Below are positions 1-64,000 of a DNA stretch of 64,000 nucleotides, piece by piece. The translations under genes were made by a program, and so were the position numbers. The stretch lies in assembly GCA_964106645.2 (NCBI GenBank), contig OZ067038.1. One strand, written 5' to 3'. Numbering within the stretch: position 1 is the stretch's first letter; every line of letters begins with the position of its first letter. The notes beneath the pieces were generated by a model. That model had not been told where the DNA came from. It searched no databases and saw nothing but the letters and a program-made list of their open reading frames with translations. The stretch comes from Podarcis pityusensis (taxonomy: Eukaryota).

Positions 1-293
1 ACAACATTTGATTGACTGGTAGATGGCGCTGCCTACCTGTCAAAGTGACCCACAAAGGGAGGAGAGCTCAGCATCCGGCCCACTGGCCGTAGCATGTGTC
101 ACAGTAAAACTTGATTAGAAAAACCACACCTTTTATTGGCAATATCTTGAAAAAATGTCTAAAGGAGAGAAAAGATAGATTTCAGAAAACCAGTTGATAT
201 TATGTCCAGTATGATAAAATACATATTCTTCAAAGTACCATGTATAGTTATCATAATGCAGCTGCAATACTTATCAAAACAGTGACACTTAAT

Positions 294-295
<2 letters not shown>

Positions 296-332
<37 letters not shown>
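296..332. repeat. (CA)n microsatellite
   Basis: Direct reading. Confidence 0.98.
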
Positions 333-334
<2 letters not shown>

Positions 335-978
335 TTGTGCAAAATCTCTTTTCTGTTGCCGCTGTCCTTGTTTTCAGGTGTAGTATGTAGAAATAGGGAG
401 AAGAAAATGTTTTGCAATGTGAAATATGGATGTACTGTATTGGATGACTGGCCTGTTCTCTACAGCATTTGAAATGCTTACATTTCAATCAGCAGTAAAT
501 GGTGCTTCAGGGGAATAGAGTGTAAGGCCAGGCTTTATGAAGATAGATTATCTAGTTCATGAAACAGTTTTCATTCTTCTCTAAAGCAGTTAGGGCCAGT
601 TCACATGATTATCCATTACAGATTCCCACCCCCCCTTTGACCTGCTTTCACTGTGTTCATGGCAGAAAGATAATCTGAATTGTTGCACACCAGAGCAAAT
701 CACAGTTCTGCTCAGCAAGCATTAGGAAGGTTTGGGATGGTGGGGGGAGTTTAAAAGAAGTGCTTCTGCTCTTAAACTCCACACACAGCTGGACATACCT
801 TGCTGGGTCTTGTTTAATGAAATATTGCTTCTACTTTAAAAAAGAAAAGTTCACTGTTTAAGCAGACTTTCAAACAGCAAAATTATTTGGATAGTGAGAG
901 GAATATTAATAATAATTTTCCTGGTTAGCAGTTTCTGCAGTTAGTGATATTTAAAACGTTCCTTGCTGAGAACCATTT

Positions 979-1116
979 CATAGAATTGTATCGCTGGAAG
1001 GGACCACGAGGGTCATCTAGTACAACTCCTTCAATACAAGAATCTTTTGCCAAACATGGGGCTTGAACCCATAACCCTGAGATTAAGAGTCTGTTGCTCT
1101 ACTGACGGAGCTATCC
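979..1116 (-). mobile_element. tRNA-Lys-derived SINE with CR1-like 3' tail
   Basis: Minus strand GGATAGCTC..GTAGAGCA..AGACTCTTAATCTCAGGGTTATGGGTTCAAGCCCCA (tRNA-Lys CTT-like head with A/B boxes), then ...GATGACCCTCGTGGTCCCTTCCA...ATTCTATG. Confidence 0.7.
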
Positions 1117-2521
1117 AACATGCCAGAATAGAGGGGGAAACATGCAAACACCTCTGTAGATGTATACACAGTGGGGGGCATCCAGTTGTGTCCATTCTTG
1201 AGTAGAATAGACTTCTGCACACATGGTGGGACTTCCCATTCCTCTCCACCACCACCCCGCTTCCCCTGTCCCCTGCATAACCCAAAATCTGCATGGGGGC
1301 AGCAGGGATAGAAAAGGAAGCGAAAGTCTTGCTGGGCAACTAGAAATCCACTACCTGGGACATTATCCCACCTTTATACATATGTGCATATGATGCTTAT
1401 GTGCATACGATGATCAACATGAGGGTTCTATGCAAAGAAAGATAGAAGTCTTTATTTGTAAGAATTGTGTCACATTTCAGAAAGCCATTGGATCTCCCTC
1501 CCACCCACCAATCATTTCACACCCAAGCTGTGCTCCCTCCAACCTTGCCAAATTCAAAGTGAATTAATTTAGAATCTAAAGCCTTCAAGGCTGGTGCAGA
1601 CATAATATTACTCTGTCTTTTACCCACATGCTTCCCCCGCAGCCTTGCTCATTTGTGTGAATTCCCCCTCTCCTCTCTCTTACACTGCAGAGCAGGGCCT
1701 CATCTTAGCTAGTGTTTGAAGACGGTTTAACAAAAAACCTAGTCCATTTAGCAGGAAATAGCCAGAACATAATATAGTTAAGGGAGAAAGGAAGATGCTA
1801 GTGAAGGCAGTACAGATTATCACAGCCTGCTTCTGGATTTCCTAACTCTGTTTATTGGGGAACAGTATATCTGCACCTGACCCATAGTTGCATTATACTG
1901 CCTTCACTTCTTCAGAATACTAGCCATTGTTAGGCGGCCCAAGGAGGCTAACACGTTTTTCTTTTCCAAATGACACTCCCCATTCCATGGCTTTTGTAAA
2001 CTGCTGAGCATGCTCAGTCCTCACTGATCCCCCCCCCCCCGGATTCCCCCCCTTTACTTTTTATTTTAAGTTAAATACCTCTTAATTTTACTTCAGAAAT
2101 TCTATACTTTTGTGTCCCTGGAGTATGTGGAAATTGCCACCTTATTTGTAGGCTAGTTGAGTGACAATCTGCTTAGCTGCCAAACTAACAATTGCTATTA
2201 GAGGAAATGATGGATATTGGAACTGGTTTAAGTGCAGAATAGTTGTAGTGTATGTCTGCTATAGTATGCATTTTAGTTTCTGCCTATTAAAATTATAGTG
2301 TAATCTCTCAACAGTTTGACAGTTGTGTCCTTTTGAGTGTCAATATTCATTTTACTTTGGCTAAAGCCCATCCTTGAGTTGCTCTTTAGGGCTGCAGCAT
2401 ATAAATGTGTTTTTAAAATATGTTTCTTCCCTCATGCAGTGCCAGGAAACTTAACCTGCTGTCCAATATATATTGATATATGTAGTTAAATCATTTCTGT
2501 CTTTGTACGGGTTGTTTTTAG

Positions 2522-5500
2522 ATTCTGGCATAGACCATCAGTTCCTTCTCAAACAATTTGAGCATCTGAACCACGACAACCCTCACACTTTTGAAGCTAA
2601 AGATTTAGACATGCTAATCAAAGCTGTAAGTGTTGAGCAAATGTTTTCCAGATGCTTGCTTGCTGCTACTGCTGTATTTTTCTTTAGTGGAATCTACTTT
2701 TTCTCCCTCCCCTGCCTCCATTTTGAATAACTTTCATAGTTACCTCAAGAGTCATAGTCTGAGAATCCCATTTGGCTCCGTAATGTAATATTGTGCCACA
2801 GGAGACATTTATGTGCATTTGAAAACAGTCTGCTCATTTTTCTCATAGTGCCTCATGCGACTTGCATCCCCAAGCCAACATAAGCAATCTTTGAAGGCTT
2901 TTACAGAGCCTTTAAATTGAGCGCTCTTTTGACCTTTGCCAGCTAATACTGGCAAATTTTCTTCTCTGATTCCTTTAGCAATTTTATGTAAGTGTATTTG
3001 GATATGTACAAAAGATTTTAACTAGTTTTGCGTTGATTAATCACCTGTCTTTTAACTAGTTAACTGCTTTAGGTTTAGACTGATTTGCATTTTGCCAAAA
3101 CCTAAAGATAGGTTCTTTTGAAGTAGCAAAAAATAAATGAAACTTACAAATAAATAAACAAAAGCTGCAACACCATCTTCAAAAAGGGCATTTTTCATTC
3201 TCTCTTTTTTCCACATTAAACTTGATAGAATCAAAATAGTCTCAAAATATAAGCAGGTGTTTCCCAACGTGATCAAAATTGGTCCCCATAGATCAAAAGC
3301 AGGGATGGAGAACCTGTGATGCTCCAGATGTTATTGGATTGCAGCTCCAATGAGTAGCAGTTGGAGAGACCACCAGGTCCCCATCGCTGAGCTAATGAAT
3401 CAGCCAATTAAAGCTGCTTGCTTTGAAATTGAAAAGTATGTTTAGATTTGCAATCCATCCTCTCCTGAAGGCTTGGGGAGGGTAACAGTATTGCAGACAC
3501 AAAAACACCAAATAGACCCTTTTGCTTAACTAAATAATTGGGAAGGACAACTGTCAGAGGAGGGAAAGCCTTACAGATACAGTGGTACCTCGGGTTACGA
3601 ACTTAATTTGTTCCGGAGGTCCCTTCTTAACCTGAAACCATTATTAATCTGAGGTGCACTTTCGCTAATGCTAGCAACAACCCTTTAAAAATAACTAGTA
3701 CCACATTATTATTAAGAAGTTGCAGATGGCAAGGCTGAGACTTCAGTATAGTGAATTTTTAGCTCCCCCTAGTGAGTTCATAGCTGAGTGAGATTTCCAC
3801 CGGGAGACTTTGTGACTCATTGTTAGCACACTTTCCTTAAGCAAATAGAGAATTAAGGAAATGGGACTGAGTTTGCTCTTGAAGAATGACTGTGAGAACC
3901 ACTGTAGAAAAATGGACAGAAGCATAATCAAAATGGCACTACTGGCATAGTCAGCTGCATTTTCAGGTTATGCTAAACCATAGTTTACTTGTACAACATT
4001 AACAAGTAGGAATGAGCCTAAGCAAGCCTTGGGCTTACCAGCTCCCTCCTCCTGTTGTTGATTGGTTGGGATGAGAATAATGGACCAATAGCGATCCCTC
4101 CAATGTTAATGACTTGCAAGATGGGTGGGTTAAGATGATGGACAGTTACAGGAGCCACTGGTGGGGATGGTTCTGCTGTGGTGGAGGCCCCAGCTATGCC
4201 CAGATGGACAATAAGCCACAGTAAGATCTGAGAGCATTCTGGGATTGAATCTTTGAGAGGTCCAACTTTTTGATTCCTCAGCTTTATCAGTCTGGAGCTG
4301 GTATGGTGAAATTAAATGCATATATATAAATACCTTTCACCTTGCCCAGCCTTCTTCCAACTTGGTCCCCAGCAGATGTTCTGAACTACAACTCCCAACA
4401 CACCCGACACTTGGCCATGCTGGCTGGGGTTGATGGCAATTGTATATTGAATTGCTTTGTACTGTACACTTAAGGTAATTCTGATACAGCAGAGGCATTC
4501 AGTAAAGGTATGCTTCTCATTAAGTGACACATTTCACAGTTCTTAAGCAGTTTACCTCTGAGTGTGTGTTGTTTTTCAAGCAGTGCAAAAATTCATTCAA
4601 ATAAAGGGTTTTAACCTCTGGTCAGGGGCGAACGAAGGCTAACCAACACCCAGGGCGGGGCAAACGGCTGGCTGCGCACGCGTTGCGCCGCTACGAACGA
4701 TGCATGTGTGGCATTGCTACATACGACGCATGTGTGCTGTCGCTATGTAGGACGCATGTGCGGCACTGCTACGTACAGCACATACGTGCGACACCAAGCA
4801 TGCGTTGTACATAGCGATTTGCCGCCGGCGCCGCCCGAGCGCCATACGGACGTTGGTGGGATCCTCTGCTCGCAGTGGCGGTGGAGGGATCTTCTGCTTG
4901 CGGCTGTAGTGGCGACGGAGGGATCCCACCACCATCCGTATGGCGCTCGAGTGGCACCGGTGGCAAACCACTATGTACAGCGCATGTGCGGCATCGCTAC
5001 AAACCGCGCATGCGTGTGACACCGTGCATGCGTTGTATGTAGCGGTTTGCCGCCAGTGCCGCTCAGGCGCTGTACAGACAGTGGCGGGATCCTCCACTCG
5101 CGGCTGCAGCCACAAACGGAGGATCCTTCACATGTGGCTGCGGCGGTGCAACAGCTGCTGGCGCTGCCACGCCCGGGGGGCGGCAGGGTGAGCACCCCAC
5201 GGGGTGCCTTCTTGTCACCCCCGAGACATGGCACCCAGGGTGCACCACCACCCTGTCCCCCCTTGCGACGCCACTGGCTCCGGTGTGCTATAGTACTCAC
5301 CCAGTCAGGATCAGCTTGTCCAGCCCTGAGCACTGGATGGCCAGGAAGCCACCAGAGACTCCCAGCTTTGCAGGAGCCCACTCAAATGTTAATGGAAAAA
5401 GACAAAACTAATAGTTTCCTCATTGATGTAGTGGTGGCAGTTCATTTCAAAAAAGAATGCGTTGGGCAGCTTATCTCCCTGTCCTCATTTAAAGGCAGTG

Positions 5501-8500
5501 CCTGGTCAATGGTACTGGTGGTCAGGGTGTGATAACTTTGAAGTTTTATTTCTTTTTGGCTATATCTTTACATTTCGGGTTGGGGGCACACTAGTTGACT
5601 GTTGTATAAGGGGCCCGCAAAATCATGGAATCAGCTTTGCGACTCTGCCTCTCTTATAATTTTACCATTGCTTAACTCCCTGGATTTTCTGTGTTGCATA
5701 TCTTATTGTTTGAGTTGATGTGGTTTTTCAGTTGTTAGTGACAGATATTAAACCACTTCATATACGCTTTCCTTTCATAAGTAAATTGGAAGGAAAGAGT
5801 GTGGTATCGTATTTTTCGCTCTATAAGACGCACCAGACCACAAGACGCACCTAGTTTTTGGAACAGGAAAACAAGAAAAAAAATATTCTGAATCTCAGAA
5901 GCCAGAACAGCAAGAGGGAGCGCTGCGCAGTGAAAGCAGCAATCCCTCTTGCTGTTCTGGCTTCTGGGATAGCTGCGCAGCCTTCCTTTGGTCCATAAGA
6001 TGCACACACATTTCCCCTTACTTTTTAGGAGGGAAAAAGTGAGTCTTATAGAGCAAAAAATACAGTATATCAGCTGTTCAGCATGACCTCAGACCCACTG
6101 CTGGGACACACACAAAGCTTGGATAAAAGGAGTATTTTGTGCTTCATATTGCAGTGGTCAAAAAACATAGTATTCTTAATTGATTTTTAATTTGTAGGCC
6201 ACAAGTGACTTAGAAAACTATGACAAGACTCGTCATGAGGAGTTTAAGAAATATGAGATGATGAAAGAACATGAAAGAAGAGAATATTTAAAAACACTGG
6301 ATGAAGAAAAGAGACGACAAGAAGAAGCTAAGTATGAAGAACTGAAGAAAAAGCACAGTAATCACCCCAAAGTTAACCATCCTGTAAGGACATGGTTTGT
6401 GTCTACCATATAGTGAAGGTGTATTCAGGCGTTATGAATTAAAAGGAGAATAAATAAAAGTACAGTGGTGCCCCGCAAGACGAATGCCTCGCAAGACGGA
6501 AAACCCGCTAGACGAAAGGGTTTTCCGTTTTTGAGTTGCTTCACAGGACGAATTTCCCTATGGGCTTGCTTCGCAAGACGAAAATGTCTTGCGAGTCTTG
6601 AGATTTTTTTTTCGCTTTCCCCCCCCCCTTTATCTAAGCCGCTAAGCCTTTAATAGCCTTTTAGCAGCTAATCCGCTAAGCCTTTAAGCCTTTAATAGCC
6701 GCTAAACCGCTAATAGCGCTAATCCGTTAAGCCGCTAATAGGGTTGCTTCGCAAGACGAAAAAACCGCTAGACGAAGACACTCGCGGAACGGATTAATTT
6801 CGTCTTGCGAGGCACCACTGTAGTGGGATATGCTTTATAGGTGCACTTAAATTTGGTTTGGTTATTGAACTGGCAGGACTTTACTGAACTGAAATATCAT
6901 TTTATATGCTTCCTTTCCAGCCATTTCTTATTTGATTTACATTTATGAGAAGGGACTGAGATCTGTGCTTCCTTTGAAAACTTTTCTAATACATGTTTGA
7001 GCTGCAGCTTTCATTACAACTTCTTCTGTGGGGAATAGAACCTGACCAAGTTCTACCTCCCCTTATGTTATGCCCATCTGTTAATAAGAGTGGCATTGTA
7101 GAATGATCCAAATGGTTCTTGACCATGTGTAACATATTGTTTCATTTTTGTTATCAGCTCTGCTGACAATTTAGGAATTCCTACTGAAGATGTTGACATT
7201 AATAGATGATAGATGTGTGCTTTTCAGTGTGTGTGTGGGGGGGGAATAACTAGATTTTGAAGCTTTTTTTAGAAAGGTAATATGGATTTATTTGGCACAA
7301 TGTGGTTGCAAGAACTGTCTATCTAATCATTTGCATTATTGCTTTTTCTGATCAACTTACAGGGAAGTAAAGACCAATTGAAAGAGGTGTGGGAGGAGGC
7401 AGATGGACTGGACCCCAATGATTTCGATCCAAAGACTTTTTTCAAGTTGCATGGTAAGGAGCATAATTTTTTCCTGTAAAAAATTAAGCAACTTGAGTGA
7501 TACTCTTGGGATTGCCTTCTCTGGAGCAATACCTTCATCATGTGACAACAAAGAATATTAAGTAAATTAACATCGGTAGTAGGGTAAAATCCCATTATGC
7601 AGATCAGGGCTGAGGTGATACAATTTATCAGACAGTTGAGTTCTAATTCAGCATTTTCACATTGGAGTGTCCCTTTTGTACTGGAGTTTATCTACATGTG
7701 TATAGGTCCTTGTAACACAACAATTTCTATAACTGGTGGGCTTGTTGCGCTTATTTTCATTTTGGCACTATTTACCTCAACAGTCTGGAGTCCATACTGA
7801 GGAAGAAAATAATAATGTTTTGAAGAAGGACTACAACTTAGATTCATTTTCAGCTTGCCTTGTATTTTTAAAACTCATGCCAATTACCCTTTCAAGGACT
7901 TGAAAACTAGTCTGGTAATTATACATGACCTTCTGGACAGATTACTCAGTCTTTTGAAGGTTCTTTAAAGCTGCAATAAGCAGAATTTCCAAAACTGCTA
8001 AAGAATCAATATTCAGATCTGGGCAAAGGGGCCAGAGCTTATAAGGCTATGCTCTGCAAAATAAAACCCTCTTTTGCTGTTATTGTTAGGAAGTAAGTCT
8101 GGGCAAGGTTGTCCCAGCTGCCCTCCAGCCACTGGGACTAAAGAACCTGTAAAATATCAGGAAATGGGACTGAGAGTTAACCCCTCCTCATTTCTGTTCT
8201 CTATTTATCCCTGCTATTACACAATGGCTGTGTGTGGCAAAGTGACTTTATCAACATTATGGTGTTGTGACAAATGTGCAGGGCTGGACAGATCTGAAGC
8301 AGATACATATAAAGAATAGTATCCGAGACAGATAGTTAATTCCTTTCTAAGTTAAATAGCACCAACAATTTCTAAACAGCAGTTAGGCACTGAAATCTTA
8401 CAAAGGTCATGGATGTTCACACCCTTGTCTAACAGGCCCTTGCTTCAAAAGTTAATTATTAAAAGTCAAGCTGCCATGATTTAATGCAGATAAACATGAT

Positions 8501-9794
8501 TCAGTATCGGTGTGGCTAAGTGGGATCTTATCAAGGGGAGAAGGGTAAAGAGAGGCAATGTATGAATTTTGAATATATTCAAGGCTATTTATGTATTAAG
8601 ATTTTATTTTGAGCTATGTTTTGGTTTCCGATTTAATTATAAGAGAATGGAAGCCTGAAGAGCACTTCTAGATTTTCTTTGCTAATAGAACACAAAACCA
8701 AATAGTCAACAGCAACAGTCTGGTCAGTAGCTAAATAGAAAAATAAGCGTGCTGTGCTAAAATATTTTGTTAGATATAGATGTTAATCAAGTTGGGATTG
8801 TAGCCTGCTACAAGTGAATTAGACCTGGTGTGCATGAGTGTGCTAATGCTTTGGTGTTCTATATTTATATGCATTATACTTTTTATAGATGTCAATAATG
8901 ATCATTTTCTGGATGAGCAGGAGTTAGAAGCCCTGTTTACTAAAGAGGTAAGTGATGCACATTACATGGAAACTCTTCCTTACAATTAGTTGATATTTAA
9001 GGACTTCTTTCTATATAAAAATGGCAGCACTGGTAATATTTATGTATTCACCAAAGATGTGTTAAAGGCTATTTAAAAAAAAACCCAAAAAAAAAAACTA
9101 CCCAGGTCAATTATTCAAGGAAAAACAATATATTCTGGAACAGGGAGCAATACGAGATAGTTACTTTCAAACTTTGAAAGTCCATTGCTAAAACCTATAG
9201 ATGCAAGGGCAAAACATAAAAACTTCATACCAGGAACTGATGCCATTTACGAAATTAGCTATTGATTTCATATTCAGGCTGGGACTAGCTACCTGGCATG
9301 CATATTTCCAGTGTCTAGGCATAGAAATGCAAGGGGCTTTTACATATCTGTACATACAGAGTGGACCAATGCCCAAATGTCTTGGTAAGTTCAAAATTTG
9401 GATAGTTGATATACTGGTCCAGTCTGAAGAGGATAAGCCAAAAGACTTCAATTCAATTCAAACTGATTTTGTACCAATATGTATTTTATATTGGCATAAA
9501 AAGCAGTAATTTCTTGATTTGAAAACAGAAGCCAACTCTGTTTGACGTATTTATATAGTTAAACAATAACAGGGATGGATAATCTGTTTCAAGCATATTC
9601 CTTAAGTTCAGTGATGTATTTGCTTCTGTTTTAGCTAGAGAAAGTCTATGATCCCAAAAATGAAGAAGATGATATGGTAGAAATGGAAGAAGAGAGGCTA
9701 CGAATGAGAGAACATGTCATGAATGAGGTGAGGCCAAAACATCACTCTTTTATAAATAATTGTAGTAGGCAAAACCCTTTTGTTACCACATTCA

Positions 9795-9838
<44 letters not shown>

Positions 9839-12473
9839 CACACCCTAATGTCTCTATATCCCTGGTCTGTTCCAGGCAGCTGCTAGTGGGAATATGAAAT
9901 TCTCACATAAGGATGGTGACAGTCACAGTGACAAGCAATTCTAAAATGTTATCACTAGGATGGCAGTGTCCCTTGTGGTGGGCACTAATGCATTCTGACC
10001 CTTAGACATTAAAAAATTAGGACTGGAGGAAATACACATAGTTGCTTGGTAACATTGTATAGTATTTTCCAGTGAGGAATCCAAGCTTTTGAAGAACTCT
10101 CAAGAATTAACTGTGTGGACCTTACATAGGAGAAGCCCTTTGAACACATTAGGACTTACTTCTGAGTACCGTAAACGTGCATTGGATTATACTGTGAGTG
10201 AGTGTGTAGGAGGGGAATTCATTTGGCCACACTGAAGACTTTGTTTTCAGTCATCATTTCCCCCTCAGAATAATGTGGTGCCTGTGCTGTAACATTAAAA
10301 TACTGTATCTTTTGAAAATCTTTTGAAAAGCTGAATACAAATGCAAGTACCTAAAGTGTACTTATCCACTTGTACCTCTTATAAAAGGTTGACATCAACA
10401 AGGACCGGTTAGTGACTTTGGAAGAATTCTTGAGAGCTACAGAGAAAAAAGAGTTTTTGGAGCCAGAAAGCTGGGAGGTAATCCTGCCATTTTTAAAGTA
10501 GAACATGCTGCAACCACCATCCTGACCCAAACCACAAGTAGTTGGTTTGTCTCAAGCCTTTGATTCTCTTCCCCCTTTCTTTGTTGTATTTATCTGTGCT
10601 TAATTATTAGCAACTTTATCAAAATAAAATCTGAACAGTGAGTCCAAGGACACTGTGCATACGCTACTTTATGGGACAATCTTAATGTTTGTGCATGCAT
10701 TTGAAATAGAATAAGCACAGGCATTTTGTCTGCAGTATTCTTTGAACAGAGCAGTCAGCGATTTATATTGGAAATACAGAGAGAGAATTGTGTTATCTTT
10801 TTTATAAAGTCAGGTTTATGCCATTTCTTCCCAGATCCTGAAAGAAACTGAGAACTGTTAAGTGCTGTAATGCTGTCCTGTATGCTTGGAAGCTGTCTTC
10901 CTTACAGTAATATCTCTATAAGCACAGAAGGAGTTCTCTTTGGCAAACAAGATTCTGTTGCACTTCACATTAAGTGAGAAAGAGTGTGGGGAAATTCAAG
11001 CCCAGCAGCATAGAGCAGATAATTGCACTGTTACCACAAATACAATCCATATGCATAAGCAGATTTCCATTCTTATTATTTATTAAACTTATTAGTCGCT
11101 TTATCTTGCTCAAGGCAACACAAAGCAACACAAAACCAACCAACCCCCCCCCCCATTCCTCACATAAATACATTAAAACAAAGTGGGGGTGGCACTTTCT
11201 GGACCACGGCTTATGTATGTAGGAAGGTGGGGGTGTGGAGGAGCAGAGGAAAACATACAGCACCAAAAGGTGTGAGCATACTGCTCCTGTATTGTGTGTG
11301 CACTGTTCAGCAAATGATCACTTCTTGAAAGTCTGATGTTGTCAACCGTCTTTAAGAAGCACAGATCTTCCTATACAGAAGATTCCTGGGGAGAGTGTTT
11401 CTGCTGGCAGGAGGTCCTGTGTGGACCCTCTTGTGGGGAAAAGCTAGGTAATGCTGCAGGCTGATGATTTTCCTTATCACTCCAATGGGCAGACCCTTAG
11501 TCTTTTCAAAGTCAAGTTCCTGTCAAGGTGTGTGAATTGTGCATGGACAAAGATCAGGAACTTGTTAGAAAAAGGAGGGGCGCTTGAGGAACCTTGCTAT
11601 TCTACCCCCCCCCCCCTTCTGGTAAGAATTTAGCTAGTGTAAAATGCTTCTCTTTATCAAAACTTCGGATCATCATAAAAAATATTGTATCTTGCACACA
11701 TATTTCAAAAGGTGGGTCTATAGAATAATTTGTGAATTGCTTCTTAATTTTTTCAACATTGAACTTTCTTTGAGGGGTTTGTGTTTTATTCTTGTTGTTT
11801 TTAAGACCCTGGACCAACAACAGGTCTTCACTGAAGACGATCTGAAGGAATTTGAAAGTCACATTTCCCAGCAAGAAGATGAACTGAACAAGCAAGCACT
11901 AGAACTTCAGAAAAGGAAAGAAGAACTACAGAGACAACACGACCACCTTCAAGCTCAGAGACAAGAACTCCAGCAGGTACCATCTGAATAGCTGCAAATT
12001 TCCTTTGGTTATAGATAACGGAATTCATTGTATTTATTGTTTAGTAAGAACAGAACAAATTATCATTTCTTGTTCTGAAAGTATACTGTCTTTGGAATGC
12101 AGCAGCTGGGTCTGCTGCTCAGACATACCAGACCTCGAAAGGTTGGAGTGATCTTTTAGGTATTGTGGTCCTAAGCTGCATAGGGCTTTATACACCAGTA
12201 CCTGTACCAATAGCAGCACCTTAAAAATAGCTTGGTTGCTAATTGGCAGCCAGTGCAATTTTTTTTTAGCAGCAGTATAAAGTGATGGTGATATTCTGTG
12301 TTAAAGAGCTGTAAAGTTACTGCATGTTGAACAGTACTGAACTAGATTATTGGATTTAGGAGGACTTGTTCCAGAGAAAAGAAGAATCCATGCAAAGCTG
12401 AGTTTATTTAAGAAGGCATTTTGTTGCAGACTTTACTGTGATACACAAGAACTATATGGATGTTCATATTCAA

Positions 12474-12509
<36 letters not shown>

Positions 12510-13566
12510 CTTTATTGCATGAAATTAACACCCCGATACACCCTGGATTACCTATTTTCCATTTCATTCCATGTACGTTTGTAACTGCCCAACAGGCTGT
12601 CCAACAAATGGAACAGAAGAAGTTACAGCAAGGACATCCTCCTTCGGGACCAGGTGGAGAACTGAAATTCCAGCCACGTATGTAAATTAATTATTCTCTT
12701 TCTCACACACACACATATTATTGATGATGGTGTTCATTGCTTGTGAGAAAAACTATTTATGCCCTCAGTGCGATTCAGAACCAAATTTATAGCTTGGCAC
12801 TTAATATTCTACTGCAAATAAGAGAAGGAGCCTTCCAACCCATTAGATTGGAATGTAACATGTTTGAACACTTGGATGCCTGAAACTGAACCCCTACCCA
12901 AATACTTTCCTTGCCAGATAATTCAAATGAAAGAATCTATCATGTTTTACTATGAAATAGGGGCACCTTTCATACAAACTCCAAATATATCTCTTAGCAG
13001 CTGTACATGAAAGAGAGAGATATAATTTGGGCAAGTGTGTCTTTGTATGTGAGAGGGGGGAAAAGATGCATTTTCATAAAAGAGAGCCATTGAAAATGGA
13101 AAATACCATTGAAATTTAAAATACCATTGAAAATGGAGCTATAAAATCTTACTGCACATAAATGAACAAGCAAATACTGCAGACCTTCTTTGTTCTCTGA
13201 AAGGTGATTTTATGCAAGGAAAAAAATATCTAGTACCATAAATATGTGGAGTTCTGCTCTAATAACCTTTGGGGACGTTTTGACTATATGTGATTTCAGC
13301 TTTATGCATAACCCCCTGTAATGTAACCCCCATGTAAAATTTGAGTCTACTAAAATATGTAGAACCACACTTTCTGAGATTTGGATTACCAGGTAATTGT
13401 TCAACAGAACTAACCTTTGTTTTTTGTATTTTGTGTTACAGCTGCATCACAACCAGTTGGAAATGTTCAAAATCATCCTGCGGGAGGCAGTCAGCCTTTA
13501 CCACCAGGAAGCATACCAGTACAAGAAACAGCTGCAGGATCAGATCACGTTCAGTCTCACCCTTAA
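2522..13566 (+). CDS. NUCB2: Nucleobindin-2 (nesfatin precursor), 3' part: exons 2522-2625, 6198-6383, 7363-7453, 8889-8947, 9635-9727, 10388-10477, 11806-11976, 12596-12677, 13442-13566 (stop TAA 13564-13566); 5' exons lie upstream of the window
   Basis: Spliced translation [18 protein letters not shown]...[40 protein letters not shown].../[96 protein letters not shown].../...[10 protein letters not shown] closely matches vertebrate NUCB2 (two EF-hands, leucine zipper). All introns are GT-AG and frames are consistent. The last exon is somewhat less certain. Confidence 0.96.
3580..3670. mobile_element. Partial Tc1/mariner-pogo (Tigger-like) MITE, family A, left end only
   Basis: TA + CAGTGGTACCTCGGGTTA terminus shared with four full copies. 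Confidence 0.7.
4623..5276. mobile_element. hAT-like non-autonomous DNA element with internal degenerate tandem repeats
   Basis: Ends CAGGGGCG...CGCCACTG; imperfect 8-bp TSD cctctggt/gctccggt; CpG-rich internal ~27-30-bp repeats. Confidence 0.6.
5807..6065. mobile_element. Tc1/mariner-pogo-type MITE with an internal hairpin
   Basis: TIR CGTATTTTTCGCTCTATAAGAC / GTCTTATAGAGCAAAAAATACAG, flanked by TA. Confidence 0.8.
6463..6820. mobile_element. Tigger-like MITE, family B (short copy)
   Basis: TA-CAGTGGTGCCCCGCAAGACGAA...TTCGTCTTGCGAGGCACCACTG-TA; internal GCAAGACGAA and TAAGCCGCTAA subrepeats. Confidence 0.85.
9796..9836. repeat. (CA)n microsatellite
   Basis: Direct reading. Confidence 0.98.
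12476..12508. repeat. (TA)n microsatellite
   Basis: Direct reading. Confidence 0.97.
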
Positions 13567-16500
13567 CCACACGTGCCTCAAATTTGTACCATAGTTTTGG
13601 GAGAGAAGTGGGAGGGGATGTGGTCAGAGAAGTAAAAACAAATTGGGAATTGAGCTTAAAATCCCTATTTCAAATCATTGGATTCATGAAGACTTTCAAA
13701 GGCACAAATGATACAAGGCAGGTTTATAAAGCTGCCGATCTTTCAGGTGAGAAGGGTATATTAAAATATTCTAATTTTGTAACTAGATTTAAGGATATCA
13801 TCCAGATTTTATCCTCAGGAAAACATTATTGTTTGACTTCAATGTAATTTGGCTGGCTGTCCATCATTTGTGCCTTGGAAAATCTCCACCTACTTCATGG
13901 TTAAATTAAATATGTTTTATAATATGCCAGAAGACTCACTGATGAGGGAAAAGCTAAGAGGCACAAATCTTTTACTTTTTTTGGTAAATGTTCATGATGC
14001 CGACAGTCTTGATTGTCGGTGGGTGTAAAGTGGAAGTTTGCTTGATCAAGACACAAGTCTATGACAATATTTTCCTAAAAGTGCCAACAATGGAAAGCAG
14101 GAATTTAGGATGGTGTAGTGAATGAGGGTGGGTTCCCCCGCCCCAATCTCTTTGGTCTTTGAGACCAAATGAATAGAAACCACCTGTGATCTGATTTCAA
14201 TAAATTCTGCACATAAAAAAGGAAGTCTAATTGCAGCAGGGAGTAATAGGCAATAGTGAATATGCCTAGGAATGCCAGTATAAGAAGCCTTCAACAGAAA
14301 TAGTGAATTTGAAGTGTATTGATTTAGCCATCCTTATTGTTGCAAACCGAATGCAGTGTGTCAGCTGGCTACATCCCCTGCAAGTCAGCTATGAAGAAGA
14401 TACTTTTGTCCTACTTCCTTTCATAATATGCCAGTTGCATTTATCCCTTTATGAGCTATGAAAGCGAGCTCTTTTGATGATAAAGTATATTTGCAGAATG
14501 AGCAAAGACCTCTCATTGTCTTTTCCTGGACAAAACAGCTTGGCTCCTGCTGTAAATTACTCCTTTGAAAATCATCAGTATGTTACAAACAGCAGTTCTC
14601 AGAAGCTGCATTCTGAGTTTAAGCTAAAATTAATTAACACTGGGTATGATTACCTGAACGTTAAAAGGCATGCAGTTTAGATGTGAATATTTTCATGGAA
14701 GCCTGAAGCCGGCATCTTCAATAATAATTCAAGTTTCTCCACATAACCCTTTGTTTTTCTGTGAACTTGGCTAAGAGCAACATGGCTTTAAGAGTTCTTT
14801 ACCATTTTAGCTCAAAAACAAGCATCCAGTTCATTACAGCTGAAACCCAGTTTATCCTTTGAACATGACTCCTAAAGGCATTCTTTATTCCTGTGTTATT
14901 CCTACTTGAATTTTGATTCAAAGACTACTGAAGCAAATGGAATGACAGTGGCATTAAGACTGGATACAAAGTATTTAAAAATGAGGTCTGAAAACTACAT
15001 TCGTTTAGGACAGTATTTTTTTCTGATGGTTGTGCTGATGGGGCAGAAATAGGAGGTGGCTATTAAAATATTGAACAACTATAATGATTTCTGTTTCCAG
15101 GAAATTGGCTGTTTTGCTATAACAGAATTATTTATATTTGCAGAGATAAAATGAAAGGCAGGCCTTCCCTATACAAAAGTTAGGGAAGGAGAATTTGGCG
15201 CACAGTTTGCATAAGACTGTTAAGCATGTAGTGGATACTTGAAAAAACCTGTGCAGGTTTTCTCCCTGCCCTTGATGAACCAGTAGTGTGTGACTACTGC
15301 CACGCACCAAATTCTCCTTTAATAAAACCACAAATGTCATAATATGAGCACATCTCAAAACAGATAGCAAATACACACAGGTGGCTTCTTGGAGTCAAAG
15401 AGGCCAGGTGGGCAGCCTTTCCATGGAACCAGCCCATGGTCAGAGTGGCCTATGAACCCGTCCTGTGCTTCGTTTTTTCAAGTTCCATTATCTTAACTGA
15501 ATTTTGCCTTCTTGCTTCTTGTCATCTCCTACTTCTGCTCGGTGTCAGCCACTCTTTCCTTTTTATGGTCCTGAAATGAATATGGCAGTGTAGTTCTGAT
15601 CTATAGGCTGAATTGTCTTTCTGTAGCCCTAGACTTCTTTTTCCACAGCCCACGATGGCCAGTAGAAGAGCCAGCACAGGCAACTGCAACCATGCATAGT
15701 GCCTTCCTAGTTGGATTATATACAAGGTGCGATGGAACAGGATTATTGGACTGATACCCATGACTTAATTCATATTACCCATACAGGAGACCCTACATGA
15801 GAATCAAAAGAAGTTCCCGGAGGAAGGCTATTTCTCTACAGTTTTACTTGAAACAGTACATTAGACAGCTGCTTAAATACAGGTTGTGATCCTTTCTTGA
15901 GGCTCACTAATACAATTGTTGGAAAGTTATCTTCTGTATTTTGTTTGTGGCCTCACAAGTATATACAGACCAAAAAAAGCATTCTGTCATTAAATTTTAT
16001 GTGGCATACATCCCTCTTTTAAGATTATAAATAAAATCACATGACAAAAATAAAAAGTTGGGTTGCAGTATGATTCCAAAAGCTTATTGCATTTTATAAT
16101 CAAGAAGCTTTAAAAATGTTCAGGATACAGAATTTATGGTGTTTCGTTTATCACTACTGTGAGCCAAACCACGTTCTACAAGGAAATATGGCACAGTCAT
16201 GGCTGTGTATGGGCCAGGCTATTCAAACTACTTCATAATTTATAATGCTTATAAGAGGCTATGACCATGCTGAATGCAGATGATATCAGACACAACCAAT
16301 GTATCTGGAAGAATTAAAATAAGGTTCCTATAGTATTATTAATCTAACATTAAAAATGAATCTGCAGCTTCTGTTCAATTGTTTGTTTTATAAACAAATC
16401 TTATGCTTGGGACTTTCCCCCACCCCCAAGTATAAAAAAACTATGACACAAAAAGTATTACCAAGTTGCAATGCTAACCACTTGCCTGGGGGTAAGCCCC

Positions 16501-16959
16501 AATAAATTGAGTACTGACTTCTGAGTAGACATGATTACTGTTTTTGTATGGGTACAGAGAGCTTGGCAATGATTGTTCACTTCCCTTGGTAAGAGGCAAA
16601 ATTCCTATCCTGCAAAGTTTTCAGATCAGAACTCAGTGATGCCAGGCATGGTTTGCATCGTGAAATTCCCAGGTTTAATCATTCTTGTCTCCCCGGCTAA
16701 AAGAAATTAGTCCTAAACTTGGTATAAGACATAATTTCCATGGTTTGGTGCTTCATTCCTAAATGCATTTTCTTCAAAGTATTGTTCATTTGTTTTTAGT
16801 GCCACTTATTTCTCTAAAAAGGAATATTTAGGATGGTGGCCCAAGTCTCATGAAGGTTGTTTTTAAATTCCTTTTTGATTTATGACATGGAGACTATGTT
16901 TCCTTGTCCTTCAGCCTGCCTCACATTGAAACTTTTCAGCAAGAGTTCTTTGGCACATA

Positions 16960-17095
16960 GCCACTGCCCATGTAGCTCTGTACTGTCTACACTGGCAGGC
17001 AGTGTCTCCCTCAGTCCTACCTGGAGATGCTGGGGTTGAGCCTGGGACCTTCCACCTGCAAAGAAGATGCTCTGGGCATCCCAACAGATGCATAG
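16960..17095 (-). mobile_element. Degenerate tRNA-derived squamate SINE; related remnants near 33040-33210, 36960-37150, 37830-37960 and 51960-52145
   Basis: Shared motif gagctgctgccagtcagtgtagacaatactgagct across copies, and a B-box-like head. Confidence 0.5.
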
Positions 17096-17994
17096 TATAA
17101 CAAAGTTGTACATATCTCTGTTATTTCCAGTGCAATATTTGTATGCAGAATGTTGTTTCACCCTTACTTTGTATACATGAGGTATAAATTAAATTGAATT
17201 CATAGTCAGTTGCTTTGGGTCCTCTATGACCATCTTCTTCCAGTGATTGTTGTGGCAGCATTGTTATGTTTGGCAGAATTAAAAACAATAACACTGTAGA
17301 TCATAAACAAGGATGTTTAACATTTATTATTATATTTATTACATGTATTGGTTGGTTACTACAGAAAATGTATTGAAGCAACCAACAATTGGAGAAAAAC
17401 ACAGAGTTTATTCGTTGTCAATGTGAGACAATAAACCAGAAGCCTATATGGGGGGAAGAGAGACTTGGAGCATGAATTGAATACTCAGGACTGTAGGGGG
17501 CTATGGGTTGAGATTTTACTTAAACTCAAGATTAGGCTTAAATTGAGCTGTCAACCATTTGTGAGATTTGCTGAGGTGCTGTGCCTGTTTGGTTTTCTGT
17601 TTACCTCCTGTATTTTAACCCGGCTTACTCGTGAGCACTCCTCAGCTGCCTGAGAAATGAGGATTTCTTTTGACGCCACGGATACGAGCTTCGAAAGTTT
17701 ATTGCCTAGTACTCAGCTACGTACAGGAGCTGTTTCTTGGTCGGAGTTTTTTTATTTATTTATCCCAGTTTAACTACTCAAGCCGTTGAAGTTGACTTTT
17801 TGACCATGCGAAGCTTCAGTGCGATTTTAAGTTTCGCGGCTGCCCCTCCTGTCCACTATCTGCGTCAGGTCCAAATACAACCAAAGCTCGCAATCTCAGA
17901 AGGGAAAGCGAAACCTTTCACAGGACAAAGACGATTGTGGGAACCTGGCGAGTTCTTCGCGTGGAAGGAAAACCGCGCCTCACCAGCGAGACCC

Positions 17995-18085
17995 ATGGAC
18001 TGGGGAGGTGGGTTGGCGGCCCGCAGGTGCCTCCTGCACGGCTTCTCGGTGTTCCTCTGTGGCGTCGTCGTCCTCCAGCCGGCAG
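17995..18085 (+). CDS. NCR3LG1: NCR3LG1-like exon 1, signal peptide [30 protein letters not shown]
   Basis: ATG (cccATGG) in a CpG island, hydrophobic leader, donor GCAG|gtaaac in phase 1 matching the IgV exon. Confidence 0.8.
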
Positions 18086-21000
18086 GTAAACGGAGCGGGC
18101 GAGGGGCGTCGCTGCTGCCCCTGCTGCTTCCTCTAAAGGCCGCTCGGCAGCCGCAGGGCGACTCGCGCCGTGAGTTCGGCTCCTGCTTGGGGGAGAGAGC
18201 GCGGAGGTCGCTCTCGCCCCGGGGGAAACGAGCGGAAACTCCTGGATGTAGGGGAGAGCTAGTAGGGGAGCTGAGTGGGGCAGCACAGGCCACCCGCTCC
18301 CCCTCTCTTGGAGAAGCGAGTTTTGTGACAAGGGGCGAGGCGGACGCTAACTAACGAGAGTAACAGATAGGTAGCTGTGTTGGTCTGACATAATCAAAAT
18401 AAAAAAAAAAAATCCTTCCAGTAGCACCTTTAAGACCAACTAAGTTAGTTCTTGGTATGAGCTTTCGTGTGCAAGCACACTTCTTCAGATACCTTCAGGT
18501 ATCTGAAGAAGTGTGCTTGCACACGAAAGCTCATACCAAGAACTAACTTAGTTGGTCTTAAAGGTGCTACTGGAAGGATTTTTTTTTTATATAACGAGAG
18601 TAAGGCGGACTAAGGGGGACACTTGTTTGGAGCAGAGGAGGAGGAAGCGGGCGCTTTGAAATTGCTCCTCCGTGGAAAGCCCAGCTCCTCCTTGCGCCTC
18701 TTCCTCGCGGAAATGGTGCCCACTAGGCTCGACATGCAGCTGTGCTTTTGAGACTAGGGAGTTTTCTCTACATATTTCTGGGGCACGGATTGGAGCCATA
18801 ACGCGTGTGGAAGGAGAGAGAAACCCTTAACGGAATCCACACTGGACACCCGGCGTCTTCAGCTTGCATTGGGGAAGCGGGAGAAACCACCAGCTGGTTT
18901 CAACCGGAGTTTCCCCCTCGGTGTGCTAATTTCTAGCGCTTGAGGAGAAATCCCTGAGAACGGAGTGTTAAATCATTGAATCATAGAGTTGGAAGAGACC
19001 ACAAGGGCCATCGAGTCCAACCCCCTGCCAAGCAGGAAACACCATCAGAGCACTCCTGACATATGGTTGTCAAGCCTCTGCTTAAAGACCTCCAAAGAAG
19101 GAGACTCCACCACACTCCTTGGCAGCAAATTCCACTGTCGAACAGCTCTTACTGTCAGGAAGTTCTTCCTAATGTTTAGGTGGAATCTTCTTTCTTGTAG
19201 TTTGGATCCATTGCTCCGTGTCCGCTTCTCTGGAGCAGCAGAAAACAACCTTTCTCCCTCCTCTATGTGACATCCTTTTATATATTTGAACATGGCTATC
19301 ATATCACCCCTTAACCTCCTCTTCTCCAGGCTAAACATGCCCAGCTCCCTTAGCCGTTCCTCATAAGGCATCGTTTCCAGGCCTTTGACCATTTTGGTTG
19401 CCCTCCTCTGGACATGTTCCAGTTTGTGGTTTCCCCCCTTTTCCATTTTTTGTACACATCCTTTTTTAATCTTAACTCAGTTAAAAGTTCTTTAGATAGC
19501 CACCCTGGCTTCTTTAGGCACCTTCCATGTTTCCGTCTCATTGGTATTGCCTGAAGAAGTTGTGCTTTTACTATCTCCCTCTTAACAAACTCCCAGCCAT
19601 CATGAACTCCCTTTCCTTTTAGTATTACTGTCTATGGCATCCGCCAACCAGCTGCGTTAGTCTGGATCCGCAGGGGGCACGTTATTATTATTATTATTAT
19701 TATTAACTACTTTTTTAAAAAAAATAAATTTTATTAGTATTTTCCACACAACAACAACAATATGAAAGATAACAAAAAATAACAGTACACAACACACAAA
19801 AATCAACATTCGAAAACTAAATAAAGCAACAACAACAAAAACAAACAAACAAAAACAAATCCATATCTTACAAGTTAATATTATAAACACTAAAACAACA
19901 ACAAGTCATTGACTTCCACCATTCCCACAGCACCTCCTTTATCTCTCATTGTGTCTTCCTGTTTTTTTTATCATCTCTATCCTAACATCTAGATATAAAT
20001 CCTTCTTTCATATCCTTTCACTTCACCTTATTATTATTAACTAAATTTCTATATTGTACTGCCCTTCATCCGAGGATCACAGAGCGGCTTACAACATAAA
20101 AATGCAAAAATACATAACATAGTAACAAACTAAAGCAATAACCCCCTCACAGGTCATATAGATGGTTTAAATAGTCAAAGGCATGGGAGAAGAGGAATGT
20201 TTTTGCCTAGCACATGGATGGAGCTAAGGAGTGGGTAAAACAATAGAAATACTTAACTGAGCAATCGTGTTGGTTCTGCCCCCTAACAAAAGTCCTGCTC
20301 CCCAACACAAATCCTGGCTATGCCCATAGCCTGGCACCTAAAGATATGTCACAAAGGCACCCGGCAAGCCTTCCTGGGGAGAGCATTCCACAAGTGGGGA
20401 ACCACCACAGAAACGGCCTGCTGCCAACCTCCAGACTTCTCACAGAGAGGCACACAAAGAAGGGCCACAAATGACAATCATAGGGTTTGGGTTGGTTCAT
20501 ATGGGGATAGGCAGTCCTTGAGGTATTTCAGTCCTGAGCCATTTAAGGCTTTATAGGTCAAAACCAGCACTTTGAATTGGGCCCAGAAACTAATTGGCAG
20601 CCAGTGCAGTCAGGCCAGGATCAGTATAATATGCTCAAACTGTCTTGCCCTGGTGAGCAGCACCTGGGGTTTCTGAACCATCCTCAGAGGCACTCCCACT
20701 TATAACATGTTGCAGTCATCTAACCTAGAGGTTACTAGAGCATAGGCAACAGAAGTTAGGCTTTACCTGTCCAGACAGGGGGCGCAGGTGGGCCAGCTGT
20801 AGGAGCTGATGGAGGTCACTCTGTGCCACTGGGGCCACCTGAGCCTCAGGTGACAGCAGTGAATCCAGAAGCACCTCCCTTCAGAGGGAATGTAACCCCA
20901 TCAGGAGTTTTGGCAATTTGTGTGAAAATGAACAAGCCTTCATTCCTGGCTAAAATTTGGCCCTTTGGCATGCTGTTGACTTTCCAGAAGCCCTAACTCA

Positions 21001-23735
21001 GCAACAGGAAATTCTCTGGCCTCTAGATGGCACTGTGAATCCCAGAAAAGCAGTTCAAGTTGAGAAAGAGAAAGAAAAAAAACAGTCGTTAAATTAAAAT
21101 AACCCTCAAGTCAGAGCAACAGCCTAATAACAGTTAGTGACAGGACATCAGCTTGATCTTTTCATTGCTAAAAACCATATAGGCTACACAAACATAAATG
21201 AAATATAGAAAAAGAAAGGGATCCTCAACATTTTGCCATTGTCTATCCTAAAATATTATTGATTGCCCATTCCTTAGTGTTAAAGATTAGAGCAAAGTTC
21301 ACAGGTGAAATATAGGAGACTATGGTTTAAGTTTTTGGTTTTTTGGCCCCATTTTACTACCAGGAACCCTGCTGCTGGCTTCTACTGGAGGGTCAGGTTA
21401 GTTGAATCCAACCCTATATTTCTAAAAGGGTCATTCCACACCAAATCACCTGGTGCCATGTGCTCTCACAATTTAGATTTTCTTCAGGGTTTTTTTGTTA
21501 TGTGTAGATACCTATGAGATAACCTCAAATTATTTTTAAAATATTTTTTGGTCTAAAATTGGGGGCAGGATAATTTTTTGAAAATTTCAATTTTCACGCG
21601 GTTTAGGCGGGTGGTGCTGTGGTCTAAACCACAGAGCCAGGTCTTGCCGATTGGAAGGTCGGTAGTTCGAATCCCCACAATGGGGTGAGCTCTCGTTGCT
21701 CGGTCCCTGCTCCTGCTAACCTAGCAGTTTGAAAGCACGTCAGAGTGCAAGTAGATAAATAGGTACCGCTCCGGCGGGAAGGTAAACAGTGTTTCCGTGC
21801 ACTGCTCTGGTTTCGCCAGAAGCGGCTTAGTCATGCTGGCGACATGACCTGGAAAAAGTGCCTGCAGACAAATGCCAGCTCCCTTGGCCAGTAAAGCGAG
21901 ATGAGCGCCGCAACCCCAGAGTTGTTCACAACTGGACTTAACTGTCAGGGGTCCTTTACCTTTTTAGGCTAATGCAATTTCTCTGTCAGTTTAGAAAAAA
22001 ACCTCCTGTTTCACTTATTTTTTAACTGATTGGGCCTATTTTGGTATCAAAATTAAGGTAATTGTGGTCTCTTTCAAAATAAGGTATCAAAATGGCATTA
22101 AGTGCCACAGGAAAGAGTCACTGACTATTTTGTTATTTTGTTTCCCATACATGTAATATGGGCAGTGATGAATCATAGCCTCCTACTGTTAGAAAGGTCA
22201 AAAGACTATTTGCAATAATGCTATTTTTTTTTTTATTTACGAAGGATCTCTGAAAGTGACAATGGAAAGTCGGATGGTGGCAGTCTTGGATACAGATGTG
22301 ATGATACCATGTGAGATCTCTGAATACAGTACTCCAGAGCTAAAGATTGCAAAAATTGCTGTTGAGTGGTATTGGAAGCCTTCTTCCAAGGAAGCGGAAA
22401 ATATAGTATACACCATTGTTTCTGGAGTGCCTAAATCTTATAGAAACGGTGCAAGAATGGATGAAAGTGAACTGATAAAAGGCAATGCTGCACTTTACCT
22501 CCCCCAAATACAGATTAGTGAAGAAGGAATATACAGTTGTTCTGTGACTGTTACCCCAGATTCAAATGAAGGAACCACTGTTGTAGAGCTAATTGGTAAG
22601 TATTTATGTTGTACAAGTTTGTAGAAAACTTACAGAGAATGAACTTGTACATTTCAGAATTTCCCAGTAGCTTTAATGTCTAACTAAGCATTATATAAGG
22701 AAATGTATGTGATATCACCCATCTTTAGAGAAAACTCACTTTGCAAGACAGTAATTTAGAACAGAGAACTATGGGGGTGCGAGAAGCATGCTTAATCCTT
22801 TCCCCCAAGCACCAAAATACATTCCAAGCTGCTTCAGCCTTCCCCTCCCCCAGGAGATGCAGGTTTGGAACCGTGTAGGGGTGGTTTGGTACAGCAAGAG
22901 AAAAGGAAAGTGTTAAACTTCTACCAACCTTTCTTAACTATAAATCACCTGCTTGGGAATCATGGAACTCTAGAATTGTAGAGTTGGAATGGGATCCCAA
23001 TGGAATCTCAACTAGATCATACATGGCAGATGGCTATCCAATCTCTGCTTTCAAACTTCCAAAGAAGGAGAGTCTGCTACCTTCCAAGGGAGTCTGTTCT
23101 AATGTCAAACAGCTCTTAAGAAGCGTATCTCTTTAAAAAAAAGTCACTTTGTGTTATGGAAAGGTATAGCTGACTCTTAAAAGTTTTGCTAAGCAATTTC
23201 TTATATACCAAGTGGGACCTGCCACAAAACGTCGTATTGTGGAGTGCTCCCACTAAGGCCTCCAGACACTCAGGTGGTATTCAAGATACCCCATTGCATT
23301 CTCTCTTCATCACCCCACTTTTTCATGCTCCCCATTCCCAACAGGTTGTCAGTATTTTGTGGCTACTAAGCATGCTCTTTTTTGGGGGGGGGGGATGCCT
23401 CCTTAAATTTCCCCCTGTGGTTGTTGTTTTACTTCTGCATGCTACTATCTCCTCCTTGTGTCTTAGTAGCCTTGTTTTGGTGTTGTCACTCAACACCTTA
23501 GCTCTAGTCGACAGACTGATATTATCATATATATTTGAAACACTTGAAGCCAAAGAATTGGCTGGTTAGTTCAAATGAATCTTTGAAAGTTAAGTCCACT
23601 CCCATTGCCTCCTTTGCCCTCACTGTGCTTTTAGAATTGCCAGATCACAAAAGCTACACTAACAATAGAAGCTGCCACTGACATAATTATCTTCTCAGGG
23701 TCTAGGTTCTAAATTGTAATAATCCTATATATAAG

Positions 23736-23769
<34 letters not shown>

Positions 23770-26700
23770 TACCTGTAAAATTTGTTCTGTATCCTTCAGT
23801 GTCAAAATGCTATGAAGGCAGCTTAACTACTTAAACAATACAATGATAAATATCGAGCAACAAAAACAACAAAGCAGAGGAAGAAAAAAATACCTTCATA
23901 TCAATGGCGGGGGAAAATAAACCAGCTGGTATTTTGAAGGACCTGGGAACATAAAATGCCCCTCCAGGTCCGTCATTTACCTTTCTGCTTTTTCCATCCA
24001 GTTGTGCAGAGTCGTTTGTAACTCTAGTTTTGCCCAATTTTGGTATTCTCCTGGACTCCTTTCTTCAGCTCTTTGCCTCCACCATTATTTCCCCCCAAGT
24101 TCCTTCTTGTTCATTTTTATTACAACCAAGGCTCTTGACCAGCCTTCTTAGTAGGCTTCCCCCCTTCCCACCCATAGCACACAGCTCCTCTTGACCCACA
24201 AAACACCTTCTTCAGGACTTCTCTTCTGTGCCTCTTGCCCCAGCCTTCTCCTTCTGCTTAAACAACCCTCACCCCAGGTTTTTAATTTAGACCATGTCCT
24301 TCTGAGAAATCAGGAGTATGAACTATGACTTTCACTTCACTTTCAACCAGCTTTTGTCTGAAAAACTGTATAAAAATGCAGTAAAAACAGAAAAAATGAC
24401 ACTTTTTATTATCTCCATGCAGCTCAACCTTCAGTAAAGCTGTCTCCCAGGACAGTTGAACTAGAAGACGGCAAGGAGAAGACCCTGTCATGCACAGTGA
24501 ATAAATTCTATCCTCTTTTGATTGAGGTTCATTGGGAGAAAAAATCTGAACGCGGCAATAATGAAGTTGTACCTGCAGATGATATTTGCACAGGGGTACC
24601 TGTGAAAAATGGAGATGGCACTTTCAATGTAACCAGTAAACTGGGGCTACAACCATCTTTACAGGATAATGGAAATGTCTATAGTTGTGTTGTGGGACAC
24701 AAATCATTTTCCATACGGCAGGCCTTCAATGCCACTTTGATAGTAACAGGTATTCCTTCTGTTGACCTTTTCTCCCTGTGTGTGTGTATGTGTATAATAG
24801 TGGGTCACATCCAACTGGTGTACTTCCATGAGTGTAGGGGCTTTTGATCCAGAAGGGGAGAGGATATTTGCCCACACACCCTGGAGCCTTCAGCACCTTC
24901 CACTAATTCTGCCCAATGTTCTGAAATGTAGCTTTCTCCTTTCTCCAAAGATTCATATTGTACTTACAAATGCATTAGTCTTTGGGACTTCCATGCTAGG
25001 GCATCACAAGGAAAGGGATAAAATATATTGTAATGCCTTTATACAAATCTATGGGAATACTGTGCACAGTTCTAGTCGCTGCATCTCAAAAAGATTATTG
25101 TGGAGCTGGAAAAGGTGCACAAAAAGGGCAACCAAAAATGATATTAGGGATGGAACAACTCCTTAGTGAGAAAAGGTTATGGCACTTGGGGCTTTTTAGT
25201 TTTTTTTTTAAAAAAGGCAAATATGAGGAAGGGACATGTTAGAATTGTATAAAATTATGTGTGATATAATTATCTGGGATGCGGGTGGTGCTGTGGGTTA
25301 AACCACAGAGCCTAGGACTTGCTGATTAGAAGGTCGGCGGTTTGAATCCCCGCAACGGGGTGAGCTCCCATTGCTTGGTCCCTGCTCCTGCCAACCTAGC
25401 AGTTCCAAAACACTTCAAACGTGCAAGTAGATAAATAGGTACCGCTCTGGTGGGAAGGTAAATGGTGTTTCCGAGCACTGCTCTGGTTCGCCAGAAGCGG
25501 CTTAGTCATGTTGGTCACATGACCCAGAAGCTGTATGCCGGCTCTCTTGGCCAATAAAGTGAGATGAGTGCCGCAACCCCAGAGTCGGTCACAACTGGAC
25601 CTAATGGTCAGGGGTCCCTTTACCTTTACCTTTATGTGTGATATGGATGGAAGTTAGTTCTCCATTAACACAATCTGGGATCATCCAGTCAAGTTGACTG
25701 GTGAGAGGTTCAGGGCAGACAAAAAGAAGTACTTTTTCATGCAACATATGCTTAACTTACAGAATTCACTGCCATGTGGTGGTCTGTTGATGGCCATTAG
25801 CTTAGATGGGTTTACAGTGTGATTGGACACAATTGTGGACTGTAAGCCCACCAATGGCTACCTCCAAAATCAGAGGTAGCATGCCTCTGAATATAACTTT
25901 CTGGCAAACAACAATATGAGAGGTCTTTATGTCCACTTTGGAAACCTTATAGTCATGCTAGACCAGATTAGTCTTTGGGCTTCTCCAGCTTTTCTTATGT
26001 GCAGTTGGAATAAATGAGGCTAAAATAACTTTGCCATGATTGAGTAGCTGAATATGAAATATTACTTCTCATCAAAAGGTTGCAACAAGGCTGAAACATT
26101 TTGCTATTTTGTGTGATAAGTAACAAGAACAATTTCTCTCTCTTTACAGAACCACCACCAAATTTTACCTGGTTGGCTGTGATACTTGTTTTATTATTAC
26201 TTGGTGTGATTCCTGTAATTCTGTACATAATGTACTTTAAGAAAAGTAAGTAATGGGAAACATTTAATTAATTGATTATTTAATTTTTTCAATTAAGAGA
26301 ATTCTATACTATTCATCAAATGTGGTTAAGGGTGGTTTACAAAAATAGATTAATATGAAACATAATACATGCACATATTCATTATTATTAAAGTAAAATT
26401 AGTATTTTTGTGAAATCTTAATCTTTGGTAAACTTAGGTCTGAAATGACAGTATTCAAAAAATCCTAGGCACCAGTACACCAGGCACCAAAAAATCTCCT
26501 TGCCTGTGGTTAAGAATTTTGACTAAGTTTTCTTTTAAGTGGCTAAGATTTCTTTGCTGAATCAGTTGGGGAAGGGCCATAACTCAGTGATAGAACATCT
26601 GTTTTGCATGCAAGAGGTCCTAACTGGTTAGTTCTAGCTTCAGCACTATCTTGGAGATGGATGGCTGTCAGTGACAGAGTGGTGGCCCTATGCCCCAGAT

Positions 26701-29700
26701 TTATCTGCTCACTAGAAAAGACTCATGGAGTCTATACAACTGAAGCTACTATTTGTTTTTTGTTTTTTAAATAATTTTTATTAAGATTTCAATAAAAGTT
26801 AAACAACAAAAAAAAGTTAAAATACAAAAACACGCAATACATAATCCAAAAAGAAAAAGAAAACACAGAAAACAAAATACAAAAAAAACCCTAAAAACAA
26901 ACAAACAGAACAATTAAAAACAGTATCACTTTTCCATTTCCGTTTTTGAATTTACTTATTTTCTGGACTTCCTCATACCTCCCTCTTTTGTATTCCAGTC
27001 CAAATTGTTTGTCCAGCAATTTCTTTTCCACTTTTTTAATCCCAATCTTTAATCGTAATATAATATAACATTAAATTTTTACCTCTTAAGTACCAAATTT
27101 CCATTTCCTTAAACATCTTTAATCCTAATCTTTAATCTTAGTCTATCAATAACTTTAACCTGTACAGCTGGAAACCACTTATTTTCGATCCAACATCACT
27201 CTAACATTCCTTAATTTTGCAATGTTTCTGAAGATAATCTTTGAATTTCTTCCAATCTTCCTCCACCAATTCTTCTTCCTGGTCACGGATTCTGCCAGTC
27301 ATTTCCGCCAGTTCCATATAGTCCATCAGTTTCATCTGCCATTCCTCCAGCATGGGAAGTTCTTGTGTCTTCCAATACTTTGCGATGAGTATTCTTGCTG
27401 CTGTTGTTGCATACTTAAAGAAAGTTCTATCCTTTTTTAACACCATTTGGCCGACTATGCCCAGGAGAAAGGCCTCTGGTTTCTTAGGGAAGGTATATTT
27501 AAATACCTTTTTTAATTCATTATATATCATTTCCCAGAAAGCCTTAATCTTTGGGCACGTCCACCAAAGGTGAAAAAATGTACCTTCAGTCTGAAGCTAC
27601 TATTTGACATTGCAAGTACTCAACTAGCAACCAATAACATCCACATGAAGTATGTCCTGGAATAGACCCTGAAGGTCATTTAGTCCAAGCCCCTGTCACA
27701 GATAAAGCACTCTTTCTCAGCTCTTTTGCTTTATTCTACATAATACAGAAATAGCACACTGCAAGATTCTTAATTCAGGACTACAAAGCTAACCAAAATA
27801 CTTGGGTGGGATATGTACAAAAGGAATAAGAAGGAATGCTTAATCTGTGGCTACCCTGCACTGAACAGGGAGTTGGACTGAATGACCTTTAAGGTGTTAA
27901 GGAATATAGCTAGTGTGTTAATTTCATTAGTGAGGGAAAAGCTGACTCACTGATTCATTTCCAAAATGCACCTGGCTCAATTTGACTTCTTTATCAATTT
28001 ACTGGGCAGATTTGGTTGCCCAGTCTTATTCCAGGACACGTCCTCTTTTTCAGGGGTAAAATTTCTGTCCAGGTAGATTTTTAAAATTTGCCCAAATGTC
28101 TCTGGCTATACTTTCTGGATGAGACATAGACTTGCTTTCCTTTTCTCTTCTCCTGTCCCCCTCAGCAATATATCACAGCTTCTATATCCTACCTGTGGTA
28201 GAGATATTTAAAACAAGTCGTCATAGCGTCCTCTTTGTTGCTCTTCAAAATATGGCTAACTTAGTAAGCATGCTACTATATGTATAAAAGGGCTCGGATT
28301 AGAGAATTGGTTGTGGGTCAGTGGCTGTTATCAGGAAGGGATGGATCATTGTGAAACACTTTGAGGAGAGCTCATCTGAAAAGAAGGCTGGCATATGGAT
28401 TTTGCTCAGCAAGGATTTTGAATTACACAAACTCCTCTGGGACCAAAGAGAGAAAAGCCTTTGTGCAACCTGTATATAGTGTGTAAATATAGAGTGTGTA
28501 TTTTGTGTGTGTCAGGTAAAACAACTGCTTAAAACAAGAACTGTTTTGGGTTGGTGAGCTAAGCAACTTTACTGAAGCTTCCAGGGCGCACACAGAGAGA
28601 GCAAGATTTATAGATTGAAGATAGCACCCCACATCACCATAAGGTTCTTTTAAACTCTTATTATTCTGTGGGAAAGGTGCACATAGCCAGTACACTTCCA
28701 TCCGTTCTGTGTTAATGGGTACTCATAACATATCATGGTGTCTTCTGCTTAAGGTGGAACTAATCACAACATAGGACATCTACTGCATATCCATCCATAT
28801 TGTCTAAATAACACCTCTGTTGAGGGTGTGACCTTTAACAGCTGCAAAACCCAGCATTTTGGAGCTTAAGAGAACATGGAACTTAATACAATACATTAAG
28901 CTGTTAGGTTTTTTGTTCACTGAACTGTCACTATTCAATGTCTTATTGCCACAGAGGAATTATGGAAGGAATTATCCTCCAAATCAGAATGATTCTTTGT
29001 GCAAATTCATATGCTGCAAACATCTTATTAAAATCCCTGCTCCTACCTTCTGGCTTTCTATCATATCATCCCCAACCCTTTAAAGCTTTAAACAGTCTTT
29101 GCTGAACTGGCTTCTTAAGTAAGGCTGTTGCTATACTCAACTGAACCTAACCTCAAAAATAAACTCTTCCTAATCTTACTGAGCCAACGCTTCATCCAGG
29201 ACTGTCTTTTTCTTCCAGTTATGCTTTACCTGATCTGTACTGCAAGCACTCTGGATAGGGACTGTGCCACTTGATCTTTGATACAGCATCTTGCATACAT
29301 TGCTATTCACCATGTAGCAGTCACTAGCATTTGCGATAGACTGAATGTGATCATTACAAAAAAGAAAAATAATGCTTTGTTGTAAACTGCAGTAAGAATG
29401 TTCCTCTTACAGATGACTTGTTATAATAGTATCCGTTGAAACACTGCTACAAGTTTCTACACCTGAAATTCTTTGTTTTGTTCTTTATAGTTCAACCAGG
29501 GATATTTTCAGCAACTGCAAATAAGGAATTGAAACATTTGGAAGAAGCACTGGTGGTGTTCTGGCTGCAAGGCTTTCGTCCAAAGCCTTTAGAAATAGTT
29601 TTTTTCTTAAAACTCCAAAGCAGGAATGAAAAACTGAAACTGTGCTCTTGGAATACTATGACAGGCAGCAATATTGAACACGGAGAAGATATGCCTCTTA

Positions 29701-30645
29701 TCACTGGAAAAGAAGAAGAAAGTTCTGATCTTGACAAGACGTTGAAGACCATGTTTACTTTTGAGCCAGCTTTGCAAGTAAAACAAAGGCGCACTTTTGA
29801 CGTTTCCTGCAAAGTCAACATAGTTCCAGATGTAAAGCATCTGGAGGAGTTTGAACTTATACTTGAAGTTAGACATGAGGCCTTTTCAGATCGTTTGTCT
29901 ACTGAAACAATATCATTTAAAGTCATAGGTAAGTAGGAAAGATGGGCTGAAATGATCACTTAGAATAATACTACATATTTCACTGGCTATTACAGTGGTA
30001 CCTCGGGTTAAGTACTTAATTTGTTCTGGAGGTCCATTCTTAACCTGAAACTGTTCTTAACCTGAAGCACCACTTTAGCTAATGGGGCCTCCTGCTGCCG
30101 CTGCGCCGCCAGAGCACAATTTCTGTTCTCATCCTGAAGCAAAGTTCTTAACCTGAAGCACTATTTCTGGGTTAGCGGAGTCTGTAACCTGAAGCGTATG
30201 TAACCTGAAGCGTATGTAACCTGAGGTACCACTGTATAAGAATTCTGTCAACAGATGAAAGGTGAGAGAGCTGCATGAATGCAGTGGGATACTTTCTGCT
30301 GCCAGTGATGATACACAAAGGGAAACAATGCAGGATTGTAGCTAAACTCTTTGATCAGTCTACAAAAAGTGAATGATAAAATGGGAAAGCAGCACAGGTG
30401 GCTTGTGTGGAGATTATTTTTCTTAATCTCGTTCAGTTTGACTAGTTTCTTATAACTTGTGAGCCCGTACGAAGGGTGAAGTGATGACCTTTAAAGCATT
30501 TCATGGTATAAGGCCTGCACGGGATTGTGTACTCCCTGCCTTCTTCAGATCAGAAATTCATGTGGACAAAAGAAAGTCCATACTTATTATCTTCTCCAGT
30601 TGCATTCTACTTGCTAATAATATCACTTTTTTGGTATGTATACAT

Positions 30646-30676
<31 letters not shown>

Positions 30677-33600
30677 CAGAATGTACTCCCAAAGTCTCCA
30701 AATTTGAATGTGAGCCTCCTGTACCAGAGTGTGGGAAACTCATCACATTATCTTGTTTAGTAGAAGATTTCTGCCCACGGGAGTGTGACGTTTGTTGGCT
30801 AAGAGGCAATAATGAGCCTTTGGATGCTATAAGTAACACAGAGGAGCCACAACTGGACCCAGGATCAAATCTGTATTGCAAGAAAAGCAGAGTATCCTTT
30901 ATACCTCAACCAGAAGACCATGCAGTAGACTTTATTGTTCAAATCAACCATTGTAAAAAAGTTATAAGACATAGTTACCCGCTCATGTTAAAAGGTGAGT
31001 ACTCGGCAAGTTCTTGTGCAATGAACCACTACTTGTGCTTTCCGTCTAAATAGTTTATCTAAAACTGGAAATACATAATGGAGTTGTTTCCTGTATCTGT
31101 ATTTGTTGTGGGTCTTTGATAACTTGTATTGAAAGAGATCACTTGTATCTCTTTGTCATTAGGTGATGCTATCGTGGGTTTGTCACATGGAAAACATGAC
31201 TCAGAGAGTCCTTGCACAGAAGTGTCAAGTCCTTCATAAAATTAGTATAGAAGTTTTTCTGGGTGAAATCAGCAAAGCAAGTTCATAGCTGATATGTGCA
31301 TCTTCGTAGGAAAATTATAGTGTCGGCTAGTGGCAAATTGCAAACATGACAAGCATTATAGTGCAGCCAATTTAAAACATGAATCAATGAGAAATCGAAG
31401 CTCTCATCTGTTTCAGTCCAGAAGGTCAAAGATGGCACACTTTGTATTCCAACCAGAATAAAACACAGCCATGTTTAATCATATGCATTTAATAACAAAT
31501 AATATATATGTGGGTGTCATATATGTTAGAATATGTTACAGACTGCCAAGGCTCTCCTGCCATTATATGCATACTCTTATCATTTCTCCATATACCGTAT
31601 TGTGTGGATTTGAACTAATTAAATCTGCAAAGCTTTTAATTTGTAGTTTTGTGAGATTGCTCTGATTTTACAAAAGATCTGTCTCCCAGAGTTCATTGGG
31701 AGAAGCCATAACATCTAAACTAGGCAAACTTGGTAGTTTTGACAAGACTGTGGTGTTAATTGCTCATTCTATCCTTTAATTTCAACCAGGGTTGTAGTGA
31801 GAGTGAAAGGATAAGCAACTGTAATTTTTCCAAACCTAACTCTTTTTGAGAGAGACTGTGTGTATATATCCATGTGTGTATCCACTGAGGATAGGAGTTC
31901 ATGCATCATATGAAGTAGCCTGTAGTCCATGAAAGTTTATGCCATGATATATGTGTTATAAAGTGACACTAGGCTAGCTTTTGCTGTAACATACTAATGT
32001 GACACCCCATCTGCCATTTGTCACTTCTAATTTACTGTTTTGCAATGCCAGATGTACTAGCATTCTTTGAATTTAAACTAATATTTTCAATTGTTTGTTT
32101 TCTCTGCATCTGCATTTTTTAGGTTACCCCAAAGTTACAGATATTACGTGTGAACCAAATTATCCTAAATATGGAACTACATTGTCTCTAACCTGTAAAG
32201 TCACAGATTTCTTTCTTAGCAACATAAATATTCAATGGCTTGATGGGGGTATTGAAATAAGTAAAGGTGTGGTCACAGAGGGGCCAGTCAAAGACTCAAA
32301 TGGCTGCTTGAAGTTGTCTTCTGAGCTCCAGCTGATACCAACTGCTTTGGATCATAATAAGTTCATTATTTTCAGTGTGACATATGGCGACCTGAAAAAG
32401 CCCATTATTAGAGATGTGTATCTAAAGCTCCCAGGTACGTACTGAGAGTCCTTTGGGTTCTTTCAACTTTTGGCAAATGGCAATTTGAGCTTGTTTATTT
32501 AACAAAATTTGTAAACCACTTAATTTTAAACATGTTGTTAAGTGATTGTAAAAATGTCTAAGTGGTTTGCATAAAATAAAATGTATATTAAATTGAGGAT
32601 CAATGTAGTATTATGATATAAAGCAGTTCCCTTTGCAACAAGGGAGGTTTGACATGTTTGTGTACTCTGATAGGTGTACCATATAGCCATGTCTCTACTA
32701 GCAGTCATGTGTCCCTAATATCTGCCAGTTTTGTTTGTTTTTTGAAAGTCCAAACTTCCTTGCAGACTTGCATTTAGTAGTTCTGAAGATTCCCTGGTAA
32801 AAAAATCAGGTAAATCTAATAAAAACTAAAAAACACACACCATATGTTCACACATAGGCACTGATGTTACTAGTTCACCCCAAGTTTTTGAAAATCAAAA
32901 ACCATATTCTCAGATCTATATTCATTGAAGATGAATATCCTTGCAACCCTGCTGATCTGAAGTGTGATTTAAACAATGACACATTTAAATCCTTCATAAA
33001 ATTCCTGTACTTTTTAGAGGAAAGTTATAGAATAGATTCACATTGGGGAAGGGCAGTAGAATATCCTAGGTTTAGCCCCTAGCATTTCCAGGCAGGGCTG
33101 GAAATATCCCCTGCTTGAAACTGTGCAGAGCTGCTGGCAGACACTGTAAACAACACTGAACTAGATGGATTAATGGACTGACTTGGTATAAGGCATATTT
33201 TTATGTTCCTGTTGTCTTGTATTCTCACTTCAAGTACATCCTTTCCTTTCCTCCCCATTTAGTTCACCGCCCTGAGATGTCTGAAATAAAGGAAACAGCG
33301 CAAAACAGTGAGAGCATCTCTTTGGAAACTGTCATATCAAATTTTGCACCTTGCAACATAAAAGTGACATGGTATGAAGAATGGGAAAAAATATCTGAAG
33401 ACAATCCCAGGAACATTCAGATTGGAGAAAACAAGTTAGGTTATTTTGTAAGCAAATTACAGTTTAGTCCAAAAGGAAAAGACTCCAAAAAGACAATCAG
33501 ATGTGAAGTTTTTCACCAAGCGACACAGGATTTTAAAGAAACAAGCTTTGTGTGGGAAAGGAAAGGTAAGAACTTTTTTTTTTATGTTTTCAGCGCAGAA

Positions 33601-35497
33601 TGTACAGAATTTATGTAAGGGATTCAGACATGTCCCTCCAAAAAACACTGCTAATGGGGGAAAAGGTGATTCCTCTTCTCAATTAAGCACTTCCGTTACT
33701 TAGGACTCAGCTACAATAGTAAAAAAACAAGAGAGTTTTAAATGCATTATAAACATGGAACACCAGGTGCACTGTAGAGCACAATACTTTTCTATGTGTT
33801 TTACATAGAGTTTTTTCTTTTGTTATAACAATTTAATTTATAATTTAATTATAGCGTTTCCCCCCCTGTGTGTAGATACACCCTCGGTCATGGCTGAAAG
33901 ATGGCTTTGTAGTCTTTTGGGTAGCTTATGATTTTCTCATATTTAATAATATTCTTCAGAAGACAAGTGTATCTGGTTGTTATGTCAACATAATGCTCTT
34001 ACAACACACCTGGTTTTAGAAATTTTGTCTTGAATTCATCAGAGAACTAGATTTTGAATTTTTTCCATGAATATTGCTCTGACTGTATCTCTCCCCACTA
34101 CAACCCCCCAAATGCTACCCTTGGAAGGCAGTTGGCTAATTGCAGTTGAAAGCGTGTTGATTCAGTTGAGTAGCATTTTTGCTGTAAGTATTTCTGTTAC
34201 GTGACATGATGCCTGCCCAAGGCCTAATATGTTATTTCTTCTTTTAAACAAGATGAGCCTGATAGCCTTGACAGCATGTCTACAGTGAGTGAAAACCACG
34301 GTGAGTATTGCACCTCACGTGTAGGTAAAATGCAGGTACATGACACATTGACTCAGTGGTTTCATATCCTGTTTTTGCAGTCCCAGTTAAAATCAGAAAA
34401 CTGCTTAGATGTTTCTTGGAGGAGGCAGTGGGAGAAGAGAGCACTTGGACAATCTTTACTCTGCTTATAAACCATTATTTATTAAAGTGAGATCATTACA
34501 TCTCAACCAGACCATTAAGTTACTCTAAACGTGCACATTATTTTCATAAGGGATGATCTGAAAGATCAGCTTAGTCCATTCTGTGAAACTTGTACGCAGG
34601 GATCTGCAAGCTTTCGTTTGGCATAAAAGCCTGCCACTATTTGTGGCCACAGTGACCACTCCTCTCAGCCCTCTGAAATGTACAAGGAAACAGGAAAGGG
34701 TGCAAAGGAGTTCCTCATGTCATGCTTCTATTTACGCCATTCCTATTCTGCTTAATGTATGACAATATATTTATATACCACTGGATAGTTTTTAAAAATC
34801 ATAAAAATAATAAAACAATAACAGGTTTGACAAAACAACTATGTGAAACATTAGTTTTAAAACAAGTAGTTTATGAATTTATATGCCACCATTAATATCT
34901 TAATAACTGAGTCTCTAACAACCGATAAAAGATACTGAAGACATATGAAAGACATTCATATATGCTTAACTGAACACATGAAAGTCCATCCAGATGAAAC
35001 TACAGATTGGGGCTTGAAGATAAAACTGTATCAATGTGAGCAGAAAGTTCAAATTATCTGACTTGAGGAAAATATGCAAATGATTGGAAACTGAACATCA
35101 CAACCAGGGATGCTTAATGTTAGCGAGATGCCTCTTCCAGGTATGTACTTCAAGAGCAGTTTCCTATTCAATTTCCTATTCCCTCTCTCTAGATTCTAAG
35201 TTACCAACTCAGCCTATGAAGATAGAATGTGTCACCAGCAACCCAAAGGCAGGCGAGGTGACTCTTCGCTGTTTTGTACCTGGAATAAGAGCAGAGGAAG
35301 CCATTGTTTCCTGGTTTAACGGAGTATATCCAGTTGATGATAAAATACAGAATGAAAACTGTGGCGATGGATCTGGTTTTATTTCGTATGTGAACATTAC
35401 AACCGAAAAAGATAAGAAAAAATATGAAATCGAATGTGCAGTTTATGTAGATGCAAATGATGAAACCTTGCGTGAAACCTTTGATTTAGAACTTTGA
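17995..35497 (+). CDS. NCR3LG1: NCR3LG1/B7-H6-like type I membrane protein with five extra post-transmembrane Ig-like domains, predicted 861 aa; exons 17995-18085, 22245-22595, 24423-24749, 26150-26245, 29491-29928, 30680-30994, 32123-32434, 33263-33565, 34253-34300, 35193-35497
   Basis: Syntenic position between NUCB2 and KCNJ11. IgV (SLKVTM...IPC...VEWYWK...[26 protein letters not shown]) and IgC1 (CTVNKFYP...[14 protein letters not shown]...YSCVVGH) resemble B7-H6. All introns are GT-AG phase 1, and the summed CDS of 2586 nt is one open frame. The B7-H6 identity is strong; joining of the post-TM exons is inferred. Confidence 0.85.
18364..18591. mobile_element. Penelope-like element remnant in inverted (palindromic) arrangement with 12-bp TSD
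   Basis: TSD TAACGAGAGTAA at 18352-18363 and 18592-18603; perfect inverted repeat 18403-18588; terminal sequence of the type found in reptile Penelope elements (family assignment from memory). Confidence 0.75.
18498..18537 (+). ncRNA. Minimal type I hammerhead ribozyme motif (mirror copy on - strand at 18454-18493)
   Basis: GGUAU-CUGAAGA-A-GUGUGC(UU)GCACAC-GAAA-GC-UC-AUACC: stem I GGUAU/AUACC, CUGANGA and GAAA core, stem II, tiny palindromic stem III (AGCU). Confidence 0.65.
18971..19640 (-). mobile_element. CR1 LINE 3' end, internally deleted
   Basis: ORF 19045-19446 [16 protein letters not shown]...[11 protein letters not shown]...[10 protein letters not shown] is the CR1 ORF2 C-terminus; ATGATTC-type tail; joined to an upstream ORF2 segment ([10 protein letters not shown]...KKWKRG). 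Confidence 0.9.
19711..20027 (-). mobile_element. L1-clade 3' UTR fragment with poly(A)
   Basis: T-run and TTTATT at the left end, A-rich body like the L1 at 26756-27590, flanking direct repeat ttattattattaacta. Confidence 0.55.
20050..20900 (-). mobile_element. Old L2-like LINE fragments
   Basis: Motifs such as tttaaggctttataggtcaaaaccagcactttgaattgggcccagaaactaattggcagccagtgcag, with a related copy near 12150-12260. Confidence 0.5.
21607..21963 (+). mobile_element. Sauria SINE
   Basis: tRNA-like head (GGTTCGAATCCC-type B box), body GTGCAAGTAGATAAATAGGTACC, (ACCTTT) tail. Confidence 0.9.
22245..22595 (+). CDS. NCR3LG1: NCR3LG1-like exon 2, IgV domain
   Basis: Canonical B-strand Cys, C-strand Trp and EEGIYSC; T-rich tract with AG acceptor; donor G|gtaag. 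Confidence 0.93.
22965..23120 (-). mobile_element. CR1 3' fragment
   Basis: Similar to 18980-19150 (gagttggaa...ctctgctt...tccaaagaaggagag...aacagctctta). Confidence 0.65.
23740..23770. repeat. (TATG)n microsatellite
   Basis: Direct reading. Confidence 0.95.
24423..24749 (+). CDS. NCR3LG1: NCR3LG1-like exon 3, IgC1 domain
   Basis: [20 protein letters not shown] and [10 protein letters not shown]1-set motifs; both Cys present; cag| acceptor and |gtattc donor. Confidence 0.93.
25000..25870 (+). mobile_element. Decayed CR1 ORF2 3' fragment interrupted by a Sauria SINE
   Basis: gagctggaaaaggtgcacaaaaagggcaaccaaaatgatatt (ELEKV..RATKMI-like), continuing after the SINE as aggttcagggcagacaaaaagaagtacttt. 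Confidence 0.6.
25276..25633 (+). mobile_element. Sauria SINE, full length
   Basis: GGGATGCGGGTGG start, (ACCTTT)n tail, TSD-like ttatgtgtgatat at 25255-25267 and 25632-25644. Confidence 0.92.
26150..26245 (+). CDS. NCR3LG1: NCR3LG1-like exon 4, stalk + transmembrane helix ([32 protein letters not shown])
   Basis: Strong acceptor tttctctctctttacag|, donor A|gtaagt, 96 nt phase 1-1, about 23 hydrophobic residues followed by KK; too short to appear in the ORF track. Confidence 0.88.
26756..27590 (-). mobile_element. 5'-truncated L1-clade LINE (ORF2 C-terminus + 3' UTR + poly(A))
   Basis: [17 protein letters not shown] zinc-knuckle region leading into ORF 27201-27530; perfect 16-bp TSD ctgaagctactatttg at 26740-26755 and 27591-27606. 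Confidence 0.9.
29491..29928 (+). CDS. NCR3LG1: Post-TM exon 5, degenerate Ig C1-like domain (146 codons)
   Basis: ttctttatag| acceptor, G|gtaagt donor; FWLQGFRP and LEVRHEAF echo C1 motifs CxxxGFYP and CxVxH but lack the Cys. Confidence 0.8.
29993..30234. mobile_element. Tigger-like MITE, family A
   Basis: TA-CAGTGGTACCTCGGGTTA...TAACCTGAGGTACCACTG-TA. Confidence 0.9.
30645..30676. repeat. (TTTA)8 microsatellite forming a splice-acceptor tract
   Basis: Direct reading; immediately followed by cag and the exon. Confidence 0.95.
30680..30994 (+). CDS. NCR3LG1: Post-TM exon 6, Cys-rich Ig C1-like domain (105 codons)
   Basis: tttacag| acceptor, G|gtgagt donor; [12 protein letters not shown]...VCWL...FIVQINH. 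Confidence 0.85.
32123..32434 (+). CDS. NCR3LG1: Post-TM exon 7, Ig C1-like domain (104 codons)
   Basis: ttttttag| acceptor, G|gtacgt donor; [11 protein letters not shown]...IQWL...LSSELQLIP. Confidence 0.85.
33263..33565 (+). CDS. NCR3LG1: Post-TM exon 8, Ig C1-like domain (101 codons)
   Basis: ccccatttag| acceptor, G|gtaag donor; [14 protein letters not shown]...IRCEVFH. Confidence 0.85.
34253..34300 (+). CDS. NCR3LG1: Putative 48-nt linker exon 9 ([16 protein letters not shown])
   Basis: Pyrimidine tract + aacaag| acceptor, CACG|gtgagt donor, frame-preserving phase 1-1; no homology support. Confidence 0.5.
35193..35497 (+). CDS. NCR3LG1: Terminal exon 10, Ig-like domain with both Cys, stop TGA 35495-35497
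   Basis: ccctctctctag| acceptor; VTLRCFVP...VSWF...YEIECAV; ends ETFDLEL*. Confidence 0.8.
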
Positions 35498-35509
35498 GAA
35501 ATCATTGTA

Positions 35510-36394
35510 CAGTGGTGCCCCGCTAGACGAATGCCTCGCAAGACGAAAAACTCGCTAGACGAAAGGGTTTTGCGTTTTTTCAGCTGCTTCGCAAGACGAA
35601 TTTCCCTATGGGCTTGCTTCGCAAGACGAAAAACGAAAACGTCTTGCAAGTTTCTTTCCTTTTTCTTAACACCATTAATACAGTTGTTTGTATCGAAGTT
35701 GACTTCGAAGAGCAACTCATAGAACGCGGTGTGGTAGCCTTTTTTGAGGTTTTTGAAGACTTTGGTGATTTTTGAAGCTTTTCCAAAACTTCTTTTGCAC
35801 CCATTTGGTAAGTTAAACTTTTAAAACTTTTTTGGGGGGTTTTGGATTTTGGGTTGGGGTGTTTGGAATTCAAGGACTTGGTGTTGGGGAGGGGTTTGCA
35901 AGAATCTGGAAGCTTGTGTTTTTTTTCCTGCATTTTTATGATTTTCTGTGACCACTGGGCCACTCTGCTGTTTTTTTAAAAAAATTCTGGATTTGAATTT
36001 CTGTGTGGTGGGTGGCTGGGGGAACAGTTGAGGAAGGGGTTCTTCAGCAAGAAGCAAAGAGTGGAAGAGGAACCTTCTTCGAGTTGTCCCCCAGAGTCTT
36101 AGAAAATGTACTGTACACTTTGTTGATTTTTTAATGTTTTTCTGTCATGTTTAGAAACTTAATTTATTGTTCCTTCAGTTTTTGAAATGCTCTTTACAGT
36201 ATGTGTGACTTTAAAGAGCACTTAATAAACTCTTGTTGTACCAAATTTGGCTTTGTTTGGACTTTTTTTGACCATAGGAACGCATTAATTGAATTTCAGT
36301 GCATTCCTATGGGATTTCGTGCTTCGCAAGACGAAAAATTCGCTAGACGAAAAAACTCGCGGAAGAATTAATTTCGTCTTGCGAGGCACCACTG
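35510..36394. mobile_element. Tigger-like non-autonomous element, family B (long copy), 12 bp after the NCR3LG1-like stop codon
   Basis: Same TIRs as 6463-6820, with TA flanks. Confidence 0.88.
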
Positions 36395-38117
36395 TATAAA
36401 GACAGTGAATATACAAAAAGAACCACAGTAAAAATCTACTGCAGGCTGCTTTCATACATCCCCTGCTTGCTTCCATGAGGTGTGTGGGTCCTGCCAGTCC
36501 TGTTTTGTGGGTCCCCACAAAATTGATGGGCATTCCCATTCAAATGGTGTGTGTGACCTCATCATGTGATTGATTATGTAGGGTGGGGCTTACCTGGGCT
36601 CTCACAAAATTTTATTCAAGTTGGCACCCCTGCTTTGAAGCCGTATGTGAAGAAAGCCTGCTTATATTAATGAGGTTGTAATGTATATTATGTAATATAA
36701 TGAAATACTGTATAGCATAATATAATGTATGGGTGATGATGTTGTTGATGATAAGTCTCCACTCTGGTTCAGTGATAAGCTGTAACAGGACGGTGGTAGA
36801 ATTTTCAGTACACAAAAGAGGGACTGAGGGTAAGCATATTTTAATTGGTGGATATATCTAGCTGAGCACTGGCCAGCAAAGCAAGTTCAGGAGTTGCCAT
36901 TGAGCAGGACAGGAAGGAGTCAAAATAGACTTGTACTTAAATAAATCAGTAAAGGACCTAGCTCAATGGTAAAAGAAGGACCATAGCTCAAGTGCAGACC
37001 TTGCTTGCAGATTCAGTTCCCAGCATCTCTCAAGTAGGGTTGGGATGCACTCCTGCCTGAAACCCTGAAGAGCTGCTGCCAGTCAGTGTAGACAATATTG
37101 AGCTGGATAGACCAGTTGTCTATCTCAGCGTAAGGCAGCTTTTGTGTTTCTATGTCTGATAGAAAACGCTTCCAGCAGTGACCTCATTGGTTAAGGCTTA
37201 ACTGGGATGGAAAGAAAAGGAGCAACCTGTATTACTATGTTGAAGTAACTAGGTAACCTTGCCCATAATATTGAAACAAACAAATGTTGGTATATTTGCT
37301 TAATGTAATAGCTAATTGCCTTTATACTGCACCTGTACTCTATTGTCACCAGGTTATTGGTAAGTTAAGTGTCTAGAGGGAGTAAGGGATGGTGGCCATG
37401 GCACAGATTTAGGAGAACTTTTGGAGTGGAAGTTGAATGTTATTATTGTAGAGAAAGTACGGGGGGATCCCTTCCCTCCACACCCTGCATAATGGCTTGA
37501 AATTCAGTTTTCAGAAGCTTACTCCCAAACAAACCTGCCCAAGTAATGAGCTCATCTTCAGGGGCCTTGATCAGAAGTTAGACAGCTGGCAGAAAGGGGT
37601 GGGGGAGCATCTTGTAGAAGTGTCTCTTCAGAGATGTACAACTGGTGCCAAATAGGGATGTGAGCACTTGCAGCAAGGAGCACCCCTGCTCAAATTAAAA
37701 AGCAGTTTAAAGGCAGCATAGTCACTCTTGGAAGCTTCCTCCCTCGATTCTGCTCCCTCGAGCCCTGAGCTCTGTGCCTTCTATCACACCCTTGAGTGTC
37801 ATGTTCAGGATAGCTGCTGTCCTGCCATAGGAATGTAGGAAGTTGTCTTATACTGAGTCAGACTATTGCCCCAGGTCACTTAGTATTATTGATACTGACT
37901 GGCAGTAGAGTTTCAAACAGGGCCCTTTCTCAGGGTCTACCTGGTGATGCCATGGACTGAACTTGTAATTCCCTTCCTTCCTCCTTGATTCCCAAGGTGA
38001 GTGTTTTCTCCTTGAGGACAGGTAGTGAGCATTTGCTGAAAGTATTGAAGACCGCAACAGTGTCATGCTATTCAGGTTTACTCAGAAGTAAGTGCCATTG
38101 TGTTTAGTAGGGCTTAT

Positions 38118-40822
38118 TGTTGCACGCCATCCCAATCTCCTAGCAGTGTGAGATTCCAGGTGCTTACTTGGGGCGCAGGTTTTCTTTGGAATGAGGGACA
38201 GCAGAGACTGTAGTGACTTCAGTATATATGGTTTATTTAGAAATATATACAACCTGAGCCTACGATGTAGAGGCTCACAGCATGGCGGACTGATGTTCTG
38301 AAAAAGTTGTTTACTACATCAGGAGACTGAGAAGCAGTGCTTTTTCGACTTCCGGGTCAGCGCCATCGGCAATGGCGGAGTTCCTCTGACCGAGAGGAAC
38401 CCACTCCGTGAAAATCGGGTCTTGCCGCCGCGGCGAAGGCGGAGACCCTTTAAAAATCCCAGGCGGAGGAAGCCTGGGAATGTGGGATTCGGCTGACACC
38501 AGGAGCGCCTCCCCTACTCGCAGGGAAACCCTTTTTCGGGGATCCGAAGCGACGTGGGGTGAGTGGCGCGGTGTTTTGAATCAACCGCTACTTTTACGGA
38601 GTGAAGCCGCACAGCCGTTGCCGGAGAGCGCTGACTTTTTCCTGTGGACAATTGAACTCTAAACAAGTACCCGTGAGTAGAACGGAAAATTGGATTAGGA
38701 AATATTTTAATTTGGCACTGAAACGGGAAGGCTCTAAACAGGAAGTCCGCCTCCCGTTTTCTGTAAATAGATTGAAGCAAAAACTTTGTAAGCTAAAGTC
38801 TGGAAAGTCGTATATAAAGTTCTAAATTTCCTTCATTCATCACCACCAAAACCCTTCTTGGAAGCAGGAGAAAAGAGGGGGATTTTTGACTGTTTAAGCC
38901 TGCAGGAGAGAGAGTAAAGAAAGATAAATTTTCCACCGTCTCAAACCTGGAAACGGGGTGTCAGAGACAGAAATTTATGGGGAAGTTCATCGACTGTGAA
39001 TGGAACGTCTTTTGACAGATAGTAAAAAAAAAAAAGAGAAACAAATTGACTCCAATGTTGCTTCTTGTAATCAAAAGAAACAAAGTATTTGAAAAGTGAA
39101 AGTAATTTTTCTTTGTTGGTCCTGCTTTCAAAAGATGGATACAAATAGAAATTGTCTCCTCTAGAGGGAGCTTGTTAATTTGTTGCCGGAGCCGATCTGG
39201 GGACCTCACAGCTGTAAGATTAGGATCGTGAGACCAGACTTTAACCTTGAATAAAAATGTGTTTACAAGAAGTCTTGGTGCTTGCTTTTTGCAAGACAAG
39301 TGCTTTGCTGGAGCAGATGCATGAGAAGATGGATTTGATGACTGTTGCAGTTAAAAACTTTGGACAAACGGTGAATACCCGTATAGAAACCATTCAGGAA
39401 CCAGCCCAGGAACCTGTTTTGATAGGGCAAGTGCAAGTGCAGAAGAAAATGGAGGAGGTTGCTGTTGAACCTCAAATAACACAAATGAAGAGATCCGAGG
39501 CCTTGCAGGAGTATAAGCCGCTGTTCTTGAAGTTTGAATCTGGAGTGGACCAGGGGGGGTCTGGAGTTGTGAGGGCTCTTAATTTTGGAAGGACTTTGAA
39601 ACATGCTTTTAAATACTTTCTGGATTACAGTGTTGACTGTGGGGAATGGGACTGTGGGGAATGGGCTGATCTGCTGAGGAGAGATGGAGATATTTTTGGA
39701 TTGGAGTCCTCCCAAGACCTACCCCCCAATGAGAAAGGAAAGAAAATAAGAAAAAGATCAACAAAAGACAAAGTAAAGGGCAGGTATAAACAAGAAGAAA
39801 ATCTGCAGAAGGGACATGGAAAAGACTTAAGAGCCTCAGACATAAGAGCACCAGGTTGATGGATTAGATGGACGAGAAAGGACTGACAAAACCCGAGACC
39901 AGGAAGAAGAGACGATGGATGAAGATTGGAAGAAAGTTTTAAAAATTTATTTAGAAAAGTATCGCAAAATTAATGAGTATTAGAAAAATGTTGGAATGAA
40001 ATTATTTGGCTTTAGCAGAAATGTCAAAAAGAATTATGTAAGAATATGTTATGGTTAAAAGAATTTGGTATATATAAGATTTAAGTTTTAAGTTTTAGGG
40101 TTTTTTAGGGTAAGATAAGGTTAAAATAGATTAAGGTAATTTAATGACAGAATATTGTGAAAGATGGAAAGGATTTGCTGAGATAATTAACAACTAGAAT
40201 ACAAAAAAGGGAGGTGTGAGGAGGTCGTTGAAATAAGTTAATGAAAGTTAAGGATTTGGGAATATTAGACTTGTTTTTAAATTTTTTGTTTATTTTTGTT
40301 TTTTGATTTAGATGCATTGTGTGTTTTGTTATTTTTTTTTATTTTGGTTTTTATTGATCTGTATTGTTTAATTGTTATGTTTATCTACTTCTTTCTCTCT
40401 TTTTCTCCTTCTCTTGTCTTTTCTTTCTTTTTTCTTTGTAACTTTAAAATTCTCAATAAATATCATTTAAAAAAAAAAAGAGAAGCAGTGCTTTTTCCCC
40501 CTGGGGGTACTCAAGGGTAACATCTTCAGATGTTAAAAGTGTGGCACATGCTGGAACAACTTCATGGTGAGTAGTGGCATCCTTTTTCCTTAAAAAAAGA
40601 GAGGCACTGCTGAGAAGCTTTCTAACTAACAGACCATTGAGGTAGGGGCCCCCACCCATTTGGCCTCTGACACAGAGCCACTTCCTTTGTTACCATAGCA
40701 GTGCATAGTTAGGTTGCCAGGTACCAGTCCTGGTTATTCCAACAATTGAATCATTGCGGGATCCATGAATTAGGATGGACTCAGGCATACAGCCTACCCC
40801 CCTCCCACCAAAACTCTCAACA
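38118..40822. mobile_element. Probable solo LTR (~550 bp) split by an L1-derived insertion
   Basis: TGTTG...CAACA termini, near-matching 4-bp flanks ttat/atat, internal TTTATT near 38232. Confidence 0.45.
38347..40479 (+). mobile_element. Full-length non-autonomous L1-derived retroelement (~2.1 kb)
   Basis: 18-bp TSD gagaagcagtgctttttc at 38329-38346 and 40480-40497; CpG-rich 5' end GACTTCCGG...AATGGCGG; 3' part homologous to the L1 at 26756-27590; AATAAA at 40455 and an A-tail. Confidence 0.85.
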
Positions 40823-42288
40823 ATATTTTTGTACACTGCCTTTATAGTTTTCATGCAATGTCTGTTTATAAATGCTTTTATAAATAAATAAAATTATCGG
40901 CAAACCTATTCTGGAGTGGTTAAGTTCTGAATGTTACTCATGGTGAGAACAAGTAAAATGAATCTAAATCTCTACTGAAAACATTCTTCAGTTTCTTAGA
41001 ATTTTCATTTCAATATTTTTTTTTTGAAAAGTGATGAAAAGCTAACATCTTTTCCTGCTGTGGGCAGTTTACATTAGTGCTGTGACAGATATTACAGTAA
41101 AAACATAAGAAGAGCCCACTGGATCAGGCCAATGATTCTTCTGGAATTGCTAAGAATGGTTACTGATAATAGTTTCATTAATCTTCAAATAAGAACCAGA
41201 ATACAGTAAAAGTAAATAAAATCAGAAGATACTGTTGCAATAGAAATGGATGTTCTATCTTAGCTCCAGATGTTTCAAGCAAGTTAGGCATTTGATCTAC
41301 ACATATAAACGGGTCTGTGTAGCTTGATAAATTGTAAGTACCTGTAAATGCACAACTCCATACCATGTCAATTGGTTAGGTTTTTTTCCAGACTATTGTG
41401 CATAGGCTGCTCGGAGCATTATTTAAAAGAGACTTGGCACTGTTAGAATTAAGAACAAGCATAATTCCAACTGATTTTAAATATTTGAATGGGATATTCT
41501 GTTATTACTTTAAAATGGTTTGCAGATGGCATGATTCATCTCCGTACAAGTGCAGCCATTCACCCATGGAGGGATCAGGTCAGAACCCTGTTCCAAATAC
41601 ATACCCTCATCTTAACATGCCCATCACTGTTTTTTGAAAGGCAAGTAGAAAGTAGCTGATTTAAAATACCTCAATCTGGCACCACACCTGATTTAGCATC
41701 CTTAAAAGTTGATCATGCTTCACTCTTTGAATGGGTGTTTGCAGTTTCCCCTTATCTGAAGATTCACGAAGCTTGCAATCTCCATAAATTCCTTCTCGAT
41801 CTCTTCTTGTCTTTTAATAGCCTGTGTCTGGGACAGGGCATGCCATTTAGTAACATGTATCCCATCTTGCTACTGAATCAAAAATAGTACACAGAATCAT
41901 AGAGGGAGTCCATTAAACATTTACTGCTTTGAATTTGCCAACTGGCTCTCCCAACTAGATTTCCCCTGAAGCAAAGCTGCCATAGCTCAGAGTGCAAGGA
42001 TTGCTTGAAAATTCTCTCCATTGTCTGCCCTGCCTAATTTTTAGTCCCCCAGAATGATGCCTCAGTAAGGCATGCTTCGGGGTAGTCATTTTCCATTTAG
42101 GATAGTCTCTGCACCATTTACCGGTAAAACTCCAAGGGAGGTAGAACTTTTACTGATTCCACTTCTTCTATGATAGTATGTTAGTAATGGAGGGGAAATC
42201 CGCTAGATGGCACTCTCTTTCAGAATTTTAAACATTAGTAGGAAATCGCTTACAACCTGAAAAGATTTCTGTGGAGCCTCTAAGGCAA

Positions 42289-42350
42289 ATAATAATAATA
42301 AATAAATAAATAAATAAAAAAATAAAAATAAAATAAAATAAAATAAAATA
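42289..42350. repeat. Compound (AAT)/(AAAT)/(AAAAT)n repeat
   Basis: Direct reading. Confidence 0.9.
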
Positions 42351-43554
42351 TTCAAGGGCTGTATCTGGTTCACAGGCTGATGGTTGCATTAAATCTGTTG
42401 AAGCAGATTTAGATCAAGAAAATATTTTTGTTTACTTGTCTTGCTTTTAAGACTTGCAACTAGCAGCCAATACTCTATAAATGATGAAATAATCAAGATA
42501 AAAACAGTAGCCTCAAACTCTTGAGTCCCTTTATTCTGAACCTCATGATTTTCTTTTACAAAAATACTATGAAAATATTTCATATGCAGGAGGTGGAAGG
42601 AACCTGCATTGGAACCTTGCAGTCCAGGAATAAAATTTATATAAAATTTTCAAATGCATGATTTTACTATGAGCAATACCTTTGTGGGGATTTTTTCAGT
42701 ACTAAAACAAGCATTATGCAGGCAACAGTTCAATAAAAGATACAATAAAAGGCGGTTATAAAAACTGAGTAATGCTATGTAATAAACAAGCCTTGTGTTT
42801 ATTATATATTATTAGTACTACTCAGTAGGCTACCAAGAGACAGCTCACTGAAGACAGGCACTTCTCTGACATGGAGATCTTCTTGAGGACATACCAAAGG
42901 CTTGAACAACTGTGATCTTATTTCACTGAACCTGGATTCTTCGCATTGGTAACTCATGAGGAGGCAAGTAGTTGTGAATTTCCCTCCTGCCCTTCACAGA
43001 AGTGCTGTCTTTAGTGAAGCAAGCAATAATGGAAGTCTTGCTGAATTCTGTGAAGCCAAAATTCTCCTGTTTATTTTGTGTGTGTGTGCTGACACCTCAA
43101 TCATCTCCTCCTCCACTGGCAGACTTTCAGTTTGTTCCAGCAGACGGAAATATTGCTGTGAAGGAGCTGCACAGCGAAGGACACAGACTTTTAATGTGTT
43201 CCGTTTTCTCATAAATGTTCTGCCTTGTGAAGGCCATACCGAATCTGACCTCATTATTTAATCTGCCTTGGCTACTCATTCAAGGGCTCCTGAGGTGCCA
43301 GATTTGCCTTTATGGCACTGGTTCCGAACTTCTGCAGCTTTAAGGCTCCAACAATTAAATGCCAACTTTGGCTCTATGCCACTGAGTTGAGGCCGGAGCT
43401 CAACAAACTGAGAGCAAGGTTGCCAGCTCTGATGCAATGGGAGTACCTGTGCTCTTGCGCCCTAGATTCCATTCTATCCCCTCTGCTTGGAGGAAGAGAA
43501 ACTCTTCATTGTTCTCCTGCCTATCCTCACACAGTTGTGCCATGCAACCATATA

Positions 43555-43796
43555 CAGTGGTACCTCGGGTTAAGTACTTAATTCATTCCAGAGGTCCGTT
43601 CTTAACCTGAAACTGTTCTTAACCTGAAGCACCACTTTAGCTAATGGGGCCTCCCGCTGCTGCCGTGCCGCCGGAGCACGATTTCTCTTCTCATCCTGAA
43701 GCAAAGTTCTTAACCCGAGGTACTGTTTCTGGGTTAGCAGAGTCTGTAACCTGAAGCGTATGTAACCTGAAGCGTATGTAACCCGAGGTACCACTG
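43555..43796. mobile_element. Tigger-like MITE, family A
   Basis: Perfect TIR CAGTGGTACCTCGGGTTA, TA flanks. Confidence 0.9.
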
Positions 43797-44581
43797 TAGA
43801 TCTTTCAGAGGAGGGATGTTCTCTGGTCCTCTGCATGGTGTTGTTATAAGGTATGCAGGATAGAGCAACAGATTCTGCCTTGTTTTGCCAAGCATAGTTT
43901 AACCGTCCATCTTTTGCCCCACTCTTGATCTAACGGATCAAGGCAAGTTACGTTTCTAGTTTGAAGTATGTATCTAATGTACATGAGGATCTTTGCAGCA
44001 ACAGAACTAAATGGACAGTTGCTGCTGTCAACAGGGAGAACAGATAGGCCTGGATTCAGTTCCCTACACTCCAAATAGATTAGTGCTGTCAGAGTTGGCA
44101 TAGCTGATCTTCTCCTTGGCACTGCCCACGTCTTCAGCCTTAGGTGCTGGATGTGGGTATTGTTGAACACCCCGCATTTCATATAGCACTTTTTTGCATT
44201 CAAATACACAATCTAGAAATGAGATCTGTTTCCACAAGCCTCCTTCCATGGATATATCACCCTTCCTGGATACAGAGTTATAGTGTAGCAAAGCTTTGGG
44301 TTTTTCTTTAATTATATTGGGATTTAAAAGCTCATATTTTTCTTTACTGATAGAAGCTGATGAAAAACTGATATAACTTTGTCTGTATTGTGTTTGCCTC
44401 TCCTCACTGGAATTCTTTTTAATCCCTTGATTTACTAACCCATTGGGTGGGGGGGAAGGTTTTGGTGGGATTGCTCCTACCCCTCCTGCTGCCAGGACTC
44501 TTGCATTTAGCAGGTGCATCATAGACAGAAATGCAAAATCAATAGGCATGCAAATGCTGTGATGAGAGAAGCTTCAAAGAG

Positions 44582-44691
44582 CATAGAGTTGGGACTACGA
44601 AGCTCATCTAGTCCAATCCCCTGTAATGCAGGAATCTTTTCCCCAATGGGGGGCTCAAACCCACGACCCTGAGATTAAGTGTCTCATGCTC
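44582..44691 (-). mobile_element. Second copy of the tRNA-Lys-derived SINE (5'-truncated)
   Basis: Clear similarity to 979-1116 (accctgagattaag, gaatctttt, tcatctagt). Confidence 0.65.
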
Positions 44692-45335
44692 AGTTGCAAT
44701 GTTTCGCACAGGAAAAAAGGAAGTGGCAACCCTATTTCTGTGTGAAATTAATTTCACATTTATGTTTGTGTGTGCTTTTTTGGCATCAGAACCACATTTC
44801 ATAAAACCACTGTCTAGTGCTTTCTTGCAATGGCATTTATATTGCTTTTTCAGATTATGTTAATATGAATCACTGAACATCCCTCAAAGCATATTTGTGG
44901 CTTGCATTTAAAAGACCATTAATTTGAAATTAATGAAAAGTCATGTGATACATTTCTCATTTTAGCATGAGATGGTACGTTCCAAGCCATTTTTCTTATT
45001 CAAATTGCATGCCATTTATTAGAACCTTAGGACAGAAATGATGTTTAAATCAATCTTATTTAAAGCACATTTTTTATATTTCTTTCCTTCTTTGACATGT
45101 TCCCATTACATTTAGAGGATATATTTATCAGAGACGTGATGCTTGGGCATTTGAGTCAATAAAACCAAATTATAATTGCATTTATCCAAACTTTCTACAG
45201 GGGCTTTGCATGCCCTAGTCAGACAGGTGAGGTTGTAATACAGTAAGTTCAGGAATAAACCAGGCTGATCAACAACCCACATAAGGTCTGGATTTAAAAT
45301 AATTTTGGTCTAAGTGAGGCTGAATCAATTTTGAT

Positions 45336-45342
<7 letters not shown>

Positions 45343-45375
<33 letters not shown>
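45343..45375. repeat. (AAT)n microsatellite
   Basis: Direct reading. Confidence 0.95.
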
Positions 45376-45376
<1 letters not shown>

Positions 45377-46906
45377 TCAACTAACTGTGCAACTTTTTGC
45401 CTGTCTACTCAGAAGTACTTAGTGCCAGGTTCTGTGGGACTCACCCCTGTGTAAGTGTGTACAGAATTGGAGTTGAAAAGCAAGTTGACTTTTTTTTTAT
45501 GGGCCAGGGGTAGTCTTCGCAGATTTGCCACCTTTTGTGCTGACAGCACTTTGATGTTTCAGGACAAATACGCCCTTTGTTCAATTTCTATCACTAAGCT
45601 GGTTAAGAATACAGACGCTATCATAACAGAAGAAGGTACATCGTTACACGGAACTAAGATGGTGAGTATGCCTTAAACTGGGTTGTGGACTGAGCTAATT
45701 GATAGGTTACCAGAGCTACAGTGAAGTAATACTTTGAATGACCGGGGGGGGGGGGTAGGGGGGAGAAAGAGATGCTAACTGTAGAAGCACAACACACTAT
45801 ACAGTGTAAGGGTGGATTCACATGACAAGTTTCCCCACATGTCACTGGACATGTGAAAGGACACCGTGGGGTTTTGTTCACATATCTTATGGACTGGACT
45901 GGTGCAGGTTATGAGCTGAATTAAGTGGAAAAGGAACCCATCTGTTGTTGCTGCCATTTGAGCTTTGACTGCAGCAGCCCCAGAAATGGGAAGTTCTGTG
46001 GACATTTCTGTTGTCATTTTTTAATCAGGAATGGGGTGCTAGTGGATTTTTAATACCTGAACTAAGGAGGAGAAGAGCTGGTGCCCAGAATTACCTGAAG
46101 GAGAAGGGAGGAGCCAGGCTTGGGAAATGTTGGGACAAGGGATATGGGAAAAAACTTGGCTCCTTCATTTTAATATTTTTCTGTGTAAATGGCTATGAGG
46201 GCCAAACCCTTCACCCAGAAGATACCCATGGGCTGCATTTATTCTTCTCACAGGAAAAAAATAATCATTAGTTTTGAAGGGAGAAGTCCCTGTGGACAGC
46301 TTTTGAAAATATCCTTCATCACCAGTCCTTATATTGTGTGACAAAATCTATTCACCAGCACTAATGCCTCTCTCTACAAGTATCCTTCACAGGTGCTCAG
46401 TGTCCACAGTCATCTTGCAAGCCAGAACAACTGCTCTCATTCTAGGTCTGGCTAGAATCATTTTGCTGCTTGAAGGAGAGCAGCGAATGGCACTCTCCTC
46501 ACATCAAGGTGCACAGTATCCAAGGCAACAGTAATAAATAACTTTGTTTGCTTCCCATTTATGACATCCCAAATCTAAGGCAACTAATCCTACTCCACCT
46601 AATGGAATGACGTAGCTGAAACAACCCTGTTATCCAAGTTTTCTTTTCCACTGACCAAAGTCAGCATACCCATACCACAACCTTCTCCCTTGGCTTTAAT
46701 TTGCACTTGCACATTGAATACACATTGAAAACACTTGTGCTACTTACTTAGGCATAGTGAGTGGGGCTTACATTTTGGCGTGTAGCAATATCCACTTGTA
46801 GATCAGTTAGGAATTGCTTCCTAACCCTGAAGGATTGTTCAGTGATTTGTATAGGTGGTAGAGGTGAAGGGATGATAGCCCCAACCTATATTGTGAGCAT
46901 GCAAAA

Positions 46907-47043
46907 CAGGTCCGGGGAACCTTGGGCCCTTCAGAACTGCTGAACTACAACTCCCATCAGCTCCAGCAAGCATGGCCAATGGGCAGGGATTGCTGGAACT
47001 GTAGTTCATCAACATCTGGAAGGCCGAATGCTCCTCACACCTG
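46907..47043. mobile_element. Small hAT-like MITE remnant; related pieces near 3299-3390 and 4345-4440
   Basis: CAGG...CCTG ends; internal gaactacaactcccatcag...ggaactgtagttc inverted motif. Confidence 0.55.
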
Positions 47044-50000
47044 GTACAGAACAAGGGAGTTGGCAAGGCAGAGAAGGCACCCCTGAGAAATCACAACATA
47101 TGACCTGAACCATGTTGGGAGAGATGGTTTGACTATCTACTTGCTTTCCTCAATGGTACCTCTGATATTATAGAAAAAAAGGAAACAACCTTAAGTGTGC
47201 ATAGGGAGGAATAGGGTTAGTATATTGTTATTAAGACTTCAAATAAAGAACCCAAGGAATACACATAACCAGAATTCATAAGGAATAAATTTATTGCTGT
47301 TTACTTAACAGGGCAGTCCTACACATATCTGCTCAGAGGTAGGCCCCATTGATTTCAGTGGGACTTACTCCCAGGTAAGTGTATATCTGATAGCAGCCTA
47401 AAGTTATCAACTTATTTGTTAACAAAGGGAAGCAATATGTGTATTAACATATTTTGTCATTATAGTTTTGTATTTTTCTTTAAAATATGACAGAAAGAGA
47501 ATGGAAATTTTAAATTCAGCAATGACCCAAATGTTATTCCTGTCTGTCATCATATTTTTGACTATCCATTTCTTTGGCCATCTGTCATTCTGGAAATATA
47601 TAAAGCCAGGTCTCTTGCAATAACAACCTCAGTAGCACTGGGCCCCGAGAGCAATTATTCTAAATTTCTCCTTCCTTGTTCCCCAGCTAATGATACACAT
47701 GACAAAGGGAATCTATGAATATATAGATTTCCTCAAGCAATTGGAGACACAAAAAGTTGCATGAATAGCCTCATGCACATCCTCATCCAGACCTATGAGA
47801 GAATTATATCACATGCTTGATTTAACAGCTGTTTTAAAATCTCACTGCTTAACTCAGCAACAATACAGCAACCTCTTACATTTTAGAGTACCACTAAAGG
47901 CAACCTCCCTAGTGTCTCAGCATGCAAACCAATTCCACAAATTGGCAAAGCAGGTGCAGTTAGATTACAACCTGTTTTGTCCCAATCAGAAGTTTAAAAT
48001 AAATTTAAACCCAAGTGTTCTGGGTTAATGAACTGCAGCCTAGATGTTAAAGCTACATTTCAGTATACCTTACAAACATCATTTTGATGCTGAATAAGGG
48101 CACTTTAGGGAATGAAAGCAATTTTATTTCATTTGAAATCAACAAAATCTGTGTGGCATTTTTACAATTAAACAAGGATAAGTAGAGGCAGGCTGTAAAG
48201 AGATTAAGAGCACTTACATCGCTGGAAGAAATTACACAGATGTAGCAAACCATAAAGGTGAGATATCAAAACAATCCTCAACTGTATTAAACAATGTGAT
48301 CATAATAACAGGCATTTGAGCACTACTGGTTTTTTTAAAAAAATATGTGTAGCTTTTAATTTTTCTGTTACCAGAATATAAAACCATTAGCTTTGTTTTG
48401 CTGCTTTATTCCATGCCACATACTGTTTCTGTTTAGATCTTGTGCAGAGACTGCACAGCTATGCCACACTTGCTTGTGTAGCAAATATCTGAAAAGCATG
48501 CAAATGTATTAAAAGGTACATACATGCTCATGTAACATGCATTTAAGACTTTACATTTTGAATTACAGTTCCTTTTCCCACACTGTTTTATTTGGTAAAA
48601 TAAGGTAATATCCTCATTTTGATTAATACATATATGATCCATAACTCGATATAGTCACTCAATCGAGTAACTTAAATAAGATCAGTTTGAAGAATTTTGA
48701 TTTAATTTGATCTAATTTCATTGCATCTATTTGGATTAAATTAGTTAAAATCTAAGCACATTTACTGATTTAGTCTCTGATTGTCAGTTTTGTTCCATTA
48801 TCATTTTTGGTGTGGTAAATGCCACAATTAGGTTCAGTGTGATTTTTCTATTAGCAGTCACTGAGCTGTCCCCATTAATCAGTACCAAATAAGTGGCAAT
48901 AAGAATTTATGTACTTTCTTTATATCCTGCCTCTCCTCCAATGAATTCAACACTGTACAAATGGTTCTCTCTTTTCTTTTCTCCTTGCAGCAACATTGTG
49001 AGGTAGGTGAGGCTAAAAGTATTGACTGGCCCAAGGTCATCCAGCGAACCCTATGGGTGAGTGGAGATTTGTTCCTGGGTATCCAAAGCCCTAGAATGAC
49101 ACTCTGTCTACTAGGCTGTCTTTTGTATTGTCTAACTCTATTAAAACAAAGAACATTACTGCAAGTTTATAGATGATACTGTCACATGAAGGTCTGGATT
49201 TGTTATCACAGGCAGGCAAGCAAATTGTGTTGCCAGCAAATGGCTTTATCTTGCTGTTGCCATTTATTGACAAATATGGTTTGAATTCAAAGGAGGCGTA
49301 AATATACTGCTTGCATATTGTTATTTATTTGCCTGTTACGTTACAAATCATCTTAGAAAGTATTTTTGTACAAAATTTCCACTATTTTAAAATGACATTC
49401 TACTTATTCACGTCAGAAGGATCAATATTGGGTACTGAGTTTGAATTAAGATGAAGGATCTAATTCCTTAGTCCAAATTAAACTGAGTCAAAACTGAATG
49501 CACCTACAATTTCAGTAGCAGGCAGCACTAATAAAAAGCTTATAAGGTTATGTAGGATTTGGAGGCTGGATGTGACAGAGTAATAAACACACTTAAGACA
49601 TTTCATTTTCCTGTTTGCAACCCCCACCTGCAACTACTATATCTTATTATTGTCTAATATTTTTGGCATTAACTTAATTCCAGTTGAATTAAATTACGAA
49701 GTTAACGAGTGCCAATGAAGATTATACATCACCTAATTCAGTGCAATTAAAATAAACCATGCAATATTATTTATGGATTAAATTAAATAATTATTTAAGA
49801 CATAAAGCACTGCAGTGTAAACAGGCACCCTTGTGTATGCAGCCTCTCTCTTTATCATAAATACTAATAAGTTATTTCTTTATTATTAGGCCTACTTAAC
49901 TTACTACTGTACTGGAACTGAGATGCTTGTATATAATAAGAGTTAAAAACATATCAAATCTATGGATAAATAATACAACTTAATACATAGAAAATGATTT

Positions 50001-50232
50001 CTCAAAAAAGGCGACTTTCTGTTCAGATTGTTTATCCTCTCCAAGTGTTTGTGCAAATAAATAAGAAAGTAAAAGGGAGATGATTCAAGCTCAGTTTTCC
50101 TTAGATGTCCTGAATCACACATTTGTCTTGCACCAAACGATATCTTACCTACCTTGTGGAACCACAATCTGAATAACACATTGGGGTCCCCTGTTTGCTT
50201 GCTGTGTCCGATACAGGAGCTGAATCTATGTG

Positions 50233-51441
50233 TCAGGAAGGTTCATCGGATATGCAAAACATGGGCTTTAACCTGACAGACCTTTTCCTAATAGTGCCCC
50301 GAGGTGACAAGGAGATGCTGTCCAGGATGCTCTGGTTTTCCTCCAGTTGCCTGGCAGTGCAGCTTGGGGTGGGCACCTTCACAGTGTTGCCAAACTTGGA
50401 GTAGTCTACCGAGTACTGCCCATCCTCTTCGGTCACGATGGGCACAAACCTTTGTCCCCAGAGGATCTCGTCGGCCAAGTAGGACGTCCTGGCTTGAGTG
50501 GTGATGCCGGTGGTTTCCACCACCCCTTCTAGGATGACGATGACTTCCAGATCCTCGTGGTGGTGGAGGTTGTCGGGGGCCACGTCGTACAGAGGGCTGT
50601 TCCTGTCGATCACGTGGCAGATGATGAGCGGGGAGACCAGGAAGATGCTGTTGCCCCCTACCGGGTTCTCCATCTGGATGTCGATCTGGTGGAGGGGCAC
50701 CACCTCCCCCTCGGGGCTGGCCGTCTTCCGCACCACCTGCATGCGGATGGTGGCGCTGATGATCATGCTCTTGCGCAGATCGCCCACGCGCAGCATGAAG
50801 CAGAGCTTGCCCTGGCGGAGCGCGATCACGGCGTGCTTGCTGAAGATGAGCGTCTCGGCGCGCCGGTGCGCCTGGGCCGTCTTCATGAAGATGCAGCCCA
50901 GCATGATGGCGTTGATCACCAGGCCCACGATGTTCTGCACGATGAGGATGAGGATGGCGGCGGGGCACTCCTCGGTCATCATGCGCCCGCCGAAGCCGAT
51001 GGTCACCTGCACCTCGATGGAGAAGAGGAAGGCCGAGGTGAAGGAGCGGATGTCGGTCACGCAGGGCACGAAGTCCTCCGCGCCCCCGTCGCCGCCGCCG
51101 CCGCCCGGCTGCAGGTGGAGCTGGCGGGTGCTCTGGTCGAGGTCCCCGTGCGCGAAGGCGATGAGCCACCAGACCATGGCGAAGAGCAGCCAGCTGCACA
51201 GGAAGGACATGGTGAAGATGAGGAGCGTGTGGGGCCACTTGAGGTCCACCAGCGTGGTGAAGACGTCCTGCAGGAAGCGGCCCTGCTCGCGGATGTTCTT
51301 GTGGGCCACATTGCACGCGCCGTTCTTGCCCACGAAGCGGGCCCTCCTCTCCCGCGCGCGGTAGCGGGACGGATCCGGGACATCCTCGGCCAGCCGGGTC
51401 AGCACATACTCCTCCGGGATGATGCCCTTCCTGGACAGCAT
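50233..51441 (-). CDS. KCNJ11: ATP-sensitive inward rectifier K+ channel Kir6.2, single coding exon, 402 aa
   Basis: [20 protein letters not shown] start in a strong Kozak context (gcccgccATG), TIGFG selectivity filter, [26 protein letters not shown]-terminal RKR ER-retention motif; lies immediately downstream of ABCC8. Confidence 0.98.
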
Positions 51442-51950
51442 GGCGGGCCTGCGCTCTCCTCCTACAGCCCCCGGTCCGTGGCTGCGGCGGCGGGGACGCT
51501 GTCGGAGGGAGCCATCGCTGCTGCTGCTGCCGCTGTGCCTCCTTCGCCGCCCCTCCGCCTGCCCTGGCCGACTCCCCTTCCCCGCCCGCCTCGGCAAGCC
51601 CGACGCGCTCCCCCAGCTGCGCACGCCAATCACAGCCCTCGCCGCCTTTCCGCGGCTCGCTCTCGCAGCCAACCAGCCCGCCGCAAGCCGGGATCGCCTG
51701 CCTGCCTGCCTGCCTTGAGCTGCCTTCTGGAGAAGCCGGCGGCAGCGGAGGAGGCGCGCTCAGAGGCAAATCCGCTGGCGGCGGCGCCTGGGTCCTGATT
51801 CTCCGGAACGCTCGCCAGGCCACGCTGTCGCGCAAGGGAGCCCCATTATGGTGGGAGGGCCGCGCAGTCACAACAACGGCCCGAAGGAGCAGGGCGCGCA
51901 AAAAGGGAGAATAGGGTCACGGGGTTGCACGGGACCTTGGCGCTTATCTA
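51442..51950 (-). promoter_or_regulatory. KCNJ11 CpG-island promoter/5' UTR with GC boxes and a CCAAT box (51626-51630 on +)
   Basis: Very GC/CpG-rich sequence upstream of the ATG; CCGCCC motifs near 51547 and 51582. Confidence 0.65.
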
Positions 51951-52505
51951 GGCAAGGCCCTGGCACAGCAACCGACTGCTTTGCAAGAGAAAGGTCCCAC
52001 ATCCGGTCCCTGGCCTCTCCAGGTGTGGCCGGGGAGTCTTCTGCCTGTAACCCTTAAGAGCTGCTGCCAACCAGTGTAGACATTACTGAGATAGTTAGGC
52101 CGTTGGTTTGACGTGGTACAAGGCAGTTTCTTATGTTCCTATATGGACCAGGCCCTTCCTTGGTGCAGAAGCAGTGAATCTTTGAAGACCACTGTCTTCC
52201 TCCCCTTAACCGTCTCTTTTCCAGGCGAAACATGCCCATCCTCCTAGCTGCCATGATGGACGACAGGGAGGAGGGATCAAATGTTCCTATGCAAAGAGCC
52301 CTAGAACTCTTGCTCAGTGCACCTTCTCAGATAAGCTGCCTCTTTTATTTATCAAGCACCAACCACTCACTGCAGTGCAGAACAGAGAGGAAGTCTGGAA
52401 CAATTTCTCTCTAATGTAACAATATTTAGGGCTTTTTATTTTGAGAAATGGTGAGTAAGTGGTATATGAGATTAGACATGGCGTGGATAGAGTTGTTCCC
52501 TAATA

Positions 52506-52717
52506 CAGTGGTAGCTCTGGTTACAAACTTAATGTGTTCAGGAGCTCCGTTCTTAATCTGAAACCGTTCTTAACCTGAGATGCACTTTCGCTAAAGGGGC
52601 CGCACCGCTGCTGCACTATTTCTGTTCTCATCCTGGGGCAAAGTTCTCAACCCGAGGTACTACTTCCGGGTTAGTGGAGTCTGTAACCCGAAGTGTTTGT
52701 AACCCGAGGTACCACTG
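52506..52717. mobile_element. Tigger-like MITE, family A (diverged)
   Basis: TA-CAGTGGTA...CCCGAGGTACCACTG-TA. Confidence 0.85.
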
Positions 52718-53290
52718 TACTCAGGGCAGTCCAAAGAAGCTGAATGTTGGAAGAGCCAGGAGACAAGATAAAAAGTCTTCACATAGCAAGCACATAGTTA
52801 AATTACAGGCTTCACTCCCACTAGGTGTAGTGACAGCCACCAACTTGGATGGCTTAAAAGAGGATTAGACAAGGTCAGCAAGAGTGAGGCCATCAATTCA
52901 GCTGTGCAGCTGATCACTTCAGAGGTGACCTCAGCCCTGCTTTCTTCAGGGATCAACCACACAGTTGAGTTCTTCATAGGGAACTCAGTCATGTAGCAAA
53001 TCCAGCTGTGTCACCTGTCCCACAACTGATGTCACATATAATTTCAGGTGTGTGGGGCAGGTGCATGTGGTGTTGGGGCAAATTTGGGCTGTGGGCTGGA
53101 GGCTCCTCACCCGTGACCTGTACAGTGGAGGAGTGCCTACCCCTTTCTAGTGTATCACCCGGAGGAAGAATGCACACAGATTAATGTGGAAAGGGAGGTG
53201 GTGGCATATTTGCTCACTTGTTGGTGCTCTCTTATTCCATTTGGTCTCAGAAGCAGTGGGAATGAACTTCATTAAAATGAACATGAGAGG

Positions 53291-53293
<3 letters not shown>

Positions 53294-53321
<28 letters not shown>

Positions 53322-53338
53322 CTGCCTGCCTGCCTGCC
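53294..53338. repeat. (GT)n followed by (CTGC)n
   Basis: Direct reading. Confidence 0.95.
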
Positions 53339-55440
53339 TTTATGCACCAGTCTCTTTATGTGCAAATGCTAGTTTCCTTGTTTAACAAATGTTACAGTTC
53401 CCATTATCACTGGTAATTGGTTTGCCCAAGCTCTCCACAACCGTTTCCTGAACAGAAGATCTGGGTAAAGTTCAAGAGCTTTCTCTGGCTACTTGATTAT
53501 TTTTAGTGTCCTTGGGACTGCTGAGATGTTTAAGTGTTCAGGCACTTCTTTTCATCTTTCACTGAGGGGATATTTTAAGATTATATACCAAGCACACAGA
53601 TATGCTCCAAGTAAGGTAAAAACAGTTAACATTAGACATATCCATTGAAGCACTTTGTAGGGCATTAAAAAGCACCCCCCCAAAGGGAGATAGAAAATAG
53701 TATTTAATTGCATATGGGGCTGCCTTTGTAAATTTGTGCAGTTCTCTGTTATCTGTGGTAATTTAGAATTTATTAGAATTAACACCACTAACTGTGCAGG
53801 TACATAAGTAACTCAGCCTTATTTTGCTATAGAATACATATTTTTGAGAGTGCATCAGACCTACTTTCAACAGCTTACATTGCAAAGGTATATTATACCA
53901 TTTCTTTTAAATGTTATAATATAGTAAACTGTGATTTAGCACTGAAGCAACAGACTTTCATTGTTGTATCTCCTAGACGAATTTATATTATTGGAGATTG
54001 TTTGGTTCTTGCACAATATTAATAGTCTGCAATATATATAATCTAGCAGGGTATACATATTGGGTTTTGCCTTCAGCTAAGTTTTACTCAGGTCCAGTAA
54101 TTTCATTGGGTTTACTGTGAGCCATAAATGTTGAATGCTACTCAATTGTTTATTTAGTCATTAACACATCATTAACTTATTTAAGTTATATAAGTGCTTA
54201 GATCTTGAGGAAATTAATTGTGGTCATAATCTTCTGGGACAGTATTTTCAAAATATTACATAGGTTGTTCAGTATGAACTAATTGGAGGGTGAGGTTAGG
54301 ATGAAGGTAACTCTTCCTAAGAATTTGCTTTGTAATGCTTCATTGTGTCAGTTTCAAACAGGGTTTTGTTTTGTTTTTTGCTTTGATCAGCACAAGAGCA
54401 TAAATCTTAGCTTTGCGGAGGATCAGCATGGTTGATTCAGATATTGGAGCAGATGGGCACACACTGCAGGGGAAGCTATCATCCCAGTGTCCTGTGGTTC
54501 TTGCTCAGAGAGGGTGCCATTTATGTTACTTTTATTGCTTCTTTCAGCCTCTCTGCACAGCTGATTTTCAGTGCCTGTGTATGAAATACTAATTTATTGT
54601 GTAGTGTCCCACATGATTTTCCTCAAGGTTGTGTTTATGTTACAGAGATAGTTCAGATCCCCAACGCTGGTTATAATATATTTTGTACCTGGGAAATTGT
54701 TAATACTTCCCCTCCACCCCTGAACAGTGCTACACCCATTGATTGATGGATTAATTGAAACACTTTTCAGTGTGACATTGAACATGTAGTTGGAAAACAT
54801 GCTCATCCATGCCATCCCGACTCCTGATCTGCATGTGGTCAATGAAACAGGTGCATAAATCATATGAGTGTACAAGACAGGGTTCCTAGGAGCTGTCTCC
54901 TATGATTGTGAGGCTGCTTTCATTTTTATACTGTTTTCCATTGTCCACTTAACTTGTGTTGCATATCTGTATGACAGGGTCACATAAGGACATGTTGTTG
55001 ATAATAGTTATGAAATCTCCCTTTTGAATTACCTGCTCCTGATTAGGGATAAGAAAATGATGGTTGGATATAGTATTCTTTGAAATGATAACTTTCAGGT
55101 AAGGGATGGGTGTGTTCCTTTATTTAAAAGCCTCATTGTTTAAACTTAATTTTGTACCTTAGTGGTTCTTGTAATAGTTTGATCCACTGTGACACAGCTT
55201 TGGTATAAATCAGGTTAAATAAACAAAAACAAGCAATAATCACTAAAAAAATGATTGTTTGAAGAAATTCTTAGAGCAGGACAATGTATTCATACTTAAG
55301 AGGTAAACCATTTTTGGTCCGTCCCCCCCAATGAAGAGACTCAGCTCTATATTATTAAATTGTTTTTTATTTACAGGTAATTTACTGAATTATAAAATGG
55401 ATAATAAAATTGCACTTGCAAATATTTAATTTATTTATAT

Positions 55441-63140
<7,700 letters not shown>

Positions 63141-63227
63141 CTAAAAAAAAAAAAAGTAATAGAAATCATCATAGCACACAAGGAGATAGCAACATTTTAA
63201 CTATTTCTGAAACTTCAGAATCAAATA

Positions 63228-63441
63228 CAGTGGTCCCTCGGGTTAAGTACTTAATTCGTTTCGGAGGTCCGTTCTTAACCTGCAACTGTTCTTAACTTTA
63301 GCTAATGGGGTCTCCTGCTGCTGCTGCACTGCCAGAGCACGATTTCTGTTCTCATCCTGAAGCATAGTTCTTAACCTGAAGCACTATTTCTGGGTTAGCG
63401 GAGTCTGTAACCTGAAGCGTATGTAACCTGAGGTACCACTG
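63228..63441. mobile_element. Tigger-like MITE, family A
   Basis: TA-CAGTGGTCCCTCGGGTTA...GAGGTACCACTG-TA. Confidence 0.88.
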
Positions 63442-64000
63442 TACTAGGCTTTTGGATTTACTGAGGCTGGTCAGGTTCTAACATTTGACCAGGCCAAGTA
63501 TTGAGGCAATTATAGAGAATAATCTTGAGGTGAGTACTGTATAATACTTTGACCCTGTGGAGTAATTGGATAAATTTGCATGAATGGAGTGTCCATACTG
63601 ATGGGGTGAGGATGGATTTGTGTGAATGGTATGCGGATGAGTGTGCGGGGGGTTGCACTTTGATCCCACCCACTTTTGACTGTGGCCCCACCCCCTTTTG
63701 GATTTGGTGCTTCCCACTACTGGCATGCAGTACCTGGAAAGATACCCATGAGAGATTGTGGCCATTGGGTTGAAAAAGACTCCCAGCTTTGCATTACAGA
63801 GACCATTTGCAATGGTATTAACTAAAGCCAAATTTGGATTGTCAGATTTTCTTCTTATAATGGTCTTGATCCATTTAACTGATGTGCAACAAGCAGAAGT
63901 TAAGACTCCTCTGACAAGCAGGATAATAATAAAGCTTTGCCTATTGAGCTTTAGCAACTGAGAATTTGGTTGTTATGCAACTGTTAAAGACACAGGAGCC

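Follow-up and report, generated by a model that had tools for sequence, protein, structure and literature searches.

How did a perfect palindrome with a ribozyme motif on each strand come to lie in the first intron of a B7-H6-like gene, and does it act on that gene? The locus forms part of a 64-kb stretch of DNA, the whole of which is referred to here as the window. Sequence comparison points to a stump-sized insertion of an endonuclease-bearing (EN+) Penelope-like retroelement (PLE), most likely a neutral passenger, a reading to which we give a probability of about 0.85. Two arms, 18403-18494 and 18497-18588, are exact reverse complements of 92 bp separated by the spacer TC, and all of the 20 top-ranking rows in a window-wide scan for exact palindromes belong to the 18403-18588 structure, which bears out the palindrome described in the initial annotation. 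The perfect 12-bp target-site duplication (TSD) reported there is equally exact: the plus-strand repeats 18352-18363 and 18592-18603 are identical, extend no further and enclose an insert of 228 bp. Exact 12-mer repeats spaced 200-280 bp apart occur only five times in the 64 kb, the other four falling inside two other repeated elements. The sequence to the right of the insert is again unique.

The symmetry of the insert is incomplete. Its left 39 bp (18364-18402), absent from the earlier description, have no mirror partner, and this unpaired segment is diagnostic. The arms are also unequal in homopolymer length (12 versus 10). Read on the minus strand, the order is hammerhead, linker, U-run and tail. 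The main arm (18403-18494, minus strand) would accordingly represent the 5' part of the element RNA, carrying hammerhead, linker and U-run, as judged from the palindrome scan, run contigs and folding; the AC-rich unpaired segment, also on the minus strand, would be the PLE tail and RNA 3' end, with a length of 36-39 bp that varies with where the A-run is divided. In the fold computation, the arm and the AC-rich part of the tail close an 8-bp stem. The inverted arm (18497-18591, plus strand) lacks the tail. The 2-nt spacer at 18495-18496 marks a head-to-head junction situated just 5' of stem I on both strands. The nicks implied by the TSD lie 12 nt apart, both after GTWA at this one site.

The coding part of exon 1 of the host gene (17995-18085, plus strand) begins with ATG, is signal-peptide-like, is followed by a GT donor and, once spliced, is in frame with a V-set exon at 22245, for which the best PDB match is NCR3LG1 (E 1.5e-12). 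A C1-set exon and a transmembrane-like exon lie downstream of the V-set exon. An RNA-like contig from a relative matches the window exactly as far as 18085 and then continues with 28 letters unlike it, as expected for a spliced exon. An inward-rectifier channel ORF at 50236-51759 is presumably KCNJ11, the neighbour of human NCR3LG1. With a signal exon, IgV, IgC1 and transmembrane segments, a best match to NCR3LG1 and a Kir6.2-type channel gene nearby, the B7-H6 (NCR3LG1)-like assignment made initially is upheld. The insert begins 267 bp into intron 1. The CpG-island setting is likewise confirmed: GC content and CpG observed/expected ratio (o/e) are 0.63 and 0.87 for 17800-18351, 0.55 and 0.80 for the island as a whole (17800-18900), and 0.37 and 0.25 for the AT-rich insert that splits it. 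Directly downstream of the island, 18960-19640 (minus strand) holds a LINE 3' fragment with no Pfam match, which we take to be CR1. Past the transmembrane exon (about 26150-26210), a separate plus-strand region at 29430-35494 contains exon-sized ORFs, with Pfam C1-set matches at 30463, 32077 and 33160 and look-alikes without a match at 29430 and 35084. If these share the transcript, Ig C1 domains follow the membrane anchor of the B7-H6-like protein; otherwise they constitute a separate gene.

The hammerhead motifs are minimal and of type I. In the plus-strand copy (18498-18537), which has the sense of the pre-mRNA, stem I pairs 18498-18502 with 18533-18537 (5 bp) and is followed by the core CUGAAGA at 18503-18509 and one extra A. 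Stem II pairs 18511-18515 with 18520-18524, rising to 6 bp if a C-G pair closes the UU loop, and is followed by GAAA, a palindromic AGCU and C17 at 18532. The minus-strand copy (18454-18493) is its mirror, with C17 at 18459 and cleavage predicted between 18459 and 18458. In the 64-kb window, a minimal-hammerhead descriptor that also checks the stems matches these two copies and nothing else. Stems, core and cleavage site are thus as first proposed, including the predicted cut after C18532. The Rfam hammerhead models, named in the initial annotation as a check, gave a different outcome: no hammerhead family appears, neither in the one match at gathering score nor in the 24 matches at E<=10. Rfam matches to miRNA families were set aside as generic hairpin matches below their own gathering scores.

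The motifs resemble the metazoan PLE hammerheads described by Cervera and de la Pena (2014; PMC4209133) in the CUGANGA core, the extra base before G10.1-C11.1, a long stem II, GAAA, a loopless palindromic helix III and the NUH rule. The core is nearly identical to a painted-turtle motif in the supplement of that paper. Dual hammerheads on opposite strands of metazoan PLEs are placed there 100-700 bp apart; in contrast, the two motifs of the insert are directly adjacent and exact complements, and therefore each blocks the other in a read-through transcript. The remaining architecture also conforms to EN+ PLEs. Published accounts of such insertions report 5' truncation, frequently accompanied by an inverted copy abutting the 5' end and by a 30-40-bp tail confined to one of the ends (Craig et al. 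2021; PMC8557442), and rotifer PLEs show head-to-head palindromic junctions, a 31-bp tail and TSDs of 8-10 bp (Arkhipova et al. 2013; PMC3846280). The insert shares with both accounts the inverted copy at its 5' side, the palindromic junction, the one-sided tail, here on the left, and a short TSD, which at 12 bp is longer than the rotifer examples given in PMC3846280. It differs from EN+ PLE insertions in having no ORF or full pLTR and only about 130 nt from hammerhead to tail. The proposed Penelope origin is thus supported by the hammerhead consensus, the tail, the inverted copy and the TSD. Within the 64-kb window, no ORF encoding a reverse transcriptase (RT) or GIY-YIG domain was found. PLEs have not been found in birds and mammals, according to a recent account (10.64898/2026.07.22.740005). 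The repeats of the window give the impression of a squamate reptile host.

Poseidon of the lizard Anolis carolinensis offers a biochemical comparison. Its purified PLE protein, predicted to be a dimer, is reported to cleave and extend both strands; reverse transcription starts at two internal sites bounding the tail, and the RNA that it uses is mainly unprocessed (Frangieh et al. 2024; PMC11167929). In the features described there, the insert is similar, with two 3' end positions bounding the tail, an AC-rich stem-loop downstream of the hammerhead and a probable insertion from uncleaved RNA. It differs from the published Poseidon description in that its sense strand has no ATG at stem II and its target is a CpG island rather than AT-rich DNA.

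The arm belongs to a large repeat family. Four of 24 listed public sequencing runs were compared with the left flank, tail and left arm. Runs X1 and X2 are labelled as the same species, in different samples and studies; X4 is from another species, and X15 is an RNA-like run of another species. X1 (share 0.99) is possibly the source sample and is therefore not independent. Summed contig depth of the arm is about 1.3e5 (X1), 9.3e4 (X2) and 2.8e4 (X4) times that of the unique flank, a ratio that is inflated by overlapping contigs and is not a copy number. Judged by this depth, the family is very abundant, probably numbering tens of thousands of copies or more. Relative to arm depth, the tail attains only 7.6% (X1), 8.1% (X2), 2.4% (X4) and 1.2% (fourth run), so that the 1-8% range in all four runs fits an optional tail. 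The ribozyme core has 0.85-0.88 of the linker depth in the DNA runs, without a sharp drop at the cut site; copies made from ribozyme-cut RNA are therefore not the rule. Among the best-supported loose ends listed, contigs end at 18397-18417 (18397, 18401, 18405 and 18417) and at 18490-18494 and pass from there into unlike sequence, with a consensus agreement of about 0.4 beyond 18490-18494. From these two clusters it follows that many copies are short, with one end just 5' of stem I and the other at the U-run. The mirror arm of the insert starts and ends at the same two places as the family copies, its outer end being equivalent to about 18399-18403.

At position 18459, which corresponds to C17 of the minus-strand motif, about 30% of the family depth in X1 and X2 gives U17 rather than C17, and both obey NUH. 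The family contigs have no listed variants over the ribozyme core (18460-18492). This was rejected as a sign of conservation, as even the CpG in that interval has no variant row, which indicates an edge effect. In three of the four runs, the consensus past 18492 (18492-18496) opens with the same few letters, at an agreement of only about 0.4, and on the sense strand of the element these resemble a 3' splice site immediately preceding stem I. In Drosophila virilis, an intron end is mapped to the 5' end of helix I (PMC4209133). At 18447, A>G accounts for 3.5% of the family depth in X15, compared with 0.03-0.14% in the three other runs; for a single site summed over copies, in a run with no matched DNA, this is at most a hint of editing. 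Viral contigs gave 0 matches to the arm family. Blastn, the descriptor and alignment to three other imperfect palindromes and a look-alike at 19649 revealed no further copy of the arm in the 64-kb window, all four of the alignments scoring within shuffle range. The three palindromic or tandem elements (4743-5101, 5892-5970 and 60341-60523) are older, have 70-84% arm identity and are unrelated to the PLE arm where compared.

Could the palindrome have been inserted ready-made? A non-autonomous element of MITE-like or retrozyme-like kind, copied as a unit from a palindromic master, would account for arms that are identical even at the family-polymorphic sites 18431, 18432, 18447, 18451, 18453 and 18459, and perfect hairpins break de Bruijn contigs, such that palindromic copies escape counting in the run contigs. 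The same letters in both arms are, however, also expected when both derive from one source, and other features make a palindromic master quite improbable. The repeats are not terminal on the left, where the 39-bp tail intervenes. Family contigs reaching 18490-18494 continue into unlike sequence, and the six listed joints near the centre, whose orientation is not given, show five different sets of in-between letters, none of them that of the window. MITEs are defined by inverted repeats at both termini; with a left arm that begins 39 bp inside the insert, a MITE or other DNA transposon derivative was rejected. The insert is similar to non-LTR retrozymes in being short, non-coding and PLE-derived with a type I hammerhead (Li et al. 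2026; 10.64898/2026.07.22.740005). Retrozymes as defined in that account are head-to-tail tandems with a same-strand hammerhead in each unit, whereas the insert has one motif per strand, in head-to-head arrangement with a TSD and no head-to-tail tandem, and a retrozyme identity was rejected on this basis. A fold-back chimera created during assembly on a real single arm is harder still to credit. Perfect palindromes are a known class of assembly artefact, and read support covers the left junction. PLE structures are also described as troublesome for assemblies (PMC8557442). Against an artefact, the 12-bp TSD closes the insert on both sides, unique sequence continues to the right, the arms differ in homopolymer length and tail, a second sample bears out the left junction, and head-to-head junctions are described as normal for PLEs (PMC3846280).

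If the insert is a PLE stump, its mirror arm still has to be explained. The origin of inverted ends in PLEs has been called undefined (PMC8557442). Priming from both target strands, to which we give even odds, would proceed as follows. (i) The template would be an uncleaved element RNA with its 5' end just upstream of the hammerhead, as the copy ends suggest. (ii) The PLE protein would nick the two strands at points 12 nt apart, giving two 3' ends that would each prime one cDNA. (iii) Starting from the distal site, placed at 18364 (minus strand), the left cDNA would include the tail; starting from the proximal site, the right cDNA would lack it. (iv) Both cDNAs would run about 90-130 nt to the RNA 5' end and then be joined head to head. 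This route, which rests on one insertion and on summed contig ends, would account for the TSD, for a tail present on one side, for where the centre lies and for the point at which the mirror arm has its outer end. The alternative is fold-back self-priming, which explains identical arms equally well. Self-priming on an antisense template is the route favoured by Arkhipova et al. (2013; PMC3846280). Why a mirror arm made in this manner should stop at the usual end of the family is not obvious, and we regard fold-back as a tentative possibility. The two routes can be distinguished: two-strand priming, unlike fold-back, predicts that mirror arms terminate at the two known start sites and join where the RNA has its 5' end, and stumps of this kind provide the material to separate models of PLE inverted-end formation.

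An extension of two-strand priming, unlikely in our estimate, gives the hammerhead a role. Such stumps would record a step of PLE transposition in which two element RNAs, paired via their palindromic hammerheads as the dimer that the ribozyme needs, occupy a dimeric PLE protein, which primes cDNA from each of the nicked strands, using a different start site for each. If true, the hammerhead would serve for pairing RNAs and not for cutting, its 5' edge would set where the head-to-head junction falls, and tens of thousands of stumps would make the model testable from sequence alone. Cofolding of two 40-mers gives a minimum of -32.3 kcal/mol compared with 2 x -10.1 kcal/mol. This minimum was rejected as evidence on an active dimer, given that pairing occurs via swapped stems I and II and not via helix III. 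A search of the open-access literature found no paper proposing either two-strand priming in PLEs or the hammerhead-paired dimer.

In the transcript of the host gene, the ribozyme is most likely silent. According to an equilibrium model, the whole insert folds as a single hairpin of about -175 kcal/mol, and imposing stems I and II of the ribozyme costs 62 kcal/mol relative to that hairpin, leaving a probability of about 1e-44 both for the whole insert and in a 550-nt context. The same model gives the right arm alone a probability of 0.69 of forming the ribozyme stems. The assay fragment proposed in the initial annotation, 18490-18545, includes part of the blocking arm, and its modelled probability is 0.08. 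Since the palindrome is head to head, the antisense arm is transcribed first on either strand; taken together with the 62 kcal/mol gap, this means that the ribozyme is probably blocked. The earlier idea that the hairpin competes with the ribozyme fold is not supported by these values. In the pre-mRNA, the antisense arm would emerge first and form the 92-bp hairpin, the plus-strand motif would be sequestered with its stems inaccessible, and the intron would be spliced as usual. Independently of this locus, metazoan minimal hammerheads are reported to show no cutting as monomers and poor cutting as dimers (PMC4209133; see also the review PMC6765202). For the anole PLE hammerhead, a need for the PLE protein is described, with no RNA reads ending at the cut site (PMC11167929).

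The hairpin might still matter in other ways. A regulator of the B7-H6-like gene, whether as a hairpin/ribozyme switch, an ADAR or Dicer substrate, a cruciform or an intronic poly(A) signal, is suggested by a position within the CpG island, at a distance of 267 bp from the donor of exon 1, and by apparent homozygosity in two diverged samples, whose contigs do not break at the insertion point. AATAAA with an A-run is present on the sense strand at 18398-18412. The 92-bp hairpin would form in RNA, and a cruciform would cost about 12 kcal/mol before junction terms against some 18 turns relaxed. Formation of dsRNA and of a cruciform is physically plausible; editing or dicing of so long a hairpin in the intron may occur, and the DNA may extrude under negative supercoiling. 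A switch is a different matter, as a gap of 62 kcal/mol leaves none possible, and the reported behaviour of metazoan hammerheads and the dependence of the anole motif on PLE protein (PMC4209133; PMC11167929) argue in the same direction. The insert is, moreover, probably absent in a related species. Tens of thousands of copies should by chance place hundreds close to first exons, and in a family of this abundance proximity to exon 1 needs no special explanation. The regulatory reading is therefore weak, and a consequential role is highly improbable. As one of very many PLE remnants, the single locus carries little weight. It does allow a natural test of the cost, if any, of carrying a perfect 92-bp hairpin in an intron close to a promoter.

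When did the insertion occur? The X1 contig is unbroken from 17700 to 18412. The X2 contig differs from the window by seven substitutions and two indels in 689 bp of flank and runs 23 bases into the tail. The left junction is thus seen in contigs of both runs, and both samples appear homozygous from the lack of a break at the insertion point, with the proviso that rare alleles may be lost from contigs. The X4 data include a 536-bp contig that agrees with the window over 54 letters from 18307, after which about 356 letters lie off the stretch; this is probably the empty site, which would mean that the related species does not carry the insert. Six flank changes are specific to the lineage of the window, and at that rate perfect arms and TSD survive with a probability of 0.16-0.20. 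The insert is probably younger than the split from the related species and older than the split of the two diverged haplotypes. The initial description of the insertion as recent consequently holds in part: the insert is probably missing in the related species, yet it is common to two samples of one species that differ at nine places in 689 bp, an age at which perfect arms have a probability of about 0.2. An insertion that samples of one species share but that a close relative probably lacks makes a clean marker.

Comparable arrangements were sought elsewhere. In the open-access literature, no relevant paper was found on a palindromic PLE family or on such stumps in reptiles. Searching metagenomes with a degenerate core pattern returned 11 stretches, for which ten loci are listed. 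None of the listed loci belongs to the arm family, the sole blastn similarity being 39 bp of core in L002, and five (L001, L003, L008, L009 and L010) were dismissed as apparent chance matches. The motifs of L006 and L007, which are related, resemble PLE hammerheads. L007, unrelated to the insert apart from the same core motif, contains an RT-like YIDD fragment, with no Pfam match and no meaningful PDB match, and a GIY-YIG/HTH_animal-like domain, of which the GIY-YIG match falls below the Pfam cut-off. Its segments 244-317 and 1344-1417 form a 74-bp inverted hammerhead end with 96% identity, starting 13 nt upstream of the core. By its sequence, L007 appears to be an independent example of the layout with inverted hammerhead ends.

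Two further observations concern other repeats in the window. Sequence 6452-6822 and the combined segments 35499-35632 and 36320-36396 are two copies of one element, 91-92% alike and with inverted-repeat-like ends, which is probably a DNA transposon derivative. At 1056-1113 (minus strand), a tRNA-like Rfam match of 30.8 bits, just over the gathering score, has a 78% look-alike at 44591-44691 and is probably the head of a SINE.

What the first reader, a model, noticed from the sequence alone, without database searches (positions are those of the whole stretch)
26150..35497. B7-H6-like protein with five Ig-like domains C-terminal to its transmembrane helix (predicted cytoplasmic Ig array)
Seen: after signal-IgV-IgC1, a 96-nt TM exon ending YFKK has no stop codon and splices in phase 1 into five ~100-146-codon exons with Ig C1-type motifs (plus a possible 16-codon linker), giving one 861-aa frame. 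No second hydrophobic segment or new signal peptide is visible. Established: B7-H6 is the NKp30 ligand with a V-C1-TM layout, the human tail is related to retroviral Gag, and C1-set domains are normally extracellular or luminal. Inference: this is a type I protein with about 570 aa of intracellular tandem Ig folds, possibly a signalling scaffold and possibly the ancestral tail replaced in primates. Similar tails may have been noted in amphibian or other non-mammalian B7-H6; the literature must be checked before claiming novelty.
Basis: partly seen in the sequence, partly recalled or inferred. Interest (0 to 1): 0.9.

Follow-up and report, generated by a model that had tools for sequence, protein, structure and literature searches.

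The report
Ancestral B7-H6 with cytoplasmic Ig array
This lizard gene for the NK-cell ligand B7-H6 has five immunoglobulin-type exons spliced behind its membrane anchor, a layout found in gene models from chimaeras to alligators but not in the placental-mammal-type proteins found; the domains are predicted to lie inside the cell and carry a conserved motif that likely controls how much ligand stays on the surface.

Summary
Confirmed and wider than proposed. Ten GT-AG exons give one 861-aa frame: signal, IgV, IgC1, TM, five Ig exons, one linker. A spliced 1525-nt contig from a close relative holds exons 2 and 5 exactly exon 3 plus the TM exon apart. The protein is the B7-H6 ortholog. All five tail domains are predicted beta-sandwiches. 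The layout occurs in lizards, snakes, turtles, crocodilians, amphibians, coelacanth, lungfish and cartilaginous fish; each of seven tail positions forms one supported clade, six of them including amniotes. Proteins grouping with a marsupial keep two domains; nine in the clade of the human-type protein have none. Cytosolic location is inferred from charge bias, no second TM, no sequon excess, and an acidic dileucine motif in a variable loop (24 of 26 reptiles; 18 of 52 other representatives, shuffles mean 3.1). Likely role: adaptor-driven internalisation plus scaffold. Topology and function are untested. RefSeq already holds these models, and the key paper (Flajnik 2012) could not be read, so the tail may have been noted before.

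The parts
17995..18085 (+). Exon 1 coding part, predicted signal peptide (aa 1-30); an in-frame ATG lies 63 codons upstream at 17806
   Evidence: covered by the spliced contig at depth 64.3
22245..22595 (+). Exon 2, IgV domain, B7-H6-like, Cys pair kept
   Evidence: Pfam V-set 32.5 bits
24423..24749 (+). Exon 3, extracellular IgC1 domain, Cys pair and two sequons
   Evidence: Pfam C1-set 57.3 bits
26150..26245 (+). Exon 4, transmembrane helix followed by YFKK, no stop, phase 1 donor
29491..29928 (+). Exon 5, tail domain T1: Ig fold with a long inserted loop, no canonical Cys in this species
   Evidence: no Pfam hit; pLDDT 87.7; Z 11.0, rmsd 2.0 over 98 residues to the B7-H6 C domain
29685..29702 (+). 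Acidic dileucine-type motif EDMPLI (aa 354-359) in the T1 loop
   Evidence: pLDDT under 50 at 352-360
30680..30994 (+). Exon 6, tail domain T3 (C1-set, no F-strand Cys)
   Evidence: 27.3 bits
32123..32434 (+). Exon 7, tail domain T4 (C1-set, no F-strand Cys)
   Evidence: 41.7 bits
33263..33565 (+). Exon 8, tail domain T5 (C1-set, no B-strand Cys)
   Evidence: 32.6 bits
34253..34300 (+). Exon 9, 16-codon low-confidence linker
   Evidence: joint into it in X1 and joint out of it in X1 and X6; pLDDT under 50 at 747-771
35193..35497 (+). Exon 10 coding part, tail domain T6 (both Cys kept), stop TGA 35495-35497
50233..51759 (-). KCNJ11 (Kir6.2), downstream neighbour used for synteny
   Evidence: E 1e-211 to Kir6.2 chains
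8885..8950 (+). EF-hand exon of a nucleobindin gene, upstream neighbour (NUCB2 by recall)
   Evidence: only PDB match is nucleobindin 1, E 4e-5

Best explanation
This is the lizard ortholog of B7-H6 (NCR3LG1) in its likely ancestral jawed-vertebrate form: a predicted single-pass type I membrane protein whose TM exon is spliced to five Ig exons, predicted to form a cytosolic rod, whose first domain carries an exposed acidic dileucine motif that likely recruits clathrin adaptors and would keep the ligand cycling through endosomes rather than standing on the surface. Shown: exon structure, splicing in RNA contigs, orthology, conservation of each tail position, the motif's excess over chance. Predicted: Ig folds. 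Inferred: cytosolic location (about 0.88), adaptor binding (about 0.65), that the remaining domains are a docking rod for cytosolic partners that tune the motif, and that the ectodomain binds an NKp30-type receptor.
For: Splicing: X1 record 3 (1525 nt, depth 64.3) has exon 2 at 891-1239 and exon 5 at 29-466; the gap of 424 equals exon 3 + TM exon + 1. Depth does not fall after the TM exon (64.3, 76.4, 87.9, 86). X6 record 9 (another study and organism) joins exons 5-10. Orthology: best PDB sequence match human B7-H6, E 8e-36 against 3e-22 for B7-H3; TM-score 0.92 on the target; reptile rows are sister to the mammal-type clade, SH-aLRT 95. Age: 71 of 88 V-C1-TM proteins have at least one Ig hit behind the TM; named ones include Alligator, Latimeria, Protopterus, Pleurodeles, Microcaecilia, Bombina, Xenopus, Callorhinchus, Hemitrygon. 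In a tree of 116 domains T1, T1b, T2-T6 and the outer C1 are each one starred clade. Tail domains are about as conserved as the outer C1 (lizard to chimaera 27-38% against 38%). Topology: net charge higher after than before the TM in 20 of 23 reptiles, equal in 3; no second window of KD19 1.9 or more in 47 of 47 other tails; sequons 1.6-1.7 times expectation outside, 0.8-1.1 times in the tail; 4 of 5 tail domains lack the B-F Cys pair that the outer C1 keeps in 22 of 22 complete rows. Motif: [DE]xxxL[LI] in the T1 loop in 24 of 26 named reptiles and, as an out-of-sample test, 18 of 52 other 50%-cluster representatives (shuffles mean 3.1, max 10 of 2000); D/E at -4 in 18 of 28 LL/LI sites against 4-11 at other offsets. 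Such motifs bind AP-1, AP-2 and AP-3 (PMC4584282, passages).
Against: No experiment on topology, localisation or binding. Three tail positions mostly keep both Cys over the whole range (T1b 6 of 7, T2 14 of 15, T6 9 of 12), as disulfide-bonded outer domains would. Database models that skip the TM exon exist in Bombina, Hemitrygon, Heterodontus and Varanus, so the tail may also be secreted. The motif is absent in strict form from 34 of 52 non-reptile representatives (24 of 52 in loose form), lies about 70 residues from the TM, and was first noticed by eye in the reptile alignment. Only 2 of 11 NKp30-contact residues of human B7-H6 (Thr127, Pro128; PMC3135353 Table II) are identical in the lizard alignment, and a lizard NKp30 gene was not sought. 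The RNA contigs come from related organisms and their runs are RNA by guess; most homologs are predicted gene models.
Confidence: 0.6

Rival explanations
1. The tail is cytosolic, but its main job is sensing or anchoring: it binds a cytosolic ligand or the cytoskeleton and clusters or switches the ectodomain from inside, as the B30.2 domain does for butyrophilins or the FnIII tail does for integrin beta4 (both analogies recalled). Sorting is secondary.
For: Five to eight folded domains kept position by position since the chimaera split is far more than a six-residue sorting motif needs; an invariant PxxP in T3 (23 of 23) and YxxL at 639 (19 of 22) in reptiles; frog copies vary from one to seven domains.
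Against: No enzymatic or known signalling domain in 39 scanned relatives apart from one tachylectin match and Gag matrix; ITIM-like motifs are not conserved (3 of 22, 3 of 13); the PxxP and YxxL sit in predicted structured parts.
Confidence: 0.25
2. The Ig array works outside the cell: the important product skips the symmetrical TM exon and is a secreted V-C1-(C1)n protein, the TM form being a by-product or retained form.
For: All internal exons are phase 1-1, so skipping keeps the frame; TM-less models in four distant genera; T1b, T2 and T6 mostly keep both Cys.
Against: The X1 contig includes the TM exon unbroken at depth 64.3; none of the 17 long Podarcis and Zootoca models lacks the TM; no sequon excess in the tail; a cytosolic-type sorting motif is conserved.
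Confidence: 0.08
3. The post-TM exons belong to a separate gene or are an annotation fusion, and B7-H6 ends just behind the TM (read-through gives YFKKSK-stop).
For: Read-through stop three codons into intron 4 and poly(A)-like hexamers in that intron; depth rises slightly toward the 3' end.
Against: One contig spans exon 2 to exon 5 with exact spacing; depth in the bin holding the TM exon (11.7) is explained by the exon itself (9.8) plus intron background (0.9-2.7); same joined layout in every major lineage sampled.
Confidence: 0.02
4. The topology is inverted: tail in the lumen or outside, V-C1 in the cytosol.
For: An upstream in-frame ATG at 17806 could add 63 residues before the leader; SignalP and DeepTMHMM could not be run.
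Against: V and C1 keep their Cys pairs and conserved sequons (19 of 23 at position 216); charge bias points the other way; the human ectodomain is extracellular (PMC2715080). An uncleaved anchor would still place V-C1 in the lumen.
Confidence: 0.02

Closest known systems
Human B7-H6 / NCR3LG1 (454 aa, PDB 3PV6, 6YJP)
   Same: Signal-IgV-IgC1-TM with phase 1 introns; best sequence and fold match; FG-loop Thr-Pro kept; clade position.
   Different: Human tail is about 170 aa and Gag-matrix-like (PF01140); the lizard tail is about 575 aa of Ig folds with a dileucine motif.
RefSeq NCR3LG1 models of non-mammalian jawed vertebrates (e.g. XP_053248709.1 Podarcis raffonei, XP_019332669.2 Alligator, XP_007885688.2 Callorhinchus)
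   Same: Same V-C1-TM-(C1)n layout; the P. raffonei model is 98% identical over exon 5.
   Different: Lacertids lack T2 (no remnant found in intron 5); amniotes lack T1b; snakes and Pogona models lack T6.
Butyrophilins (V-C-TM-B30.2); analogy recalled
   Same: B7-type ectodomain joined to a folded cytosolic beta-sandwich domain.
   Different: No B30.2/SPRY match in any protein scanned; here the cytosolic part is a tandem C1-like array.
Integrin beta4 (cytoplasmic FnIII pairs) and cytosolic I-set arrays of titin/obscurin; analogies recalled
   Same: Tandem beta-sandwich domains in the cytosol, often without the canonical disulfide.
   Different: Those are FnIII or I-set folds; these match C1-set, which is otherwise known from extracellular or luminal parts of Ig, TCR, MHC, tapasin, SIRP and B7 proteins.

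Membership tests
B7-H6 / NCR3LG1 ortholog | Type I layout with IgV and IgC exons and phase 1 introns (PMC2715080) | tested here: met
B7-H6 / NCR3LG1 ortholog | Closest solved relative and tree neighbour is human B7-H6 | tested here: met
   E 8e-36 against 3e-22 for B7-H3; clade of 20 rows with the human-type P0180, SH-aLRT 95, quick tree without other B7 families as outgroup
B7-H6 / NCR3LG1 ortholog | Lies between nucleobindin-2 and KCNJ11 (human order recalled, not from a call) | tested here: met
   nucleobindin exon upstream (NUCB1 versus NUCB2 not resolved), KCNJ11 downstream
B7-H6 / NCR3LG1 ortholog | Binds NKp30 | not testable with these tools
   2 of 11 human contact residues identical; lizard NCR3 not sought
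Human-type B7-H6 | Gag-like cytoplasmic tail | tested here: not met
   no Gag match in the lizard tail exons; present in P0180
Ig C1-set domain (tail domains) | Pfam PF07654 above cut-off | tested here: inconclusive
   met for T3, T4, T5; below cut-off for T6; none for T1
Ig C1-set domain (tail domains) | Two-sheet Ig beta-sandwich | tested here: met
   predicted only: mean pLDDT 87.8, strand pattern in all five; T1 alone matched to Ig chains, Z 10-11; V- and C-type hits tie for T1
Ig C1-set domain (tail domains) | B-strand and F-strand Cys pair | tested here: not met
   absent in T1, T3, T4, T5; present in T6
AP-binding acidic dileucine signal | [DE]xxxL[LI] pattern conserved above chance in an exposed stretch | tested here: met
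AP-binding acidic dileucine signal | Binds AP-1/2/3 and drives sorting | not testable with these tools
   needs binding and uptake assays
Butyrophilin | Cytosolic B30.2/PRY-SPRY domain | tested here: not met

The most novel reading that the evidence does not exclude
Jawed vertebrates have an undescribed class of immune membrane proteins with cytosolic C1-set Ig arrays: B7-H6 in its original form plus a second family of up to 2158 aa in frogs, reedfish and a turtle. The array is an intracellular stress or pathogen sensor that gates surface display of the NK ligand by masking or exposing the dileucine loop; placental mammals lost this gate and primates later took a retroviral Gag matrix piece as tail.
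Probability: 0.2. Interest if true: 0.92.

Novelty: new variant of a known kind. Interest (0 to 1): 0.7.

Why it matters
C1-set domains are the hallmark outer domains of antibodies, T-cell receptors and MHC; a seven-domain array kept behind a membrane anchor since sharks and bony vertebrates split would be a rare case of this fold working in the cytosol. It changes the picture of B7-H6, a cancer-immunotherapy target known almost only from its odd human form: the human tail would be a late substitute, and the ancestral protein would carry its own trafficking signal. Both the topology and the motif are directly testable with Xenopus or lizard cDNA and simple tags. It also bears on how C1 domains fold without their disulfide.

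Tried and rejected
Raw-read runs X22 and X23 had depth under 1 on the gene's exons and gave no listed joint; no listed holder was on record as RNA. Tail homodimer prediction (residues 289-745, two copies) gave no answer, score 0.00. Foldseek on the whole model only returned long Ig chains and B7-H6. ESM Atlas searches returned generic C1-set clusters and did not name the organism of P0073. tblastn found no remnant of the lost T2 exon in intron 5. Own-genome searches with the V and T3 exons found one copy each; other hits were 29-40% identical; the nearest cluster on contig C13 is a tandem V-C1-(C1)-C1-TM family with no post-TM Ig exon seen. ITIM and most YxxPhi motifs of the tail are not conserved. 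Earlier scan findings: none. Literature: ten searches listed no paper on a cytoplasmic Ig tail of B7-H6, but Flajnik 2012 (PMC3709836), Ohta and Flajnik 2015 (PMC4594805), Flajnik 2018, Ohta 2019 and two further papers were not held, so absence from print is not established.

Full report
Observation. Ten exons (17995-18085, 22245-22595, 24423-24749, 26150-26245, 29491-29928, 30680-30994, 32123-32434, 33263-33565, 34253-34300, 35193-35497) have ag/gt ends, all introns are phase 1, and the frame is 861 aa with one terminal stop. Besides the leader there is one hydrophobic segment (KD19 3.15); the best window behind it is 1.04. Pfam gives V-set and C1-set for exons 2 and 3, C1-set above cut-off for exons 6, 7 and 8, a weak C1-set for exon 10 and nothing for exon 5.

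Splicing. I laid 4 of 24 listed runs on 17800-36600. X1 and X6 are assembled contigs from two studies and two related organisms, RNA by the tool's guess, but their contigs jump introns. X1 record 3 (1525 nt, depth 64.3) has exon 2 at 891-1239 and exon 5 at 29-466; the 424 letters between equal exon 3 (327) plus the TM exon (96) plus one boundary letter, and variants in exons 1, 3 and 4 carry the same depth. The joint itself is not printed (244 joints not shown). Depth along the transcript is 64.3, 76.4, 87.9 and 86, so there is no drop behind the TM. X6 record 9 joins exons 5 to 10 and the 3' end. The linker exon is supported by listed joints. The raw-read runs X22 and X23 had almost no reads on the gene.

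Identity. Exon 5 is 98% identical to a Podarcis raffonei RefSeq model of 865 aa, so the window is from a lacertid lizard and the long form is already in databases, often named NCR3LG1. The best PDB match is human B7-H6, the neighbours are a nucleobindin gene and KCNJ11 (the human gene order is recalled), and in a quick tree of 88 V-C1 ectodomains the 8 reptile rows are sister to a 12-row clade holding the human-type protein P0180 and a bilby protein (SH-aLRT 95). The gene is single-copy in this assembly by two searches.

Range and age. A profile of 23 reptile proteins found 302 representatives at E 1e-30 or better, of which 150 were listed. Domain HMMs show V-C1-TM followed by Ig domains in 71 of the 88 proteins that passed my V, C1 and TM filters. 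I could name 20 representatives and more: alligator, gharial, turtles, coelacanth, lungfish, newt, caecilian, frogs, chimaera, rays, sharks. No bird or placental name appeared among the long-tail hits. For 18 chosen proteins I cut 118 C-type domains, dropped two truncated rows and built a tree: T1 (16 rows), T1b (7), T2 (15), T3 (16), T4 (15), T5 (14), T6 (12) and the outer C1 (17) are each one starred clade; 4 extra domains labelled X are not. Labels came from HMMs trained on reptiles, 12 were set by hand from position before the tree was run, and only 110 columns were used. The seven-domain tail therefore likely predates the split of cartilaginous and bony fish. Amniotes lack T1b, lacertids also lack T2, snake and Pogona models lack T6. 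P0073, unnamed but 63% identical to the bilby ectodomain and in a 100-support clade with it, keeps T1-T2; P0101 and P0121 look alike. None of the 9 rows in the clade of the human-type protein has an Ig tail, and only P0180 has a Gag matrix match (8 of the 9 were scanned plus P0162, all 9 in total); several are short models that may be incomplete. The human Gag-like tail is described in PMC2715080 (passages).

Fold. AlphaFold2 on P0001 with 58 sequences gives mean pLDDT 87.8 and beta-sandwich strand patterns for all five tail domains; pTM is 0.51, so their relative placement is not resolved. T1 alone (pLDDT 87.7) matches Ig chains, among them the B7-H6 C domain at Z 11.0, rmsd 2.0 over 98 residues, tied with V-type chains.

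Topology, inferred. With one leader and one TM the tail would be cytosolic. Net charge is higher after than before the TM in 20 of 23 reptile proteins and equal in 3; K/R counts agree in 35 of 47 others, 3 against, 9 equal, with windows of 13 after and 10 before, which favours the result. No second TM in 47 of 47. Sequons: 1.37 per 100 outside against 0.87 expected and 0.41 in the tail against 0.49; ratios 1.7 and 1.14 in the other set. T1, T3 and T4 lack the F-strand Cys and T5 the B-strand Cys in most lineages, but T1b, T2 and T6 mostly keep both, which does not fit as neatly. TM-skipped models exist for four genera; their read support is unknown to me.

Mechanism. In the reptile alignment I noticed that the variable loop of T1 keeps a [DE]xxxL[LI] motif, here EDMPLI at 29685-29702, in a stretch of pLDDT under 50. 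It is present in 42 of 83 T1-bearing proteins (5 with no loop counted as misses; shuffled loops mean 4.6, max 11): 24 of 26 named reptiles, one at a shifted place, and 18 of 52 other representatives with a loop (shuffles mean 3.1, max 10 of 2000), including chimaera, coelacanth and newt. Elsewhere in the tails the motif occurs 0.11 times per 100 residues. Five of 19 more distant long-tail proteins have such a motif 67-98 residues behind the TM. These motifs bind AP-1, AP-2 and AP-3 (PMC4584282, passages), which act in the cytosol, so the motif supports both the topology and a sorting role. I therefore favour a ligand that is internalised or held in endosomes by default, with the other domains as a docking rod; the sensor or anchor reading is the main rival, since a motif alone does not explain the kept array. 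NKp30 binding is assumed from orthology only (2 of 11 contacts identical; PMC3135353 passages and Table II).

Literature. Passages were read in PMC2715080, PMC3135353, PMC4584282, PMC11926128, PMC13262535, PMC6514059, PMC12227049, PMC4536121, PMC12619710, PMC10751288, PMC6795676 and PMC12272517, and the one held supplement of PMC3964593 was searched (no hit); none of the passages describes a cytoplasmic Ig tail. Ten searches were seen as listings only. The comparative papers most likely to mention it, Flajnik 2012 and Ohta and Flajnik 2015, were not held and I saw nothing of them. I have an uncertain recollection that extra Ig domains in non-mammalian B7H6 tails were remarked on there and put that at about even odds.

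Verdict. A real, expressed and ancient architecture; a new variant of a known protein rather than a new system; unusual enough to surprise most B7 and Ig-fold specialists, and cheap to test. Interest 0.7, lowered for existing database models, possible earlier mention and lack of direct topology data.

Noticed in passing
window 35510-36394: 885-bp element with terminal inverted repeats and TA flanks, 12 nt behind the stop codon; contigs of X1 and X6 skip exactly 887 letters here (empty site), so the insertion is recent or polymorphic in the 3' UTR.
   Followed up: partly
window 29993-30234: A similar short inverted-repeat element in intron 5, the intron where other reptiles have the T2 exon; no T2 remnant found.
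   Followed up: partly
window 17806: Upstream in-frame ATG in good context, 63 codons before the modelled start; the Zootoca model starts at the matching ATG but its middle part resembles another reading frame of the window, so the extension looks unconserved.
   Followed up: partly
P0079, P0097, P0109, P0116, P0150, P0151, P0163, P0167, P0168, P0174, P0177, P0183, P0191: A second, more distant family with V-(C1)1-2-TM followed by long C1-like arrays, 900-2158 aa; named members are from Dendropsophus, Spea, Erpetoichthys and Natator.
   Followed up: partly
P0085 (Heterodontus francisci): V-C1-TM followed by at least seven near-equal T1-like repeats; P0107 has V-C1-TM-T1 then a tachylectin match.
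   Followed up: no
G000:C13:34668000-34714300 (L012-L017): Tandem cluster of five V-C1-(C1)-C1-TM genes on the minus strand, about 30-40% identical to B7-H6 domains; family not determined.
   Followed up: partly
window 35193-35202: X6 has 12 more letters at the start of exon 10 than the window, matching 4 extra residues in the P. raffonei model; a small deletion in this genome.
   Followed up: partly
P0015 (Podarcis raffonei): 297-aa NCR3LG1-like models under two accessions, identical ectodomain but no TM and an unrelated end; not seen as extra copies in this genome.
   Followed up: no

What the first reader, a model, noticed from the sequence alone, without database searches (positions are those of the whole stretch)
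29491..33565. Systematic loss of Ig disulfide cysteines and N-glycan sequons only after the TM exon
Seen: the extracellular V and C1 domains keep both canonical Cys. Post-TM domain 1 lacks both ([17 protein letters not shown]). Domains 2 and 3 keep the B-strand Cys but lose the F-strand Cys (FIVQINH; IIFSVTY). Domain 4 loses the B-strand Cys ([11 protein letters not shown]) but keeps the F-strand Cys. Only domain 5 has both. I count three N-x-S/T sequons in C1 plus stalk (NVT, NAT, NFT) versus one (NIT) in ~570 post-TM residues. The ORFs and splice sites are intact. Inference: this is the pattern expected for Ig folds maintained in the reducing cytosol, not pseudogene decay.
Basis: partly seen in the sequence, partly recalled or inferred. 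Interest (0 to 1): 0.75.

Follow-up and report, generated by a model that had tools for sequence, protein, structure and literature searches.

The report
B7-H6 with a cytosolic immunoglobulin tail
This lizard gene is the orthologue of the NK-cell ligand B7-H6, but behind its single membrane helix it has five immunoglobulin-constant-type domains, conserved from frogs to crocodiles, that likely sit in the cytosol and carry a predicted endocytic sorting signal, whereas the human protein has a retroviral Gag-like tail there.

Summary
The exons belong to an intact ten-exon lacertid NCR3LG1/B7-H6 gene: signal peptide, V, C1, TM, five C1-like domains, 861 aa. The residue calls are correct.

The array is old. 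Orthologues in squamates, turtles, crocodilians, salamanders and frogs carry up to seven post-TM domains. Three canonical Cys sites are non-Cys in every aligned orthologue, and 12 further changes map to the tree. The ectodomain shows none (122 of 122 Cys).

The loss is not systematic. A domain deleted in lacertids keeps both Cys in 31 of 31, and a paralogue keeps them in 3 of 3 post-TM domains. Post-TM sequons sit at chance level (91 vs 102 expected) rather than depleted.

New here: an acidic dileucine motif lies in a predicted flexible loop of domain 1 in 32 of 39 homologues, against 2.9 expected. With one TM and positive-inside charge (26 of 27), this supports a cytosolic array that likely regulates trafficking.

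Main rival: secreted TM-skipped isoforms. I found no paper describing the architecture, but could not read the key evolutionary paper.

The parts
17995..18085 (+). Exon 1: ATG and hydrophobic signal peptide (aa 1-30)
   Evidence: same N-terminus in the RefSeq Podarcis model P0001
22245..22595 (+). IgV exon, extracellular, both canonical Cys
   Evidence: Pfam V-set 32.5 bits; human B7-H6 is the best PDB hit of the 96%-identical P0001
24423..24749 (+). IgC1 exon, extracellular, both canonical Cys, two sequons
   Evidence: Pfam C1-set 57.3 bits
26150..26245 (+). Stalk plus the single transmembrane helix, followed by basic residues; 96-nt symmetric phase-1 exon
   Evidence: hydropathy peak 3.15; helix 268-286 in the AlphaFold model of P0009; inclusion in a transcript inferred from a 100-nt gap in contig X1 record 3
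29491..29928 (+). Post-TM domain D1: divergent Ig sandwich with a long insertion; neither canonical Cys
   Evidence: no Pfam hit; AlphaFold pTM 0.79; Foldseek hits are Ig domains at 7-13% identity
29685..29702 (+). Acidic dileucine motif [DE]xxxL[LI] (aa 354-359) in the low-confidence loop of D1; predicted clathrin-adaptor sorting signal
   Evidence: 32 of 39 D1 loops vs 2.9 expected; E 22/23, L 23/23, L or I 22/23 among amniote rows; loop pLDDT<50; function of the motif recalled
30680..30994 (+). Post-TM domain D2 (C1-like): B-Cys kept, F-Cys replaced by V
   Evidence: Pfam C1-set 27.3 bits; F site non-Cys in 34 of 34
32123..32434 (+). Post-TM domain D3 (C1-like): B-Cys kept, F-Cys replaced by F
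   Evidence: Pfam C1-set 41.7 bits; F site Cys in 9 of 33, mostly amphibians
33263..33565 (+). Post-TM domain D4 (C1-like): B-Cys replaced by T, F-Cys kept
   Evidence: Pfam C1-set 32.6 bits; B site non-Cys in 34 of 34
34253..34300 (+). Short acidic linker exon (exact boundaries less certain; annotated relatives differ slightly)
   Evidence: low pLDDT
35193..35497 (+). Post-TM domain D5 (C1-like), both canonical Cys, ends at the stop codon; absent in several toxicoferan models
   Evidence: Pfam C1-set 15.2 bits, below the cut-off; folded
7327..7476 (+). Upstream neighbour: a nucleobindin exon (synteny marker)
   Evidence: phmmer to nucleobindin 1, E=1.2e-9; assignment to NUCB2 is recalled
50233..51438 (-). 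Downstream neighbour: intronless inward-rectifier K+ channel ORF (synteny marker)
   Evidence: Pfam IRK and IRK_C; assignment to KCNJ11 is recalled

Best explanation
The gene encodes lizard B7-H6, a single-pass membrane protein whose V-C1 ectodomain is followed, after the membrane helix, by five predicted Ig-constant-type domains that likely lie in the cytosol, where the first domain's flexible loop likely recruits clathrin adaptors through a conserved dileucine signal.

Shown: the exon structure, orthology, one TM, conservation of the array since before the amphibian-amniote split, the pattern of Cys replacement, and conservation of the motif.

Inferred:
(1) Signal peptide, one TM and basic residues after it put V-C1 outside and the array inside.
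(2) In the reducing cytosol the B-F disulfide no longer forms. Either Cys can then drift to a hydrophobic core residue (V, I, L, F, T) while Trp and the fold stay. Retained Cys act as buried core residues.
(3) The dileucine loop would send the protein into endocytic or lysosomal traffic and so limit how much ligand stands at the surface for an NKp30-type receptor.
(4) The remaining domains would form a rod-like docking scaffold whose partners are unidentified.
(5) The lineage leading to humans lost this tail, which is Gag-like there.
For: Topology:
- No hydrophobic peak after the TM in any of 38 homologues.
- C-side more positive in 26 of 27.
- Contig X1 record 3 joins C1 to D1 with 100 nt between them, i.e. 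4 nt of C1 plus the 96-nt TM exon.

Cys: ectodomain 122 of 122 Cys with 0 changes. Post-TM, D1-F (31/31), D2-F (34/34) and D4-B (34/34) are fixed non-Cys, plus 12 changes at five other sites. Lone Cys stay invariant without a partner (D2-B 34/34, D4-F 34/34), so a conserved Cys here does not require the canonical disulfide.

Control: 12 of 12 pre-TM C1 exons of a V-C1-TM gene cluster in the same genome keep both Cys.

Sequons: enriched before the TM (84 vs 56), at chance after it (91 vs 102); density lower after the TM in 26 of 27. The two best-conserved sequons are in C1 (24/31, 17/32).

Fold.

Motif: 32 of 39 vs 2.9 by shuffling and 3.9% of other windows. Only the E and the two aliphatic positions of the loop are highly conserved.

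Human tail: PMC2715080, section 4.
Against: - No experiment shows topology, adaptor binding or NKp30 binding.
- Domain Dx keeps both Cys in 31 of 31 orthologues that have it, D5 in most, and amphibian Dy in nearly all. The C6 paralogue keeps both in 3 of 3 post-TM domains. A retained pair is what a disulfide would give.
- TM-less isoforms are annotated in Varanus, Bombina and Lepidochelys.
- The motif is absent or degenerate in 7 of 39, including 4 of 6 salamander rows.
- The 39 rows are related, so they are not independent events.
- The TM piece of contig record 3 was not itself listed; its inclusion is inferred from length, and the run's RNA status is a guess by the tool.
Confidence: 0.68

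Rival explanations
1. The array works mainly or also outside the cell, in a secreted isoform that skips the symmetric 96-nt TM exon. This isoform would be a soluble V-C1-(C1)n decoy for NKp30, with disulfides in the domains that keep both Cys.
For: RefSeq isoforms lack exactly the TM exon in Varanus (X2) and Bombina (X2), and lack TM plus D1 in Lepidochelys (X6). A Hymenochirus model has no TM. The Dx pair is invariant in 31 of 31.
Against: TM-only or TM+D1 skipping appears in 3 of 19 isoform pairs compared. The same genes also show skips of C1, D2, D4 and Dy, so skipping looks generic to these phase-1 exons. The only transcript contig listed across this junction has room for the TM exon. A secreted role does not explain the fixed Cys losses, the chance-level sequons or the dileucine motif.
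Confidence: 0.12
2. The array is cytosolic, but its main job is signalling or scaffolding (pairing of C1 domains, cytoskeleton or enzyme binding), and the dileucine-like motif is incidental or serves a different partner.
For: Up to seven domains have been kept at V-domain-like identity for the span of tetrapod evolution, far more than a six-residue signal needs. The C6 paralogue has post-TM C1 domains without an obvious dileucine motif. C1 domains usually pair (recalled).
Against: The loop's conservation pattern matches the [DE]xxxL[LI] consensus exactly. The ITIM-like matches in the window protein fall on predicted beta-strands, so classical tyrosine signalling is unlikely. This reading is compatible with the best explanation rather than exclusive of it.
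Confidence: 0.16
3. The exons are decaying remnants, or a second gene wrongly fused to B7-H6 by gene prediction.
For: Canonical Cys are missing. Exon depth in three raw RNA runs was near zero. Domain number varies among lineages.
Against: Open frames and splice sites are intact. The same V-C1-TM-array order recurs across five tetrapod groups. A spliced contig links C1 and D1. Each domain position groups across species.
Confidence: 0.02
4. The topology is inverted or two-pass, so the array is luminal and V-C1 cytosolic or looped.
For: None found beyond the fact that C1 domains are normally luminal (recalled).
Against: There is an N-terminal signal-like segment. V-C1 keep their disulfide Cys and enriched sequons. 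The C-side is positive in 26 of 27, and no second TM is seen.
Confidence: 0.02

Closest known systems
Human B7-H6 / NCR3LG1 (NKp30 ligand; PDB 3PV6, 3PV7, 4ZSO, 6YJP)
   Same: Signal peptide-IgV-IgC-TM with phase-1 introns. Best PDB sequence hit, E about 1e-35; 37% identity and TM-score 0.87-0.92 by target. RefSeq names the orthologues NCR3LG1.
   Different: The human protein is 454 aa with a Gag-homologous tail carrying ITIM, SH2- and SH3-binding motifs (PMC2715080). Here the tail is 578 aa of five C1-like domains with a dileucine loop. NKp30 binding is untested.
C1-set domains of antibodies, TCR, MHC, tapasin and SIRP
   Same: Pfam C1-set matches for D2-D4 above the cut-off, C-strand Trp, predicted beta-sandwich.
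   Different: These are luminal or extracellular and disulfide-pinned (recalled). Here they follow the TM, and four of five lack the canonical Cys pair.
Intracellular Ig arrays (titin)
   Same: Tandem cytosolic Ig domains in which B- and F-strand Cys are present in some domains and absent in others (PMC5766482 passages).
   Different: Titin domains are I-set in a soluble filament (recalled). These are C1-like and attached to an immune surface ligand.
Butyrophilins (B7-like ectodomain with a folded cytosolic B30.2 domain); acidic dileucine signals such as those of CD3-gamma, tyrosinase and HIV Nef (all recalled)
   Same: A B7-type ectodomain coupled to a folded cytosolic module. A dileucine signal shown from a flexible loop of a folded domain, as in Nef.
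   Different: No B30.2 match in the Pfam scans. Adaptor binding is not tested here.

Membership tests
B7-H6 / NCR3LG1 orthologue | Type I protein with IgV + IgC ectodomain flanked by phase-1 introns | tested here: met
   definition from PMC2715080 section 4
B7-H6 / NCR3LG1 orthologue | Ectodomain closer to human B7-H6 than to other B7 proteins | tested here: met
   126 bits vs 81 for CD276, query P0001, 96% identical to the window model; structural match
B7-H6 / NCR3LG1 orthologue | Synteny between a nucleobindin gene and a Kir6-type channel gene | tested here: met
   nucleobindin exon upstream, IRK ORF downstream; the human order NUCB2-NCR3LG1-KCNJ11 and the exact paralogue names are recalled
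B7-H6 / NCR3LG1 orthologue | Gag-homologous cytoplasmic domain, as in human | tested here: not met
   Pfam gives only Ig families for the post-TM exons D2-D5 (none for D1) and for full-length orthologues
B7-H6 / NCR3LG1 orthologue | Binds NKp30 and activates NK cells | not testable with these tools
   no lizard NKp30 sequence was obtained; needs a binding assay
C1-set Ig domain (post-TM domains) | Pfam C1-set score above the gathering cut-off | tested here: inconclusive
   met for 3 of 5 (D2, D3, D4); D5 15.2 bits vs cut-off 21; D1 no hit
C1-set Ig domain (post-TM domains) | Canonical B-F cysteine pair | tested here: not met
   present in 1 of 5 domains (D5)
C1-set Ig domain (post-TM domains) | Beta-sandwich fold with C-strand Trp | tested here: met
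   predicted only: pLDDT mostly 80-93; Trp invariant in D2-D4, D1 mostly Phe; D1 matches Ig folds
Acidic dileucine sorting signal | [DE]xxxL[LI] consensus, selectively conserved, in an unstructured cytosolic segment | tested here: met
   consensus recalled; cytosolic side inferred
Acidic dileucine sorting signal | Binds AP-1, AP-2 or AP-3 and drives internalisation | not testable with these tools
   needs mutagenesis and a binding assay
Pseudogene | Stops, frameshifts, lost splice sites, neutral divergence | tested here: not met
   dN/dS itself could not be computed (no orthologous coding DNA available)

The most novel reading that the evidence does not exclude
Ancestral tetrapod B7-H6 was a two-sided immunoglobulin protein: V-C1 outside, and up to seven C1-set domains (the fold of antibody and MHC constant regions) working in the cytosol as a trafficking and signalling module, with TM-exon skipping able to flip the same array into a secreted form. 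A second family member in the same genome shares the design, so it predates their duplication. The human Gag-like tail is a later replacement. This would be an undescribed class of cytosolic C1-set receptors.
Probability: 0.35. Interest if true: 0.82.

Novelty: new variant of a known kind. Interest (0 to 1): 0.62.

Why it matters
C1-set domains are treated as extracellular hallmarks of adaptive immunity. A conserved cytosolic C1 array is a natural experiment on how Ig constant domains fold without the disulfide, with replacements kept for the span of tetrapod evolution. That bears on intrabody design and Ig evolution.

It also recasts B7-H6. The human tumour ligand's Gag-like tail appears derived. 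The ancestral tail has a testable sorting signal that may set how much NK ligand reaches the surface.

Automated annotation already holds these proteins under the NCR3LG1 name, so the sequences are not new. What may be new is the reading of their topology, the Cys erosion and the motif.

Tried and rejected
- Sequon depletion as a signal: rejected, it is at chance level.
- A remnant of the missing Dx exon in the D1-D2 intron: none found by tblastn with six orthologues, so the exon is deleted in lacertids.
- A second TM exon after the array: the relaxed scan gave only intronic low-complexity candidates, and no homologue has a later hydrophobic peak.
- ITIM or Yxx-phi signalling: two ITIM-like matches lie on predicted strands; not pursued.
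- Paralogues of the array elsewhere in the genome: D2 found no close second copy among 32 scored candidates. C1 found one paralogue on C6 among 54 scored.
- Expression: no RNA holder was listed on record. Three raw RNA runs gave near-zero exon depth, and repeats swamped the joint table, so skipping frequency was not measured.
- Fish, bird or mammal carriers of the array: none among the named hits. These word-based, length-limited searches are weak evidence, and no exhaustive profile search was obtained.
- ESM Atlas gave only generic C1-set clusters.
- No complex prediction and no VIA alignment were obtained.
- Literature: nine searches on B7-H6 or cytoplasmic Ig domains showed no paper describing the array; I saw the listings and read passages of five of the listed papers. 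Flajnik et al. 2012 (Immunogenetics 64:571) is not held.
- Earlier scan findings: three look-ups, nothing returned.
Full report
GENE MODEL. The finding covers four exons of a ten-exon gene on the + strand, 17995-35497. All introns are GT-AG and phase 1. The exons give 861 aa with one terminal stop: signal peptide, V, C1, a 96-nt stalk/TM exon, domains D1-D4, a 48-nt linker and D5. The model is 97% identical to an annotated Podarcis lilfordi NCR3LG1 and 95-96% to full-length models of other Podarcis species. With the 96%-identical P0001 as query, human B7-H6 is the best PDB sequence hit (126 bits; CD276 81 bits). A nucleobindin exon lies upstream and an inward-rectifier channel downstream, matching the recalled human order NUCB2-NCR3LG1-KCNJ11. 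It is therefore the B7-H6 orthologue of a lacertid lizard.

OBSERVATION. The sequon contrast in this one protein is not significant: 1 observed, 3.6 expected, P=0.13. The tail is not poor in cysteine overall (20 in 578 aa).

THE ARRAY IS OLD. A search with the post-TM region of the Rhineura orthologue returned 38 proteins from squamates, turtles, crocodilians, salamanders and frogs. A profile search added snakes and frogs, including Xenopus. Most amniotes have six post-TM domains; some toxicoferan models lack D5. Lacertids lack one (Dx), with no remnant in the intron. Many amphibian models add one more, Dy, for up to seven. In a 60-row domain tree (103 columns, so deep forks are weak) each position forms one group across species. 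D2, D5, Dx and Dy have strong support; D3 (88/97) and D4 (94/84) have moderate support. Mean pairwise identity among seven distant species is 39-50% for post-TM domains, 42% for V and 54% for C1.

FOLD. AlphaFold on P0009 (95% identical; 35-row alignment) gives one TM helix and five post-TM beta-sandwiches at pLDDT mostly 80-93. Its ectodomain superposes on human B7-H6. D1, which has no Pfam hit, folds alone at pTM 0.79 and matches Ig domains.

CYSTEINES ACROSS ORTHOLOGUES. I aligned 34 of the 38 hits, leaving out four isoform duplicates. Six cells were set aside as misaligned or mis-modelled: Lerista1 V (2), Tiliqua D5 (2), and Lerista2 and Hymenochirus D1-B. The four ectodomain sites are Cys in 122 of 122 cells with no change on the tree. 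After the TM, D1-F (31/31), D2-F (34/34) and D4-B (34/34) are never Cys. Five more sites change 12 times in all. Replacements are mostly core-compatible (V, I, L, F, T, A, M; a few S or Y). As a control, 12 of 12 pre-TM C1 exons in a V-C1-TM cluster on contig C13 keep both Cys.

Against a systematic loss: Dx keeps both in 31 of 31, D5 in most, amphibian Dy in nearly all and amphibian D3 in most. A paralogue on C6 keeps both in its three post-TM C1 exons. The partnerless D2-B and D4-F Cys are also invariant (34/34), so conservation of a core Cys does not prove a canonical disulfide. Titin shows the same mix of paired, single and absent B/F cysteines in cytosolic Ig domains (PMC5766482, passages).

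SEQUONS. In the 27 of 34 rows with a locatable TM, sequons number 84 vs 56.3 expected before it and 91 vs 101.6 after it. Density is lower after the TM in 26 of 27. This is absence of selection for glycans, not active loss.

TOPOLOGY. None of 38 homologues has a hydrophobic peak after the TM. The C-terminal flank is more positive in 26 of 27. In run X1, whose RNA status is the tool's guess, one 1179-nt contig covers C1 and D1 without the introns and has 100 nt between them, exactly 4 nt of C1 plus the 96-nt TM exon. The TM piece itself was not among the eight listed pieces. Three raw RNA runs had almost no exon depth. TM-less annotated isoforms occur in 3 of 19 isoform pairs compared (Varanus, Bombina, Lepidochelys), alongside skips of C1, D2, D4 and Dy.

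A SORTING MOTIF. D1 has an insertion with pLDDT below 50. It contains [DE]xxxL[LIM] in 32 of 39 D1 loops: 20/22 squamate, 5/5 turtle, 2/2 crocodilian, 2/6 salamander-like and 3/4 frog rows. The expectation is 2.9 by shuffling, and 3.9% of other post-TM windows match. Among 23 amniote rows the acidic residue is kept in 22, the first Leu in 23 and Leu/Ile in 22, while the three residues between them show a commonest residue in only 5, 5 and 14 rows. The rows are related and the motif probably arose once; the point is selective retention. The consensus and its role as a signal for AP clathrin adaptors are recalled, not tested. Such a signal works only in the cytosol, so it supports the topology independently and supplies the mechanistic step.

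MECHANISM. V-C1 faces out and presumably engages an NKp30-type receptor (inferred from orthology). The array faces the cytosol, where the B-F disulfide is dispensable and erodes domain by domain (inferred). The D1 loop likely recruits adaptors and limits surface display (inferred). D2-D5 likely act as a docking rod with unknown partners (weakest step). My confidence is about 0.85 for cytosolic topology and about 0.68 for the whole. Rivals: a secreted TM-skipped form (0.12), scaffold-first (0.16), decay or fusion (0.02), inverted topology (0.02).

COMPARISON AND NOVELTY. Human B7-H6 is 454 aa with a Gag-homologous tail (PMC2715080, section 4 and passages). With amphibians as outgroup and reptiles as sister group, parsimony makes the C1 array ancestral and the human tail derived. 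Birds, non-human mammals and fishes were not resolved. The proteins are in RefSeq under the NCR3LG1 name. Nine searches gave no paper on a cytoplasmic Ig array in B7-H6. I read passages only of PMC6514059, PMC11599192, PMC12227049 and PMC13262535, none of which mention it. Flajnik et al. 2012, the main study of amphibian B7H6, and its supplements could not be seen and may already note the domains. I therefore rate it a new variant of a known kind, with real uncertainty about priority. Interest 0.62.

Noticed in passing
G000:C6:21211424-21218072 (+); L009 8424-8768, L010 61-390, 1450-1569, 2477-2842, 4164-4472, 4758-5072: A second B7-H6-family gene: V, C1, TM exon, then three post-TM C1 exons, all with both canonical Cys; 5 sequons before the TM and 1 after. 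Its C1 is sister to the B7-H6 C1 group (98/97) and its first post-TM domain groups loosely with amphibian Dy. Its 3' end was not fixed. A TP53RK-like kinase ORF (name recalled) lies upstream.
   Followed up: partly
G000:C13:34669000-34714500 (-); L014-L019: Tandem cluster of at least five V-C1-(C1)-C1+TM genes with near-identical exons; 12 of 12 C1 exons keep both Cys. An expanded B7- or tapasin-like family; not named.
   Followed up: partly
P0106 (Dendropsophus, 1432 aa): Frog V-C1-C1-TM protein with about nine post-TM C1-like domains that alternate between keeping both canonical Cys and lacking them; these group apart from the orthologous array.
   Followed up: partly
window 29929-30679: The exon for domain Dx, present in 31 other aligned orthologues, is absent in lacertids; a repeat element occupies part of this intron.
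   Followed up: yes
window 30680-30994 and orthologues: D2 holds nine Cys. Non-canonical Cys are conserved in the A strand of Dx (24/34), D2 (32/34) and D5 (26/26) and after the B strand of D2 (32/34); they could be lipidated, bind metal or form non-canonical bonds.
   Followed up: no
P0097 (Thamnophis), P0024/P0037 (Lerista), P0016 (Podarcis raffonei, 297 aa): Tandem duplications of the gene in a snake and a skink, and short V-C1 'like' models without the array.
   Followed up: no
window 35507-36397: A repeat element with inverted-repeat-like ends begins about 10 nt after the stop codon, in the 3' UTR.
   Followed up: no
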